From an uncultured archaeon (GTDB lineage Archaea > Thermoproteota > Bathyarchaeia > Bathyarchaeales > Bathycorpusculaceae): a stretch of 64,000 nt of DNA. The translations under genes and the position numbers were made by a program. The stretch lies in the NCBI GenBank assembly GCA_963782915.1, contig CAWALK010000015.1, positions 32,001-96,000 on the forward strand, given 5' to 3'. The notes beneath the pieces were generated by a model. It was given only the letters and a program-made list of their open reading frames with translations. It searched no databases and was not told the origin of the DNA. Of this stretch, positions 1-64,000 are shown piece by piece. Every line of letters begins with the position of its first letter. Position 1 is the first letter of the stretch.

Positions 1-452
1 AAGATGTCATTAAACTGTTAGTTAGTAAAACTATTTCTGCGTCCGCTTCGGGTTTAGCGGAACCCATTAATTCAAAGTTTGACTGCCAAAACTCGCGGTA
101 TCTGCCGCGTTGGGGTTCATCATAACGGTACACTGTACCCACAGAGAACAAACGAAGCGGTTTAGGCTCGTTTCTGAGTGCAGTCGTGGTTAAACGTGCG
201 ATTGAGGCCGTGAATTCCGGGCGCAATGCAACTTGGCGTTCGCCGAGGTCTTTGAAGATGAACATGCGTTGGCGGATTTCTTCCCCCGATTTAGCGCTAA
301 GCAATTCAAGGGGCTCGACGTGGGGTGTTATGACTTCTTTGAAGCCATAGAGTTCTGCTGTTTCTCTTGCTTTAGCTATGATGGTAGGTGAAGGCTTGGG
401 CTTCTTCGCCGATTAAATCTCTCATTCCGCGGACTGTTTGAAACGCTGGCAT
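1..452 (-). CDS. hisS: Histidyl-tRNA synthetase, N-terminal part (runs off window start; apparent 1-nt frameshift near 385)
   Basis: Manual minus-strand translation from ATG at 452: MPAFQTVRGMRDLIGEEA...YGFKEVITPHVE...MFIFKDLGERQVALRPEFTASIAR...PLRLFSVGTVYRYDEPQRGRYREFWQSNFELMG; class II HisRS motifs. Confidence 0.93.
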
Positions 453-672
453 GTAAGTGAGCTCCTGTGGATAGCATATTGATGGTGGGTTGTTCTTTTA
501 AAACTCTCGCCTATTCTAAACGGCTACTTAGATCCAAAAAGGCAAATGGTTGTTTCATCATCGTTTTTCAATTAGTTTGCTGGCTTTAATCAATTTAGCT
601 AAAAATCAGGGTTCACGTAAACCTTTAATGCATAAGACCGATATTTGCTATTGAAACTGAGAGTGTATGTAG

Positions 673-2907
673 ATGTTGTCTCGCTCAGCTATAGTTAAAC
701 TCAAAGCTATCCTAATTATCGACTTAATCGTTATCGCCGCCGCTGCAGGCGCATACTTCTATCTCCTCAACGAAGGCGCCATAACCGGTGCCTCTAGACC
801 CGCCACCTTAGCGTTATCTGCCTTTACGGTTAGTCCCCAAGAAGCCTACGTTGGCGATACTATCCAAATCACCGCTAACGTAACAAATACCGGGGACGTA
901 ATCGGTAATGACACTTTTAATTTTGAAGTAAATGGGGTAGTGAAAGACACAACAAATCTCACGCTTGCAAGTGGCGATTCGCAAGAGATTGATTTTTCTG
1001 CGGTTGAAAATGATGCTGGGAACTATACGGTGAAAATCAGCAGTATATCCACAGATAATTCCATTTCAGGCTATTTCATACTAACGGAGCCTCCGCCGGA
1101 ATCGAGCAAAATAGTTCTCTCAAGCTTCAAATCGACCCCCTATGAAGGCTGGCCAGATACCCCAATCACCATAACTGCCACTGCACAGAATCCCTCGGCA
1201 GAAGCTGACCGCCTAATGGTTCGAGTAACAGTTGATAATGCAGTCGTGAACTCCACAGTCCTCGAAATGGCAGCTGGGGCAAGCCAAACAATAGAATTCA
1301 CAGTTAACGCGACCGCAGAGGGCAAACACACCGTTAAACTCAACAGCCTCACAGGGTCATTCATGATCGTAAAAGAAGGCTACCATACATTAACTATTAA
1401 CCGCTCAGGAGGCGGCTCAAAATCCTTACCTTTCACCCTCAACGGTGAAGAACATGGAACACCCTATCAGGCGCTTCTACCCATAGGTGAATACAGCATC
1501 TCAGTTCCAACTCCCTATAACGTTGGAACAGGTGTTTTGGAGTTTACCGCTTGGAGCGACGGCGTACGCGGTTCCTCTCGATCATTCACACTCGATAGCC
1601 GATTAATCCTAGTTTGCACTTACACCCTAATCAGCGGATATGCTTCCTGTCCATCACTCTACATATGGAATGGCACAGGCTACAGCTACATCACCGATGT
1701 ATCAAACACAGGTTGGTTAGGCTACATCGGCTACATTAACTCAGACGGAACAATCGTGCATCGCGGAGGAAACCCCTGGGACTATGTTAAACTCGACAAT
1801 AACATCTTAACCGCAAAAGACGGCTACTACGATGTTGCACTTTTCCAGCAATGGGACGAACTCTACTACTTAGACAACGCCTACATGGTAGCAGTTGATC
1901 ACCCAATCGGCACCGACGTATACTCAACCATGAACAGTTACCTAGCCAAAGGCAACACAGGAACCCTCTACACCGTAAACCAAACCAGCACCACATCGCC
2001 GATTTCTGCCACAAACGAAAAAGGCCAAAATGTCTTACCGCAAATTTCCTCGATTGACAGAGTCTTCACACCAGGCACCAACGGCTTTGCCAGCCCAGCA
2101 TGGAACAACATTAGCATAAACCAGTTAACATTAGATTTAGGCAACCTCTCTTCGGCTAACCAGATCAAGCTAGTAGTCAACGGCATGATCGATTGGGGCG
2201 ATGCTGGCATCTACTATAACTGGATAGATGCATTCAAAGCAGCAGCAGCCCAAGGATTAGTCGCCAATGGCACGGAAATTAACCCTGCGCCATACTTGGA
2301 AGTGCAGGCAGCCAATGGCACCTGGATAAAAGTGGATTACGCAATGCCTAACCCCTCAGACTTTAACGCAAGAACCTTCGTACTTGACTTAACAGGCCAA
2401 TTCCCCGCTGGTATAAGCGATTACAAAGTTAGAGTCAACAACTTCTTCAACGTAACATATGACTACATAGGCCTCGACGTAACCACCCAACAAAACATTA
2501 CCGTTCAAACAATCAACGCATCCAGCGCAACCCTTAGCCAAGTATGGGAAACACAATCAACCTCCAGCGGAGCATTCACACGCTACGGCGACGTGTCAGC
2601 ATTAGTACAAAACGCCGATGACATGTACGTGATAGGCAGACAAGGCGACCAAGTCAACCTACTCTTCCCAACCGCCAACCTTACAGCGCCAGCGGATGGC
2701 ATGGTACGCGACTATTTCATCTATGTTTCCTGCTGGTTTAAGGACCCGCCTGGAGCATGGGGATACGGCTTTAACTTCACCGTGGATTCACTGCCATTCA
2801 TGGGCATGAGCGGCTACCCATACCCGAGCAACGAAAGCTACCCCTACGACGCAGCACACCTAGCCTACATACAAGAATACAACACAAGAATATTCCCCCC
2901 AACCTAA
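673..2907 (+). CDS. Membrane-anchored surface protein with two CARDB/Ig-like repeats and a C-terminal domain of the type found in ASPIC/UnbV-associated proteins
   Basis: N-terminal TM segment; two CARDB-like repeats (ITANVTNTGD...YTVKI; ITATAQNPS...HTVKL); SCPSLYIWNG...ELYYLD...FTRYGDV...LPFMGMSGYPY C-terminal block. Confidence 0.65.
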   Translation: MLSRSAIVKLKAILIIDLIVIAAAAGAYFYLLNEGAITGASRPATLALSAFTVSPQEAYVGDTIQITANVTNTGDVIGNDTFNFEVNGVVKDTTNLTLASGDSQEIDFSAVENDAGNYTVKISSISTDNSISGYFILTEPPPESSKIVLSSFKSTPYEGWPDTPITITATAQNPSAEADRLMVRVTVDNAVVNSTVLEMAAGASQTIEFTVNATAEGKHTVKLNSLTGSFMIVKEGYHTLTINRSGGGSKSLPFTLNGEEHGTPYQALLPIGEYSISVPTPYNVGTGVLEFTAWSDGVRGSSRSFTLDSRLILVCTYTLISGYASCPSLYIWNGTGYSYITDVSNTGWLGYIGYINSDGTIVHRGGNPWDYVKLDNNILTAKDGYYDVALFQQWDELYYLDNAYMVAVDHPIGTDVYSTMNSYLAKGNTGTLYTVNQTSTTSPISATNEKGQNVLPQISSIDRVFTPGTNGFASPAWNNISINQLTLDLGNLSSANQIKLVVNGMIDWGDAGIYYNWIDAFKAAAAQGLVANGTEINPAPYLEVQAANGTWIKVDYAMPNPSDFNARTFVLDLTGQFPAGISDYKVRVNNFFNVTYDYIGLDVTTQQNITVQTINASSATLSQVWETQSTSSGAFTRYGDVSALVQNADDMYVIGRQGDQVNLLFPTANLTAPADGMVRDYFIYVSCWFKDPPGAWGYGFNFTVDSLPFMGMSGYPYPSNESYPYDAAHLAYIQEYNTRIFPPT

Positions 2908-3198
2908 ACCCATTTTTCTTTTTTTTAATTTCTTCTTTTCGCCATTAGCCAACTGCTTGCTTTTTGCTCCACAACCAGCCAGCAACACAACACAGGCGCA
3001 GACCAACAAAAGCAGCTCCCTGCCAAGTCCATTGGTAGTTGTTGTGTATAGGGGCTTTTTGGCAACAACTAACAAAGAAAAAACACCTACAATCCAATAA
3101 TCATCAAAATCAAAAAATTACTCTGCAGATTCCAGAAAAATGCAAACCTTAAATGCCTAAACCCATTATTTGCTATAAAGCCCAACGAGAAAATCTGC

Positions 3199-3897
3199 AT
3201 GTCGTTGATACCTCAATTAGCTAATCCGTATTTGGATGCGTTTGTAGGCGGCTTGTTCTTTGGTTTAGCATATTGTACCGCTTCCTGTTTGCCCGTTGTG
3301 GCTGGTTACATTGCAGGTGTAGGCTCAGGTTTCAAGCAAAGCGTCAAAATTACCGTGATTTTCAATGGCGGACGAGTACTCGCTTACTCGTTGATTGGGG
3401 CAATTATTGGGTTATTCGGCGGTTTGCTGCGGGTCTTCGTTTCTGCAGACGCTATTTCGCCTTTTCAGATTTATTCATCCTTAGCTTTCGGTTTAGTTAC
3501 AGTTGCCATCGGCGTAGTGCTCATGTTCCAGGCAAGGAAATCCACCTGCAACTGCAGCGCTCCAGACGCTAAAGTTGCCCAAAGCAGAATGCGGCGTTTC
3601 GGAGTAGATTTCGGCGCTTTCTCATTGGGCTTCACCAGAGGCTTAATCGTTTGTGCACCGTTAATTTTGATACTCACTACCACAATGACTCTTGTAGAAC
3701 CCGCTGGCAGCGTGGCAATAGCGATTCTGTTTGGTTTAGGCACCGCAATCTCGCCTATGCTACTCTTAGGCGGAGTCACTGGATGGCTGCTAAACAAGGC
3801 ACCGCTCTTTCGCAAATGGACTGCGATAGCTGGCGGCGTCATCCTCATCGTGCTTGGGGTAGTTTCAGTGTATAGTTCCTTAATTCAAGTAATCTAG
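3199..3897 (+). CDS. DsbD_2/CcdA-like (TauE/SafE superfamily) transmembrane protein
   Basis: Multi-TM; CTASCLP, FNGGRVLAY, GLIVCAPL and FGLGT motifs typical of the DsbD_2 family. Confidence 0.75.
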   Translation: MSLIPQLANPYLDAFVGGLFFGLAYCTASCLPVVAGYIAGVGSGFKQSVKITVIFNGGRVLAYSLIGAIIGLFGGLLRVFVSADAISPFQIYSSLAFGLVTVAIGVVLMFQARKSTCNCSAPDAKVAQSRMRRFGVDFGAFSLGFTRGLIVCAPLILILTTTMTLVEPAGSVAIAILFGLGTAISPMLLLGGVTGWLLNKAPLFRKWTAIAGGVILIVLGVVSVYSSLIQVI

Positions 3898-3907
3898 GCG
3901 AACTGAT

Positions 3908-4891
3908 ATGGCTGGAGAAATAATCGGCGACATACTAAGATTAACCGTGTTAGCGGGGCTTGGAGTAGCGGGGATAGTGGCGATTCTGCTCTACAAAAAG
4001 AATCTTGCAACCCGCGTAACCTTCCTACGGTTCGTTATTCAAGCCGTTGCATTTGCCGCATTATTCTATGTTTTCTCCTACTCGATTCCATTGCTTTATG
4101 TGCTTTTGGTGGTGTTTGGGATGTCGCTGGTTCTGGGCAGATTCTACTGCGGTTGGCTATGTCCCTTCGGATTAATAATGGATATAGAAATCATGGTGCG
4201 AAAAGCGCTGAAAATCCGCCACCGAATAATCCCCGACAAACTAAACATAGCCCTCCACAAAAGCCGATACATCATACTGCTCGCATTCCTTTTAACGCCG
4301 CTTGTTTTGTGGATGCTTGAACCCAAAGAAATCATGGTTTCACCCATAATGGCCGAACTCCTAGCAGGTCACTACCGCCCATACAGCATCCTACTTGATC
4401 CTATGATTCCGTTTGTGGTGCCTTGGGCCGGAACAGCAGACGTTGCCATCGGCGGCATCAACTTCACCTATCCGTACGCCCAAAACATAATGACTTTTAT
4501 CGGCCAAGACATCGGCTTATTCTTAGCCATAGCCTTCGTCGCTGCCACGCTCGTAGGAGGCTTTTTGGTTAGGCGGGTTTGGTGCCGCTTCTGCCCCACA
4601 GGCGCATCCCTAGCAGCCATCAACCAGTTCAAGGGTTTTAAGGCAGTTCCCCTGCTATATGTAGAGAAAGACGAAGAAAAATGCACCAAATGCGGCGTAT
4701 GCAAACGCGTCTGCACCGTCCAAGTCAACGAACCCTACGATCAAAAAGGCGGAAAAATCGGCACTTCACAATGCATGCTCTGCGCAAGATGCGTAGAAAT
4801 GTGTCCCTACGAAGATGCGCTCAAAATAAAGTTGGGTAACAAAACCGTGTTTCATTCAAGAAACTGGTTAGAACCATCGAAGAGTGAATGA
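3908..4891 (+). CDS. NapH/FixG-like membrane 4Fe-4S binding protein
   Basis: GRFYCGWLCPFG and RVWCRFCPTG motifs plus two CxxCxxCxxxC ferredoxin motifs; several TM helices. Confidence 0.88.
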   Translation: MAGEIIGDILRLTVLAGLGVAGIVAILLYKKNLATRVTFLRFVIQAVAFAALFYVFSYSIPLLYVLLVVFGMSLVLGRFYCGWLCPFGLIMDIEIMVRKALKIRHRIIPDKLNIALHKSRYIILLAFLLTPLVLWMLEPKEIMVSPIMAELLAGHYRPYSILLDPMIPFVVPWAGTADVAIGGINFTYPYAQNIMTFIGQDIGLFLAIAFVAATLVGGFLVRRVWCRFCPTGASLAAINQFKGFKAVPLLYVEKDEEKCTKCGVCKRVCTVQVNEPYDQKGGKIGTSQCMLCARCVEMCPYEDALKIKLGNKTVFHSRNWLEPSKSE

Positions 4892-6233
4892 GGAACAAGA
4901 AATGAAAAACCAACTCCCCGAAAGAAGATACATGCCTGAAGTCTCCAAGAAAGAAATCGATGAATTAAAAAACACCATGAAAGCTGCATCGCAAAAAGTC
5001 ATAGCTGACAACATAGCGCAAATGAAAAAAGCTGACCCACACCGCCCCGACGCTATGAAGTACTTTGATGACATCGCCAACTTGTTCGGTAAACGCCAAG
5101 AAGAAATCGCAGCTGAGAAAGCTAAGGGCAAAAAAGTCATCGGTTACATGTGCCTCTTTGCACCCACCGAACTCATCAGCGCCGCAGACGCCATCCCAGT
5201 CCGAGTCAACTCCGGTTGGTATGACACTTCAAAACTCGGCGACCGCGTCGTCCCCGTCGAAGTATGCCCAGTTATCCGCTCAACGATCGGCGCAAAAATG
5301 ATTGAACTCTCACCCTTCATGGAGCAAAGCGACGCCCTAATCAGCGTCTTAACATGCGATGGCATGACTAAACTCAGCGAAATCTTGGGTGACTCTAAAA
5401 CTGTTTGGGGCATGAATGTTCCGCGCATAAAAGATTCCGCCCAGTCGCTTCGGTTCTGGAGTGACGAAATCAAGCATATGAAAAAACAAATTGAGGAGTT
5501 CACTGGTAACAAGATTGACCGTAAAAGCCTAAAAGGAGCCATCGAAACCAGCCACCGCGCCACCAAAGCCTTCCGCCGACTTCAAGAACTGCGCAAGGGC
5601 AACCCGGTTATCATGGGCAGAGACGCCATGCTTGTTAATCAGGCTTATAGTTGGGATGATAAGGTGCGTTGGACTGAGAACGCTGAAAAACTCTGCACTG
5701 AACTCGAAGCGAGGGCTGAACGTAAAGATTGGGTTTGCAGCACCGATACGCCAAGAGTCATGGTTACGGGTACACCGATGTTTTGGCCAGACAACTGGAA
5801 ACTACCCACACTCGTCGAAGAAGGCAACCCGCCGGGCATCATCGTTGCTGATGAGCAATGCAGCGGCGAACGCATCTTAAACGACCCCATCGGCGTAGAC
5901 GAATGGTCCATGGATGACATGTTAAACGCAATGAGCGAACGCTACCTCATGGCATCCACGTGCCCATGCTTTACGAGCAAAGACGGCAACGAAGACCGCA
6001 TCAACTGGCTACTAAACAAAGTCAAAGACTGGAACGTCCAAGGCGTCATCTACTACGTAGTCCGAGGCTGCATGCTCTACGCAATGGAATACACCCGCGT
6101 AAAGAAAGCGCTGGACAAAATTAATGTCCCCGTTTACTATTTGGATACAGAATATACCCGTGAAGACGTTGGGCAAATGAAGACCCGTGTTGAGGCTTTC
6201 CTTGAAATGCTCAACGCAAGAGTCGATATTTAA
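4884..6233 (+). CDS. 2-hydroxyacyl-CoA dehydratase/benzoyl-CoA reductase family Fe-S protein, double-cubane cluster protein (DCCP)-like
   Basis: HGD-D family motifs GYMCLFAP, EVCPVIRS, LTCDG, PRVMVTG, DEQCSGER, TCPCF, RGCMLY and GQMKTRVEAFLE. Confidence 0.85.
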   Translation: MNEEQEMKNQLPERRYMPEVSKKEIDELKNTMKAASQKVIADNIAQMKKADPHRPDAMKYFDDIANLFGKRQEEIAAEKAKGKKVIGYMCLFAPTELISAADAIPVRVNSGWYDTSKLGDRVVPVEVCPVIRSTIGAKMIELSPFMEQSDALISVLTCDGMTKLSEILGDSKTVWGMNVPRIKDSAQSLRFWSDEIKHMKKQIEEFTGNKIDRKSLKGAIETSHRATKAFRRLQELRKGNPVIMGRDAMLVNQAYSWDDKVRWTENAEKLCTELEARAERKDWVCSTDTPRVMVTGTPMFWPDNWKLPTLVEEGNPPGIIVADEQCSGERILNDPIGVDEWSMDDMLNAMSERYLMASTCPCFTSKDGNEDRINWLLNKVKDWNVQGVIYYVVRGCMLYAMEYTRVKKALDKINVPVYYLDTEYTREDVGQMKTRVEAFLEMLNARVDI

Positions 6234-6247
6234 GGTGAAATGAAATA

Positions 6248-7031
6248 GTGATTACCGTTGGAATGGACCTTGGAACGCAGCGAGTAAAAGCTGTTGTCCT
6301 AAAAGATGGGGCTGTTGTTGGAAGGGGGCAAGCGTTTTCAGGGTTTGACCCCACAAAAGCAGCCGAAGACGCAGTCAACCAAGCCCTAAACGCAGCCAAC
6401 CTCAAACTCTCTGATGTACAACACTTCTCAGCCACAGGCTCAGCCATGGAAATGGCGCCCTACAAAAACAGCACCGTATCCATGATGGGTGCAGACGCAA
6501 AAGCAGGCGTCCACCTAATCCCAAAAGCCCGAACAATAATCGATGTCGGCGCAGAAGAAGCCCGAGCAGTCAAATGCGACGAAAAAGGCGCCATGATCGG
6601 ACTTCGTAGTTAACGAACGCTGTGCGGCAGGGGCAGGCGCATTCATCGAAGCCATGGCACGCGCACTCGAAGTTAAACTCGAAGACATGGGCCCACTTGC
6701 AGTCACGGCACAACGCGCCAGCCCAATCAACGCTTCATGCGTCATATTCGGCGAATCCGACGTAGTCTCGCTTATCCACCGCCAAGAACCCAAATCCGAA
6801 ATCGCCCGAGCCGTCTTCGACGCCATGGCAGACCGCATCTCATCGATGATTCACCGCTTAGGCGTAAACCCCGAAGTAGTCTTGGTCGGCGGCGTCGCCA
6901 AAGACGAAGGCTTCATAGCATCACTAAACCGCAAACTCGGCTTAACCGTGCAAATTCCAGATTACCCCGATTACGTCGGTGCATTAGGCGCCGCCTTAAT
7001 TGCAGCAACCCGCGTTAAAGGAGGCGCTTAA
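6248..7031 (+). CDS. ASKHA-family ATP-dependent activase, BzdP/BcrD-like (frameshift near 6600)
   Basis: MITVGMDLG, IIDVGAEEARAVKCD, (VV)NERCAAGAGAFIEAMARALE, NASCVIFGESDVVSLIH and VLVGGVAK across two frames. Confidence 0.85.
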
Positions 7032-7942
7032 ATGAACGGCAACGGCGCAGTCAAAGACGAGTTTTGGCGTTGGCAAGAATACCACCGCATAATGCCCAAC
7101 ATAAAATGGAGCAGCAAAGACATCATCACCGCAGGCGTCGATGTCGGCTCAGTCGGTTCCAAAGCAGCCATCATGGTTAATGGGCAAGCTTACAGTTGGG
7201 GCATCACCCGCACAGGCAGCAACAGTCCTGAGAGCGCAAGCAAAGCCCTTAGTTTCGCATTGCAGGACACAGGCTTAAAAGCCAGCGACCTCAAATATCA
7301 TCGTCGGCACAGGCTACGGACGCGTCAACGTGCCCATGGCAAACAAAGCCATAACCGAAATCGCCTGCCACGCAAAAGGCGCAAACTACATCTGGGGACC
7401 CAGCAGTGCGCACCGTACTTGATGTCGGCGGACAGGACATTAAAGCCATAAAAATCGACGAAACAGGCAGAGTCGTCAGCTTCCTCATGAACGACAAATG
7501 CGCTGCAGGCACAGGCAGAGGCATGGAAGTCTTCGCAGACCTACTCCAAATCCCCATCGAAGACATCGGCGACATCTCACTCAAAGTCGAAAAAGAACCC
7601 GACCCCGTAAGCTGCACATGCGTCGCATTCGCCAAAACCGAAGCCATGGGACTTTTGCGCAAAGGCTGGACCAAAGAAAAAGTCTTAGCCGCATACACAC
7701 GCGCAATGGCAGTACGCATGGCAAACCTAATCAACCGAGTCGGCTTAGAACCAGAACTCGTCGTCACAGGCGGACAATCCAAAAACATCGGCATAGTCAG
7801 CCGCATCGAAGTAATCCTGGGCACTAAATGCCTGCCAACACCAAGATGGCGAGAAGAAGGCGCCCTGGACCCCATGGTTGCAGGCGCACTGGGCGCAGCA
7901 TCATTTGCCAAAGCACTATACGACAAAGCACAAAAAACTTAG
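7032..7942 (+). CDS. ASKHA-family activase, BzdQ/BcrA-like (frameshifts near 7298 and 7403)
   Basis: EFWRWQE N-terminus resembling BzdQ; AGVDVGSVGSK, GTGYGRVNVP, EIACHAKG, LDVGGQDIK, MNDKCAAGTGRGME. Confidence 0.85.
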
Positions 7943-7954
7943 GGTGAATGGGCA

Positions 7955-8255
7955 ATGATCACGCATTACGGCTACATCGACGGTTCAGGCGAATACTACA
8001 TAGTAGTAGACTCCGACAAGTGCATTGGCTGCGGCAAATGCGTGGAGGTTTGCCCCCAAAAAGCCCTTGTTTTAGTTACTGAATTTATTGATTTAGAAGA
8101 CAAAACCGTAGCAGCCAGTATCTGAGGAGCACCGCAAAAAAATCAGCTACACTTGCCAAGCCTGCAAACCCGAAAGCGGCCAAACACCCTGCGTTTTAGC
8201 ATGCGGAGCAAAAGCCATAAAATGCGTTTGGAACCCAAAAAGCTCTGGATCATAA
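7955..8255 (+). CDS. BzdM-like 2x[4Fe-4S] ferredoxin (1-nt frameshift near 8116; absent from ORF track)
   Basis: Manual translation MITHYGYIDGSGEYYIVVDSDKCIGCGKCVEVCPQ...EEHRKKISYTCQACKP...PCVLACGAKAI. Confidence 0.85.
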
Positions 8256-8381
8256 CCGAAAATTTGAACCTTTCAGGCGACTGGACTGTGGTAAAGTGCA
8301 TGGGATGATGTCGCCGTCCCAGCCTTAGGGCAAAGTAAATTTCTGAGGCTGTATTACTGATTAGCTATTGTATGTCTCTAG

Positions 8382-9115
8382 TTATAAGCCTTTACCGCTT
8401 TTTCTTAACAAAAAGAATGTAATCAAAGGAATTACAATAAACAAAGGCAAAATTGCTGTTATTGATATCTCGGGAACAGTTGGACTTGGGTTTGAGGTTG
8501 GAAGTGCAGAAGCAGAGATAGATACAGAGCCATCAACTAAATTAAGTGTGTATGTATTGCTCCAATTGCTTCGTTCACCCGTAAAGACTTCATAATCGGA
8601 CCCTCTATGGTTTGCAGGACCAGGGGTGGTATGGACTTCAATGTAATGACCCACTATTGCTTGGACTTGAAAGTCTACCTTACCTCCAGAAGGGGCATAA
8701 ACAGAACTTGTGAGTAAACCTGTGTGGTAATAATACGCCCCATTCTTCAGAACAGTAAAATGCTATTCCCAAAGATTGAGGATAATATCTTGAATCGAAG
8801 ACTTCTGTCCAACTATCTTCAAAATGCCCTTTATACCTAATGTTGTAACCAGTTCCAGCATTAGATAGTTCTTGTTCTACAACAACTTCTATTGTCTTGT
8901 TCACCACATGGTACCCCTCAGTTACTGTTTCCCCTTTGTAGGGGTCTATAGTGGGTGAAGTGGTACATCATAGGAATTATCAAAGTACTTAATTGTGAAT
9001 TCTGGCACAGATGGTTAAGGAGTTGTTTGAGCATTAATAGGTTTTATCATCAATAGACTAATGTTGCTAAAATTACAACTAAGCATATTGAGAGGTATTT
9101 ACCCAATCTATCCAT
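8382..9115 (-). CDS. Secreted/surface protein with C-terminal VPE-type sorting signal and TM anchor, multiply frameshifted (possible pseudogene)
   Basis: ATG at 9115, signal-like segment, PSVPEFTIKYFDNSYDVP, YNIRYKGHF, VDFQVQAIVGH, ending PTVPEISITAILPLFIV...LLRKSGK. Confidence 0.6.
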
Positions 9116-9338
9116 ATTGAAACTGATATGTTTGTTTGGTTATATAATTTACTTATAAACACTAAGTCCCCAGTTACCCATAACGACGGAGAAGGGACTT
9201 CTGGTTATCTAATCGGCGGCAACCCTTGTGGTTGCTCGCTTCCAACAGTTCTCTCTGCTTTATTAATTACCAAAGCGAATAAGGGAAAGTTACTTTAGCA
9301 TTTGTTTGCATCATTAAAATAACCCTTGAGTTGGTTTA

Positions 9339-9703
9339 ATGGGCATCACAACAGAATTCGAGTTTACCCTGCCAGAAGGCTACGTTGACGAAAACGGGGC
9401 TCTTCATAAGACGGGCGTTATGCGGTTGGCTACGGCTGCGGATGAGGTTTTGCCGCTTAAGTTCCCAGAGTTCAACGAAACCCCGCATATTCAAGGTTCA
9501 TTGTTTTGTCTCGGGTTATCGTTAAGCTTGGAAATTTGCGTACAATAAACCCAAAGGTTGTTGAGGGTTTGTACGCTTCTGACTTGGCTTATTTGGAGTC
9601 TTTTTACAACAGGATAAACGGTAGGGGAACAGCCAAGTTTAGGGTAGTCTGTCCGTCGTGTAGGGCTAAATTTGAGGTTGATAAAAGCGATCACAGTGAA
9701 TAA
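9339..9703 (+). CDS. Phage-tail/extracellular contractile injection system (eCIS) tail assembly chaperone-like protein (1 frameshift near 9462)
   Basis: Joined translation TEFEFTLPEGYVDENGALHKTGVMRLATAADEVLPLK-PRVQRNPAY..IVLSRVIVKLG..INPKVVEGLYASDLAYLESFYNRING...VCPSCRAKFEV resembles the conserved protein encoded after tube genes in eCIS loci. Confidence 0.75.
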
Positions 9704-9799
9704 TATGCCCTGATTCGGAGAAGGTCGTCGGGAGCCCTATAATAGACGTTTGCCCTTAGTTCTTAGGACTCCAAATAGCCTGGCTCTGAGGTATATAAT

Positions 9800-10330
9800 C
9801 AGTTTTTCGATGCCTTTTACAGAGTATCGCTCCAACAATGAACAAGGACAAAACCAAGGGTAAAGTCGCTAATGCTCGATAAATTCTGGAACTGAAGATA
9901 GCCCCATGTATTTGAATTCGTCGAATCTACTTTCGCTTGGTGGTAGGGCAGGGTTGAGGCTGGGGGATGTTGATGGCGCATTAGTTGTAGCAGGTAATAG
10001 TTGATGGTGGATTGTTACTTTTCCGTTTATTGTAACGGAATTGGAGAAGGGCTGTTTAGCGGCTGTTATGTTATAGGTGTCAGAATAATTTAGTTGAACA
10101 ATGTTTGTAAATTGGGTTCCTTGGATAGTGGTTGTTTGAATGGTTGGTGCTTGCTATCAGTAATTCGATCTATGTATTTGTCTTGGGGGCGGTCTGGGTC
10201 ACTATTGGTTGATGTTACGGTGAATTGAATGTAATCAACCGGCTGCAGCCTCAGAATGAGCACACTGGGTAAACAACTCGCCAAATGCCCACAAAGGAGT
10301 GATGAACAAGAACAGGTTTGGTCTTGTATG
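9800..10330 (-). pseudogene. Degraded secreted protein remnant with VPEF-like C-terminal sorting signal
   Basis: Fragmentary frames ending in SVPEF, then a hydrophobic run (LPLVLSLFIVGAIL) and a basic tail (CKRHRK); several stops and frameshifts. Confidence 0.4.
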
Positions 10331-10665
10331 GCTTTAGGGTAAGGCGAAGTATCTCTTTTCGCAGTTTGAATAGTTGCTATACCAAGGGCGAAAGATAATA
10401 GGGAGAAGAATCGTGATTGGACTTATCTTTCTCATTTTCAATCGTTAGTGGGTACTGCTTATCGGGTTCAACATCTCCACCAAAGAACAGTGTGTTTCAG
10501 CATGAGAACGACTGATGTTGGGTGTGTGGGCGTGCTAAAAAAGCGGCTTATCTGTTTCTGCACCGTCAGGCAAAAACAGGCTCTCTCTCAAGCGGCAGTC
10601 GCCCAACAGAATATAAAACATCTTAACGCATGTGTACGCAATTTAAAGTTGAACCTACCGTTTGA

Positions 10666-10889
10666 ATCTATATATAGGGGAGGGGGTACGTCGGCAAAGC
10701 AACAAAGCCCCGCTTTAACCTCTAATCGTTTAGTCTCTGGCGTAGACGCATAGCAAATATAGAAATCGAGCCTGCAAACGCATACACCCTAACACCAAAA
10801 ACCAACAAATGCATGCTGAGACTTGCTTTTCTTGTGCATTTTTTAGCCTATAAATAGAGGGGGGATAGGGGCTTGGCAGAGCAACAAAC
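10666..10889 (+). repeat. Bipartite TATA/G-tract intergenic repeat element, copy A (units 10666-10706 and 10845-10889)
   Basis: ATCTATATATAGGGGAGGGGGTACGTCGGCAAAGCAACAAA and AGCCTATAAATAGAGGGGGGATAGGGGCTTGGCAGAGCAACAAAC; both units match the reverse complement of 15486-15704. Confidence 0.85.
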
Positions 10890-10929
10890 GTTTTGGCTAT
10901 GTTAAAAAAGAAAGAAGGGATATTTTTTG

Positions 10930-11608
10930 TTTTTACCTTGACCGGAACCTAAGGAATAAAATTGTTACTAACTAGAACCCCTGCGATAACAACGACCGCT
11001 ATGATAACGATTAACCAAGCGCTAAACCATCGTTTGTAACCGCCGGAGTCGGTGAAGGCGAAGCCGTTGGAGTTAACGTCGGTGTCAGCGTTGGAACTGG
11101 CGTGGGTGTTGGAGTAGGTGTTGGTGTCGGAGACGCGGTTGGTGTAGGTGTTGGGTCTGGTGTGTAGACTGAGACGGTTAAGTTGAAATCGTTGCTAGCG
11201 GAAACGACTGTGGTGCTGTTTCGAACTTTGACGTTCCAGAGGTAAGTTCCGTTTGAGGAAAACTCGTGGTAGATTGTGTTATTGGAGTAGCTTGCCATTG
11301 CAGTCTGGTTGCTTGCAACTTGGCTTCCGTTGATGTAACAAGTCTGCGCCTTCAAACTTGTTTGCTGTTCCGTTAATCTGTGGTATGTAAACGAAGCTGA
11401 CGTTGAACGAGTTTGTGATGGTGTAGTTATGTACGGGTGAGAGTATGATAACGGATATGTTTTCGGGTTCCGGCGTAGGAGTTGGTGTCGGCGTTGGAGT
11501 TGGGGTTGGAGTCGGCGTTGCTTCTTGACTGGATACAAATGGTATGAGACAACTGCTAAAGAGCAGGGTAAAAACAAGTAAGCCCAAACATGATTGCTTA
11601 TTTATCAT
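10930..11608 (-). CDS. Secreted Pro/Thr-rich surface protein with Ig-like domain and C-terminal TM (frameshifted)
   Basis: Signal peptide, (PT)n linkers, NGTYLWNVKV beta-sandwich motif; a hydrophobic C-terminus continues in another frame below 11011. Confidence 0.6.
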
Positions 11609-11752
11609 ATGTGCCTAATCGACGAATTTTATATTTATAATTTTCTCAAATCAACAAATCGAATACACAGGTTGTTAAGCCGTTGTCAAATATGGCAGTG
11701 TTTTTGTGCATCAATTTATAAATCAACAAACCAGATAGAGATAAGACGCAAC

Positions 11753-12781
11753 ATGAACAACAAAGCGGGTCCAATAACTTCCAGTCGCCAAAAACAATTC
11801 CCAGACAATCTAGCAATCAACTCCCCAATCATGTTATTTGGCCGCAAAAAGAAAGACCCAAACCCAACAGGTGCCACCACCCAAGAAGCACCGCCTAAAC
11901 CTAAACCAAAAAAACATAAAGGCACAGCCGTAACCAAATATGAAATCGCCCAAGACAAAATCAAATTTTACGCTGCAAAAGGCGCTATCAAGAAACGCTG
12001 GGTTGTTATCAACGAATTTCCCATTTACGAGTTATCCGCTATTGAGAGTTTAGGCAATTGGATTAGCCTGACTTGGAAGGATACAGCTTATCCGTTTATT
12101 CTCAAGCAAAAGGGTGCATCTTTCGCAAAGTTGAATGAGGAGCTTGTGGTCTTGCAAGAGGAATACCGGCGGAAACTGGAGCAAACTCAAAAGGCGGCTT
12201 TACGCAAAACTGAATTGTTAGCTGTTATCAATGGTTCTTTGCCCATTGTGGATTCATCATTTGACGTTTTGATGGGGTTGCACCAAAAACGCATCGACTG
12301 GAAAAGCATAGAAGCAGACGCCCAACCGTTGGGTGCATCTTATAGTTTTAGGGCAGCTACTCTGGAGCCGCTTGATTTAGACTTCTCTAAAGTTGCCGCT
12401 GCAGTTAAGAGCCAAGTGGCTAAGGAAACATCCAAAGAAACCCTAAACGTGCTCAAAGCAATACACAGCTACTTCAATGGCTTAAAGGCAGAGAACGATT
12501 TGGCAGGTACAAACCCCAACTTTGAACATGCCAAGGCAGCGGTTTTAGCGTATTATACCCTAAACGACCTTTTACTGGCTAAAATAGTGGGCGAAAAAGA
12601 TAATCAAAAAGAGATGGCTTACCTGGAAGAAACCCTGAAGACTCTTTCTGAGGGAACCAACATCAAAGTTGACGTTGTTGGCCTTTCGGGTTGTATCGAT
12701 AAAATGGGTGTTGAGGCTGAACGCGAAAGCGGGGTCTTCGAAGCACGGGCCCTGTTTAAGGAGCAGCTAAAACAGCTTTAA
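11753..12781 (+). CDS. Hypothetical protein (start uncertain; 11753 or 11831)
   Basis: Long ORF with normal codon usage; beta-rich N-terminal domain then helical/coiled-coil region; no family recognised. Confidence 0.7.
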   Translation: MNNKAGPITSSRQKQFPDNLAINSPIMLFGRKKKDPNPTGATTQEAPPKPKPKKHKGTAVTKYEIAQDKIKFYAAKGAIKKRWVVINEFPIYELSAIESLGNWISLTWKDTAYPFILKQKGASFAKLNEELVVLQEEYRRKLEQTQKAALRKTELLAVINGSLPIVDSSFDVLMGLHQKRIDWKSIEADAQPLGASYSFRAATLEPLDLDFSKVAAAVKSQVAKETSKETLNVLKAIHSYFNGLKAENDLAGTNPNFEHAKAAVLAYYTLNDLLLAKIVGEKDNQKEMAYLEETLKTLSEGTNIKVDVVGLSGCIDKMGVEAERESGVFEARALFKEQLKQL

Positions 12782-12885
12782 CCCTTTTCCTGATATTGTT
12801 TTATTTAGCGCTTTTTAGTTGTTGCTCTGATAATGTTTAAAAGTATGACGCGTGGCATATCCTATTATATTAGGAGGCAAACAAA

Positions 12886-13679
12886 ACGAAAAAAACCCTA
12901 ACAATATGCCTCATACTGCTCTCCAGCACCCTAATCCTCACAATACCCCATAACGCATCCGCGGCACCCCAATGGACCATACAATTAACAACCCTAAATG
13001 GCGCAACCACAGACATCACCTATGACCAACTCCTAGCCCTCCCAAAAACAACGGTAACCGCCGAAATCTTCTGCTATGGAATCCCCGTAACAGGCGGCAC
13101 ATGGGGCGGCGTTGTTCTATCAGAACTGCTAAACCAAACAGGCCTTGACCCAGGCGTAGCTTCCCTGAGTTTTGCAGCCCAAGATGGATACAAAGTCAGC
13201 ATCCCAATAGCTGATGCATTACGTTCAGATGTAATCTTAGCCTACGAAAAAGACGGAAGCCCACTTACTGAGACCCTGCGTTTAGTTGTGCCCTATGCAA
13301 ACGGCAACATGTGGATAAACATGGTAACTTCAATAACTATGAGTTCAAGCGCCGCAACCCTCGATCCGCTCAAATCGCTGCAACCATAAAAACACCCATG
13401 GACAACAATGCCCAATTAATACAACAACAAATCAATCAACCCACCCAACCAACACCTACACCATACACGCCAACACCAACTCCAACACCAGCACCGAACA
13501 ATTCTACAATATCATTACCCACAACATCACCGACAAACACTAACCAACCCCCCAATCAAAACATACCGGAGAATACTTCATTTCCAACCGCAATCATCTA
13601 TGCCGCGGCTCTCGGAGCAGTAATAGCGCTTGTTATCGCAAGCTTCATCGTCTACAGAACAAGACAACATAAAGCTTAA
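12886..13679 (+). CDS. Secreted, membrane-anchored sulfite-oxidase-family molybdopterin-binding domain protein (apparent ACG start; frameshift near 13355)
   Basis: Manual translation: signal peptide, then LPKTTVTAEIFCYG...TWGGVVLSELL...AQDGYKVSIP...VILAYEKDGSPL..TLRLVVP...WINMVTSI; PT linker and TM tail are in the 13311-13679 frame; AGGAGG upstream. Confidence 0.75.
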
Positions 13680-13845
13680 TCCCCGCAAAGGGTTTAGGGC
13701 ACTTGTATCTGTAGTTTTTTTGTTGTACAGAATCACAAATACGTATAGTTACGCAGTTGCAATGATACTATTTTGCGATTCGCTAACCATATATATACTT
13801 AACGCCCTATGTGGTTGTCAGACAAAGTGGGGGTAGAATAAACAT

Positions 13846-14400
13846 ATGTCAAAGAATCCGCAACAAAAAGATGAAGCTCTCGAAGCATTAGACTTTATTG
13901 TCAATGTTTTAAAGGAGCACGAAAGAGACTTAGACAAACTCATAAATGAGTTGGCTACAGTCACCGAACAGATGGGAGACACAAGCGAATTAAGCGGTAA
14001 AGTCGATAAAGTTGAAGAAAAAATTAGTGGTTTACAGAAAGAAGTTACAAACCTAATCGGTTGCATGTCCAGCGGCCAAAAAGAAACACCGTTAACAGCA
14101 GCAAATGCAACATCATCACAAGCACCCGTTGCGCCAGTTGCAGCTCAGGGTGGTCCATCAGTGATGGTGCGCTGTAAACAGTGGGAAGACTTCCAGAACT
14201 ACGCCGTTGGCGCTCAAACCGTATCTTTCAGCTACAAAGAAGAAGAGAAACTCTTTTCTGCTGATGCACTAAAGGGAAACCAAATCATCTCTTATAGTGG
14301 ACCGCTTCCAAAGTTATCCGCTGTGTTGAAATCGTTTTTGGCCAAAGAACTCTGTGTTTCGGACCGGAGCATTCTTGAAGGCGCCCTAGCCGTAAGCTAA
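13846..14400 (+). CDS. Hypothetical protein with N-terminal coiled coil
   Basis: Heptad-rich N-terminus, low-complexity linker and small globular C-domain; TATA-like element upstream. Confidence 0.75.
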   Translation: MSKNPQQKDEALEALDFIVNVLKEHERDLDKLINELATVTEQMGDTSELSGKVDKVEEKISGLQKEVTNLIGCMSSGQKETPLTAANATSSQAPVAPVAAQGGPSVMVRCKQWEDFQNYAVGAQTVSFSYKEEEKLFSADALKGNQIISYSGPLPKLSAVLKSFLAKELCVSDRSILEGALAVS

Positions 14401-14657
14401 ACAGGTTTTAGCTTAGGCTAAATCTATATTTCTATTCTTTATTGTTACTTCATAAAGCTTATATGTATTTTAGAATATCTTAAGTCTTGTTAGTGATTGG
14501 AGAGACTGGGTAAGGTTGAAGGCAAAACCACTAGCCAAAATAAACAATTTTCCGTTTTCGAAGCCTTCTCCTTTCTCCTCGAACGACGGATGGCTGATGG
14601 CCTAACCAATATACTTACACCATCCCTCCAAACACCAATAACTTTTCTTATCACGAT

Positions 14658-15482
14658 TTGTTACCTAAACGCTTTTTTCTATTATCCACAAATGCTATAG
14701 CGGTGAAGTATGTGCGTTTGGTTCCTCTTACGCCAGAGTTGGAAGCCCCCTTCTGGAGCATTGTCAAGGCGGATTACTGTGATTACTATTTTTTCATCTA
14801 TGATTTGTTATTGCAGAAAGAGCGCACGCAGATTTCTCTGGCGCTTGAGGGTGAAGCTGTGGTTGGGGTCATGCTGATTTACGATGGGCACATAGTGCAG
14901 TTACGCGGTGAACATGGGGCTGTAGAGTTTATGCTCAACAATTTGAAACAGGACTCGGTTGATGTTCAAGTGCCCGTGGACTGCGAAGATTTGCTATTGC
15001 AGAAGTACCCACACTTTAAGCTTTTAGCGCATGTGACTTTAATGAGTCTCAACAAGGGTGACGAGCAACTTGCCCTTAGGGTTACGCCTGAACGATTAAG
15101 CGCTAAAGATGCCCCGCAAATAGCGCAGTTAATGCATGAATGTTACCCAAAAATGTGGAGCGAAATATCCGCCGAAGCTGTTGAGGCATTGTTTCTGGTT
15201 AAAGAAGCCGTGTGGTTCGGAATAAAACTTGATGGTCGGCTGGTGTCGTTTGGTTATGGGATGCTAACACCCAAAGTTTGCCACGTCACTTGGATTGCTA
15301 CAAATCCACAGTATGAGAAGCGGGGTTACGCGACTTCGATTGTTTCGGCGCTGGTACATGAATGTTTAGCGGTTGCTGATGCAGCAGTAATTTATGTCAT
15401 GGACGACAATGCCGTTGCCCGTAAAATATATTCGAAAGTTGGGTTCAAACCTTACAAATCCTATGTGTTCGTAAAAACTTAG
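14658..15482 (+). CDS. GNAT family N-acetyltransferase (FR47-like; true start probably ~14703)
   Basis: IATNPQYEKRGYATSIV acetyl-CoA-binding motif; NAVARKIYSKVGF. Confidence 0.88.
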   Translation: MLPKRFFLLSTNAIAVKYVRLVPLTPELEAPFWSIVKADYCDYYFFIYDLLLQKERTQISLALEGEAVVGVMLIYDGHIVQLRGEHGAVEFMLNNLKQDSVDVQVPVDCEDLLLQKYPHFKLLAHVTLMSLNKGDEQLALRVTPERLSAKDAPQIAQLMHECYPKMWSEISAEAVEALFLVKEAVWFGIKLDGRLVSFGYGMLTPKVCHVTWIATNPQYEKRGYATSIVSALVHECLAVADAAVIYVMDDNAVARKIYSKVGFKPYKSYVFVKT

Positions 15483-15485
15483 CGC

Positions 15486-15704
15486 GTTGTTGCTCTCTGG
15501 GGCCTATCCCCCCTTATTTATAGGCTCAACAGGTGTTGGGTTTAGGGTTTTGGTTGTGGGCGTTCATTGGTTAGTGGGTATGGGGAAGCTGCGTTTGTTA
15601 GGGGAATTGTTGGGTTTATAGGCGGCTGTTTTCGGGCTCTGTTGGTTTTGGGTGTTTGGGGTTCTGTTGCTCTCCCAGAGACCCCCCTCCCCTATATATA
15701 GAAT
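15486..15704 (-). repeat. Bipartite TATA/G-tract intergenic repeat element, copy B (inverted relative to copy A)
   Basis: Minus strand: TTCTATATATAGGGGAGGGGGGTCTCTGGGAGAGCAACAGAAC and AGCCTATAAATAAGGGGGGATAGGCCCCAGAGAGCAACAAC, spaced ~177 nt as in copy A (~179 nt). Confidence 0.85.
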
Positions 15705-15934
15705 GACAAATGCAGCCTAACCCCATCGAAGTAGCGTGCATCCATTGAATATGCGCTGGGGAAAAACAATGCTTGTTGAGGTTGGCTTGCTCTGAATGTA
15801 CGTTTGCAGTGGGTGTGTCTGCATACTCCGCAAAGCTACCTTGAAAGTTCACGCGACCTCTCTGCAGCTACCGTTCCCTGCCTAAGATATAGCAAAAAGA
15901 AATTTAACGTCTCAGTGCCTGTTCACAAAAAGGG

Positions 15935-16441
15935 TTAAACGATGTATTTTCCTGTTTTCTCAAAGTCCGGCACTATCTCCATGCCCCGTTTAGGCGCATT
16001 CATCGTTCCCAGCGGCAGGCCCTTTAGCAATACCCAAGGTGACTTGCGCGCCAACTCTGTGGCAATGTGCTGTTCGCCGAAACTTTTCTTCGCCACCACA
16101 ACAACATCACGTCTAACGCCTACCTCAGACATGTCGCCTAGCGCATGCAGGTACTCATGCAACAGCAAATTGTAGACCAACGCGTTAACCGTGGGCTTAT
16201 CGGTAAAAGACATTTCAACGACATCTACGAGTGCACGGTTAAGCACAATGTTGTTAGTGCCCACCGGATAATACGCGCCCAGTTGTAATGGTAAATCGTC
16301 GAGGAAAAGCATCATGCTATTGCGCCGTTTACCCAACGCGTACTCGGCTGTCTGCTGCACAATCGTCCAAACCTCCGCATAGTTTTTCGCGTTATCCAAA
16401 CTAGAATTGAAGCCTTCAGTATTAGTGGGGTTGCTGCTCAA
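15935..16441 (-). CDS. Conserved archaeal zincin-like (HExxH) protein
   Basis: LGAYYPVGTNNIVLN and LLLHEYLHALG motif. Confidence 0.75.
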   Translation of the reverse strand: MSSNPTNTEGFNSSLDNAKNYAEVWTIVQQTAEYALGKRRNSMMLFLDDLPLQLGAYYPVGTNNIVLNRALVDVVEMSFTDKPTVNALVYNLLLHEYLHALGDMSEVGVRRDVVVVAKKSFGEQHIATELARKSPWVLLKGLPLGTMNAPKRGMEIVPDFEKTGKYIV

Positions 16442-16573
16442 AACATACCTCGCCTCTATTGCATAAACAAGGTTTTTCTCATGCCTTTAAGGATTACACA
16501 CATCAACACGCGAAATAAACGTAAAATTGATAAAGAGCAACGCATTCTCAGATAGCGTTAAGGTGAATAAAAA

Positions 16574-16993
16574 ATGGCAAGTAATTGCACCGTAAAAGAC
16601 ATCATGCAAAAAGACGTTAAAACAGTAGAAAACAACACCGTTTTGAAAGACGTTATCGCACTAATGAGCAAATATGACAAAGACGCAATCTTAGTCATCC
16701 AGAGCGGCAAGCCAACAGGCATCATCACAGCAAGAGACTTAATCGTCCGCGCAATGGAAGCTGAAGTACCAATCAAAACTATCATCGCAAGAATGGTCTA
16801 CACTAACCCACTTGTCGTCATTGACCAATGCGCAACCCTCAAAGAAGCAGCTGAACTTATGAAACACTGGAACGTAAAACACATGCCAGCAGTTGACAAG
16901 AACGGCGCACTCGTCGGCATGGTTGATGCTACACAGATAGTCTTCGCAGACCCCAAACTCATGCCAACTCTAAGTTATATCTGCCGAAAATAA
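16574..16993 (+). CDS. CBS-pair domain protein
   Basis: VKDIMQKDV, GIITARDL, KHMPAVDKNGALVGMV; GGTGA ribosome-binding site upstream. Confidence 0.9.
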   Translation: MASNCTVKDIMQKDVKTVENNTVLKDVIALMSKYDKDAILVIQSGKPTGIITARDLIVRAMEAEVPIKTIIARMVYTNPLVVIDQCATLKEAAELMKHWNVKHMPAVDKNGALVGMVDATQIVFADPKLMPTLSYICRK

Positions 16994-17081
16994 TTTCGGC
17001 TAACAACTTTATTTTTTAAATTTTAGTTACAAACTACTGTATAATATTTTATTAAAATTAAAAAGGAAAAATTTTAAGCAG

Positions 17082-17381
17082 TTATTGCTTCTGCTCTTCT
17101 GCCCAAGCTTCCTTGGCAGCTTTTGCTATGGCGTCAATGCTTGGCTGGAGATTCAATTCGTATAAAACACCTTTAACAAGCTCGTTGTTTACAATTAGCG
17201 CGATTTCGCCGGGTCTAAGTGGCTCGGGTCTTGTTGATTGAAAAACGCGAAGTGCACGTAGACAGAATTTGACGAGTACATTGTTAAGTTCTGCTTGAAG
17301 TTGACCTAATTCGTCTTTTGCTTCAACCATTTTTTTGCTGTAAGCAGTTGAATCTCTTTTTCCGGTAGGTTCCATGCTCAT
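17082..17381 (-). CDS. Small hypothetical protein
   Basis: Clean ORF from MSMEPTGK, helical; TATA-like element upstream. Confidence 0.65.
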   Translation of the reverse strand: MSMEPTGKRDSTAYSKKMVEAKDELGQLQAELNNVLVKFCLRALRVFQSTRPEPLRPGEIALIVNNELVKGVLYELNLQPSIDAIAKAAKEAWAEEQKQ

Positions 17382-17559
17382 TTTACATCTTTCCTTTAGG
17401 GAGTCATGTAAACGGCTCATTATATAATTTCCTGAAATTTTTTTTTTTTTTTTTTATTATATTTTGTTTATTTTATTGATTTTATGGGTAATAGTTTTAT
17501 TTTGTGTGTGCAAATGGTAAAACTTAGTTTTTGAAATGGTAGTAATAGAGGGCTTGGAA

Positions 17560-20003
17560 GTTTTGCACGAAATTTCAGGGGCTATGTGAAGGTCAAAGTA
17601 TAACTACGACATAACAAAAAAAATATTTGAGGCTGCTAAAAAAAAATACGCTCATTTGTGCAGTTTGATTTTTGGATAGATCTTCTTACAGGAATCTGAT
17701 AACAAGATTGATATAGCGATAATCTTACATTGTTCAAACGATAGTGGCACGTATTGAAGACGATGCGAATTGGACGATAATAATGAAGGACAACATGCAG
17801 TATCACAACGAAAAATGTTGGGTTTCTGAAAAAGGGCGACTTGTCAGTGCTCGGCAGTTTATGATATTAAACTACAGCGATAATGAATGCAGCAAAAAAT
17901 ACGTGCTAATTCGCAGGGGTTGTACCTCCAGAATCAGTGCATCTGAAGAATACTAAAACAATGAGGAATGCTGCAGTGACTATGATTGATAGCTACTGAA
18001 GGTGAGACGATTTGGCGTCTAGCGGTATCGGTTTTTGCTCATCAACTTATGTGGCGCTTCTGAACAGAGCGCAAAAGCTGCAATCGTATCTATGATAAGG
18101 TTGATCAAAGAATTTGGATAACAGTGAATGGCTCGGGGTATCAAGCATAGGGCTAAGAAGAAGAGAATGCAAGCGCAGAAATTGATTGTAAGCTGGAAGA
18201 GAATGAACGTTGGATGTTCTCATAGAGGGATCTGCCACCAGACTGCACTAGTATTGACGAAAAGAGTCATCGAGCAGTATGATGTCGCTGCTTCGCGGGC
18301 TACTCAGTTCGGCGTCATAGCAAGCTTACGTTGGCGTGTTTGAGTGCAGGTGATGTTGTTCATCGCTGTTACGCCACTACTGCGCCAGTTTTTTGCAGCG
18401 CTTTAACGAGTAAAAGCTTATCATGGGTTCTGCTGTGCTATAACATCGAGGTTCTGTGCGGCGGCTACTGTTCTTCTTCTAAGAGAGATCGGAAAACGCG
18501 CCAGTCACGACAGTACGCTGTAGGATTCTGACTTTGAGCGATTGCTCGTGCAGTTTCTGGGTTTTACAGTGACATTCGAACACGGATGCTGGTATTTGGC
18601 AAATGGCGACGGATTGGGGATGTTATCCGGAGAGGGTTAGTATGCCGACGAAACCATCCATATAAGACCACTTCGGTTTCGTCTCCGTTAATGACTTCTT
18701 TGTGTGCGAAGCTAAGTGTTCGCATTGCGTGAGGCAAGGACATTTACTTCGGAGAGTCTAGTTTCTTGTGCACAGCTCTGCAAGAATTCAGGTGCACTTG
18801 ACTGAAGAGCTAAGATCGGTCGCTATCTGAATGACTGTAGACATTCGTTTGCGGTTACTATCGAAGAGGTACGTTTAGTTATTTGCGTTTTCTTTCGGAT
18901 TTGCATGTAGTCACAAGAGTGCTCTTTTAGCTAACGGAGAAGAGCTCCTCTGTTGAGTTACGATTACAATTGTCTTTCCTTCTCTCTTCAAGATGTGCTG
19001 TGCATTCACGCAGCGTGAGGGTTACATTCGGCTTACAGTGGCGGGCATGTTGGTATGTATAGGGGTTTCCCGAGGATGTTCAACACTGCATCTGGTTTTT
19101 GGTCAAAGTTCCGGTCTTGTCAGTGCAGATGGTTGTGGCGGACGATGTTGCACGGATAAGTCAGCGCGGGCAGAAACTGGTATTTTGCGCATGGCAAGCG
19201 AGAGTGAGAGGGCAACACCATAGGTAGCCTCGGGGATTGCAGCGACACAATAACCACGAGAGCATAAAGTAGTGGAGAACATTATTGGCGGTAAACATAT
19301 CAAACCTGTCACTTCGCGAAAATCATGCCGCGGATAATCAGAGAGCTGAAGATAAAATTGCTATGGCATACCGAATTTACTGATAGTGCTAGTAAGACTA
19401 GCTCCTCAAAGGAGTAAGTGATGCGTGGTCGATGCCAGTGAAGCGGCAATCACGCATCTGTGCTGAGTCACGACTGCTGCAGCGATATCTGTCCTTCTGC
19501 TGTGATGAAGGCGCCTTGAGGACTGAGCTTTTCGGTTTTTGTCACTGGCTCGGTTCACCGGTAAATGCGGATCATCAGAGCAGAGGTCGTCGCCAGATAT
19601 ACCAGCGTCGGGGGTATAGCGTCACCAGCTCCAGCAGGATAAGGTCGACACGATGTCGCGGGAGGGGAGGGGTTGGATGACATCTCTGATTACTTTAACT
19701 GCTACGTCATCTCGGCGGGCGTTTAAGGTGTCGAACTCTTGCGCTTCGGTATCGTTGAAAAACGTTACGGTGGCGAGGAGAACGGCGATAAGAATCGATG
19801 TGTCGAGAATCCTTCCTTGATGAGGAAGACAACATAGAAATGGCGACAGCAACGAGCAATATTTGATGATGGGGTTATGTATTTTTTTAGGTACTGTTTC
19901 CAGAGAGGTCTCGTACTGGGGGCGTATTGTGTTAGTGCCGTATTGTTTACGGAGCTGGTCAATCTGAGAAGTGGAGAGTGTTCTCTGTGGTTATTTTATT
20001 CAT
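17560..20003 (-). pseudogene. P-type ATPase (Ca2+-transporting, type II/PMCA-like) in extremely indel-rich sequence; probably low-quality assembly rather than a true pseudogene
   Basis: Minus-strand fragments: PLWKQYL, LIAVLLAT..FFN, EFDTLNARRDDVAVKVIRD, SAFTGE, AIPE, VALSLSLAMRK, ATTICTDKTGTLTKNQM (DKTGTLT at 19101-19121), DIILLDDSF, LYENIQRF. The 3' boundary is approximate. Confidence 0.8.
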
Positions 20004-20705
20004 TCGTCTAATGTTAACATGATTTTGATCCTGGTGACGGGACAGGACTGTTGTGCAACAGGACTCGGGCTGTTGTTAAAAAATATGATGGCTTATTTGG
20101 GGGCATTTGGGCATGAAACTATTGTTCGCCAGCTATGCTCGCATAATGTCGTAGACCTAAGTTTGGGAATAGTTTTTCTTGCTACGTTCCTTTTGTCAAT
20201 TCAGTTTTTTGTAATGAGTGAAAGAAAGCGAGTGTTTCAACTGCGATGTTACGAGATCGTTTCTACGTGAGTAAAAGTTAGTCTTGCCATATTTTGGGGT
20301 TCAAGCTCAAACTTTGAATATTCCATGTTGGGTATCAAAAATAGCCCATGAGCTATGTCCCAACGGTCAGTCCATACACCACACTTTGATTGGTATTTTA
20401 ACGCCAAGCGTTCAAGGTTTTCAAGCCATTTTATTTTGATTCAAATTTTGGATTACCAAAGGACAGCTCTCAGGAGAGTGCTAATTACCTGTATGATATA
20501 CATTCAAACTCTACCCTCAATGGTCAATCAATATTACGTATGCTTACTTAAAGTATAATTCGATTGAGATTCCATGAGTTTGGTGTGAAGCATTTTCCGC
20601 TATTAAATCGAGCCTTAACATATTTTTTTAAAGTGCGCATGCTAAGGTGTAAAAACTTTTTCTTCTGGATTTAGATTAGGAAAAAAATCACTAAAAATGG
20701 TAGGT

Positions 20706-21179
20706 TTATTTTTTTATTTCATTAACATCAATATGTTGCGGGATGTGCAATCTATTTGTTTTAATATCAAGCCAAAAATGGAAAATATCCTCATTATTTA
20801 ACTTATGACTATGCGGTTCAGGTTGTACATGTGATGCAATCATGCTAAAGCAAGCATCAGAAATAAGCACCTTGTAGTTACCATTTGGAAGAATTTGAAC
20901 TGTAACGTGGCTTTCATCGGTTGGAACGTTTCTATAAGTGCCTTTATTTTCAATATTTAATTCTTGCTCAAGCCAAAGCTCCAGCAGTTCTGTGCTTGGG
21001 CGCTTGGGTTGTTTAATTTCTTTATTAATATAGTCAATATCTTCTTTTGGGACTTTCAATTCAAATATTTTCAAAGCAAGCACCGATGATATTTTAGATT
21101 TAGACAACAAAATCATCGATTTAAAGCTTATTAGTTGTTTCCTGCAAACACATTGCTTAGGTCGAAAATTTGATAGCAA
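20706..21179 (-). CDS. AT-rich hypothetical protein (start uncertain)
   Basis: Open frame with a globular-looking C-terminal ~115 aa; no recognised family. Confidence 0.45.
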   Translation of the reverse strand: MLSNFRPKQCVCRKQLISFKSMILLSKSKISSVLALKIFELKVPKEDIDYINKEIKQPKRPSTELLELWLEQELNIENKGTYRNVPTDESHVTVQILPNGNYKVLISDACFSMIASHVQPEPHSHKLNNEDIFHFWLDIKTNRLHIPQHIDVNEIKK

Positions 21180-21233
21180 GACAACTAGAATGGACAGAGA
21201 TAGAGATGATAAGATAAAAAACGCTAAAAAGAA

Positions 21234-22862
21234 TTAAGAAATGGAGGCTTTGGGCTTGCCAAGCTTTCTGTTGATGCATGCTTGGATGAAGCCAAAGTAT
21301 TCGGGTGATGGTCTGCCTGGGCGGCTTTTGAATTCGCCGTGGAATTGGCTGGCAAAATAGAAGTATTTGTCGGGCAACTCCATGGTTTCCATTCTTCTGC
21401 CGTCGGTGCTTTTGCCGGTGAAGCATAAGCCGCCGTTTTTGAGTGCTTCGATGTAGTCTAAGTTGACTTCGAAGCGGTGGCGGTGGCGTTCATGAATTTC
21501 TTCTTCACCGAACATTTTTTCGGCTAAGCTGCCTTTCTGGAGCATCACTTTGTGTGCGCCCAACCGCATGGTTGCACCCTTGATTTCTATGCCGCGTTGT
21601 TCAGGCATTAAATCGATGACTGGGTAGGGTGAGTCTGGGTTGATTTCTGTGCTGTTTGCATCGGTTAAGCCGCAGACGTTTCTTGCGAATTCGATGACTG
21701 CCAGTTGGAAACCGTAGCATATGCCAAGGAAGGGTATGTCGTTTTCTCTTGCGTACTTGGCTGCTGCAATCTTGCCCTCTGTGCCTCTTGGACCAAAACC
21801 GTATGGTACGAAGATGCCGTCATAGTTTGATAGGTCTTTGATGCATTCGGGTTCGCGTTCGAATTTTTCTGCTTCAAGGTAGCTTATGCAAACTTTTGTT
21901 TTGCATGCTGCACCGCCATGGCGGAGTGCTTCGGTCATGCTGACGTAACTGTCTGAGAGTCCCGCGTATTTGCCGACTAGGGCAATTTTTACTTCGTGCT
22001 CGGGGTTTACCATGCCGTCGACGAATATTTGCCATTCACTGAAATCTTTGGTGTCGCATTTTAAGCCTAAGCGTTGGCAGATGAAGTCACCCATGCCCTG
22101 CTTGTCGAGGATTAATGGGACTTGATAGACTGTTTCTGCATTGTATGAACAGAAAACTGAGCTTTCAGGTATGGTGCCGAATAGGGCGATTTTTCGCAGT
22201 GCCTCAGCATCAATCATTTGTGGGCTGCGGGCAACGATTGTGTCGGGTTGGATACCGATGCGTCGTAGTTCGTTGACGCTGTGTTGAAGCGGTTTAGTTT
22301 TCATTTCGCCGGTAACATCTAAAATTGGCACAAGTGCCACATGGACATAGAGCGTGTTTTCGTAGCCTTCTTCAACGCGCATCTGGCGGATGGCTTCAAG
22401 GAATGGTAAGCCTTCGATGTCGCCGACAGTGCCGCCTACTTCGGTGAGGACGATGTCTGCGTTGACGGATTTGCCCGCGTTTCTGATGCGGTTCTTTATT
22501 TCGTTAGTGATATGAGGGACAATTTGGACGCATCTGCCTAAGAAGTCGCCGTGGCGTTCCTTCTCGATTACACTTCGGTAGATGGTGCCGGTGGTTAAGT
22601 TGTTATCCTGTTTGAGGCTTAAGTCTAAAAAGCGTTCATACCAGCCTAAGTCTAGGTCGGTTTCGCCGCCGTCATCGGTGACGAAGACTTCGCCATGCAT
22701 ATACGGGTTCATCGTACCCGCATCGATGTTAACGTATGGATCAATTTTGATTACGGTGGGTTTTAGTCCTCTTGCCTGCAACATTTTTCCGATGGAGGAA
22801 GTTAAAATTCCCTTGCCAACTGAGCTTAAAACGCCGCCGGTTACGAAAATGTACTTAACCAT
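21234..22862 (-). CDS. pyrG: CTP synthase
   Basis: KYIFVTGGVLSSVGKG, DPYVNIDAGTM, GGTVGDIE, GICYG, ERHRHRFEVN, QFHGEF. Confidence 0.98.
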   Translation of the reverse strand: MVKYIFVTGGVLSSVGKGILTSSIGKMLQARGLKPTVIKIDPYVNIDAGTMNPYMHGEVFVTDDGGETDLDLGWYERFLDLSLKQDNNLTTGTIYRSVIEKERHGDFLGRCVQIVPHITNEIKNRIRNAGKSVNADIVLTEVGGTVGDIEGLPFLEAIRQMRVEEGYENTLYVHVALVPILDVTGEMKTKPLQHSVNELRRIGIQPDTIVARSPQMIDAEALRKIALFGTIPESSVFCSYNAETVYQVPLILDKQGMGDFICQRLGLKCDTKDFSEWQIFVDGMVNPEHEVKIALVGKYAGLSDSYVSMTEALRHGGAACKTKVCISYLEAEKFEREPECIKDLSNYDGIFVPYGFGPRGTEGKIAAAKYARENDIPFLGICYGFQLAVIEFARNVCGLTDANSTEINPDSPYPVIDLMPEQRGIEIKGATMRLGAHKVMLQKGSLAEKMFGEEEIHERHRHRFEVNLDYIEALKNGGLCFTGKSTDGRRMETMELPDKYFYFASQFHGEFKSRPGRPSPEYFGFIQACINRKLGKPKASIS

Positions 22863-22973
22863 TAGTTTCCCCGCATTAGCCTACAACTTTCATACGAACT
22901 TAATATAACTCTTTTGTGTGCATAGCTCAGAAAATGAGCAATCCAACACAAATAATCCCAAACTAAAGTGGGG

Positions 22974-23324
22974 TTATTGGGGTGGCGCTTGCCTGTATCT
23001 GCGGTTGCGCCTTAAACCAAGCAAAAGAATCCACAGCCCAATTAGGACAAGTACTATGGGCCAGAAGTAGGTCCAGAATAGGGTAAAGCCTGTTAATGCT
23101 GCTATGCCGATGATTACGATGAATAATCCTGCGATTAAAAGTCCAAAGCCGCCTCCGCCCTGTCGATGTCGGTATCCTTCGTTGTAGTAGTGCCTATGTT
23201 CATAGGGCGTGTAGGGTCTGCTCTCTTGTTGGTTGAGTGGTGCCCCACAATTCGAACAGTTAGCGGATGTATCAGGGTTAAGTGTGCCGCATCTTGAGCA
23301 ATAAACCAAATCGATTTCTCCCAA
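22974..23324 (-). CDS. Zinc-ribbon membrane protein
   Basis: CSRCG...CSNCG zinc ribbon followed by two TM helices with FWPIVLVLIG. Confidence 0.8.
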   Translation of the reverse strand: MGEIDLVYCSRCGTLNPDTSANCSNCGAPLNQQESRPYTPYEHRHYYNEGYRHRQGGGGFGLLIAGLFIVIIGIAALTGFTLFWTYFWPIVLVLIGLWILLLGLRRNRRYRQAPPQ

Positions 23325-23451
23325 GTACCAACTTAGAAACTCTTATGCTCATAAGATTTTTGGTAACATCACAAATGACGGCGCTAAATCGTATGTTGCG
23401 TACATAACAACTATAAATCACGCCTGCAATAGCATATCGTGGTGACTCTAA

Positions 23452-23685
23452 ATGCCACAAGCCTTTGTACTAATTAACGTTGAATCAGGCGCAGAAGAGG
23501 AAGTTGTCAGTCAGCTTAAAAAAATCGAGGGTGTCGAAGAAGCCTACTTTTCATATGGTGTCTATGACATTATCAGTAAAGTTAAAGCTGAATCGATGGA
23601 GAAACTCAAGGACCTAGTGACCCGCAAGATTCGTACTCTTAATCGGGTTCGGTCAACTTTAACGTTGATTATGATGGAAGAGTAA
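23452..23685 (+). CDS. Stand-alone Lrp/AsnC ligand-binding (RAM) domain protein
   Basis: AFVLINVESG..EEVV..LKKIEGVEEAY..YGVYDII.KV; no HTH. Confidence 0.92.
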   Translation: MPQAFVLINVESGAEEEVVSQLKKIEGVEEAYFSYGVYDIISKVKAESMEKLKDLVTRKIRTLNRVRSTLTLIMMEE

Positions 23686-23770
23686 GCGCCTTCCAAATGC
23701 TTTCTTAATTATTTTTTGTTTTTACAATTATCCGTCAGTTTTATATGTTTAAACATTCAAACAAATTATT

Positions 23771-24457
23771 ATGCAAACCAAGCATATTTCCGCCTTAGTT
23801 GCAGTATTTCTTGTTTTAAGCCTTGTTTCACTGGTGTCTGCTGCTGAATTATCGATTGGCGTTCAAGGCGGCGACTGGATAGAATACAACGTAACCTCCA
23901 CGGGTGCACCATTGCAGGGACATGATGTTCAATGGGCACGCATGACAGTTCTCAGCGAAGAAAACCCAACCATCGACGTCTCAATAACCTCAATTTTCAC
24001 AGATGGCTCCAACGACACAACGGCGTACACCCTCAATTTGCAAACCGGCCATTTGATTGATGACTTCATAATCCCATCTAACCTCAAAGTCGGCGACACT
24101 TTTGTCGATGAAAATCTCGGCAACGTAACCATCACCCAAACAGCAGTGCAAACTTATGCAGGTGCAGAAAGAACCGTCGTATCAGCTACAGTAGGAAACA
24201 ACACCTATGTTTGGGATCAAGCAACAGGTGTAAGCGTAGAAGGAACATCGCAAACCAGCGAATACACCATTCACTCTGTGGTTTCCGCTACTAACATGTG
24301 GCAGCCCACATCAGCGCAGAATTCTGCCATTGAATCAGTGCTTGTAGTTACAGCTGTCCTATTCATCATTGTGCTTATAGCGATCACTGGTATTGCACGG
24401 TATCGACAAAAAATAGTTATCGAAAAACAGTTAGTGGCCGCAGAGAGTCTTGATTAA
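23771..24457 (+). CDS. Secreted, C-terminally anchored hypothetical protein
   Basis: Signal peptide, GVQGGDWIEYNV, IPSNLKVGD, WDQATGV, TM tail. Confidence 0.75.
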   Translation: MQTKHISALVAVFLVLSLVSLVSAAELSIGVQGGDWIEYNVTSTGAPLQGHDVQWARMTVLSEENPTIDVSITSIFTDGSNDTTAYTLNLQTGHLIDDFIIPSNLKVGDTFVDENLGNVTITQTAVQTYAGAERTVVSATVGNNTYVWDQATGVSVEGTSQTSEYTIHSVVSATNMWQPTSAQNSAIESVLVVTAVLFIIVLIAITGIARYRQKIVIEKQLVAAESLD

Positions 24458-24502
24458 GCCTTAAATGGTTAGGCACTAACCTTAAGCAAGGCTCGACAAC
24501 GT

Positions 24503-25562
24503 ATGGAACCCGCGAAGAAACCCCTGCAATCAAAACCGATACTGATTGTTCTAGTAGCGGGTTTAATCGCGTTTTTACTCTACATATTCTTCTACGTTAA
24601 CCCCGCCCAAGTCGCACAGATACTCTCACAAACCAACTTGGCAATCTACTCAACCGCCTTCATAGCTTTCACGTTAAACACGGTTTTTTCTTCGCTAGTC
24701 TGGTATCGACTCCTAAACAGCCTATCCGTAAATGTACCCAGACGCAAAACGTTTCTCTACACATGGGTCGGTTTATTCTTCGAAGCCACCGTACCCCAGT
24801 TGGGTTGGTCAGGCGAAGTCTCCAAAACATACATGTTAACTCAAGGATACCAGCGTTGATGTTGGAAAAGTCGGGGCATCGGTTGTTTGGCAAAAAATCT
24901 TCAACATGACCCTCACCGTTGCCATGCTAAGCATAGGCTTGGGGCTGGTGCTTTTTAACTATGAGTTACAGCCTTTGGCGGCTATACTGATTAGCATTGT
25001 TTTGGCGCTCTCTATTTTAACCGTGGCTGTAGTTTACTATGTCAGCTTGAAACCTGCGGCTACAAAGACTCTTCTCGGCTGGGCAGTAAAAGCGATCAAG
25101 TTTTTCCGTAAAAGCTGGAACCCCGAAGGCTTCCTCATAAAAGCTGAGGGTTTGCTGGGTAACTTCCACCTCGGAGTCGCCGAGTTAAAGGCTAAACCTA
25201 AAGCGTTGATTTTACCTATGATTTATTCGGTTATCAGTTTTGCTTTGGAGGTTGCAGTGTTTTTCATAACGTTTGCAGCCCTGGGGCAGCCGATACGTGT
25301 AGATGCGATATTCATCGTGTTTACTTTGACGGGGGTTTTGCAGACGGCGGGCGTGGCGTTTTTTGGTTTTCCAGAGTTAGTAATGACCATAACGTTAACG
25401 GCACTCAACATTAGCCCTGACGTTGCGGTGTCTGTTGCGTTGTTAACACGGGTTGTTAATTTGTGGTTCCGGCTCATTGTTTCCTACGTGGCGTTGCAGT
25501 GGGCAGGCGTCAAAATAATGCGGCAAAACAAGACAAAACAACAAGTTATCCCTGCCATTTAG
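24503..25562 (+). CDS. Lysylphosphatidylglycerol synthase TM / UPF0104 flippase-like protein (frameshift near 24845)
   Basis: Multi-TM; W..LL, GLFFEATVP...SGEVSK, G.PEL.M, VALLTRVVNLW. Confidence 0.8.
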
Positions 25563-25664
25563 GGCTTAAACACTTGTCTAAACCGCATGTTATGAAGGGT
25601 TGCTTGGTTGCTCATAGGAAACATTTTAAATGAACTCCATACCTAATATTATCAGAGGATCATT

Positions 25665-25904
25665 ATGCCTACAGCGTTTGTGTTGATAAATACCGAGATA
25701 GGCTCTGAATCGGACGTTCTAAAGGAGCTGAAGAAAGTTGAAGGCGTTGAGGAAGCATCAGCCGTCTACGGAGTATACGACATCGTAGCAAGAGTTAAAG
25801 CCGAAACGATGGATAAACTCAAAGAAATAGTCACTTGGAGAATCCGGCGACTCGACAAGGTCCGCTCGACACTCACAATGATTGTCGTAGAAGACAAACC
25901 ATAA
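25665..25904 (+). CDS. Stand-alone Lrp/AsnC ligand-binding (RAM) domain protein
   Basis: MPTAFVLINTEIG...YGVYDIVARV...IRRLDKVRSTLTMIV. Confidence 0.92.
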   Translation: MPTAFVLINTEIGSESDVLKELKKVEGVEEASAVYGVYDIVARVKAETMDKLKEIVTWRIRRLDKVRSTLTMIVVEDKP

Positions 25905-26088
25905 ATTATTTCTTTTCTTTCCAACTTCTTTTAAAGTCTGATTTTTAGGTTTTATTTAAAAACCGCCAAATAGTCTAGAGAATACGTTTTAGACGTCGAG
26001 TTAGCGGTTGTGACTGTACTGGCACAATCACACAGTTTTATATTTTTTTCAGGCGAAATAGAGGCTGTGCGTCAGAACTGGTGAAAAA

Positions 26089-26238
26089 ATGAAAACAAAC
26101 TTGCATACCCAACACATGCAAAGGCAAGCGGCAATGGCCAGCGGATGCACCCAATTTTTATTCGGTTGGCCAAAGAGGCTTGGCAACACACATAACCTTT
26201 TTGCGTTCCCCTTGAACGAAGAGCACCCAAGCTTCTGA
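26089..26238 (+). CDS. Possible 49-aa small ORF/leader peptide
   Basis: GGTGA-N4-ATG; MKTNLHTQHMQRQAAMASGCTQFLFGWPKRLGNTHNLFAFPLNEEHPSF*. Confidence 0.35.
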   Translation: MKTNLHTQHMQRQAAMASGCTQFLFGWPKRLGNTHNLFAFPLNEEHPSF

Positions 26239-26273
26239 GGCTAACCATCCCCCCTCAAATTAATGGAGAAAAA

Positions 26274-26588
26274 ATGTTTATGCCAACAGCTTATGTCCTT
26301 TTGAACACGGAAATCGGAGCCGAAAACCAAGTTTTAAGAGCGCTAAAAGAAATGGATTGCGTTGAAGAAGCTTATCATCTTTGGGGAGTCTACGACATCA
26401 TCGCCAACATAACCGCAAATAACATGAACGAACTCAAAGACATCATAACTAACCGTATCGATGGAATCGGCCAAATCAACTCAAAATTAACGATGATAGT
26501 TTCCGATAAAGCCCCAGTGGTTTTCCCCAATAGAGCCGAATCGGAACACGGCCTTATCGATCGTGAACCAATGTCAGTGTATGCTTAG
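26274..26588 (+). CDS. Stand-alone Lrp/AsnC RAM domain protein with C-terminal extension
   Basis: MPTAYVLLNTEIG..LWGVYDIIA...SKLTMIV plus ~25 extra residues. Confidence 0.88.
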   Translation: MFMPTAYVLLNTEIGAENQVLRALKEMDCVEEAYHLWGVYDIIANITANNMNELKDIITNRIDGIGQINSKLTMIVSDKAPVVFPNRAESEHGLIDREPMSVYA

Positions 26589-26644
26589 AACCGCATTTTA
26601 GCGGACAATACTTTTTACCTTCCCTCCACCTTCTCTATTTCTAC

Positions 26645-28007
26645 GTGGAGCGCAATTATCCCTTGACTACATTGCAGACTATGCATATTGGCTTAGATGA
26701 CACTGACTCAACCAAGGGAGGCTGCACAACATACCTCACAGCTGTGCTTATTGAGGAACTCAAAAAATTCAACGTAGAATTCATCGATTATCCCGGTTTG
26801 ATTAGGCTTAACCCGAATGTGCCCTGGAAGACCCGCGGAAACGGCGCATTATGCTTACGATTCACATACAACCCAGAGTTCGAAGAGCAAATCAAAGAAA
26901 CCGCAACCGCACTTTGGGAAGCCCATTCTGCGGTGAAAGAAAAAGGCACAGACCCCGGCATAGTCTTCTACAAAGGCGACGTTGTACCGGACGAGTTAAC
27001 GGCTTTTTCTAAAAAAACCGAAACAACCATCGTAACCCTCAAAGAAGCCATGGCACTCATCAAAAAATACGGTGCAGAAGCCATAGGCTACAATTCGTGC
27101 CGAGGCATCATCGGCTCGTTAGCAGCCATCGGCGAAACACTGAATTGTGATTACACTTACGAACTCATCGCGTACCGCACCCCCGAAAACTTGGGCACAG
27201 TCAGACGTGTGGATGAAGCGTCGATTTTTGAGATGGACAAACAAACCCAGCCCTACACATTCAACAATGTTGATGTAGAGAAGGGCAGAGTGATAATTAC
27301 GCCCAGAGGACCCGACCCAATCCTGTTTGGCATACAGAGGCGAAACAGCGGAAATCGTAAAAAAAGCATTCAGCTTAGTGAAGCCACTGGAGCCGGTTGA
27401 GCGTTGGGTGATTTTCCGTAGCAACCAGGGCACAGATGCACATCTAAAACCTGTGGCTAAGTTAAGCGATGTTGAGCCTTACTGTTCGGTAATCGCCAAA
27501 GGGACAGTTTCGCAGAACCCTCGTGTGGTTCCTTTGCGTCATATTATCTTCTCTATCAAGGATGACTCGGCGGAAGTGGATTGCGCTGCCTATGAACCAA
27601 CAGGGGATCTGCGCAAAATCGCAAGAGAACTCATGATTGGCGATACCATAGACGTCTGCGGTGCAACACACAAAGCCACAGAGACAAAACCCTTAACGAT
27701 AAACCTTGAAAAAATCACCATCCAAACTCTAATACAGAAATTAGAAACTGAAAATCCAATGTGCCCAACCTGCGGCAAACACCTCAAATCCATGGGTAAA
27801 AACCAAGGGTTCCGCTGCGAGAAATGCGGCGGCAAATACGCTGACCTAAAAAAGAAGGAGTCTACCGTACCGCGGTCGGTTGAAGTGGGGTTGTATATTA
27901 CTTCAACTCGTTCACAGAGACATCTGACTAAGCCCCTAAGACGCTATGGGCAAGAAAAAACCGACGCATCCACCAATCGTTTAATCGATGAGTGGCATTT
28001 TCCTTAA
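26645..28007 (+). CDS. tiaS: tRNA(Ile2) 2-agmatinylcytidine synthetase (frameshift near 27330)
   Basis: IGLDDTDS..GGCTT, RLNPNVPWKTRGN, PRGPDPILFGI, SNQGTDAHL, AAYEPT, CPTCG..CEKC zinc ribbon, RHLTKPL. Confidence 0.95.
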
Positions 28008-28096
28008 CACCAAACCGAAATCTATTTTGAAATCCTTTAAATCCGACAAACCCATAAACCACTCCAACAACAAGCGGCTAAAAGAGGCACCATCAC

Positions 28097-30909
28097 ATGG
28101 TTGAAAAATCGTTCCCAGCAGAAGCTTATCAACTTCCATTCTTCAAACAAGAAGGCTTTGTCAGAAAACATTGCCCAAAATGCGGCGAATGGTTCTGGAC
28201 ACAAAACCAGAGTCAAGAAACCTGCGGCGAATCCGGCAGCGATGAATGCGGATGCTACAATTTCCTTGGCAACCCCGCCACAAAAAAGAAGTTCACCCTC
28301 CCAGAGATGCGCGAGGCATTCTTATCGTTCTTTGAGAAAAACGGGCACACACGCATAAAACCCTATCCAGTTGTTGCGCGTTGGAGAAAAGACATCTACC
28401 TCACCCATGCAAGCATCATCGATTTTCAACCCTATGTAACCGAAGGAATTTCGCCTCCACCAGCAAATCCACTGGTTATTTCGCAGCCTTCAATCAGATT
28501 AACTGACATCGCTAATACAGGTCCTACCTTTGGTCGACACCTAACCATTTTTGAAATGGGCGGTGCTCATGCATTCAACTATCCAGACAAAGAAGTCTAT
28601 TGGAAAGATGACACCGTACGATTCCACCAGCGTTTCTGTACTGAAGCGCTGGGAATCGCCTCAGATGCCGTGACCTATAAGGAAAGTGTTTGGGTTGGCG
28701 GAGGTAACGCGGGTCCAGCGGTAGAATGTATCGTTGGCGGAATAGAAGTTGGTACACTTGTGTTCATGCAGTACAAGGTTGTCGGCGACGAGTTTGTGCA
28801 GTTGCCAATTCGCACAGTCGATACTGGGTATGGCATTGAACGGTTCACTTGGATTAGTCAGGGCGTCCCAAGTCTTTTCCAGGCAGTCTACGGCGACTTG
28901 CTGGGCAAAGTCATGTCCATGGCAGGCATCACCGACATCGACAACGACTTCCTCGCAAGAGTAGCAAAATACTCAGGGCTTGTCAGCGTTGATAAACGCG
29001 CTAACCGCATGGTTGCACGCAGACGCGTCTCCGAATTAACAGGCATCGATTTACCCACACTCGAAAAAGTCCTCGTACCTATCGAGAACGCTTGGGCAGT
29101 AACAGACCACACAAAAACCCTAAGCTTCATGCTCTCAGAAGGTGTCGTCCCATCCAACATCCAAGAAGGCTACCTCGCAAGACTACTCTTCCGAAGAGTC
29201 TACCGCTTAATGCGTACACTCAACATGAACCCAGATGACCTCTACACAATCGTCGGATTGCAAGCGGATTACTGGGCAAAAGATTTCCCCCACATCAAAG
29301 CATTGCAGGGCGAAATCATTGAAATGCTCAAAGTCGAAGAAGAAAAATTCAAGGATACTCTCCTACGCGGCGAAGGCATGGTTAAACGCATCGCAGCTAG
29401 ACCTCAAATCCAAAGGCACAGGCAAACTCTCACCCGATACACTCGCCGAACTCTACGATTCCCACGGCTTACCACCAGAAATCGTGAAGCAAGCCGCCGA
29501 AAAAGAAGGCGTCGAAGTTGAGGTTCCAGAAAACTTTTATGCATTAATCGCAAGCCGACACATGGCAGCACCTAAACCAGTCGAGGAAGAAGACGCGAAA
29601 GCAGAGAAAACCCTTGAGGCAGAGGCTGAGAAGCTTCCCGCAACAGAGCCACTGTACTACGCAGACGTTTACCAACGTGAGTTTGACGCTAAAGTACTCA
29701 AAATCGTCGGAGACGTCTATGTCGTTTTAGAGGGGTCATGCTTCTATCCTGAAGGCGGTGGACAACCCTGCGATTTAGGCTGGATTACTGCAGACGGCAT
29801 CAAATATGAAGTTGTCGATGTGCAGAAAATCAGCAAAGTAATCGTACACAAACTCAAAGAACCAGCGCAGTTCAAGGAAGGCAGCACCGTCCATGGCATA
29901 TTGGATTGGGATAGACGCTACCAACTCATGAAATCCCACACAGTAACCCACCTAATCAACGGCGCAGCACGCAGAGTCCTAGGCGAACACGTCTGGCAAT
30001 CAGGCACACAGAAAGGTCTTGAAACCTCACGCCTCGACATCTCACATTACCGCAGACTCAGCCAAGAGGAAATCTTCAAAATCGAAACCTTAGCAAACCA
30101 AGCCATCGCAGCCAACATGAAAGTGGAAACCAAGTGGTACCCACGCAACGAAGCAGAATCAAAATATGGCTTCCGACTCTACCAAGGCGGCGCTGTTCCA
30201 GGAAAAGACATCCGCGTTGTCAAAACCGGCGACTGGGATGTTGAAGCATGCGCAGGCACACACTTGGGCACAACAAGCGAAGTCGGATTCGTAAAAATCG
30301 TATACACCGAACGGGTCCAAGACGGCGTTGAAAGATTAGGCTACGCTGTTGGGTTAAAAGCCCTCAAGGCAGTGCAAGACCAAGAAAGCCTTCTCGCAAA
30401 AGTCTCCGAGGTGCTCAATGCGCCAGTGGATAAGCTGGATAAGACCGCTGAGAAGGTCATGAAGGAATTCAAGGAAGCCCAAGTGGAGAAGCGCCGATTA
30501 ATCAAGGAGCTTGCAGCAAAAGAAAGCGCAGGCGTCGGCCAAGCCCAATCTGCTGAAGCAGCCCTCGAAGTAGACGGCATCGCAATCGTTAAACGGGATT
30601 TCGGCGAAATCATCGACGTCAACCGCATGGTACAAACCGCAACAGAAGTCATCAAACGCAACGAAGCCACCGTCACACTCTACTATGGCTCAGACGGCAA
30701 AACCTGCAGAATCATGATTATGGCAGGCGAAACCGCAACCAAAGAAGGGTGTTAACGCTGGCGGCATCGTCAAAGAAGTTGCCCCAATCTTCGGCGGCGG
30801 AGGCGGCGGAAGACCCAACTTTGCTCAGGGCGGCGGCACCAAATGCGACAAATTAGCTGACACCGTTGCAGCGGCTGAAGAAGCCGTAAAGAAGCAGCTG
30901 AAGCATTAA
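28097..30909 (+). CDS. alaS: Alanyl-tRNA synthetase, archaeal type (frameshifts near 29397 and 30745)
   Basis: YPVVARWR, GRHLTIFEM, VDTGYGIER, FYPEGGGQP, HTVTH editing motif, EACAGTH, GGGGGGRPNFAQGGG. Confidence 0.97.
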
Positions 30910-30984
30910 GCTTCTTTTCTCTCTTTGTTTTAGGGTTCACTTTTTATATTAGCCGCACCTAAGCATAGAAAAAGGTGATTTAGC

Positions 30985-31323
30985 TTGGACGCGTTCAAAC
31001 GGATAATTCTGCTCTCAGTGTTGGCTTCGCTTATTGCTTTGGCTTTTATTGCATATGTTGCCACGGACGCGATTCAGGGCGCTAAAATTCCAGACCAAGA
31101 ATACGGTGTAGTCACCTCGAAGGGTCCTGTTACTGATGGGCATGCAGCGGATTATGTGGTTACTATTTCGACGGGTAAAACGCTCTATATTCCAAGCAAC
31201 CAAACAATGTATACCTATCTTCAAGAGAATTCAAGTTACCTGTTTGATTGCAGAATTGACTTGATTGGTGATATGATAATTATCGATGGGGCCTCTCAGC
31301 CGCCTGGCCGAACCGTCACTTAA
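30985..31323 (+). CDS. Small membrane-anchored hypothetical protein
   Basis: GGTGA RBS + TTG start; N-terminal TM then a beta-rich domain. Confidence 0.65.
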   Translation: MDAFKRIILLSVLASLIALAFIAYVATDAIQGAKIPDQEYGVVTSKGPVTDGHAADYVVTISTGKTLYIPSNQTMYTYLQENSSYLFDCRIDLIGDMIIIDGASQPPGRTVT

Positions 31324-31500
31324 TATTAGGTAATTTTCATCATTCTTTTCTTGGATTGTTAATCTGCTGTCTGGTTTTTTGGCTGGTTGCTGGTTTTATG
31401 TGTTGTATGCTTTGTTTTGGGGTTGTTTTGGCAGAAAACTTATAAGCAACCAAGCACAGCTGTGCATTAGGTGAAGCGGTGCACAAGCACCAAAGCACTG

Positions 31501-31929
31501 GTGAATAAAATGCGCAGAAGCCTAACAGTAACACCCGAAAACGACAAAAAAATCCTGCTCACAAAAGGACGCTTCCTAACAGGAGACGAACCCTTCGACA
31601 TAGACTACACCACAATGGTCAACATTCTCATCGAACTCGGACACAAACTAATGTCACAAGCATGGACCGACAGCACAAACGCACAGATAATCGTCGACAA
31701 AAACGAAGTCGTAGAATCCTTCAAGAAGCACTTCTTCAACGCAGAACTCAAAGAAGAAGCCGTAGGAGACCAAGTCGCCGAAATCATATTCAAAAAAATA
31801 ATGGAACAATCCAACCTTGCTGGCACAAACGACCCAACACAACCACCTAAACAACTCCCAAACCTATCCGCGCCACACCCCGAAAACCCCGCTAAATCAG
31901 AGACAAAAAAACAGAAATATATCGCATAA
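31501..31929 (+). CDS. Hypothetical protein upstream of grpE (possible ribbon-helix-helix-like regulator; start uncertain)
   Basis: Co-oriented, stop 23 nt before grpE; MRRSLTVTPENDKKI...DYTTMVNILIELG beta-alpha-alpha-like pattern. Confidence 0.6.
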   Translation: MNKMRRSLTVTPENDKKILLTKGRFLTGDEPFDIDYTTMVNILIELGHKLMSQAWTDSTNAQIIVDKNEVVESFKKHFFNAELKEEAVGDQVAEIIFKKIMEQSNLAGTNDPTQPPKQLPNLSAPHPENPAKSETKKQKYIA

Positions 31930-31952
31930 CCTAGACAAGAAGGAAATGACTT

Positions 31953-32453
31953 ATGGTTGAAGACAAAGAACCTCAGGCGGTAGACTTCGAGAAAGAGCTC
32001 GAATCCGAAAGGAAACGCTCCGAAGATTACCTGACTAGGCTAAAGTATATGCAAGCAGACTTCGAAAACATCAAAAAACGCTTCGAAAGAGATACCGAAC
32101 AAATCAGAAGCTACTGCAGCGAACGCATCGTAACACAACTACTGGATGTCGTTGACGAGTTGGAGTTAGCAATCAAAGTTGCCAAATCAGCCGATGCCCC
32201 ACAGGCAACGCTCATCGAGGGTGTAGAGATGACTCTAAAGAAGCTTCGAAAGGTTCTTGAGCAAGAAGGCGTTTCACCAATAGAGTGCACAGTAGGCAAG
32301 GTTTTTGACCCCCGCTGCCATGACGCAATCGCCGCTGAAACCCGCGACGACATAGCGGAATGCACTGTTATTGAGGAAATCCGCAAGGGCTACCTTTTGC
32401 GGGATAAAGTTCTGCGCCCAACCATTGTACGGGTAGCTAAACCATCAAAGTAA
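31953..32453 (+). CDS. grpE: Nucleotide exchange factor GrpE
   Basis: ADFENIKKR, LLDVVDELE, GKVFDPRCHDA, KGYLLRDKVLRP. Confidence 0.96.
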   Translation: MVEDKEPQAVDFEKELESERKRSEDYLTRLKYMQADFENIKKRFERDTEQIRSYCSERIVTQLLDVVDELELAIKVAKSADAPQATLIEGVEMTLKKLRKVLEQEGVSPIECTVGKVFDPRCHDAIAAETRDDIAECTVIEEIRKGYLLRDKVLRPTIVRVAKPSK

Positions 32454-32498
32454 CAAAAACAAAAAATTGAAAATAACAAAAATAGGAGAAAAAAATAA

Positions 32499-34401
32499 AT
32501 GAGCAACCAAAAACCAAACCAAAAAATCTTAGGAATTGACTTAGGAACAACCAATTCAGCCGCAGCCATCTATGAGGGGGGACATGCAACTGTTATCCCC
32601 AGCGCCGAAGGACCAACAATGGCGGGCAAAATGTTCCCATCCGTAGTAGCCTTCACAAAAGACGGCCAACTCCTGGTCGGTGAATCTGCGAAGCGCCAGG
32701 CCACCACCAACCCAGAGGGCACCGTGTTTGAGATCAAACGCAAGATGGGCAGCGACTACAAAGTTAACATCTACGGCAAAGAATACAGCCCACAGCAAAT
32801 TTCAGCGTTCATACTGCAAAAAATCAAGAAAGACGCCGAAAGCTACCTTGGCGGCACCCTAAACCAAGCCGTAATCACTGTACCAGCTCACTTCAACGAC
32901 AACCAACGTCAAGCCACCAAAGATGCAGGCGAAATCGCAGGGTTCCAAGTGATGCGTATCATCAACGAACCCACGGCAGCCTGCCTCGCATACGGCATCG
33001 ACAAGCTCCAGCAAGAAATGAAAATCTTGGTTTTCAGTTTCGGAGGCGGCACCCACGATGTCACATTAATGGACTTCGGCAAAGGCGTCTTCGAAGTGCT
33101 CTCCACAAGCGGCGATACTCAACTAGGCGGAACAGACGTTGACAAAGCAGTCATGACCTACATACTCGACGAATTCAAACGCCAAACAGGCGTAGACGTA
33201 TCAAACGACCGCATGGCCATGTCACGATTAAAAGATGCAGCAGAAAAAGCCAAAATCGAACTCTCAACACTCATGAACACAGACATCGACCTACCCTTCC
33301 TAACCGCAGACGCCTCAGGACCCAAACACCTACGCCTATCACTCACCAGAACAAAACTTGAATCACTCGCACAACCCATCGTTGAACGCACACAACCCAC
33401 ACTGCTAAAAGCACTTGGAAGACGCAAAACTCACCCCACAACAAGTCGACAAAATCATCCTAATCGGCGGCATGACCCGTATGCCCCTCGTGCAACGCTT
33501 CGTAGAGCAAATCTTGGGCAAGGCACCTGAACGCGGAATCGACCCCATGGAATCCGTCGCAATCGGAGCAGCCATCCAAGCAGCAGTCGTAACAGGCGAA
33601 GTCAAAGACCTACTACTCCTCGACGTAACCCCACTGAGCTTAGGCGTTGAAACAATGGGCGGCGTCATGACCAAAGTCATGGACAAAAACACCACCATAC
33701 CCACCAAACGCAGCCAAGTCTTTAGCACAGCCGCAGACTTCCAAACAGCAGTCACCATACATGTCCTACAAGGCGAACGCGCCATGGCAGCAGACAACGT
33801 CTCACTGGGCGAATTCAACCTCGTAGACCTACCACCAGCACCCAGAGGCATCCCACAAATCGAAGTAACCTTTGACATAGACGCAAACGGCATCCTAAAC
33901 GTCTCAGCTAAAGACCGCGGAACAGGCAAACTATCAAAAATCACCATCACAGCCTCAACCAAACTCAGCAAAGAAGAAAAAGAGCGCTTAATCAAAGACG
34001 CAGAACAATTCCAAGAGCAAGACCGCAAAAAGAAGGAAGAAGCAGAAACCCGCAACACCGCAGACAGCCTCGTCTACACAGCCGAACGCACCAAAACCGA
34101 TTTAGCAGGCAAAATCAGCCCTGAGGAAGTCGCTAAAGTTGACGCAGCAGTAACCGAACTCAAAAACGCCCTGGCAAGCAACGACATGGCAGCAGTGAAA
34201 GCCAAATCCGATGTACTGCAGAAGGTTCTACAGGAAGTCGGAACTAAAGTCTATCAGCAAGCAGCAGCCGAAGCCGCAAAACAGCAACAAGCACAAGGCC
34301 AAGCGGGACCACAGCCAGGCGCAGGACAAGGCCCAGAACCACAACAGGCACCAGGCGCTGGACCTGAAGTCGTCGACTCAGAAGATTACAAAGTAAAGTA
34401 A
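32499..34401 (+). CDS. dnaK: Chaperone DnaK/Hsp70 (frameshift near 33417)
   Basis: [54 protein letters not shown]. Confidence 0.98.
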
Positions 34402-34632
34402 GGGCACAAACACCTTTTTCTTCTGCCCTTTTTTTGGGCAACGTTTTTTTATTTTCTCACAGAATAATATCAAAGTTTCAAGCAATGATTTTGCCTTCTC
34501 CTTTTGCAGTCATTAAAATGCCTGTTTTTTGCCATCATCTATTCTATTGCATTAATCGTTTTGGTTTCACTTGTTATGACTCATAATGGTTATAACATTG
34601 TTGACCATAACAGGTGTTAGGGCTATCTGACT

Positions 34633-36478
34633 ATGGGAAGCGAGAAGATTGCATCTACAGTTGATCCTATACACGTTTTACATGTAGACGACGATCAGTC
34701 CCTACTTGAAGTATCAAAACAGATACTACTATCCATGAACAGTAACTTTGTCGTTGAATCCTCAACATGTGTAGAAGAAGCACTCGCTTTACTCGCAGCC
34801 AACGGCTATGATGTTATTGTATCCGATTATGAGATGCCCCAAAAAAACGGATTAGATTTCCTAAAAATACTAAAACAACAAAAAAGCAGCATACCCTTCA
34901 TTCTATTCACGGGAAAAGGCCGAGAAGAAGTAGCCATACAAGCCCTCAACTTAGGCGCAGACGGCTACTACAACAAACAGGGCTCCCCCGAAACCGTCTA
35001 CGGCGAACTAATCCATGGCATCGAAACCCTCCATGAGAAAAGACGAATCCAACATGCACTTGAAGAAACGGAAAAACGCTACAGCGCCCTCATGGAACAG
35101 GCAACAGATGCTATTTTTATCCATGATTCCAAAGGCAAAATCATCGATGTTAACCAGCGTGTCTGCAAAAGCCTTGGGTACTCCAAAGAAAAAGTTCTTT
35201 CAATGAATATAGGCGATATTGATAATAACGCAACTGAAACCGAAAAAGGGGTTATTTGGGATAAAGTTTTATCGGGTGAAACTTTCACTTTTGAGAGCAC
35301 CAACAAACGCAGGGACGGTAGCGTCGTTCCAGTCGAGGTATCGCTTGGACCCATAAAAATTGGCAAAGACCTCTTAGTCATGGGATTAGTGAGAGATATT
35401 ACCAATCGCAAGAACATTGAGAAGTCACTTAAAGAAAGCCAAAGACGATATCAAGATATTATAGAGAATACTGGCGAATTCATCTGGGAAATGGATTCTC
35501 AGGGTCGTTATACTTATTGTAGTCCTCAAATGGAGGAACTCTGGGGAATAAAACCTGAGCTTATGATTGGAAAAACTCCCTTTGATGTTATGCCTCCTGA
35601 GTATAGAGAGATGGCACTGCAAGGGTTCTTAAGCTTTGGGCAGTCACCTCAACGCTTTTAGGAATTTAGAATCAATCGCTTATGATAATCAAGGACAACC
35701 TATTACTATTGAAATAAACGGTCGCCCCTTTTTTGACGACCAAGGAGCCCTTCTTGGATTCCGCGGCGTTACACGCGATATCACCGAACGCAAGAAAAAC
35801 GAAGAAAAACAAAAACTCAACTGCACAAAAACGCAACAAGCTAACGAAAAATTACAAGTAGTCGGCGGCTTAACACGCCATGACATAACAAACAAACTCT
35901 CAAGCATAAAAATCCAAACATACTTAATTAAAAAGAAATTTGGCGATAACCCCGAATTAGTCAAAGCCATAGAGGGAATAGAATTAGCTGTGGAGCAATC
36001 CAACAAGCTTTTCGAGTTTAGCAGCCTCTATGAACGAATCGGCGTTGAAGAATTAACCCAAATAGATGTTGGGGACTGTTTCGATCAAGCAAAGGCTCTG
36101 ATGCCTGTTTTATCAGTGGAAATCATCAATAATTGCCGAGGGTTAGCTGTTTTGGCGGATTCTTTGCTGCGCCAAGTCTTCTATAACTTGATTGATAACT
36201 CGCTTAAACATGGAAGCAAAGTAACGCGAATTCAATTGGATTATCGGCAAAATGGCTCCGCTCTTTATCTGATTTATACTGATAACGGCGTAGGTGTTAC
36301 CCAAGGGGATAAGGATAAAATTTTCGAAAACGGATTTGGCCCAAACGGAGCCACCAATCATGGGCTTCAGCTAGTCAAGAAAATGATTGAGGCATATGGC
36401 TGGTCAATTAAAGAGGCAGGTACCCCTGGTTTGGGCGCTAGTTTTGAGATTGTAATTCGAAAAAGCCGTAGTAATTAA
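34633..36478 (+). CDS. Receiver-PAS-PAS-histidine kinase hybrid (frameshift near 35655)
   Basis: HVDDD, SDYEMP, FTGKGREE receiver domain; two PAS domains; LTRHDITN, NLIDNSLKHG, DNGVG, HGL kinase boxes. Confidence 0.92.
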
Positions 36479-36598
36479 TTATAGCTGTAGGATTTGTTTG
36501 AGAATTGGATTTTTAGCAACTGTGGCAAAATACTGCCGTCTGAACGTGGCTTGATTTTTTCAAAAAAGAAAGAGAGAGGGGAAAGAATAGGTTAGTTT

Positions 36599-37285
36599 TT
36601 AGACGGTTGTTGGTGGTGGGGGTGGTGACACAGCGGTGGCTGGTGGGGTGGGTTTGAGTTGGAAGAAGGCAATAGCTAACAGTAGCGCTGCTATCCACAT
36701 GAGAATCGCGCCGAGGCCGAATGCGATGATTAAGACTGCACCTATGAGTAAGAGTAAACCTGCAGTGCTGAATAAGCCAATGTTTGATTTGAGTGCGACT
36801 TGTTTTAGCGAACGTCTAATGAAGAATGATGCGATTACGGCGAAAATCCAGACTATGACAAGAATGATGAGAAGTGCTATGATGACACTTGCGATTAGGG
36901 GAATTAGGTCTTGGGGGTTTAGGTTGCTTGTGTCGGGTGTGACTCCTGATAATCCAGAAAGGGACGACCAGTCGCCGTTCCAGCTGGGATAGATGGTTTG
37001 GATGAATGTTTTTATGTTTGACACGTTTGCTATGATTGTAATAACGGCTATGCCTACTGCAAGGATGCCTCCGACTATAGCTGTTATGAAGCCGTAGAGT
37101 GCATTTCTAAAGATGCTTCTGTCACTGTAATAGTTGCTTAAGCCATATAGAGCAACTAACACTAGTATTACTCCTATTATGTCTAAGATGCCAATGTATG
37201 GGACGCTGAGAAATGATGCTATGACGCCGATGAAGATCAGTAGTGCGCCTATGCCGCCTAAGTTTTTGCTTGTTTCGAAGTTCAT
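36599..37285 (-). CDS. DUF996-like membrane protein
   Basis: SKNLGGIGALL, LYGLSNYY, LFSTAGLLLLIGAVL, WIAALLLAIAFF. Confidence 0.8.
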   Translation of the reverse strand: MNFETSKNLGGIGALLIFIGVIASFLSVPYIGILDIIGVILVLVALYGLSNYYSDRSIFRNALYGFITAIVGGILAVGIAVITIIANVSNIKTFIQTIYPSWNGDWSSLSGLSGVTPDTSNLNPQDLIPLIASVIIALLIILVIVWIFAVIASFFIRRSLKQVALKSNIGLFSTAGLLLLIGAVLIIAFGLGAILMWIAALLLAIAFFQLKPTPPATAVSPPPPPTTV

Positions 37286-37412
37286 TTTGTTTTTCCTCTG
37301 AAATTTTGTCAGGATTCTAAAGATAAAAGCTTTTGCATGCCTGTTCATAGCCAAGGCAAAATTCAACATACAAATAAGCGAAAAACAGAAATTAAGGGCA
37401 CCAAAAGAGGGC

Positions 37413-37742
37413 TTAAGTGGAAGTGTTGCCGCCGTCTAGTTGGCCCTGCAGAATGCTGTAGTAAGTCCGCAGATATGTTTGGCCATCTGATGTTATTGTA
37501 TACACTTTGCGTGCGCGTCCGTCTTTTTGTTGTTTTTTGCTTTCGACGAAGCCTTTTTCTTCGAGGCTGTTTAATGTTGGGTAGAGGGCTCCGTGGCGGA
37601 TTTTTATCTGGAAATCTGTTTCTACTTGTTTTTTTATTTTGTAGCCCCATGTTGGTTCTGTTTGGATGATGCGGAGCAGCTGGATGTCGAGTAGGTTTCT
37701 GATTATGTGTTGTACAATTTCTTTTTTGTAGTTTTCTGACAT
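37413..37742 (-). CDS. PadR family transcriptional regulator
   Basis: WGYKIKK, GALYPTLNSLEEKGFV, GRARKVYTITSDG. Confidence 0.93.
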   Translation of the reverse strand: MSENYKKEIVQHIIRNLLDIQLLRIIQTEPTWGYKIKKQVETDFQIKIRHGALYPTLNSLEEKGFVESKKQQKDGRARKVYTITSDGQTYLRTYYSILQGQLDGGNTST

Positions 37743-37864
37743 TTAATCGTCCTTTTTGGGGCTTTGTTGATGTAGTGGTGATGTTGGATTAATTTAGCTT
37801 ATGTTGATTTTGGGGGTGAGGGGTTGGTTGGTTATGTTTTGATATGCTTGGGGTATGTAACAGG

Positions 37865-37937
37865 CTTTATATCGCTCTGTATTGTAGATACATATTCAAG
37901 ATATGTCCGAAGGAGGACATATTGTACATCTGTACAA
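37865..37937. promoter_or_regulatory. TATA-like box and two adjacent palindromes (candidate PadR operators)
   Basis: CTTTATAT at 37865; ATATGTCC-N6-GGACATAT (37901-37922); TTGTACA-TC-TGTACAA (37922-37937). Confidence 0.55.
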
Positions 37938-37964
37938 CACAAATACACAACGAGGAAAAGAAAA

Positions 37965-38366
37965 ATGTTCAAAGCCAGCTCACAAAAAGAGGTCTCAACC
38001 AAACTAATGAAAGGCCTACTAGACATGATCATACTCCAATTCCTCAACGGCGAACCAATGCACGGCTACCAAATCATCACAAAAATCCGCAAAAACTTCG
38101 GCGTCTACTTCGGACCCAGCACCATCTACCCACTCCTAGGCAGCCTAGAAAAGAAAGGCTACGTAAACAGCACCTGGAACATGAAATCCGAACGCCCACG
38201 CAAAATCTACAGCCTAACCCAAGACGGACAAAGCATGCTAAACTTCACAGAAGAATCCCTAAGCCTCATCTGCAGAAAAATAACCATCGTCAACCCAGAA
38301 ACAGAACCAACAGTCGGCATCATCGCCCACAAAAGCACAAGCCACCTCACAATCTCAGTCCCCTAA
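37965..38366 (+). CDS. PadR family transcriptional regulator
   Basis: KGLLDMIIL, MHGYQII, STIYPLLGSLEKKGYV, RPRKIYSLT. Confidence 0.93.
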   Translation: MFKASSQKEVSTKLMKGLLDMIILQFLNGEPMHGYQIITKIRKNFGVYFGPSTIYPLLGSLEKKGYVNSTWNMKSERPRKIYSLTQDGQSMLNFTEESLSLICRKITIVNPETEPTVGIIAHKSTSHLTISVP

Positions 38367-38512
38367 ATACTGGCAAGATTTCTTTGCCGCTTGCCAGAGC
38401 AAACTAATCACCTTACCCCGGTGGACCCAAAACCACCCTTCCAACATAATCCTGTTTTAAATACCCCAACACCCAATCACTATTAACGTAATATAAGAGG
38501 GGTAAATTAGCC

Positions 38513-40213
38513 ATAAAATCAGCAAACAGCCTCGAAAACGACGACATAAACAGCCAGATAGTAGAGTTTTGTAGGCATGTTGCTGGTCAATGCAAAATCG
38601 CTGCCATCGCCCAAGTGGATGATTACTCACAGAAACCCGGCAACGACCGCGTAATCCAAGAGGTTATGCTGGTTATTCATGATTTTCAACCTCGTCTCAT
38701 GAGCTATTTAAAATCGGTTAAAAACAAAACAGTCTTTGTTTTCGCGGTGGATCAATGGGTTTTCGAGCGAGACATCGACCGCGGCTTGTTGGGTGAAGCC
38801 ATCGCGAGTAAACTTATCTTTCCCTACCATGCCCTGCAAGGCGAAGCATACCTGCATGAGCGGGAACTGGAGCTTAAGCAACGCTTAGTCTTGGAGTTGC
38901 TTGAGAACATAGTTGTCAACTTTCCAGAGCTTGCTAACCGCATTCAGATTTTGCCGCAGTATTTCATGTATGAAGTGTTTTCTAATCGCATCAGGGTTTT
39001 TCCGTTGCTCGCCTATGATGTAGCTGACTTAACCAGGGGGTTAATGCAGAATGAACCGCAGGCGCTCGAAGGCTACTTGATGGCGCTCAAACGGTTGGAA
39101 GCACAGGGAAAAATTACCCAACAAAACGGCTACGTCTATGTTACAAAAAAGTTTATCATGCAATGCCAAGACCCCAAACTCCGCATCATCAACCTCGCAA
39201 AAAACGCGCCCCGAACGCTGTTCACCTCAATCTTCGGAACCATCCCCCAACTGATGAGCATCGTTACACAGAACGCCGAAGCGTTCTTGCGAACCCAAAA
39301 AATCAATTGGTTACACCAATCCGACCAAACTAGCCGCTTTGTCGATTCCCAAAAATACGTGTTCTTCCAAACTGGGGAGGGGTTGGTTTCGTTATCCGAC
39401 AAAATCGACATCAAAGGCTACACGCAGCGGATGCTGCTCAAGGATGCAGATGTGGAAGTGGAAGTGGAGCCAATCGGCGGCATGTTAAACGACGTGTACT
39501 TAATCCGTGCCGGGGAGCGTAAAGTGTTGGCTAAGCGGTTTAAGGATTGGTCTGGGTTTAAGTGGTTCCCGTTGACGTTGTGGTCTTTTGGGGCACGTTC
39601 ATTTGCTGTTTCGGGGCAAGCACGGCTCGCCAAAGAATGCGCGATTAGTGAGGTTTTGCATAGTGAAGGCTTCAACGTGCCAAAAATCCTCCATGTCAGC
39701 AACGCCCAACGCATTGTATTTATGGAGTTTATCGAGGGCAAGAGTTTGGCTAAAATAATCAAAGACTACTCCACCACGACGGATGAGTCCGTGGATGCTG
39801 AAGTGTTGGGCACGGTTGGCCGTGTCGGGGAAACCCTCGCAAAAGCCCACGGACACAACGTTGCCCTAGGCGATACCAAACCCGACAACGTCCTAATCCA
39901 AGCCGACGGCACCATATTCCTCATCGACTTCGAACAAGCCCAGCAAGGCGGCGACAAAGCATGGGACATCGCTGTTTTCCTCTATTACTGCGGCCATTAC
40001 CTGCAGCCTTTTGACAGCAACACCAAAGCGGAATCGATTGCCATCGCATTCATCGAGGGGTATCTTCGGGGCGGCGGAAACATCGATGACGTGCGTAAGG
40101 CTGGGTTGCCTAAGTATACGCGGGTGTTTAGTATTTTTACGATGCCGGCGTTTGTAACTGCGATTTCTCATGTCTGCAAAAAAGCCGAAGCCACAAGGTT
40201 AGCGGTTGAGTAA
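38513..40213 (+). CDS. Protein-kinase-like (RIO/Bud32/APH-type) enzyme with large N-terminal domain; start uncertain (frame open from 38492, first GTG at 38615)
   Basis: VLAKRF, VPKIL, FMEFIEG, HNVALGDTKPDNVLI, IDFEQ, WDIA. Confidence 0.8.
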   Translation: MKSANSLENDDINSQIVEFCRHVAGQCKIAAIAQVDDYSQKPGNDRVIQEVMLVIHDFQPRLMSYLKSVKNKTVFVFAVDQWVFERDIDRGLLGEAIASKLIFPYHALQGEAYLHERELELKQRLVLELLENIVVNFPELANRIQILPQYFMYEVFSNRIRVFPLLAYDVADLTRGLMQNEPQALEGYLMALKRLEAQGKITQQNGYVYVTKKFIMQCQDPKLRIINLAKNAPRTLFTSIFGTIPQLMSIVTQNAEAFLRTQKINWLHQSDQTSRFVDSQKYVFFQTGEGLVSLSDKIDIKGYTQRMLLKDADVEVEVEPIGGMLNDVYLIRAGERKVLAKRFKDWSGFKWFPLTLWSFGARSFAVSGQARLAKECAISEVLHSEGFNVPKILHVSNAQRIVFMEFIEGKSLAKIIKDYSTTTDESVDAEVLGTVGRVGETLAKAHGHNVALGDTKPDNVLIQADGTIFLIDFEQAQQGGDKAWDIAVFLYYCGHYLQPFDSNTKAESIAIAFIEGYLRGGGNIDDVRKAGLPKYTRVFSIFTMPAFVTAISHVCKKAEATRLAVE

Positions 40214-40254
40214 AAGTTATTTACCTAAAACCGGCTATAGTATTGTAGAGTTTT

Positions 40255-40537
40255 ATGACTGATTTTTATTACTACAAAGGGCTCTTACAGCGTCAAACTT
40301 TTAACGGAAGCCGAGGGCTACTGGATTGTTGAGGCACTGGAAGATTTTGATGATTACCTGGAAGGCGAACGAGTAAACGTTAAAGCCGGCGAGCAACGCA
40401 TCGTGCAGCCCAGTGAATTGCATAAAAAAAAGGTGCTTTCGCCGCCGATACCGGAGCATGTGTATGAGCGGCAATTGGAAAAGAAAGTTAAGCACATGGT
40501 TGAAGAATACGAACAAAAAACCAGCCCAAACCAGTAA
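40255..40537 (+). CDS. Small hypothetical protein (frameshift near start; absent from ORF track)
   Basis: Manual translation MTDFY..TKGSYSVKLLTEAEGYWIVEALEDFDDYLEGERVNVKAGEQRIVQPSELHKKKVLSPPIPEHVYERQLEKKVKHMVEEYEQKTSPNQ*. Confidence 0.6.
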
Positions 40538-40604
40538 CGCCGACTTGTGGTTGCAGCCTATTAGCCACATACGTTAATGTGCCCTTGAACGGTTTGTTTT
40601 TAAG

Positions 40605-41033
40605 GTGAATTTTTTGTTAGGACAGAAATTATTTGAAGGCAAAGGCAAAGCCGGACCGAGTTTCTTAAAGAAAGTCAGTATGGAAGGAGTTAAGCAGATG
40701 TATGCTTGGACTGCGCAGGTAAAAGGCATGGGCCGAGCAGCAGGCACTGATTGCTTCCTCACTGTTACCGCAAAAGGCAATACGCCGCCAAAAGGGTTAG
40801 GCGTAGCAAAAGACATCGGCATCTTTAGGACCTCAACCGGCGAAATGGGTACAATCAAAGGTTATGACGTGGCTAAAATGATGGGCGCTAAACCGATGAG
40901 TGTGGGGTTGTGGACGTTTATGACTATGTCGGATAAGCTCATGTGGCTGAACGATGTGATTGCGATTGTTACTTTTGAGGGCGTTGATCCGATGTGGCAG
41001 GAATTCAACGTAGCAATCTATGAGTGGGCATAA
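40605..41033 (+). CDS. Hypothetical beta-rich protein
   Basis: Clean ORF; LGQKLFEGKGK...KLMWLNDVIAIV...AIYEW. Confidence 0.7.
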   Translation: MNFLLGQKLFEGKGKAGPSFLKKVSMEGVKQMYAWTAQVKGMGRAAGTDCFLTVTAKGNTPPKGLGVAKDIGIFRTSTGEMGTIKGYDVAKMMGAKPMSVGLWTFMTMSDKLMWLNDVIAIVTFEGVDPMWQEFNVAIYEWA

Positions 41034-41143
41034 ACCACTTTTTCTTTAATCTGCAAGCCATACCTCTTCAATGTTCGTCAGTCAGAGCCTCAACCGTCTA
41101 GTGTAGAATAAAACTTCAAAAGCAAGCGACAGATTAACAAAGT

Positions 41144-41509
41144 GTGCACCATAAAAAAGCAGCTCTCTCCCTTGCTCTAAACGCGTTATGCTTAGCGCTT
41201 TGGGTAGGCATCACCATAGTTTCCCTGTCAATGAACACACCCATAGGCTACGTTATTAGCGCCGTATTTTTTGCGATTTCCTGCTATAGCGTCTACTATT
41301 TCTATCGGATATTGTGGCTCCATAACGGCGGACGTCCCCTCTCAGCGGAGAAAAAACAGAAAAGAGACCAATACCGAAAGCAAATGCGCAATTACCAGCG
41401 ATATAACCTCTACCACCGTTTATACCGCTTTGCTGATGCAACAGAGGATGAATATCAAGCCGAGAAAGCTAAAGAAAGATTAAAGAAGATACGCAGGTAT
41501 ACCATGTGA
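41144..41509 (+). CDS. Hypothetical membrane protein
   Basis: Two N-terminal TM helices and a basic tail. Confidence 0.55.
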   Translation: MHHKKAALSLALNALCLALWVGITIVSLSMNTPIGYVISAVFFAISCYSVYYFYRILWLHNGGRPLSAEKKQKRDQYRKQMRNYQRYNLYHRLYRFADATEDEYQAEKAKERLKKIRRYTM

Positions 41510-41689
41510 TCGTACGCGGTTGCGGTGGCTCAGGCTTTTGCAGTTAGCTCAGGCACCGTATTCCGAGTAGTAAGCCTGTTAGTTAATTGTTTTAGGGGTG
41601 TAACTTTATGTTGGTTTTATTTGGGTTATAATTTCTTGAGAAGGTTTAAATCATTAATTATAATGCTGTTATGACAACAGGTTTTCATA

Positions 41690-43456
41690 ATGGCTTCAGT
41701 CCATCTTTCCTACACCAAAGAGCAACTGCAGGATAAGGTCGATTTCGATATTTCCAAAGTTCTCGACCTCCAAGCATTACAGGAAATGATGGATGAGTTC
41801 TTTAAGGTAACGAAAATAGGGTTTAGCCTAATAGACCTAAACGGAAACGTCTTGGTCGGAACAGGCTGGCAGGATATTTGTGTTGATTTTCACCGCAAAA
41901 ATCCCCAAACCTTGAAGAACTGTTTAGAAAGCGACCTTGAACTAACAAAGGGCGTAAAAGAGGGCGAGTACAGAGTATATAAGTGTAAAAACGGCTTAAT
42001 CGATACCGTCACGCCTCTTTTTATCGGCGGAATGCATGTCGCCAACATATTATCGGGGCAATTCCTCTTTAAAGGAGAAGGCGATGACATCGACAAATTC
42101 GCAGCCCAAGCCGAGAAATACGGTTTTGACAAGGAAGCGTATATTTGTGCATTTAAGACTGTTCCCCGCTGGGATAAGGGTCAAGTAGACGCCCTGCTGG
42201 TTTTCTACACAAAGTTAACTCATATGCTTTCTAAAAAGGGCCAAGCAAACCTGAGGTTATCTCAATTATTAGATGAGAAAGCGAAAGTGAAGAAAGAACT
42301 GGAAATGAGTCAGGCTGATTTAAAGCGTGCACAGGCAGTCGGGAAAATGGGTAATTGGCGGGTTTTAGTTGACGGCGGCTTATTCTGGTCCGATGAGACT
42401 TACCGAATTTTTGGCATTCCTAAAGAAACTAAACTGAGTTATGACATGTTTATTGAAGCGGTGTACCCTGAGGACCGTGAGTATGTTGATTGTGAATGGC
42501 AGGCTGCTCTGCGGGGGAAGCCGTATGATATTGAACATAGAATAGTGGCGAATGGCCGAATTGTTTGGGTCAGGGAGAAGGCAGAACTTGAATTTAAGGA
42601 TGGAAACTTGCTTGGCGGTTTTGGAACTGTACAGGATATAACAAAGCGAAAACAGGTTCAACTTAGGCTTCAAGAAAAGACCGCGGAATTGGAAAGTACC
42701 CAAAAGAAACTTGAAGAAAACGCTGTCTCCATTGAAGCGTACGCACATCAAATGGGGCATCTTGCCGACGAAAGATTAGAGAAACTAAAACAAGCAGAGC
42801 GTTTAGCAGTAATTGGGCAAACCGCAGGCATGGTTGGGCATGATATACGTAATCCCCTGCAGGCTATGATTAGTGACGTTTACTTGCTAAAAGATGAACT
42901 GTCATTGATGCCTCATTGTAAGACAAAAGAAGGCGTCGTTGAAAGTTTGGACAGTATAGAAGCAAATATCGGTTATATCAACAAAATCGTTGCTGACTTG
43001 CAAGATTACGCTCGGCCCCTAAAACCCCAATACGTTGATATCAATTTGTATGAGTTGGTCACAAACCTTTTCCGCAATATTATTTTGCCCACCAATATTG
43101 ACTGCTCAATAGATATCGCCCCCTCCTTTGAGTTAAAGTCCGATGACACGCTTGTAAAAAGAATCTTGACCAACATAATTATCAATGCTATTCAAGCAAT
43201 GCCAAACGGCGGAAAATTAACCATAAAAGGTTGTTTAACCGATGAAGCAGTATTAGTTGTTGTTAAAGACAGTGGGGTGGGAATTCCTGAACATGTTAAA
43301 CCAAAACTGTTTACCCCTATGCTAACAACAAAATCCAAAGGACAAGGTTTAGGTTTAGCTGTAGTCAAACGTTTAGTTGAAGCATTAAACGGCGCTATTA
43401 GCTTTGAAAGCCAAGAGGGTAAAGGAACCGAATTCACCATACAGCTACGCCGCTGA
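41690..43456 (+). CDS. PocR-PAS-histidine kinase
   Basis: PocR (GWQDICVDFHR, YKCKNGL, LSGQF), PAS (FWSDETYRIFG), MVGHDIRNPL, NAIQAM, DSGVGI, GQGLGL. Confidence 0.93.
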   Translation: MASVHLSYTKEQLQDKVDFDISKVLDLQALQEMMDEFFKVTKIGFSLIDLNGNVLVGTGWQDICVDFHRKNPQTLKNCLESDLELTKGVKEGEYRVYKCKNGLIDTVTPLFIGGMHVANILSGQFLFKGEGDDIDKFAAQAEKYGFDKEAYICAFKTVPRWDKGQVDALLVFYTKLTHMLSKKGQANLRLSQLLDEKAKVKKELEMSQADLKRAQAVGKMGNWRVLVDGGLFWSDETYRIFGIPKETKLSYDMFIEAVYPEDREYVDCEWQAALRGKPYDIEHRIVANGRIVWVREKAELEFKDGNLLGGFGTVQDITKRKQVQLRLQEKTAELESTQKKLEENAVSIEAYAHQMGHLADERLEKLKQAERLAVIGQTAGMVGHDIRNPLQAMISDVYLLKDELSLMPHCKTKEGVVESLDSIEANIGYINKIVADLQDYARPLKPQYVDINLYELVTNLFRNIILPTNIDCSIDIAPSFELKSDDTLVKRILTNIIINAIQAMPNGGKLTIKGCLTDEAVLVVVKDSGVGIPEHVKPKLFTPMLTTKSKGQGLGLAVVKRLVEALNGAISFESQEGKGTEFTIQLRR

Positions 43457-43672
43457 TTACTCAGAAGACTGTTCGTATGGTATAATGAGCCAAACCGCAA
43501 ACGGCTACGGTATGGGACGCTGCCGCTAAACAACAGCCCTTTTTCCTTTTTTAATCAAGCGAACTCAAAAAATACCATTTAAATCTAAACCTCAAAATCC
43601 AAATACAGTATCTATTTTTTTTAGCGCCCTTTTAGTTGGTTTTCTACCTAAGGCTGGAAAATGATATTTTGG

Positions 43673-45197
43673 CTAAATATAATACTTGAATTTCGGGTTT
43701 ACCTTTTTAATTGTTGGATTAGAAACAAGAATCTCGCCTACTGCATTAGAGAATCCTATTGTTACTGGCGTTGAATCGCCGTATTTGCATTCGTTGAAGT
43801 TAAGTTTTGTTAGCCCTAAAATGTCAGTTGCCACTTGGTCGAGGTCGGAATCACCATATTGCAGGTCAATTCGTAGCGGTACAGGAATTTCCCATCCATC
43901 ATAAGTACCTAAGAAGGGTTTGAATCCAGTTGTCCATAGGTAACCTCTTTTATCACTAATCTTAAGAAATGTGCCCCGTAATACTGGCCATCTTCCTTCT
44001 CTATATAAACGGATCTGATCGGGTTCTTGCCTTATTTTGATGCAAACAACTTTTTTAGAAGGACATGCTGATCGAAAGCCTTGATATTCCTCAAAATTAA
44101 TTCCTGCTTTATAATGAAGAAAAACCTCATTCAATGGTTTCCCCTCAAGTTCTTGATAAGTCGTTAATACTTCGGTAAGTAAATCTTTGGCAGCTTGTTT
44201 CGATAAATGGAATTCACCGTCCTTTGGAGAAAACCAGGGCCCCATGTCTCCTCTTATTACGACACCGTCCCCGCTATCGAGAAACATCTGCGCAGCGCAA
44301 CAAGCATATTTATTGCCGAATGCTGGGTCAGTCCTATGGAAAACAACACCGACATAACACACACCATTTCTCGCTGTACTCAGACGCCAAGGCTTTCCAC
44401 CCGCCTTGTAGAACAACGTTGTGCAAATATTCCATGCTCTGTCTGACAAAGGGGTCTTGCCTATTTTGGCGATCAAGGGATCATCATCATTAGCCAGAGT
44501 CGATTCTAATACAATTTGTATTGGTGCTTCGATTTTCTCTTTTAAGGCTCTTGCTTTCAATTGGCGCCTAAAATCTACCGAATACTTATACATAGAAAGG
44601 TCCAAGGATGCGAGAAGTTCTGTTTGGCCAATCGCTCGGTTCTTTCGGTCACTCGAAGAAATTCTTTCGCCTACTCCGTCTTTTATGTAGCTTTTTGGTC
44701 GACAATTTTCATAGATAATATCAGGTACAACACAAACTATAGTATCAATTCTATCGTCGGTGTTCATTAGATGCCGTATTCCTTCAAGGTATTGGTTAAC
44801 TACCTCGTATGCTCGTTTATTAGGGTCTAAATCTGTAGAATCTGACACTAATTTTTCAGCATCAACTTGAAACTTTTGAGTTGGTTTACTCGGTAGGTGA
44901 GAATAAAATGTCGCTTGGAAACCAGGAAATGGCGGCCATAATTTGGGGCTGTCTATTCCTTTTTGGGAAATAATAACATTTTGAATTTTTTCAAAAAATC
45001 CTTCGGCCATTTCTATACCGTGAGGTGTCCCGACTAGACCGAATGAAATGTTTTTCGGGTGCCCATTTGTATCAGTATCATAGGGGCCAAAAATGGTTAA
45101 ACCTACTTTAGGATCTATTACCTTCTGCCCATATCTAAATTTCTAGATAGGGCTCGCCAAGAAAATTTAAGTTATATCGAATCGGGTTCTGTGCCAT
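43673..45197 (-). CDS. Short prokaryotic Argonaute (MID-PIWI, catalytically inactive), SPARTA-type; 1-nt frameshift near 45140
   Basis: ATG at 45197 gives ...LGEPYLE/FRYGQKVIDPKVGLTIFGP; then FRRQLKARAL, PIQIVLESTL, WNICTTLFYKAGGKPWRL, CCAAQMFLDSGDG, DILGLTKLNFN, PVTIGFSNAVGEIL, FKYYI C-terminus; ~507 aa when joined. Confidence 0.93.
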
Positions 45198-46541
45198 CGC
45201 TTTCCGCCTCAGTCGGTTCATCAGTCAATATTATTTCTTCGTTTTCAGTGCACTCGGGGACCGTTAATTTTTTTTCGTCAATACCAAAATTGCTATCAAA
45301 GGTCATTGGATTCATCGGTATCTTAAAATTACCTGAGTCACTTTGAGCGATTATTACCTCTTCTTTTCCATCACTTAACCACTGTGAAAGTGCCAATATT
45401 CTAGATAGCCATTGGTAATTCCACCAAGTCTTACACAAAGCTTTCCTGTGTGAATTTGCACGTCTTGGCTCGATAGCGTTCCCTTCTAAATCAGTCCAGT
45501 AAACGCTAATCCTTAATCTTACAACTGGTTCCCCTAACATATTAAGGAAAAATCTAAAATCAGGCGATAAGTGGTATCTCGCATACTCTGTAATTTCCAC
45601 ACCTTGTTGAAACGATTTGAACTTCTTACTGCCAACTACTAGCACATGCACTTTTTTGTTATCAAACCTAGTTAAAAACAACTTATCGTTAGGCACTAAA
45701 CTTTTTGGGAAATATATAGGACCATCGTTATCCCGCTTTAATCCCTTCCTTTTACAGAATTGATAGAAGCATTCCCCTAAAAGTTGCGATAGCGTATTCA
45801 TCATTGGTTGATTGTAATCGCCAATTATTCTTTGTACCTCAAACTCTTGGTTCATCCTTAATCCGTTATTGCCAGTTGTTTGAGGCTCGCCAAAGGCCCA
45901 AATAAATTCATCATTTATTTTTAGAAACGCCCAATTTCGATCTATATTTTCCAGGCTGATCTCTGGTGTAATTTTATATTTCCTTAAGTATTTAGGCAAC
46001 TTCTAGAACGGGAATTATGTTTGACCAAATTTTTTCCTTTCGGGTTTCAGGTTGCTCATCAGATTTTAGTAAAGTGCCTATGTTTTGATGAGCACTATCT
46101 AGCTCTCTTGGCGCTTTTATTTCGTTCAATTTATTCAAAAGAGCACAAAAACCCCCAAACCAACTTCTGTTAAATGAAATATAGGATAAATCTGACAATG
46201 AAAAATCAAGTTCTGAGGGTTTTAGCCCATCGAGGTTAATTGGAATTAGAAAGTCTGGGCTTTTCTTGCTCTTTCCAACATTTAATGCCTAGTGTGCGCT
46301 CTTTTCTTGGATTCTCCTTGTTGATAGAATTGTGCGATAAAATAGCAATTAATCTAAATGTTTTATTTTGAATGGCTTCTGTTATATCGTGCGGATAAGA
46401 TTCACCGCCTAACAATTTCAGGCGATCGTACCATACCTTAAATCCTTCGGATGCCAGCTTTAGTGCAAGCCAATCAGCGAAACAACCATCCTCTATAGCA
46501 TAACTAATAAAAAGATGCTCTGGAGGATTTGCGGTCGCCAT
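45172..46541 (-). CDS. TIR-APAZ effector (frameshifts near 46265 and 46000)
   Basis: TIR: LFISYAIED..FADWLALKL..GFKVWYD..LLGGE, then (joined) FLIPINLD, YISFNRSW..G...LL. APAZ: IYFPK, YHLSP, RKALCKTWWNYQWLSRILA. ~455 aa joined; its end overlaps the Ago start. Confidence 0.9.
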
Positions 46542-46893
46542 GTGAGATCATGGTAAGTAATGCTAATTTGCTTATATTAACTAACGCCTGATGACAAAAA
46601 CACAATAATTTAGTTACTAACATATGCGCTACCAGATTCAATTATGTTAGTTTTGTTGTGTTTTTTGTTTGTTGGGATCTTTATAGGTGGCGGGTGGCTG
46701 CTGGGTTGAGCGGTTTAGTTTTTGTTTTGGAGGGTGTTGTGGGTTTGTTTGTTGTTTTGGTTTTATGGGCTACTATGTTGTGCCTTCTGTGGTACAAGAC
46801 GGCTTATCTGTTGGCGGCTGCTTTTGGCTGGGGTGACGGGCTAAGGAATTGAATGGGCCATGCTAGTGCCCGAATTGCATTTTGCTATTCATT

Positions 46894-46964
46894 GTTTGCA
46901 AAGTTATTCACTAATTCAGTCTATAAATAAGGGAGGGGGTAGGTCCTCTGAGGTAGGTAGGTCC
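46894..46964 (+). repeat. TATA/G-tract repeat element, copy C
   Basis: GTTTGCAAAGTTATTCACTAATTCAGTCTATAAATAAGGGAGGGGGTAGGTCCTCTGAGGT; matches the reverse complement of parts of 50717-50838. Confidence 0.85.
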
Positions 46965-46992
46965 TGTCTTTTTACCTAACCGAAGTTTTGGG

Positions 46993-47565
46993 CTAATAGT
47001 TTTCTGTCCAAACTTCAAAGTATGCTTGCGGATGGTTGCATGTTGGGCAACTGTCGGGTGCGTTGGGTCCTTCGAGGACCATGCCGCAGTTTCTGCATCT
47101 CCACTTGACTGGTGCATCTTTCTTGAACACTTTACCGGCCTGAACGTTTTCTAATAGTTTGTTGTATCGGCGTTCATGGTAAACTTCTACGCCTGCAACC
47201 ATGGTGAAGGTTTTTGCAACATCCATAAAACCCTCTCTTTTGCGGTTTCAGCAAAGTTCGGGTAAAGTGTGCCCCACTCGAGTTTTTCGCCTTCCGCGGC
47301 ACCCTTCAAATTAGTCTGCTGTTGAGGCAATGATGCCTGCTGGGTACGAAGCGGTGAATTCTACCATGCCGCCTTTGAGGTGCTTAAAGAAGAATTCGGC
47401 ATGTTCTTTCTCGTTGGCTGCTGTTTCCTCGAAGATTGCGCCGATTTGTTCATAACCTTCTTTTTTGGCTACGCTGGCAAAGAAGGTATATCGGTTTCGT
47501 GCTTGGGATTCACCTGCGAACGCTGCAAGCAGGTTCTTTTCGGTTTGGCTTCCACTAAAATTCAT
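46993..47565 (-). CDS. rbr: Rubrerythrin (frameshifts near 47305 and 47235)
   Basis: NLLAAFAGESQARNRY, ETAANEKEHA, EVYHERRY, WRCRNCG, CPTCNHPQAYFE. Confidence 0.93.
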
Positions 47566-47668
47566 ACTATTGGACTCCTTACCATTGATTTGAATAAACA
47601 AAAATAAAAGCATATCCAAAACCCCAAAACCATGTTAAAGGCTTTTATTTTCCACTTTCTATGATGTG

Positions 47669-47742
47669 TTTGCCGAATGATGAGAAGGCATTAAGTTGAC
47701 ATAATTGATTGGATGAAAATTCAGAGTTACTCAGACGGCAAA
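47669..47742 (+). ncRNA. Candidate box C/D sRNA
   Basis: 7-bp terminal stem TTTGCCG/CGGCAAA, C box ATGATGA (47677), D' TTGA, C'-like TGGATGA, D-like CAGA, with 12- and 15-nt guide-length spacers. Confidence 0.5.
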
Positions 47743-47790
47743 GGGTGAGTAACCTTATACGGTGTGGTAACCGTGTAGGGTTATTCACCT
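47743..47790 (+). other. Long RNA hairpin (~20-bp stem with G-U pairs)
   Basis: GGTGAGTAACCTTATACGGT-GTGGTA-ACCGTGTAGGGTTATTCACC; all three non-Watson-Crick positions are G-U on the + strand. Confidence 0.6.
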
Positions 47791-47987
47791 GACTATCCAA
47801 TCAAAAACAGTAAACCCCGATTATTCTTCGTTTGCACAAAGCGCTATCCCCCAACCGAAAAACAAAACACCGCTAACCAGCCAGCCCACTTCACCCAACA
47901 ACGCCTCCAACATTAACATGCCAGCGATAGTAATTTTTAAAAGGACTACACACGTATTGATTAACTCTGTTTAGAGGAAGAGAAAGG

Positions 47988-49616
47988 TTGGAAACAGTAA
48001 CCGGCAAAAAAATAGTGCTCACAGCATCAGCCACTGAAATGAGCGATTTCCTAAATAACCCATTCATAGCGTTCGCGGGAGGCTTCGGAAAAGGCCCATT
48101 CCCACTCTCATACGTAAGAAAAACACTCTACCCCGGCTGCGGCAAAAAACCGGACGGACAAGCAGCATACGCACCCTACGGACTGCGCAAAGTAGAAGCC
48201 ATACTTCTGCAAGGCGGCTTCTCAGCAGACGACATCGCAGTAGCCAACCCAGAAGACCTCGACTTATTCATCGGACCAAACACCAAAGTCGTCGGAATCT
48301 CCTCCATGGACCCCACCGGCATGGGATACGTCAGCAAAACCTACAGCAGCATCGTTGGCGGCGGCGAACCCATGAACCGCATAGAATTCCGAAAACTCAT
48401 AGAGCACCCCGCCATCAAAAAATATAAACCAAAAATCATCGTCGGCGGATACGGCTCTTGGCAACTTGAACGCCAACACGTCTCACAAAGCTACGGCATA
48501 GACTGCGTACTTATGGGCGGCAGACCGGGACCAATCATTGAACTCTTCAAAAAAGCCGTCAACGGCGAAGCGATTCCACGCATAGCCAAAGCAGACGAAT
48601 CACTGGATAACTGGAACTACAACCAAGAAATGCCCCTTACAACAAACGTGGCAATTCACGGCGCAGTAGAAATCAGCAAGGGCTGCGGTCGAAACTGCCA
48701 ATTCTGCACACCCACCATGCAGCACAAAATCGATGTGCCATTGGAAAGAATCATGAACGAAGTAGCCTTAAGTACTGCTCAGGGCAGCGATCACATTACC
48801 TTAATCACCGAAGACCTCTTCTTGTACGGCGCAAAAGATGCCCGATTCATTCCTAACCGAGAAGCAGTCGTTAACCTTTGCAAAAGCGTCGCAGATTACC
48901 CCGGCGTTAAAAGCATACAAGCCGCACACATGTCCTTGGCGCCAGTTTACCATGACCCCCAAATGATTCAACAACTCGCAGAAATTTTAATCGAAAAATC
49001 CTGGTACAGCTTCGGCAAAAAACCCATAATCACCGCCGAAACAGGCATCGAAACCGGCAGCCCACGCCTCATGAAAAAATATATGGCCGGCAAAATGTTA
49101 CCCTTCAAGCCGGAACAGTGGCAAGATGTGGTCACCAACGCTTTTGGTATCCTAAACGATAATGACTGGTACCCATTGGCAACCTTGATTATCGGTTTGC
49201 CGGATGAGAAAGAAGAAGACATGCTCCAAACCTTAGAGTTAATGGATAAACTCAAAGGTTACAACGCGTTTTATGTGCCGCTCTTCTTTGTGCCACTCGA
49301 AAACTGCGTACTCATGAACAAGAAAGGCGCAGAAATGGATTCCCTCTCAAAAGCACGCTGGGACTTCTTCATCAAATGCTGGGAATACAACATCAAAATC
49401 TGGAAACCCACATTCCTAGAAAACCGCTTACCGAACCCGGTGGCGTACAAGGCATTCGACAAAGTCGTTATCCCCTACATCGGCAAAATCTTAGGCGCAT
49501 ACTACAGCTTAACACGCGGCGATAGCAGCCAACAATTCAAGCAGGCTGTTTACCAATTAAGTATGCCGATGCCTGATAATGGTCGAAAAGTAAAAGGAAA
49601 AGAAAGTAAGGTTTAG
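47988..49616 (+). CDS. Radical SAM protein with B12-binding-like N-terminal domain
   Basis: APYGLRKVEA, VGISSMDP, IIVGGYG, EISKGCGRNCQFC (CxxxCxxC), GIETGS, IIGLPDE. Confidence 0.88.
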   Translation: METVTGKKIVLTASATEMSDFLNNPFIAFAGGFGKGPFPLSYVRKTLYPGCGKKPDGQAAYAPYGLRKVEAILLQGGFSADDIAVANPEDLDLFIGPNTKVVGISSMDPTGMGYVSKTYSSIVGGGEPMNRIEFRKLIEHPAIKKYKPKIIVGGYGSWQLERQHVSQSYGIDCVLMGGRPGPIIELFKKAVNGEAIPRIAKADESLDNWNYNQEMPLTTNVAIHGAVEISKGCGRNCQFCTPTMQHKIDVPLERIMNEVALSTAQGSDHITLITEDLFLYGAKDARFIPNREAVVNLCKSVADYPGVKSIQAAHMSLAPVYHDPQMIQQLAEILIEKSWYSFGKKPIITAETGIETGSPRLMKKYMAGKMLPFKPEQWQDVVTNAFGILNDNDWYPLATLIIGLPDEKEEDMLQTLELMDKLKGYNAFYVPLFFVPLENCVLMNKKGAEMDSLSKARWDFFIKCWEYNIKIWKPTFLENRLPNPVAYKAFDKVVIPYIGKILGAYYSLTRGDSSQQFKQAVYQLSMPMPDNGRKVKGKESKV

Positions 49617-50494
49617 GCAGTTTCTTGTTCTGCCATTTCTTCTTCTAATTGTTCTTCTTGTTGTTCTAAAACCATGTTTTCTGCCGCTGCTTCCGGTGTT
49701 GCTTGGGGTGTTCGGTGGTGGTTTATGATTTTTCTTGCGTGGGTTATGTAGCCTGTGTGCCCTGTCATCATGGTGTTGGGTCTGGTTTTGCCGCGTTCAA
49801 CTTGCATGCTGCGCATTAGGCATTCGATGGTTTCTATGAATACGAAGCCTTGGTCGCGTAGTGCTTCGGTTGTGCGCACGACTTGGTCGATGGTTGGGCT
49901 AAAGGAGACGAGTATGCCTGAGGGTTTGAGTGCTTCGTAAGCGTGTGGCACTACTAGCCACGGAACCGCAAGGTCCAAAATCACTGCGTCTAAGTCGCGT
50001 TCGGCGATGCCCATGGTTACGTCGCCGCTTTTCATCTCAACGTTGTCGATGAGTTTGGAGCGTGCCAAGTTTTTGGCGGCGTTTTTCTGGAATTCCGGGC
50101 GTAACTCGTAAGTGTAAACTTTGCCTGTTGGCCCAACATAATGCGCTAACGCTGAGGTTAATGCGCCTGTGCCTGTGCCTGATTCGAATACGCGGCTTCC
50201 GGGGCCGATACCGCTAAACATAACGATTAAAGCGGCGTCTTTGGGGTAAACGATTTGTGTGTTGCGTCCCGACTTCATCATGTAATCGGTTAACGACGGT
50301 TTGAGTGTGGCGAATGTTACGCCTAAGCTGCTTTTGATTGGTTCACCGTATTCTTTGCCGATTAAATCATCCAGTTTCAGGAAGCCTTTGTGGGTATGGA
50401 AGCTTTGTCCCGACTGCACCTTAATCATGTATGTTCTGCGGGCGTCCAGGTAAATTAGCACCATGTCCCCGTCAGCGATTAACTCGTTAGTCAA
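49613..50494 (-). CDS. trmI: tRNA (adenine-57/58-N1)-methyltransferase
   Basis: FHTHKG, TQIVYPKD, ESGTGTGALT, DAVILDL..PW, FSPTIDQV, GHTGYI. Confidence 0.95.
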   Translation of the reverse strand: MTNELIADGDMVLIYLDARRTYMIKVQSGQSFHTHKGFLKLDDLIGKEYGEPIKSSLGVTFATLKPSLTDYMMKSGRNTQIVYPKDAALIVMFSGIGPGSRVFESGTGTGALTSALAHYVGPTGKVYTYELRPEFQKNAAKNLARSKLIDNVEMKSGDVTMGIAERDLDAVILDLAVPWLVVPHAYEALKPSGILVSFSPTIDQVVRTTEALRDQGFVFIETIECLMRSMQVERGKTRPNTMMTGHTGYITHARKIINHHRTPQATPEAAAENMVLEQQEEQLEEEMAEQETA

Positions 50495-50716
50495 ATAGTG
50501 TTCCTCGAAAAGTGAAAATGATGCGGTGCCATTTAAGCTTTGAAGCCCTTACGACGCATTTTTCTATATTGCGTTCGGTCGGAGCGGCGTTGTTTTTTCT
50601 TTGTTAATTGTTGCTGTGGGCTCCTTTTATTTCAACAACAACCAACAGGCTTGGATGTGCAAATGTTTGGCGTCTGCGTTTGAGTTGGTTTGGTTCAGCT
50701 TTGCCGTATACGTTTA

Positions 50717-50838
50717 GGGACCCACCTCAGAATTACCTACCCCTCCCTTATTTAAAGAATAAATAGACAACTTCAACTGCTCTGCCAGCTACCTCCCCTC
50801 CCTCTATATACACTGAATTAGTGAATTACTTTGCAAAC
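50717..50838 (-). repeat. TATA/G-tract repeat element, copy D (two units, inverted relative to copy C)
   Basis: Minus strand: GTTTGCAAAGTAATTCACTAATTCAGTGTATATAGAGGGAGGGGAGGTAGCTGGCAGAGCA and ATTCTTTAAATAAGGGAGGGGTAGGTAATTCTGAGGTGGGTCCC. Confidence 0.85.
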
Positions 50839-50994
50839 GCCCGCATTTTCTTCAAATTAAGATTTTTAAATATAACTGATTATTTAGCGTGCATAAACCC
50901 CGACAGTGCTCGATTGAGTGCGGTTTGTCGTCAGAGCCTCCTTTCCATTCCATTATATAAACGAAAAAATCAAATATCGAATTAGAGGAGCATT

Positions 50995-53502
50995 ATGAAA
51001 AAGAAAAATATAGAGTTAATTTTATTTACGGTATTTCTAATCGCAACAATCGCTATCCCACTTTCCATACCCGAAGCTAACTCTGCACCTATACATCATA
51101 AAGCCACTCACGCATACATCGGAGCCACTCCAAACCCAATCGGTGTAGGACAAGAAACACTCATTCACCTCGGCATCACTGACGAATTAGAACTCGTCCA
51201 GTATGGCTGGAAAGGACTAACAGTAACAGTCACAAAACCCGACAACACAACCTCAACACTTGGTCCATTTAATACTGACTCCACAGGCGGAACAGGCACA
51301 GTCTACGTTCCGGAAACAGTCGGCACCTACTATTTCCAAACAAACTTCCCCGCACAATGGTTCAACTGGTCTAGGAACACAAACGGCGGCGCAGACATCT
51401 ACTACGAAGCAAGCCAAAGTGAAAAACTCGCATTAGAAGTTGACCAAACACCAAGACAATACTATCCATCACAACCCTTACCCTCAGAATGGTGGACACG
51501 ACCAATCGACGACCAACTCAGAGACTGGTACACAATAGCTGGTAACTGGCTAGCACCAACACGCAACGAAGGTCCATTCATTCCAGAAAATGCAAATGCA
51601 GCCGAAACTGCACACATTCTATGGGCAAAACCACAAACCTTAGGCGGTATAGTTGGCGGACAATACGGGCTTGAAGAATTCGAAAACGGTGACGCATACG
51701 AAGGACTATGGGGATACGGTTCTCCAGTAATCATCGGTGGAATAGTATACTATAACAACGACAAAGACGCTGCCCCAGTGAAAACAGTCTCAGCAGTAGA
51801 CCAACGCACCGGCGAAGAACTATGGAACAGAGCACTAATCGGACCAGACAACGTCAGCAGATCACTACAATTCGGTCAAATACTAACTTGGAACTCATAC
51901 AACTACCAAGGAGCATTCTCGTACCTATGGACAACCAGTGGAAGCACATGGAACGCATTCGACCCCTTCACAGGCGAATGGGAATATAGCATGACTAATG
52001 TTCCCTCCGGCACACAACTAAGAGGACCAAACGGCGAAATACTCATCTACACTTTAGACAGCGCAAATGGTTGGATGACCCTTTGGAACTCAACCAGAAT
52101 TGTGAGCACCGATGGTAGTTTCCTACGCAACGGACAAGGTACAACTTTCAAGGCATTATGGAGTTCCCCACGCAATGGAGGCTATGAATGGAACGTAACC
52201 GCACCTAAAGGCCTACCCGGTGCAGTCAACTTTGCATTCTTCGACGACATGGTAGTCGGCGCAAACATGGAAGCACGCACAGCAGCAGCAAACATCCTAG
52301 GCAAAACCGGCAGTCCAGTAGCACTCTGGGCAGTCAACACCAAAACAGCACAAGCCGGACAACTAATCTACAACAAAACATGGCAACCACCCGCAGGCAA
52401 CCTATCATTGGTATTCGAAAGAGCAAGCGTAGCAGACAACGTATTCACAATATGGAGCAAAGAACTACGTGGACGCTTCGGCTTCAACATGGACACAGGC
52501 GAACAAATCTGGGGACCAACCGAACCAGAATACTACCTACAAACATTTGGCCTACAAAGCAACATTGCATACGGTAAACTTTACTCGACAGGATACGGTG
52601 GAGAAGTACATGCATACGACCTAAAAACAGGTAATGTCGTTTGGAACTACACAGTCACAGAACCCTACGGTGGTTCAGAAGTTCTATGGAGTAACAACTG
52701 GCCAATGGCACTGATGTTCATCACAGACGGCAAAGTCTACTTAGCACAAGCAGAACACTCAGCTAACCAACCATTACCAAGAGACGGACCATTCATGGCA
52801 CTCGACGCAGAAAATGGCACAGTTGTTTTCAGAATTGATGGTGCATTCCGTCAACCACGTTGGGCAGGGCAAGCAGCAATCGCAGATGGCATAATTACTC
52901 TCTTTAACACATACGACAACCAAATCTACTCAATCGGCAAAGGACCAAGCCAAACAACCATCTCAGCCTCACCGAAAACAACAGTATTTGGCGACAGCAT
53001 CCTAATCGAGGGTACAGTCACAGACATTGCAGCAGGTACAAAAGACGACCGAGTAACAGCAAGATTCCCCAACGGTGTAGCAGCAGTCTCAGACGATAGC
53101 ATGAACGACTGGATGAAATACGTCTACATGCAATTCCAAAGACCCACAAACGCTACCGGTGTACCAGTCACTCTAATAGTGATAGATGCAAACGGAAACT
53201 ACGGAACAATAGGCACCACCACAAGCGATTCTAACGGAGCATTTAGCTACCTATGGACACCTGAAATACCTGGCAAGCACACAGTTATCGCAAGTTTCGC
53301 AGGCACAAACTCATACTATGGCTCAACAGCCCAAACCGCCGTGGGCATAACTGAAGTAACAACGCAACCACAAACAACATCTTCAGCTGATACCTCAACA
53401 TCATTTGTTGAAGCATACTTTGTCCCCGCAGTAATTGCGATAATTGTAGCAATAGCTATTGTGGGCATTGTTTTGCTGATGGCAATAAAAAAGAAAGCAT
53501 AA
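50995..53502 (+). CDS. Secreted PQQ-like beta-propeller surface protein with C-terminal TM anchor
   Basis: Signal peptide, PNPIGVGQ, LPSEWWTRPI, AVDQRTGEELW, AYDLKTGNVVW, DNQIYSIGKGPS, ARFPNGV, TM + KK tail. Confidence 0.85.
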   Translation: MKKKNIELILFTVFLIATIAIPLSIPEANSAPIHHKATHAYIGATPNPIGVGQETLIHLGITDELELVQYGWKGLTVTVTKPDNTTSTLGPFNTDSTGGTGTVYVPETVGTYYFQTNFPAQWFNWSRNTNGGADIYYEASQSEKLALEVDQTPRQYYPSQPLPSEWWTRPIDDQLRDWYTIAGNWLAPTRNEGPFIPENANAAETAHILWAKPQTLGGIVGGQYGLEEFENGDAYEGLWGYGSPVIIGGIVYYNNDKDAAPVKTVSAVDQRTGEELWNRALIGPDNVSRSLQFGQILTWNSYNYQGAFSYLWTTSGSTWNAFDPFTGEWEYSMTNVPSGTQLRGPNGEILIYTLDSANGWMTLWNSTRIVSTDGSFLRNGQGTTFKALWSSPRNGGYEWNVTAPKGLPGAVNFAFFDDMVVGANMEARTAAANILGKTGSPVALWAVNTKTAQAGQLIYNKTWQPPAGNLSLVFERASVADNVFTIWSKELRGRFGFNMDTGEQIWGPTEPEYYLQTFGLQSNIAYGKLYSTGYGGEVHAYDLKTGNVVWNYTVTEPYGGSEVLWSNNWPMALMFITDGKVYLAQAEHSANQPLPRDGPFMALDAENGTVVFRIDGAFRQPRWAGQAAIADGIITLFNTYDNQIYSIGKGPSQTTISASPKTTVFGDSILIEGTVTDIAAGTKDDRVTARFPNGVAAVSDDSMNDWMKYVYMQFQRPTNATGVPVTLIVIDANGNYGTIGTTTSDSNGAFSYLWTPEIPGKHTVIASFAGTNSYYGSTAQTAVGITEVTTQPQTTSSADTSTSFVEAYFVPAVIAIIVAIAIVGIVLLMAIKKKA

Positions 53503-53724
53503 GTGAAAAATCAGGGAAGTATTTTCCCTCCCTTTTTTAGTCTGAATTTGGGGTTTAAGCTGGGGCTGAGAAGGCTTCTGGTTGGGAATTTATCGATGTT
53601 TGCAATCATTGTGGATTTCTGGTTTGTATTTTTTTCTTCTCCTAAACTATGGATAAAGTTGCTACAGAAGCCTCAGCAAACCCGACTTCGTCTCAATCCA
53701 ACTTATAAAAGAGACAAGTATCGT

Positions 53725-54102
53725 TTAGCGGCATCGTCCCATTCCGTAGCCATTTGCGGTTTGGCTCATCATGCCCCAGCCGTATTGGTTCTGGTTTTGT
53801 GCGTTGGCTCCGTAGCCGTATCCGTTGCAGCCGCCGTTTTGGCAGTAGCCACCCTCGTAGCCGTTGCCATTGTAGCAGTAACCTGCGTATGTACCGTTGT
53901 TGATGCAGTATGGTTGGCCGGTTGTGGCGTTGATGCAGTAAGGCGGAACTACACCGGTGCTGTTAGCGCATAGGGGTACCGTTTGGGTTAGGGTTGGGTT
54001 GGTTGTGTTTTGGGCGCCGACGTACTGGGCTGCCGACACGCCTACTAGTGCCGCCGCAACCAGGGCGACGGCAATTATTGCTAAGATTAATTTTGTTTTC
54101 AT
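53725..54102 (-). CDS. Small secreted Gly/Tyr/Asn/Cys-rich protein
   Basis: MKTKLILAIIAVALV signal peptide; repeated YC(I/Y/Q)N units; GWGMM..GYGMGRCR end. Confidence 0.7.
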   Translation of the reverse strand: MKTKLILAIIAVALVAAALVGVSAAQYVGAQNTTNPTLTQTVPLCANSTGVVPPYCINATTGQPYCINNGTYAGYCYNGNGYEGGYCQNGGCNGYGYGANAQNQNQYGWGMMSQTANGYGMGRCR

Positions 54103-54399
54103 TTTGTTTTGCCTCAACTTACACATTGGGCTTCGGGCGGTTTGGATGTTGACTGAAACAGAAATGAAACAGTCCAATGAAACACTTTGAGCGATTACAG
54201 CGATAACTTAAATGAAGTGGCTGAGCGATGGGATGGTAACCATGTGACCTCTCGGCAGCTATCTTGTAGTGAAGGGTATTTCGGTATTAGTTTTATTGAA
54301 TGTTGCTATAAAATTAAGTGATAGGTCTTTTTCTATTAAATAAAAAATTTTAAGTAGGCGGTGTTCAATTGTTTGTGGTACAATTTAGGAGAAGAAAAA

Positions 54400-57000
54400 A
54401 TGAAATTATTAACGAATAAAATTGCAGCAATTATAGTAATTGCTCTTTTAGCAGCCTCAATTGGACTATCAATCGCACCAAACACACAGGCGCACACTCC
54501 CGCATGGCAAATCACAACGTTTGCCTACATCAGCGCAGCGCCAAACCCAATCGGCGTCGGTCAACAGTCAAACATCGTCTTTTGGCTAGACACCGTCATT
54601 CAGGGCGCAGGCATCACCAACAACATCCGCTTCCAAAACTACAACTTAACCATTGTAGCACCCGACGGAACAAAAACAGAAAAAATCTACCCAACAGTTA
54701 CAGACACAACTTCTTCACAGTACTTCCAATTCACACCAGACCAAGTAGGCACATACAACCTCTACTTCAACTTCCCAGGCCAAGTCTACCAATTCGGCAC
54801 AGCCGGCGGCCAATACAATAACGATACCTACACAGCAAGCAGCGCATCAGCCACACTAACAGTACAGCAGGAACCAGTAGCAGGCTTATCAGCAATCCCA
54901 TTACCCACTGAGTACTGGGCACGACCAATCTTTGGCCAAAACCACCTATGGTCAAGCATAGGCTCAAACTGGCTAGCAGGCGCATCAACAGCTGACCTCT
55001 GGCAAAAGAACGGCCTATCACCTGAGAGTGCACACATCGTCTGGACAAAAGCTCTCGAATACGGCGGCTTAACAGGCGACATAACCACACAATACGGCCA
55101 AGACCAACTCACCGCACCAACATACTACAGTGGCTTCTCATACAACACAAGATTCGGCAACCCAATCATCATGCAAGGCGTACTATACTACCAAGAACCA
55201 AACGGCGAAACAGGAAACAACGGACAAATGGTCGCAGTTGACTTAACCACTGGCCAAACACTCTGGACAAGCAACACCTTCTTCCCAACTAAAGCTTCAC
55301 TGGTTTCATTCGAATCCGCAAACCAACACGGTATGATCGGCGGCATTCTATGGCAAGTTTCAGGCTCTACTTGGATTGGCTATAACGCAGCAAACAAACA
55401 ATGGATAATGAACCTCACCAACGTTCCATCAGGCACAGAAGTAACCACCAACACCGGCGACATACTACGCTATGTACTAAACTATAACACAGCCACAAAC
55501 AAAGGCTGGGTAGCAGTTTGGAACAGCACAGCAGCCATCCTTAGCCAATCAACAATCAACAATGAACCAGGCTGGCCAAACGGCGGCTCAACTGTCACCA
55601 ACGGCACAGTAGGCACCGGCGTAGTTATCGACGCAGGCAAAGCAGCATGTTACTCATCCAACACAACCCTTACCTCAAGCCTAGCAGGCAGCACAGCACC
55701 AGCCATCGTCGGCGTTCTCCCAGGCGACATAATCCTCGGAAGAAGCAGCAGCATCGGTTTAGTTTCACAGCCAAACCCAAACGCTAACCCATGGACAATG
55801 TGGGCACTTAGCGACAAAGCAGCATCACGCGGATCATTACTCTGGCTCAAAAACTATGCAGCCCCAGAAGGCAACCAAACCGAAATGCTCTCAATGCAAC
55901 CCATCGACCCAGTCACACGCGAATTCACAACCACCAGATTCGAAACCGGACAACGCTTAGCATACAGCTTAGACACTGGCGAAAAAGTCTTCGGTCCAGT
56001 CGGCCCATCTATGCCACCACAGTTCCAATACTACAGTGGACGTGAAGGTCTACCGGCATACGGCAACCTCTACGTTGCAGGTTACGGCGGAGTCCTATAC
56101 TGCTACTCAATGACCAACGGAGAATTACTCTGGACATACGGCAACGGCGGCGAAGGCAACAGCACAAACACCGGATTAAACACACCATGGGGTAACTATC
56201 CAACCCACATCGCAGGATTCGCAAACGGCATCGTCTACACCATGTCAGGCGAACACTCACCCAACACACCACTCTACCAAGGATACAGAGCACGAGCAAT
56301 CAACGCATCCAACGGAGCAGAACTCTGGACACTTCTTGACTGGTCCGCATCAGGCTTAGGCACATCCAACGCACCAATCGCCATAGCAGACGGATACATG
56401 GTATTCGCCAATGCATACGACGGCCAAATCTACGCAACAGGCAAAGGCCCAACACAAACAGAAATCGACATCCAAAACAACGTTATCCAACAAGGCAACA
56501 GCGTCCTAATCCAAGGCACAGTCATGGACATATCAGCAGGCACAACTCAGAAACAACAGGCAGCACGCTTCCCAGACGGTGTTCCGGCAGTATCTGAACA
56601 AAGCCAAACTGCATGGATGGAATACGTCTATCAACAGCAACCACTTCCAACCAACGCATCAGGCGTAACAGTCACCCTAAGCGCAGTTGACCCCAACGGA
56701 AACTATGTAACCATCGGCCAAGCAACAAGTGACGCCAAAGGCATATTCGCCTTAACATACACACCAGAAATCTCAGGCATGTACAGAATCTACGCAAGCT
56801 TCGGCGGCTCAGCATCATATTATGCATCATCAGCAGAGAACGTGATGAGCGTAGTTAACGCACCAGCAGCATCTCCAACAGCAACTCCGGCACAAGCTTC
56901 AATGGTTGACCAGTACTTCCTACCAGGCATCATCGGCATAATCGTTACTATCATTGTTGTCGGCGCAATCATAGTGCTTGCACAAAGAAAACATCCATAA
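54400..57000 (+). CDS. Secreted PQQ-like beta-propeller surface protein (paralog of 50995-53502)
   Basis: PNPIGVGQ, LPTEYWARPI, AVDLTTGQTLW, DGQIYATGKGP, ARFPDGVPAVS, TM tail. Confidence 0.85.
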   Translation: MKLLTNKIAAIIVIALLAASIGLSIAPNTQAHTPAWQITTFAYISAAPNPIGVGQQSNIVFWLDTVIQGAGITNNIRFQNYNLTIVAPDGTKTEKIYPTVTDTTSSQYFQFTPDQVGTYNLYFNFPGQVYQFGTAGGQYNNDTYTASSASATLTVQQEPVAGLSAIPLPTEYWARPIFGQNHLWSSIGSNWLAGASTADLWQKNGLSPESAHIVWTKALEYGGLTGDITTQYGQDQLTAPTYYSGFSYNTRFGNPIIMQGVLYYQEPNGETGNNGQMVAVDLTTGQTLWTSNTFFPTKASLVSFESANQHGMIGGILWQVSGSTWIGYNAANKQWIMNLTNVPSGTEVTTNTGDILRYVLNYNTATNKGWVAVWNSTAAILSQSTINNEPGWPNGGSTVTNGTVGTGVVIDAGKAACYSSNTTLTSSLAGSTAPAIVGVLPGDIILGRSSSIGLVSQPNPNANPWTMWALSDKAASRGSLLWLKNYAAPEGNQTEMLSMQPIDPVTREFTTTRFETGQRLAYSLDTGEKVFGPVGPSMPPQFQYYSGREGLPAYGNLYVAGYGGVLYCYSMTNGELLWTYGNGGEGNSTNTGLNTPWGNYPTHIAGFANGIVYTMSGEHSPNTPLYQGYRARAINASNGAELWTLLDWSASGLGTSNAPIAIADGYMVFANAYDGQIYATGKGPTQTEIDIQNNVIQQGNSVLIQGTVMDISAGTTQKQQAARFPDGVPAVSEQSQTAWMEYVYQQQPLPTNASGVTVTLSAVDPNGNYVTIGQATSDAKGIFALTYTPEISGMYRIYASFGGSASYYASSAENVMSVVNAPAASPTATPAQASMVDQYFLPGIIGIIVTIIVVGAIIVLAQRKHP

Positions 57001-57338
57001 GCAACTAAAAATCAATCTATCTTTCTTTTTTTATTTTTTTTAACTTTCAAGAACCTTTTCGTATTCTGCCTATCTCGTTGTTTTCTGTTTTTCTAGTAGA
57101 AGATAATGGCGCAGGCTCCTATACCCTTCTTCTTCCTGTGGACTTGGTAGGCGACTCTGTTTTGATGTCTGCGTTTGGTTTGGGTTGCAGGCTGGTTGAG
57201 GCGTTTTCTACCAGCAGCTCCTTATGGCGTTCAAGGTTCACATCTAATCTGCCGCACCAAACCATCCCCAACGTAGAAAACGCCTGCGGCTTGAGTTTCA
57301 AATTCTAACAAAATAACATACCCCAAAACCGGGGAGAA

Positions 57339-58442
57339 TTAGGTTATATTCGCTGTTACTATCCATGAATCGGGAGTGCTTGTGTATGTGTATATTCTTT
57401 TCATGTTGTTGATATAGAAGGTTAGAGAGGTTATGCTCGGTAGAGTTGTTTTGCTTATAGTTGCTTCGACGCTGTTTAATCCGCCGTTTTTGGTAATTGA
57501 GACTGATAATTTCCCTGCCGTTGTAAGTTGAAAGGCTGTTACGTTGGTGGCGTTTGATTCAATCTCTACAGCACGTGTTAATGGCTTTGATGTCGGTGGA
57601 GGCGTTGCTGCTGGTGTTGGAGTGGGTATTGGGGTTACTGTTGGGAGTGGGGTAGCGGTAGGTGTTGGAGTCGCTGTTGGGGTAGCCGTCGAGACTGGAT
57701 TTGATAGAGCAAAATAGTTGTAAACAACTACATCGTCAGCCCAAACCTCTCCAGCAAAATTCCGACCTTCACCATATGCAACAGCGAACCTATCGATGCC
57801 ATGCGAGCCGAATTTGTTATTAAAAATTGCATTATTCACACCAGTGATAATTTGGGTATTAGCATCATTAACTGAAAACACATAGGTGCCGTTTACACTA
57901 TCGACTTTTGCGTATAACGAAAGCTTGAACCATGTATTTGGTGCAGGTGTTGGCGACGTAACGAAAAATCGTCCGCCGCTCTTGCTATCTTCATACCAAA
58001 AAACCCATTTGTACGCTCCATTGTTGTAGAATATTCCAGAATTGGCGATTACTTCAGCGTCTGTAGAAATGAATGGATTTCCAACAACTAATGCACCTGT
58101 TTCAACATATGAGCCTTCTACTCCATACGGTAGCGCAGTGTAACGATGCCAAACTTCGAGGTATACCTCATTTTGGCTTGATGGGAAGACATAGACTGGT
58201 TCGTAGAAAGAGTATTGTCCTCTGCAAGCATAATTTCCGCTATGCTTGTAGGTGGTGCTAACTGTTGGGTTACCGTTTCTGTCGTTCCATTTTGATAGGT
58301 TCCCCGTTTCAAAGTCATCTGAAAATAGAACTGTGGTATCTGCTTGGGAAAGCAAGTTTGTCGATAATGGAACGATTATAATTGAGATACAGATCAATAT
58401 TAAAAAGATACCGAAAAGGGTTGAAGGTTTTTGTGATACCAT
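57339..58442 (-). CDS. Secreted protein with beta-sandwich (LamG/polysaccharide-lyase-like) domain and PT linker
   Basis: Signal/TM, LFSDDFETGNLSKW, NTWFKLSL, VWADDVVV, (TP)n linker. Confidence 0.65.
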   Translation of the reverse strand: MVSQKPSTLFGIFLILICISIIIVPLSTNLLSQADTTVLFSDDFETGNLSKWNDRNGNPTVSTTYKHSGNYACRGQYSFYEPVYVFPSSQNEVYLEVWHRYTALPYGVEGSYVETGALVVGNPFISTDAEVIANSGIFYNNGAYKWVFWYEDSKSGGRFFVTSPTPAPNTWFKLSLYAKVDSVNGTYVFSVNDANTQIITGVNNAIFNNKFGSHGIDRFAVAYGEGRNFAGEVWADDVVVYNYFALSNPVSTATPTATPTPTATPLPTVTPIPTPTPAATPPPTSKPLTRAVEIESNATNVTAFQLTTAGKLSVSITKNGGLNSVEATISKTTLPSITSLTFYINNMKRIYTYTSTPDSWIVTANIT

Positions 58443-58765
58443 GTTTTTACCTCTTAAAACCGATAAAATTAGCCAAGGACTAAAATTCACATTAACCTCT
58501 TAAATTCTATCTTGTAACGTACAACACGGTTAACGCCCTTCAACCAGCCAAGAAGTATGCCCGATAATGCAATAGTTATCGAGGGACACTCAAGCTACTT
58601 GCCTGAAAACCGCCCGAGCCACTTACAGTCGTAGGGTTTCATCGGCGTATATTCTTTAGTTCTTCTTTGGCTTTTTCAGTTGGGTACTTGTTTTCTGTAG
58701 TGTCGACGAGACGTACCCGACGTGGTAAAGGTTGTAGCGCATCTAAACGCCGAAAAAAGAAGTGA

Positions 58766-60136
58766 TTAATTGCATTTGGGCTCTATATGCACTGTTACCA
58801 CTGTATTGGCGAAGTGCTCTTTGGTTTCTTTCTCGAGCGCAGAGGCTAAACGGTGAGCTTCTTTTATTTGGACCTGTTTTGTGAAGCAGCAGTCAATGTT
58901 GATGTAGCGTTTGCCCTCTGCCGCATAAGTCAATACTTTCCTGATCTGCAGGTTTCCGCCGATGCTCTTTGCGGCGTCGTTGACGACTTTTTGCAGTTTT
59001 GTTTCGTTGAATTGTTCTGCCGGTATGGCTTCGCCTGATGGTTCAACGTGTACAGTGATGTTTTCAAGCGGCTTAATCGCTAGTTTTATCTTTTGTTCGA
59101 TTGTCTCAGCGATTTTGTGGGCTTCTTCCACTGACAACTCTGGGTTAACGTATGCATGTAGGGTGATGTAGAGTTTGCCGCCAACTAAGCTGGTAGAGAC
59201 TTCATGGACCTCTTTAACGCCCTCGATAGTTGCCAACTTGATTACTTCGTTTTGCAGTTTCTTCTCCTTATCCGAAGGTTCAACATGGATGGTTGCATCA
59301 ACATTGCCGAAGTTATCCTTTAGGCATGCTTCGATTTTGGAGGCTAAGGAATGTGCATCTTCCAAGCCCATGCCGTTGGGAACTTGAACTGACGCATCAA
59401 CAAAAACTTTGGTGCCAACCTTGCGAAGCTTCAGGTTTACGATTTTTACAACTCCTTCACATGATAGGATGGCTTTTCGGGTATTGGCAACAATTTCTTT
59501 TGAGGCGGTGTCACTTAGTTCCATGACGCTGGATTTTGCTAGTTTGAGGCTCAAGTATGTGAGCATGCAACCTAGGAAGATTGATGCGAAAGCGTCTGCT
59601 CCAATGAAGCCCAATAGTGCGAGGCCGAAACCGATTAGAGCAATGATTGTTGAGCCAAGGTCGGCGATTGCGTCGTAGAATCCAGCTTTCATAGATTGGC
59701 TTTCGGTGTGCTGGTTTTTCTTGAAAACAGTTACTCTTAGTGATGCGATGATGAGTGCGTAAGCTATTGCTGCGAAACCAGTGTATTCTATGCCGCCTTC
59801 AAGTGTTGCTCCGGATATGAGTCTGAGTGCAGCTTCATAGAAGATTATACAGGCAACCGCAATCAGTACGATGCCACCGATTAATCCGCCTATAGCCTCG
59901 AATTTTTCATGACCATAAGTGTGCTCCTCATCTGCAGGTTTAAGTGAAGCACGTACCGCAAAGAATAACATTACACTTGAAAGAGCATCCAGCAAAGCAT
60001 GTAAGCCGTCGCTTATGATGGCTAAACTGTTAACATATGCGCCTATGGTTACTTCAACGATTACGACACTAAAGATTGCTACGGCAGAAATTTTTAATGC
60101 CTTAAGCTTTGCTTGCCCTTCAAGATTAAATTGCAT
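58766..60136 (-). CDS. Cation diffusion facilitator (FieF-like) with three tandem C-terminal dimerisation domains
   Basis: SLAIISDGLH, PADEEHTYGHEKFE; three AH...IHVEP/VHVEP/VHIEP repeats. Confidence 0.92.
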   Translation of the reverse strand: MQFNLEGQAKLKALKISAVAIFSVVIVEVTIGAYVNSLAIISDGLHALLDALSSVMLFFAVRASLKPADEEHTYGHEKFEAIGGLIGGIVLIAVACIIFYEAALRLISGATLEGGIEYTGFAAIAYALIIASLRVTVFKKNQHTESQSMKAGFYDAIADLGSTIIALIGFGLALLGFIGADAFASIFLGCMLTYLSLKLAKSSVMELSDTASKEIVANTRKAILSCEGVVKIVNLKLRKVGTKVFVDASVQVPNGMGLEDAHSLASKIEACLKDNFGNVDATIHVEPSDKEKKLQNEVIKLATIEGVKEVHEVSTSLVGGKLYITLHAYVNPELSVEEAHKIAETIEQKIKLAIKPLENITVHVEPSGEAIPAEQFNETKLQKVVNDAAKSIGGNLQIRKVLTYAAEGKRYINIDCCFTKQVQIKEAHRLASALEKETKEHFANTVVTVHIEPKCN

Positions 60137-60261
60137 ATTCCAATCTATCTAAGCTCGCTGCAAGGGCGATTTAAGAATTGTGGGCTAAAACGATTATTTA
60201 ATGTTGCAGCTAACGCTTTTTTCGGGCGTGACTTAAATAATTCCCAGTTAAGTTTTAAGCG

Positions 60262-61506
60262 ATGAAGTTTTCGGGGCTTTTCCGTGGAGACCAAGCGGTT
60301 CTAAGAGGCAACTTTCTACTAATAACTGTAAGCTGGATAATCATGTTCTCCGCGCAGCCTATCCCAGACACCTACGCCAGCCTATATTATCTTCATCTTG
60401 GAGCCAACGAATTAATGCTCGCAGCAATGGGCTTCGCAGGCTCAATCGCAGTGGCTTTAGTCCAGTTTCCAGGCGGCTACTTAGCCGACAAACATGGTAG
60501 ACGATGGCTTATTGTCACCATGACCTTTGGAATGGCCATCGGCAGCTTATTCTTTATTTTTGCCCCCTCATGGGAATTCATTCTGATTGGTTTGCTTGTG
60601 CAGAACTTCTGTTCAATCTATGGACCAGCCTTGATGGCGATGGTAATTGATTCCTTACCGTCCCAAAATAGAGGGGCTGGTTTTAGTTTCCAATCGGTAG
60701 TTACAACGTTGGTTCTGTTGCCTGCCCCATTAATCGCCCAGTACCTTGTAGCTACCTTCAACTTCGATTTCGGAATGCGCATAGCCTACACATTAACCGC
60801 TACCGCATACTTTGCCATCGCTATTTTACGATTTAGATTAACAGAAACCCTGCCACCAGCTGGCCAAAAAGCGAAGTTCAGCTTCGTTGACGCTCTACGC
60901 AGCTATCCAAAAGCAGTCAAAGAGGGCATCTGCGTCTGGCGAAAAGTCCCAAAATCAGCCTTCAACCTTTTCTTAGCCATAATCGTCGTAAATGGGTTGG
61001 TGGTTAGTTGTGCAACATACTTTGTTGTCTACGCAACTTCGGTTCTCAGTATGTCCCTTGAGCAGTGGGCGCTTGTAATGACCTTTAGGTACCTAACCAT
61101 TGCGATTCCCGCAATACTTGCTGGTTTTAGTATGGATGCTTTGGGAAGAAAACGCTTCCTCATACTGGGTTACCTGCTCTATATCCCTGGTATGTTGCTT
61201 TTCATCAATGCTGACTTTAACATGCTTTTGCTTGCATTCTTCTTCTTTGGATTAGGCAACCTATTACAGCTAAACAGCTACCAAGTGCTGATGGGCGATT
61301 TGGTTCCAAGAAACCTCAGAGGAACCGCTACAGGTTGCCTACAATTCTTCATGTTCTTAATGCAGGCTATTCTGCAGATTGTCATCGGCGTTATCTATGT
61401 GTATGTTTCGCCTCAGCTGCCGTTTCTGCTATTAGCGGTTACTATGCTGCCTTTGTCGCTTTTTGTGCTCTGGCGTGTTCATGAACCCAAAGTAAGAGAA
61501 GCCTAA
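60262..61506 (+). CDS. MFS transporter
   Basis: About 12 TM; GGYLADKHGRR and MDALGRKR motif A. Confidence 0.92.
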   Translation: MKFSGLFRGDQAVLRGNFLLITVSWIIMFSAQPIPDTYASLYYLHLGANELMLAAMGFAGSIAVALVQFPGGYLADKHGRRWLIVTMTFGMAIGSLFFIFAPSWEFILIGLLVQNFCSIYGPALMAMVIDSLPSQNRGAGFSFQSVVTTLVLLPAPLIAQYLVATFNFDFGMRIAYTLTATAYFAIAILRFRLTETLPPAGQKAKFSFVDALRSYPKAVKEGICVWRKVPKSAFNLFLAIIVVNGLVVSCATYFVVYATSVLSMSLEQWALVMTFRYLTIAIPAILAGFSMDALGRKRFLILGYLLYIPGMLLFINADFNMLLLAFFFFGLGNLLQLNSYQVLMGDLVPRNLRGTATGCLQFFMFLMQAILQIVIGVIYVYVSPQLPFLLLAVTMLPLSLFVLWRVHEPKVREA

Positions 61507-62381
61507 ACGTGGGCAGCAATGGGATTAACCATTACTTTTTCCAGTAATCCCTCTTTTTCTTCTTTTACTATGGGCATTCGATATACTGTGACTGCTCTGG
61601 AACTGTTCCATGTTTCATTAAAGTTTTCGCGGTAAGCCCCAACTATGTTAGTGTCATTTGTCCAAAGGATACTTGGGTAACCCGCCTGTGTTTTCTGCTG
61701 TGTTGCAATCCAAACCTCTTTGTCATCTATCAACTGGTAATTTTTACAGGCACACCTATCAATCAATTTTACTTTATAAGATCCGTTTCGGGGAGCAATC
61801 TTTTCAGCGATTTGCATAGCCTCATCCTTACCCTCAGAGCCCACTATAATTAAACGTAATTTTGCATTGCCGTTTTCAATTATTTGCGTGTAAGCTCGAA
61901 AAGCGTGGATGGCTGGTGTTTTTATTTGTTCTATGGTTGTAACTACCATGAGGTTTTTTGTTCTTCTTTTGAAGCTTTGTTCGCTACGGTTCAGGATTGC
62001 TTCGTCGGTTGTTAGAAGGGTGAATCGTGCGTCCTCCTTGCTTTCTGGCTGTTGCTGGATTGTCTCTGACAATTCGTTAAGGTTTTTTTCCAGTTGAGTG
62101 ATTCGTTGGTCGGATTTTTCTTTTTCTTTCAGAATTATGCTTTCTAACGCTTTTTTGACGGGTAATGCCTCAATCATGAAGGGTTTATCGATGGTTCTGG
62201 TTATTAGCCCCATTTTCTCAAGCTTAGGTAACAATTTGTAGATGTCTTGTCTGTGTAGCTGAGTGTTCTTTGAGATTCTTCCTACCCCAGTTTTCCCTGC
62301 TTGAACGATACTGAGGTATACCTTCGCTTGATTTATGGTAAAACCAAAATTCGTCATTTTTTCAACTAAATCTTCTTGCAT
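61503..62381 (-). CDS. TrmB family transcriptional regulator
   Basis: FGFTINQAKVYL...IYKLLPKLEKMGLI HTH; C-terminal LIDDKEVW...FNETW effector domain. Confidence 0.88.
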   Translation of the reverse strand: MQEDLVEKMTNFGFTINQAKVYLSIVQAGKTGVGRISKNTQLHRQDIYKLLPKLEKMGLITRTIDKPFMIEALPVKKALESIILKEKEKSDQRITQLEKNLNELSETIQQQPESKEDARFTLLTTDEAILNRSEQSFKRRTKNLMVVTTIEQIKTPAIHAFRAYTQIIENGNAKLRLIIVGSEGKDEAMQIAEKIAPRNGSYKVKLIDRCACKNYQLIDDKEVWIATQQKTQAGYPSILWTNDTNIVGAYRENFNETWNSSRAVTVYRMPIVKEEKEGLLEKVMVNPIAAHV

Positions 62382-62624
62382 ACTTTTTTGCCTGCCCAAA
62401 TTCAGGAGTCCCAACTCCTGACTGAGTAGCTTATTTTATTTGAAGTCCACTTAAAACTTTCGTATATTACAAAATATGGACCTATCTACATAACAGGAGT
62501 CCCTATTTTATTCAACACTATTTTTCCAAAGCGGCACGGGCAAGTTAATGCTTTCTTGAAGAAAAATCAGAAAAAGCTGCATCGATAGGCATTTAGGCTG
62601 GAAGAAGAGTATATCAGCAAACAG

Positions 62625-63917
62625 TTGATGCACATGGCACTGGTAAAGATAAGCCAAATATTAGAAGGCAACTGCAAGGACCAAAAAGTCACCGTTCGCG
62701 GCTGGGTATACCGCAAACGCGAAGGAAAAGCACTCATATTCCTAGTTATCAGAGACTCAACAGGAGTAATCCAATCAACCATCAAAAAAGACAGTCCCTG
62801 CTGGAATGAAGCCCAAAAATTAACCATCGAATCCTCACTCTCCCTAGAAGGAACAGCACGAGAAGACACACGTGCACCAGGCGGATTCGAAATCGGCGCA
62901 GAAGCCATAGAAATAATTGGCATAGCCGAAAACTTCCCCATCAGCAAAGACAAAAGCGAAGAATTCATCCGCGACATGCGCCACCTCTGGCTACGCAGCA
63001 GAAAAATGAACCTCGTCATGAAAGTCAGAGCTGAAACCCTAAAAGCAGCCCGCGAATACTTCGAACAACAGAAATACACCGAAGTTTCACCGCCCATGTT
63101 CATCTCAGCAGCAGTAGAAGGCGGCTCAACACTTTTCGGCCTAAAATACTTCGAACAAGACCTCTACCTAACACAAAGCAGCCAACTCTACCTCGAAATA
63201 CTCATCTACTCACTAGAAAACGTCTACTGCATCGCACCCTCTTTCCGTGCAGAAAAAAGCCGCACCATACGCCACTTAACCGAGTACTGGCACATCGAAG
63301 GCGAATGGCCCTTCTCAAACATGGAAGAACTCATGAAATTCGAAGAAGGCCTCATGTCATATGTCTGCAAAGCCATCAGTGAACGCTGCCAAGCAGAATT
63401 CAAAGAACTCGGCGCAGACATCGAGAAACTAAAAGCCGTACAAGCACCATTCCCAAGAATCACCTACAAAGAAGCCATCGAACGCCTAAAAACCAAAAAC
63501 CCAGCATTAGACTGGGGCGCAGACTTAGGCTATGAAGACGAAAAGGTGCTGGCAGAAGACTTCGGCAAACCATTCTTCGTCTATGATTACCCAACCGCCA
63601 TCAAAGCGTTCTACTGCAAAACCTACCGCGACCACCCAGAAATCGCCATGTCCGTAGACATGATGGTTCCAAGAATCGGCGAAATCAGCACAGGCGGACA
63701 AAGAGAAGAAGACAAAGAAATCCTCATCCAACGCATGAAGGATCAGGGTTTGAAACCTGAAGAATACGAATGGTACCTTGACCTAAGACGCTACGGAACA
63801 GTCCCACACGTCGGCTTCGGCATGGGTTTGGAGCGGTTGCTGGTTTGGATGCTTGATTTAGACAACATCATCGATGCGATTCCGTTCCCAAGAACCACAC
63901 GTCGATTCTACCCCTAA
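62625..63917 (+). CDS. asnS: Asparaginyl-tRNA synthetase
   Basis: VTVRGWV OB fold, RHLWLRS, EGGSTLF, YLTQSSQLYLE, FRAEKSRTIRHLTEYW, WYLDLRRYG.PH.GFGMGLER. Confidence 0.9.
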   Translation: MMHMALVKISQILEGNCKDQKVTVRGWVYRKREGKALIFLVIRDSTGVIQSTIKKDSPCWNEAQKLTIESSLSLEGTAREDTRAPGGFEIGAEAIEIIGIAENFPISKDKSEEFIRDMRHLWLRSRKMNLVMKVRAETLKAAREYFEQQKYTEVSPPMFISAAVEGGSTLFGLKYFEQDLYLTQSSQLYLEILIYSLENVYCIAPSFRAEKSRTIRHLTEYWHIEGEWPFSNMEELMKFEEGLMSYVCKAISERCQAEFKELGADIEKLKAVQAPFPRITYKEAIERLKTKNPALDWGADLGYEDEKVLAEDFGKPFFVYDYPTAIKAFYCKTYRDHPEIAMSVDMMVPRIGEISTGGQREEDKEILIQRMKDQGLKPEEYEWYLDLRRYGTVPHVGFGMGLERLLVWMLDLDNIIDAIPFPRTTRRFYP

Positions 63918-64000
63918 ACTTCTTTTCTTACTTTATTTTTTTAGTTTTAGAATGCCCACCAGCCCAACGCAAAAAGCATCGTAAAAAAGCAAAGCCAAGC

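Follow-up and report, generated by a model that had tools for sequence, protein, structure and literature searches.

SPARTA systems combine a TIR-APAZ protein with a short prokaryotic Argonaute (pAgo), and those of Maribacter polysiphoniae and Crenotalea thermophila were assigned to clade S2A (Koopal et al. 2022, PMC9097488). According to published work, the E77A mutant of TIR-APAZ lost its NADase activity (PMC9097488), the DEDX catalytic tetrad is absent from all short pAgos (PMC9097488, PMC6299218), and an RK-type MID pocket is a known short-pAgo variant (PMC6299218). The roles of the conserved SPARTA Ago residues have also been described (PMC10355822, PMC10474274), including that of the sensor-loop tryptophan (PMC10474274), and the Figure S1A legend of the founding census names bacterial phyla only (PMC9097488). 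Here we analyzed a window of 64,000 nucleotides from an archaeal contig. On balance, it probably carries an S2A-type SPARTA abortive-infection module within a horizontally gained 5.95-kb Bathyarchaeia segment, with frame breaks that are most likely assembly errors and genes that are probably intact.

The locus occupies 43673-46541 on the minus strand, where a TIR-APAZ gene of about 455 codons in three pieces overlaps a short MID-PIWI Argonaute gene of about 507 codons in two pieces. Four open reading frames cover it, all on the minus strand and exactly where the original prediction placed the unit:

46541..46236, minus strand: open reading frame piece of 101 aa
46288..45995, minus strand: open reading frame piece of 98 aa, stop to stop
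46002..45175, minus strand: open reading frame piece of 276 aa
45142..43676, minus strand: open reading frame piece of 489 aa, stop to stop (445 aa from the first ATG)

Joining the frames gives the following features:

46571..46580, minus strand: predicted TATA-like box, rich in A/T, read from the sequence as a putative archaeal promoter about 35 nt ahead of the TIR-APAZ start codon
46290..46541, minus strand: TIR-APAZ piece 1, TIR domain, codons 1-84, catalytic Glu at residue 81 (Pfam TIR_2, 1.6e-15; PADLOC PDLC02421 positions 5-88/430)
46001..46288, minus strand: TIR-APAZ piece 2, end of the TIR domain and linker (bridging region; PDLC02421 positions 83-175/430; tblastn homologue residues 87-188)
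45172..45996, minus strand: TIR-APAZ piece 3, APAZ domain, acidic C-terminal tail and stop codon (PADLOC PDLC02403 positions 254-435/443, E 4.1e-24)
45141..45197, minus strand: Ago start piece of 19 codons, whose ATG at 45197 falls within the final part of TIR-APAZ (sequence in agreement with the N-terminal consensus of alignment A1)
43673..45139, minus strand: short pAgo MID-PIWI, 488 codons and stop, RK-type MID pocket, terminal Ile (PADLOC pAgo_I PDLC02378, 2.3e-161, positions 13-493/493)

The joined TIR-APAZ gene has 84 + 96 + 275 = 455 codons and the joined Ago gene 19 + 488 = 507, in agreement with the approximate lengths predicted earlier, and the predicted overlap is also present, with the TIR-APAZ stop (45174-45172) lying 23 nt downstream of the Ago ATG. 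Full-length homologues (TIR-APAZ, 452-455 aa; Ago, 508-509 aa) are collinear over the window pieces with nothing missing: TIR-APAZ residues 1-97, 87-188 and 178-451 align in three successive frames, and the Ago is covered from residue 2 through its end. All five non-self TIR-APAZ homologues are 452-455 aa long and carry a TIR domain. The strings GVVF, FKYYI and PRKERTL, on which the original prediction had drawn, are all present in the translation.

All four pieces match argonaute-system models of PADLOC (TIR-APAZ or class I pAgo), the check that had been proposed. The E-values (2.3e-161 for the Ago; 1.6e-22, 7.8e-14 and 4.1e-24 for the TIR-APAZ pieces), together with the collinear profile positions, indicate that the match is not due to chance. 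Pfam detects the TIR piece only (one of four); since the APAZ and the window PIWI domains are beyond its reach, the PADLOC models and the sequences of solved structures were needed. Against the solved SPARTA chains, the Ago aligns over positions 14-507 of 507 (E 2.5e-95), and the TIR domain matches the solved TIR-APAZ chains. We take solved chains such as 8fex and 8ifk to be the Maribacter polysiphoniae and Crenotalea thermophila SPARTA. The predicted SPARTA-type identity is thus confirmed, at the level of sequence comparison, as TIR-APAZ plus short pAgo of clade S2A.

The residues important for SPARTA function are largely kept. Glu81 of the TIR domain, the Glu of PRKERTL, corresponds by count along the alignment to E77 of chain 8j7s_B, which bears out its proposed role as the TIR catalytic Glu. 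In the alignment to the solved Ago chains, R192/K196/Q209/K246 of the MID pocket correspond to H207/K211/Q222/K263, T215 to T228, and the C-terminal Ile to I507. W303 of the PIWI sensor loop corresponds to W320 and is invariant in all 80 of the best related loci, and the RK-type pocket, with Arg for His207, is likewise found in all 80. By family membership, the window PIWI domain would lack the DEDX tetrad and so be a catalytically inactive Ago.

The host is confirmed as an archaeon of the class Bathyarchaeia, as had been thought probable. The SSU of its genome scores 1479 bits with the archaeal model and 1092 with the bacterial one, the archaea-specific TiaS is encoded on the contig of the window, and the GTDB family and class are common to this genome and two Bathyarchaeia MAGs. 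These two MAGs carry the closest Agos, at 70% (L008, CALMWK010000024.1) and 65% (L009, JBEKDF010000022.1) identity, and also the closest TIR-APAZ proteins. In the short-pAgo phylogeny, a check suggested beforehand, the three Agos form one clade (SH-aLRT 100), which was found in 3 of 400 other genomes of the class. TIR-APAZ lies directly upstream of Ago in 78 of the 80 best related loci. Fifteen archaeal loci occur among these 80 best species-representative loci, with TIR-APAZ upstream in every one, so archaeal SPARTA loci are common in public MAGs. That the characterized examples are bacterial still holds in the portions of the literature consulted. No paper naming an archaeal SPARTA was found among those searched, and the supplementary tables of PMC9097488, PMC6299218 and PMC12988326 may list archaeal TIR-APAZ/pAgo hits.

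The operon lies, as originally described, between a PocR/PAS histidine kinase (41690-43456) and rubrerythrin (46993-47619), and is part of a larger variable segment:

41034..46983, no strand assigned: low-GC variable segment of 5.95 kb, missing from a collinear genome of the same genus and containing a 121-aa ORF, the PocR kinase, SPARTA and a dispersed repeat
46662..46945, no strand assigned: dispersed repeat at the right edge of the segment, immediately upstream of the operon, with about 8 long copies at 79-81% identity

The variable segment extends beyond the originally proposed island of two genes. The same-genus genome (L107, G081) is collinear with window positions 37434-41032 and 46984-50507 and has only about 400 bp between them, which supplies the empty site that had been sought. 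No match to the operon was found in 60 same-genus genomes, and the unit is AT-rich, as noted earlier (GC 0.354-0.43 across 43500-46500; 0.444 for the contig). The empty site, the lack of a match in the 60 genomes and the low GC argue for horizontal acquisition. This part of the earlier proposal stands, but the nearest relatives are other Bathyarchaeia and not bacteria, and the most likely source is another Bathyarchaeia lineage. No integrase or flanking repeat had been seen, and we found only short flanking repeats of 14-31 nt at chance level, small edge ORFs matching no Pfam family, no target-site duplication at the empty-site junctions, and no tRNA or Rfam family anywhere in the window as an integration site. 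The short core of the dispersed repeat (46914-46967) has more than 50 copies in the genome, and its structure is no more stable than that of shuffles (z-score 0.27). No support was found for a functional connection of the PocR kinase with SPARTA: neither the L008 nor the L009 locus has the kinase, and the GC of the window kinase gene is host-like. A genomic context common to the window and L008 was also rejected, because the L008 flanks map to other contigs of the window genome.

The frames of the operon are broken at three points, each read from the frames and the homologue junction, and each a +1 change, equivalent to a single additional base in the assembly or the loss of two:

46288..46289, minus strand: frame break 1 (+1), extra G at CTAG, three codons after the catalytic Glu
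45997..46002, minus strand: frame break 2 (+1), extra base within 6 nt after CTAG
45140..45142, minus strand: frame break 3 (+1), extra A in an A-run directly after CTAG

All three are beside a CTAG. At least 8 further breaks occur elsewhere in the window in unrelated genes, namely AlaRS, TiaS, DnaK, two BadF/BcrA-type ATPases (one only probable), the gene at 24473-25559, and rubrerythrin twice; 9 of the 11 breaks in the window are +1. AlaRS and TiaS are single copies in the genome with unbroken orthologues in relatives, and the AlaRS break (29397) is also at a CTAG. Across the genome, CTAG stands out only modestly at +1 hand-overs (1.44-fold, 64 of 585 zones). Programmed frameshifting and an alternative genetic code were both rejected: the breaks are frame changes and not stop codons, they affect unrelated genes with no common slippery motif, and homologues elsewhere are unbroken.

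Because the breaks also hit the single-copy AlaRS (at a CTAG), TiaS, DnaK and rubrerythrin, assembly error is likely the cause in the operon, most likely through the insertion of single bases in an error-prone assembly that was probably built from long reads. The main competing explanation, which we regard as rather unlikely, is a recently inactivated remnant whose three +1 frameshifts are real in the DNA of the organism. Costly abortive-infection genes are often inactivated, and SPARTA has about 1.05 breaks per kb, about 8 times the density of the remaining window sequence, which is at least 0.13 per kb, with about 0.38 expected and 3 observed (P ~0.007 by our own Poisson arithmetic). Broken CTAG sites number 3 of 8 in SPARTA and 1 of 61 elsewhere, the end branch of the window Ago is longer than that of its sister (0.35 vs 0.19), and the rare, patchy occurrence of the clade fits frequent loss. 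However, the identical type of break (+1, CTAG) disrupts the sole AlaRS, and TiaS and DnaK are broken as well, which would be impossible in a living cell. Moreover, beyond three single bases there is no decay: the pieces are fully collinear, with no codon lost, no in-frame stop and all invariant columns of a 25-sequence alignment kept. In rubrerythrin, the core gene next to the operon, a +1 and a -1 shift separated by about 80 nt compensate each other, which points to a locally poor consensus. Assembly error is therefore the reading we retain.

The guide-binding site shows one departure from the described systems. In MapSPARTA, Arg225 contacts the 2'-OH of the guide at its first nucleotide, and Arg stands at this position in 71 of the 80 best related loci. 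Leu takes its place in the window (L212), in L008 and in the nearest metagenomic homologues, beside a 2-residue MID insertion, while L009 has Lys. The Arg225 contact is a MapSPARTA trait and does not define the family. With no Arg to contact the 2'-OH of the first nucleotide, this subclade may differ in guide choice, and we tentatively consider, as unlikely but worth keeping in mind, that archaea have long-standing SPARTA lineages of their own, one of them a Bathyarchaeia clade, and that the Bathyarchaeia subclade has another guide preference, such as DNA or both DNA and RNA. The second archaeal clade, of 13 members, comprises only Thermoplasmatota, Micrarchaeota, Methanosarcinales/ANME-1 and Pacearchaeota. 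Were this so, altered guide selection would operate in cells with transcription and RNA 5' ends unlike the bacterial ones, and the window system would be the first archaeal SPARTA to characterize. A functional module with a mechanism unlike that of Map/CrtSPARTA, preferring DNA guides or relaxed in its choice, is very unlikely: DNA-guided SPARTA activation has been reported (PMC11851103), but the window Ago retains Thr228 together with the complete 5'-phosphate pocket, and a different mechanism can hardly be argued from one residue. Least credible of all is an assembly or binning artifact that joined a bacterial SPARTA fragment into an archaeal contig. The GC below that of the flanks and the first cataloguing in bacterial phyla (PMC9097488, Figure S1A legend) would fit it, but both flanks lie on one 326,791-bp contig collinear with same-genus genomes and the closest Agos and TIR-APAZ proteins come from Bathyarchaeia MAGs.

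For the horizontally gained SPARTA module, we infer the mechanism and guide type from homology, assuming that the genes are intact and expressed. By analogy with the solved systems, TIR-APAZ and Ago would form a heterodimer, and the MID pocket would hold a 5'-phosphorylated guide. Pairing of the guide with complementary invader ssDNA would move the PIWI sensor loop, after which the complexes would tetramerize and the TIR domains would build an active site around the Glu. Hydrolysis of NAD(P)+ would then make the infected cell die or turn dormant.

Similar SPARTA systems occur unremarked in many other archaeal genomes. Knowledge of SPARTA, and its use in diagnostics, is based on a few bacterial examples. 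The window locus and the 15 archaeal loci indicate that SPARTA circulates among archaea too, apparently in archaea-specific clades, and form a natural set to test guide acquisition under archaeal transcription. Automated annotation turns this one operon into four hypothetical fragments, so systems of this kind will escape defense censuses that draw on long-read MAGs. Indels break essential genes across the genome, and caution is needed with frameshift-joined or programmed-frameshift genes in this assembly.

Among the described systems, SiAgo with Aga1/Aga2 of Sulfolobus islandicus (PMC11788926) and AfAgo represent the short or truncated pAgos for which archaeal studies exist. Their partners are different and include no TIR-APAZ, and neither was found by name among the solved-structure matches of the window Ago. 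SPARSA (SIR2-APAZ/Ago, S1A/S1B) and SPARDA (nuclease-APAZ, S2B) share the inactive short pAgo, the APAZ-fused effector and the abortive-infection logic, whereas the window effector is a TIR domain and PADLOC SIR2-APAZ scores are far weaker. The closest characterized systems are alike in their operon of two genes, where the upstream TIR-APAZ overlaps an Ago of about 507 aa, in the full-length match (E 2.5e-95), and in TIR Glu77, K211/Q222/K263, Thr228, Trp320, the C-terminal Ile and the acidic APAZ tail. Unlike Map/Crt SPARTA, the window system has an archaeal host, the RK-type pocket (Arg for His207), Leu for Arg225, frames broken three times in the assembly, and a TIR-APAZ far more diverged than its Ago. 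The L008 and L009 loci, the former from the GTDB family of the window genome, differ in genomic context and have both genes unbroken, and they share with the window a TIR-APAZ of about 454 aa directly upstream of the Ago.

The two-gene SPARTA unit at 43673-46541 (minus strand) lies in the assembly as five pieces:

46541..46236, minus strand: TIR-APAZ piece 1, an ORF of 101 aa from its ATG
46288..45995, minus strand: TIR-APAZ piece 2, an ORF of 98 aa, stop-to-stop
46002..45175, minus strand: TIR-APAZ piece 3, an ORF of 276 aa
from the ATG at 45197, minus strand: Ago start piece, an ORF reading of 19 codons
45142..43676, minus strand: Ago main piece, an ORF of 489 aa, stop-to-stop

All three junctions are +1 frame changes, and local alignments place one surplus base each at 46288-89, within 45997-46002 and at 45140-42. 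Once joined, the TIR-APAZ gene has 455 codons and the Ago gene 507, and homologues aligned to the window by tblastn account for every residue of the pieces from the first to the last. In a collection of 5.8 billion proteins, the Ago relatives measure 503 to 523 aa (best, 73% identical), and all five non-self TIR-APAZ relatives are 452 to 455 aa long and contain a TIR domain. The original prediction, that four ORF fragments join into a TIR-APAZ of about 455 aa and an Ago of about 507 aa, was accurate in every particular checked. PADLOC, which had been proposed as a check, matched PDLC02421 (430 positions), a model of Argonaute-associated TIR-APAZ proteins, to TIR-APAZ pieces 1, 2 and 3 at positions 5-88, 83-175 and 239-422 (E = 1.6e-22, 7.8e-14 and 5.9e-23), and the Ago piece aligned to positions 13-493 of the 493 in the class I short-pAgo model PDLC02378 (E = 2.3e-161). 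Pfam recognized TIR_2 in TIR-APAZ piece 1 (E = 1.6e-15) and matched no family in the other three SPARTA pieces. The window Ago aligns with the whole length of solved SPARTA Ago chains (8ifk_B, E = 2.5e-95, with similar scores for 8fex_B, 8j7s_A and 8qlo_B), and the partner TIR-APAZ chains are matched both by the window TIR piece and by one full-length homologue. By every sequence criterion tested, the window system is a member of SPARTA/S2A, as had been proposed.

It seems probable that the three SPARTA breaks are assembly errors. At least eight further breaks occur in unrelated genes of the window, in the regions 6239-7939, 24473-25559, 26567-28004, 28082-30752, 32499-34398 and 46993-47619, and they affect the following genes:

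AlaRS: Pfam positions 1-375 and 377-552 in two frames
DnaK: positions up to 318 and 316-599 in two frames
BadF/BcrA-type ATPase: break between positions 1-126 and 130-271
second BadF/BcrA-type ATPase: probably broken
TiaS: broken frame
gene at 24473-25559: broken frame
rubrerythrin, 46993-47619: two breaks

When ORFs were compared with their relatives, 8 of 49 comparisons were flagged as split; three rows were accepted (TiaS, and the gene at 24473 from two relatives), and four AsnC-family paralogue matches and one antisense row were discarded. Because AlaRS and TiaS are each present as a single copy and their orthologues are unbroken in relatives, their breaks cannot be biological, and such damage to single-copy genes of the same window argues against the alternative that the SPARTA breaks are real and the genes pseudogenized, which we regard as unlikely. 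The SPARTA genes also lack any decay besides the three bases, and rubrerythrin, which adjoins the variable segment (41034-46983), carries a +1 and a -1 shift about 80 nt apart that restore its frame, a compensating pair typical of poor local consensus.

Of the 11 window breaks, nine shift the frame by +1 and four, namely all three in SPARTA and that of AlaRS, lie 0 to 6 nt from a CTAG (29397, 45143, 46003 and 46289), a tetramer with only 69 occurrences in the window. Across the genome, the +1 hand-over zones between long ORFs show a 1.44-fold enrichment of CTAG (64/585 zones, rank 3 of 256 tetramers) and the -1 zones one of 1.08-fold (36/491 zones, rank 98); in the genome as a whole CTAG is depleted (ratio 0.46), as are GATC (0.37) and GGCC (0.33). 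Base callers for long reads make errors at methylated motifs, and CTAG is methylated in some archaea. A systematic insertion tied to the motif suggests that a modified CTAG site was misread in base calling or in the consensus, and the insertion common to the SPARTA and AlaRS breaks again speaks against pseudogenization. That alternative draws on the break density (about 1.05/kb in SPARTA versus at least 0.13/kb elsewhere in the window), the share of broken CTAG sites (3/8 in SPARTA versus 1/61 outside), the modest size of the genome-wide CTAG signal and the end branch of the window Ago (0.35 versus 0.19 for its sister). A candidate explanation for the excess would be that the segment is present in part of the population and hence received lower coverage. 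Across the whole genome there are probably hundreds of such indels, which makes gene calls from it unreliable. In two bacterial long-read assemblies (L071 and L025, one titled as MinION-only), the TIR-APAZ beside the Ago likewise falls into several tblastn pieces, and assemblies of this kind may repeatedly yield SPARTA genes with broken frames as an artifact.

The source genome comprises 3.28 Mb in 25 contigs and is 93.5% complete. Its SSU rRNA gene, on a contig other than that of the window, fits the archaeal model (1479 bits) better than the bacterial one (1092 bits), and the window's own 326,791-bp contig encodes TiaS, the archaeal tRNA-Ile agmatidine synthetase, and is collinear with same-genus genomes on either side of SPARTA. 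The CTP synthases of the window and of the genome carrying L008 (the SPARTA locus of Bathyarchaeota MAG CALMWK010000024.1) share 84% identity, and compared with four further archaeal MAGs the window enzyme reaches 49 to 55%; the L008 genome shares its GTDB family with the window genome, and that of L009 (the locus of Bathyarchaeia MAG JBEKDF010000022.1) shares its class. Therefore, the attribution of the host to Bathyarchaeia is supported, in line with the chromosome originally predicted.

Among the matches listed for a 10-kb DNA query against 60 same-genus genomes, the SPARTA part had none, and the rubrerythrin and radical-SAM/TrmI genes were matched in nearly all (69 to 83% identity). At the protein level, no close Ago was found in 24 same-genus genomes, and none at E <= 1e-60 in 40. 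Two same-genus genomes encode, at loci L004 (G019:C9) and L005 (G014:C1), short pAgos of roughly 500 aa that are only 28 to 31% identical to the window Ago and presumably belong to a different short-pAgo system. An empty site, the expected mark of an acquired island, exists in the same-genus genome G081, which is collinear with the window over 37434-41032 and over 46984-50507 and has about 400 bp between these blocks versus 5.95 kb in the window. The variable segment contains a 121-aa ORF, a PocR kinase, SPARTA and a dispersed repeat. The AT-rich character noticed at the outset holds for SPARTA (GC 0.354 to 0.43), whereas the kinase is host-like (0.43 to 0.44), so the two may have arrived separately. 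The PocR-PAS histidine kinase and the 121-aa ORF, which belongs to no known family, together span 41144-43456 with host-like GC, and the PocR part is matched at the DNA level in one of the 60 same-genus genomes among the matches listed (G066, 69%). Relative to the neighboring kinase gene, the block of rubrerythrin, radical-SAM and TrmI-like methyltransferase genes (46984-50507) is inverted in two same-genus genomes (L110 in G021, L111 in G050), and the locus is a rearrangement hotspot. As first noted, a search around the segment found no integrase or convincing flanking repeat, nor any tRNA. The dispersed intergenic repeat (core, 46914-46967; long form, 46662-46945) bears a tandem GGTAGGTCC-like motif, which a motif in the G081 empty site resembles; its core occurs over 50 times in the genome at 85 to 98% identity and its long form about 8 times at about 80%. 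The repeat has no stable fold (z 0.27) and matches no Rfam family.

With each GTDB species represented by one genome, a scan yielded at least 558 Ago relatives, and among the best 80, which were analyzed, 15 have archaeal titles: Bathyarchaeia (2), Micrarchaeota (4), Methanomassiliicoccales or Thermoplasmat- names (5), and Methanosarcinales, ANME-1, Pacearchaeota and an archaeon without stated lineage (1 each). TIR-APAZ lies directly upstream of the Ago in 78 of these 80 loci, including all 15 archaeal ones; at L044 and L078 the TIR-APAZ query gave no match upstream. A phylogeny of the kind proposed with the original prediction, a quick maximum-likelihood tree, covered 81 Agos (that of the window and its nearest 80; midpoint-rooted, SH-aLRT without bootstrap). 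In it, the window Ago clusters with both Bathyarchaeia sequences (SH-aLRT 100). The remaining 13 archaeal loci (L011, L012, L023, L024, L029, L038, L039, L045, L046, L051, L073, L079 and L083), from Micrarchaeota, Thermoplasmatota, Methanosarcinales/ANME-1 and Pacearchaeota MAGs, each with TIR-APAZ upstream, form a single all-archaeal clade (SH-aLRT 99), and two changes of domain label suffice on this tree. Of a sample of 400 further genomes from the class, three encode an Ago of the window's clade (70%, 65% and, for a partial sequence, 70%), and two more encode distant Agos (32 to 33% identity); the genomic context of L008 differs from the window's. From this occurrence, the clade grouping and the context of L008, we may conclude that the module is rare, patchy and mobile within Bathyarchaeia, and that an archaeal donor is more likely than a bacterial one.

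The founding SPARTA paper gives the distribution in bacterial phyla in its Figure S1A legend (PMC9097488), and reviews and structural papers treat SPARTA as bacterial, the word "archaea" being absent from PMC11370952. In passages of two recent surveys, Argonautes are described as prevalent in Thermoproteota/Bathyarchaeia, and one survey mentions a TIR-type cluster among Bathyarchaeia-associated pAgo genes; within those passages neither names SPARTA (PMC12988326, PMC13477220). Our phrase search of article texts found no archaeal SPARTA, TIR-APAZ or short pAgo under those names; within that search the system is thus undocumented by name in archaea, yet SPARTA is plainly present in public archaeal MAGs. 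Two modest points are added here, namely clades that are apparently archaea-specific and, from the alignments, a subclade-specific loss of the RNA-reading arginine.

Residue equivalences with characterized systems were counted along printed pairwise alignments. E81 of the window TIR, the glutamate expected at the catalytic place, corresponds to E77 of the solved chains, and PMC9097488 reports that the NADase activity of Crt and MapSPARTA is lost with E77A. In the Ago, T215 corresponds to T228, W303 to W320 and the terminal Ile to I507; T228 is described in PMC10355822, and PMC10474274 describes W320 as a sensor-loop residue and I507 as holding the metal at the guide 5' phosphate. The DEDX tetrad is probably absent from the window Ago, given its family membership. 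R192, K196, Q209 and K246 correspond to H207, K211, Q222 and K263, the 5'-phosphate pocket of MapSPARTA, so that the window Ago has Arg in place of His207; this corresponds to the "RK" type already known among short pAgos (PMC6299218) and is found in 80/80 of the best 80 of at least 558 related loci. Arg225 of MapSPARTA, described as the reader of the 2'-OH of guide nucleotide 1, is retained as Arg in 71 of the same 80 loci, whereas the window Ago, L008 and the closest metagenomic homologues have Leu, next to a two-residue insertion, and L009 has Lys.
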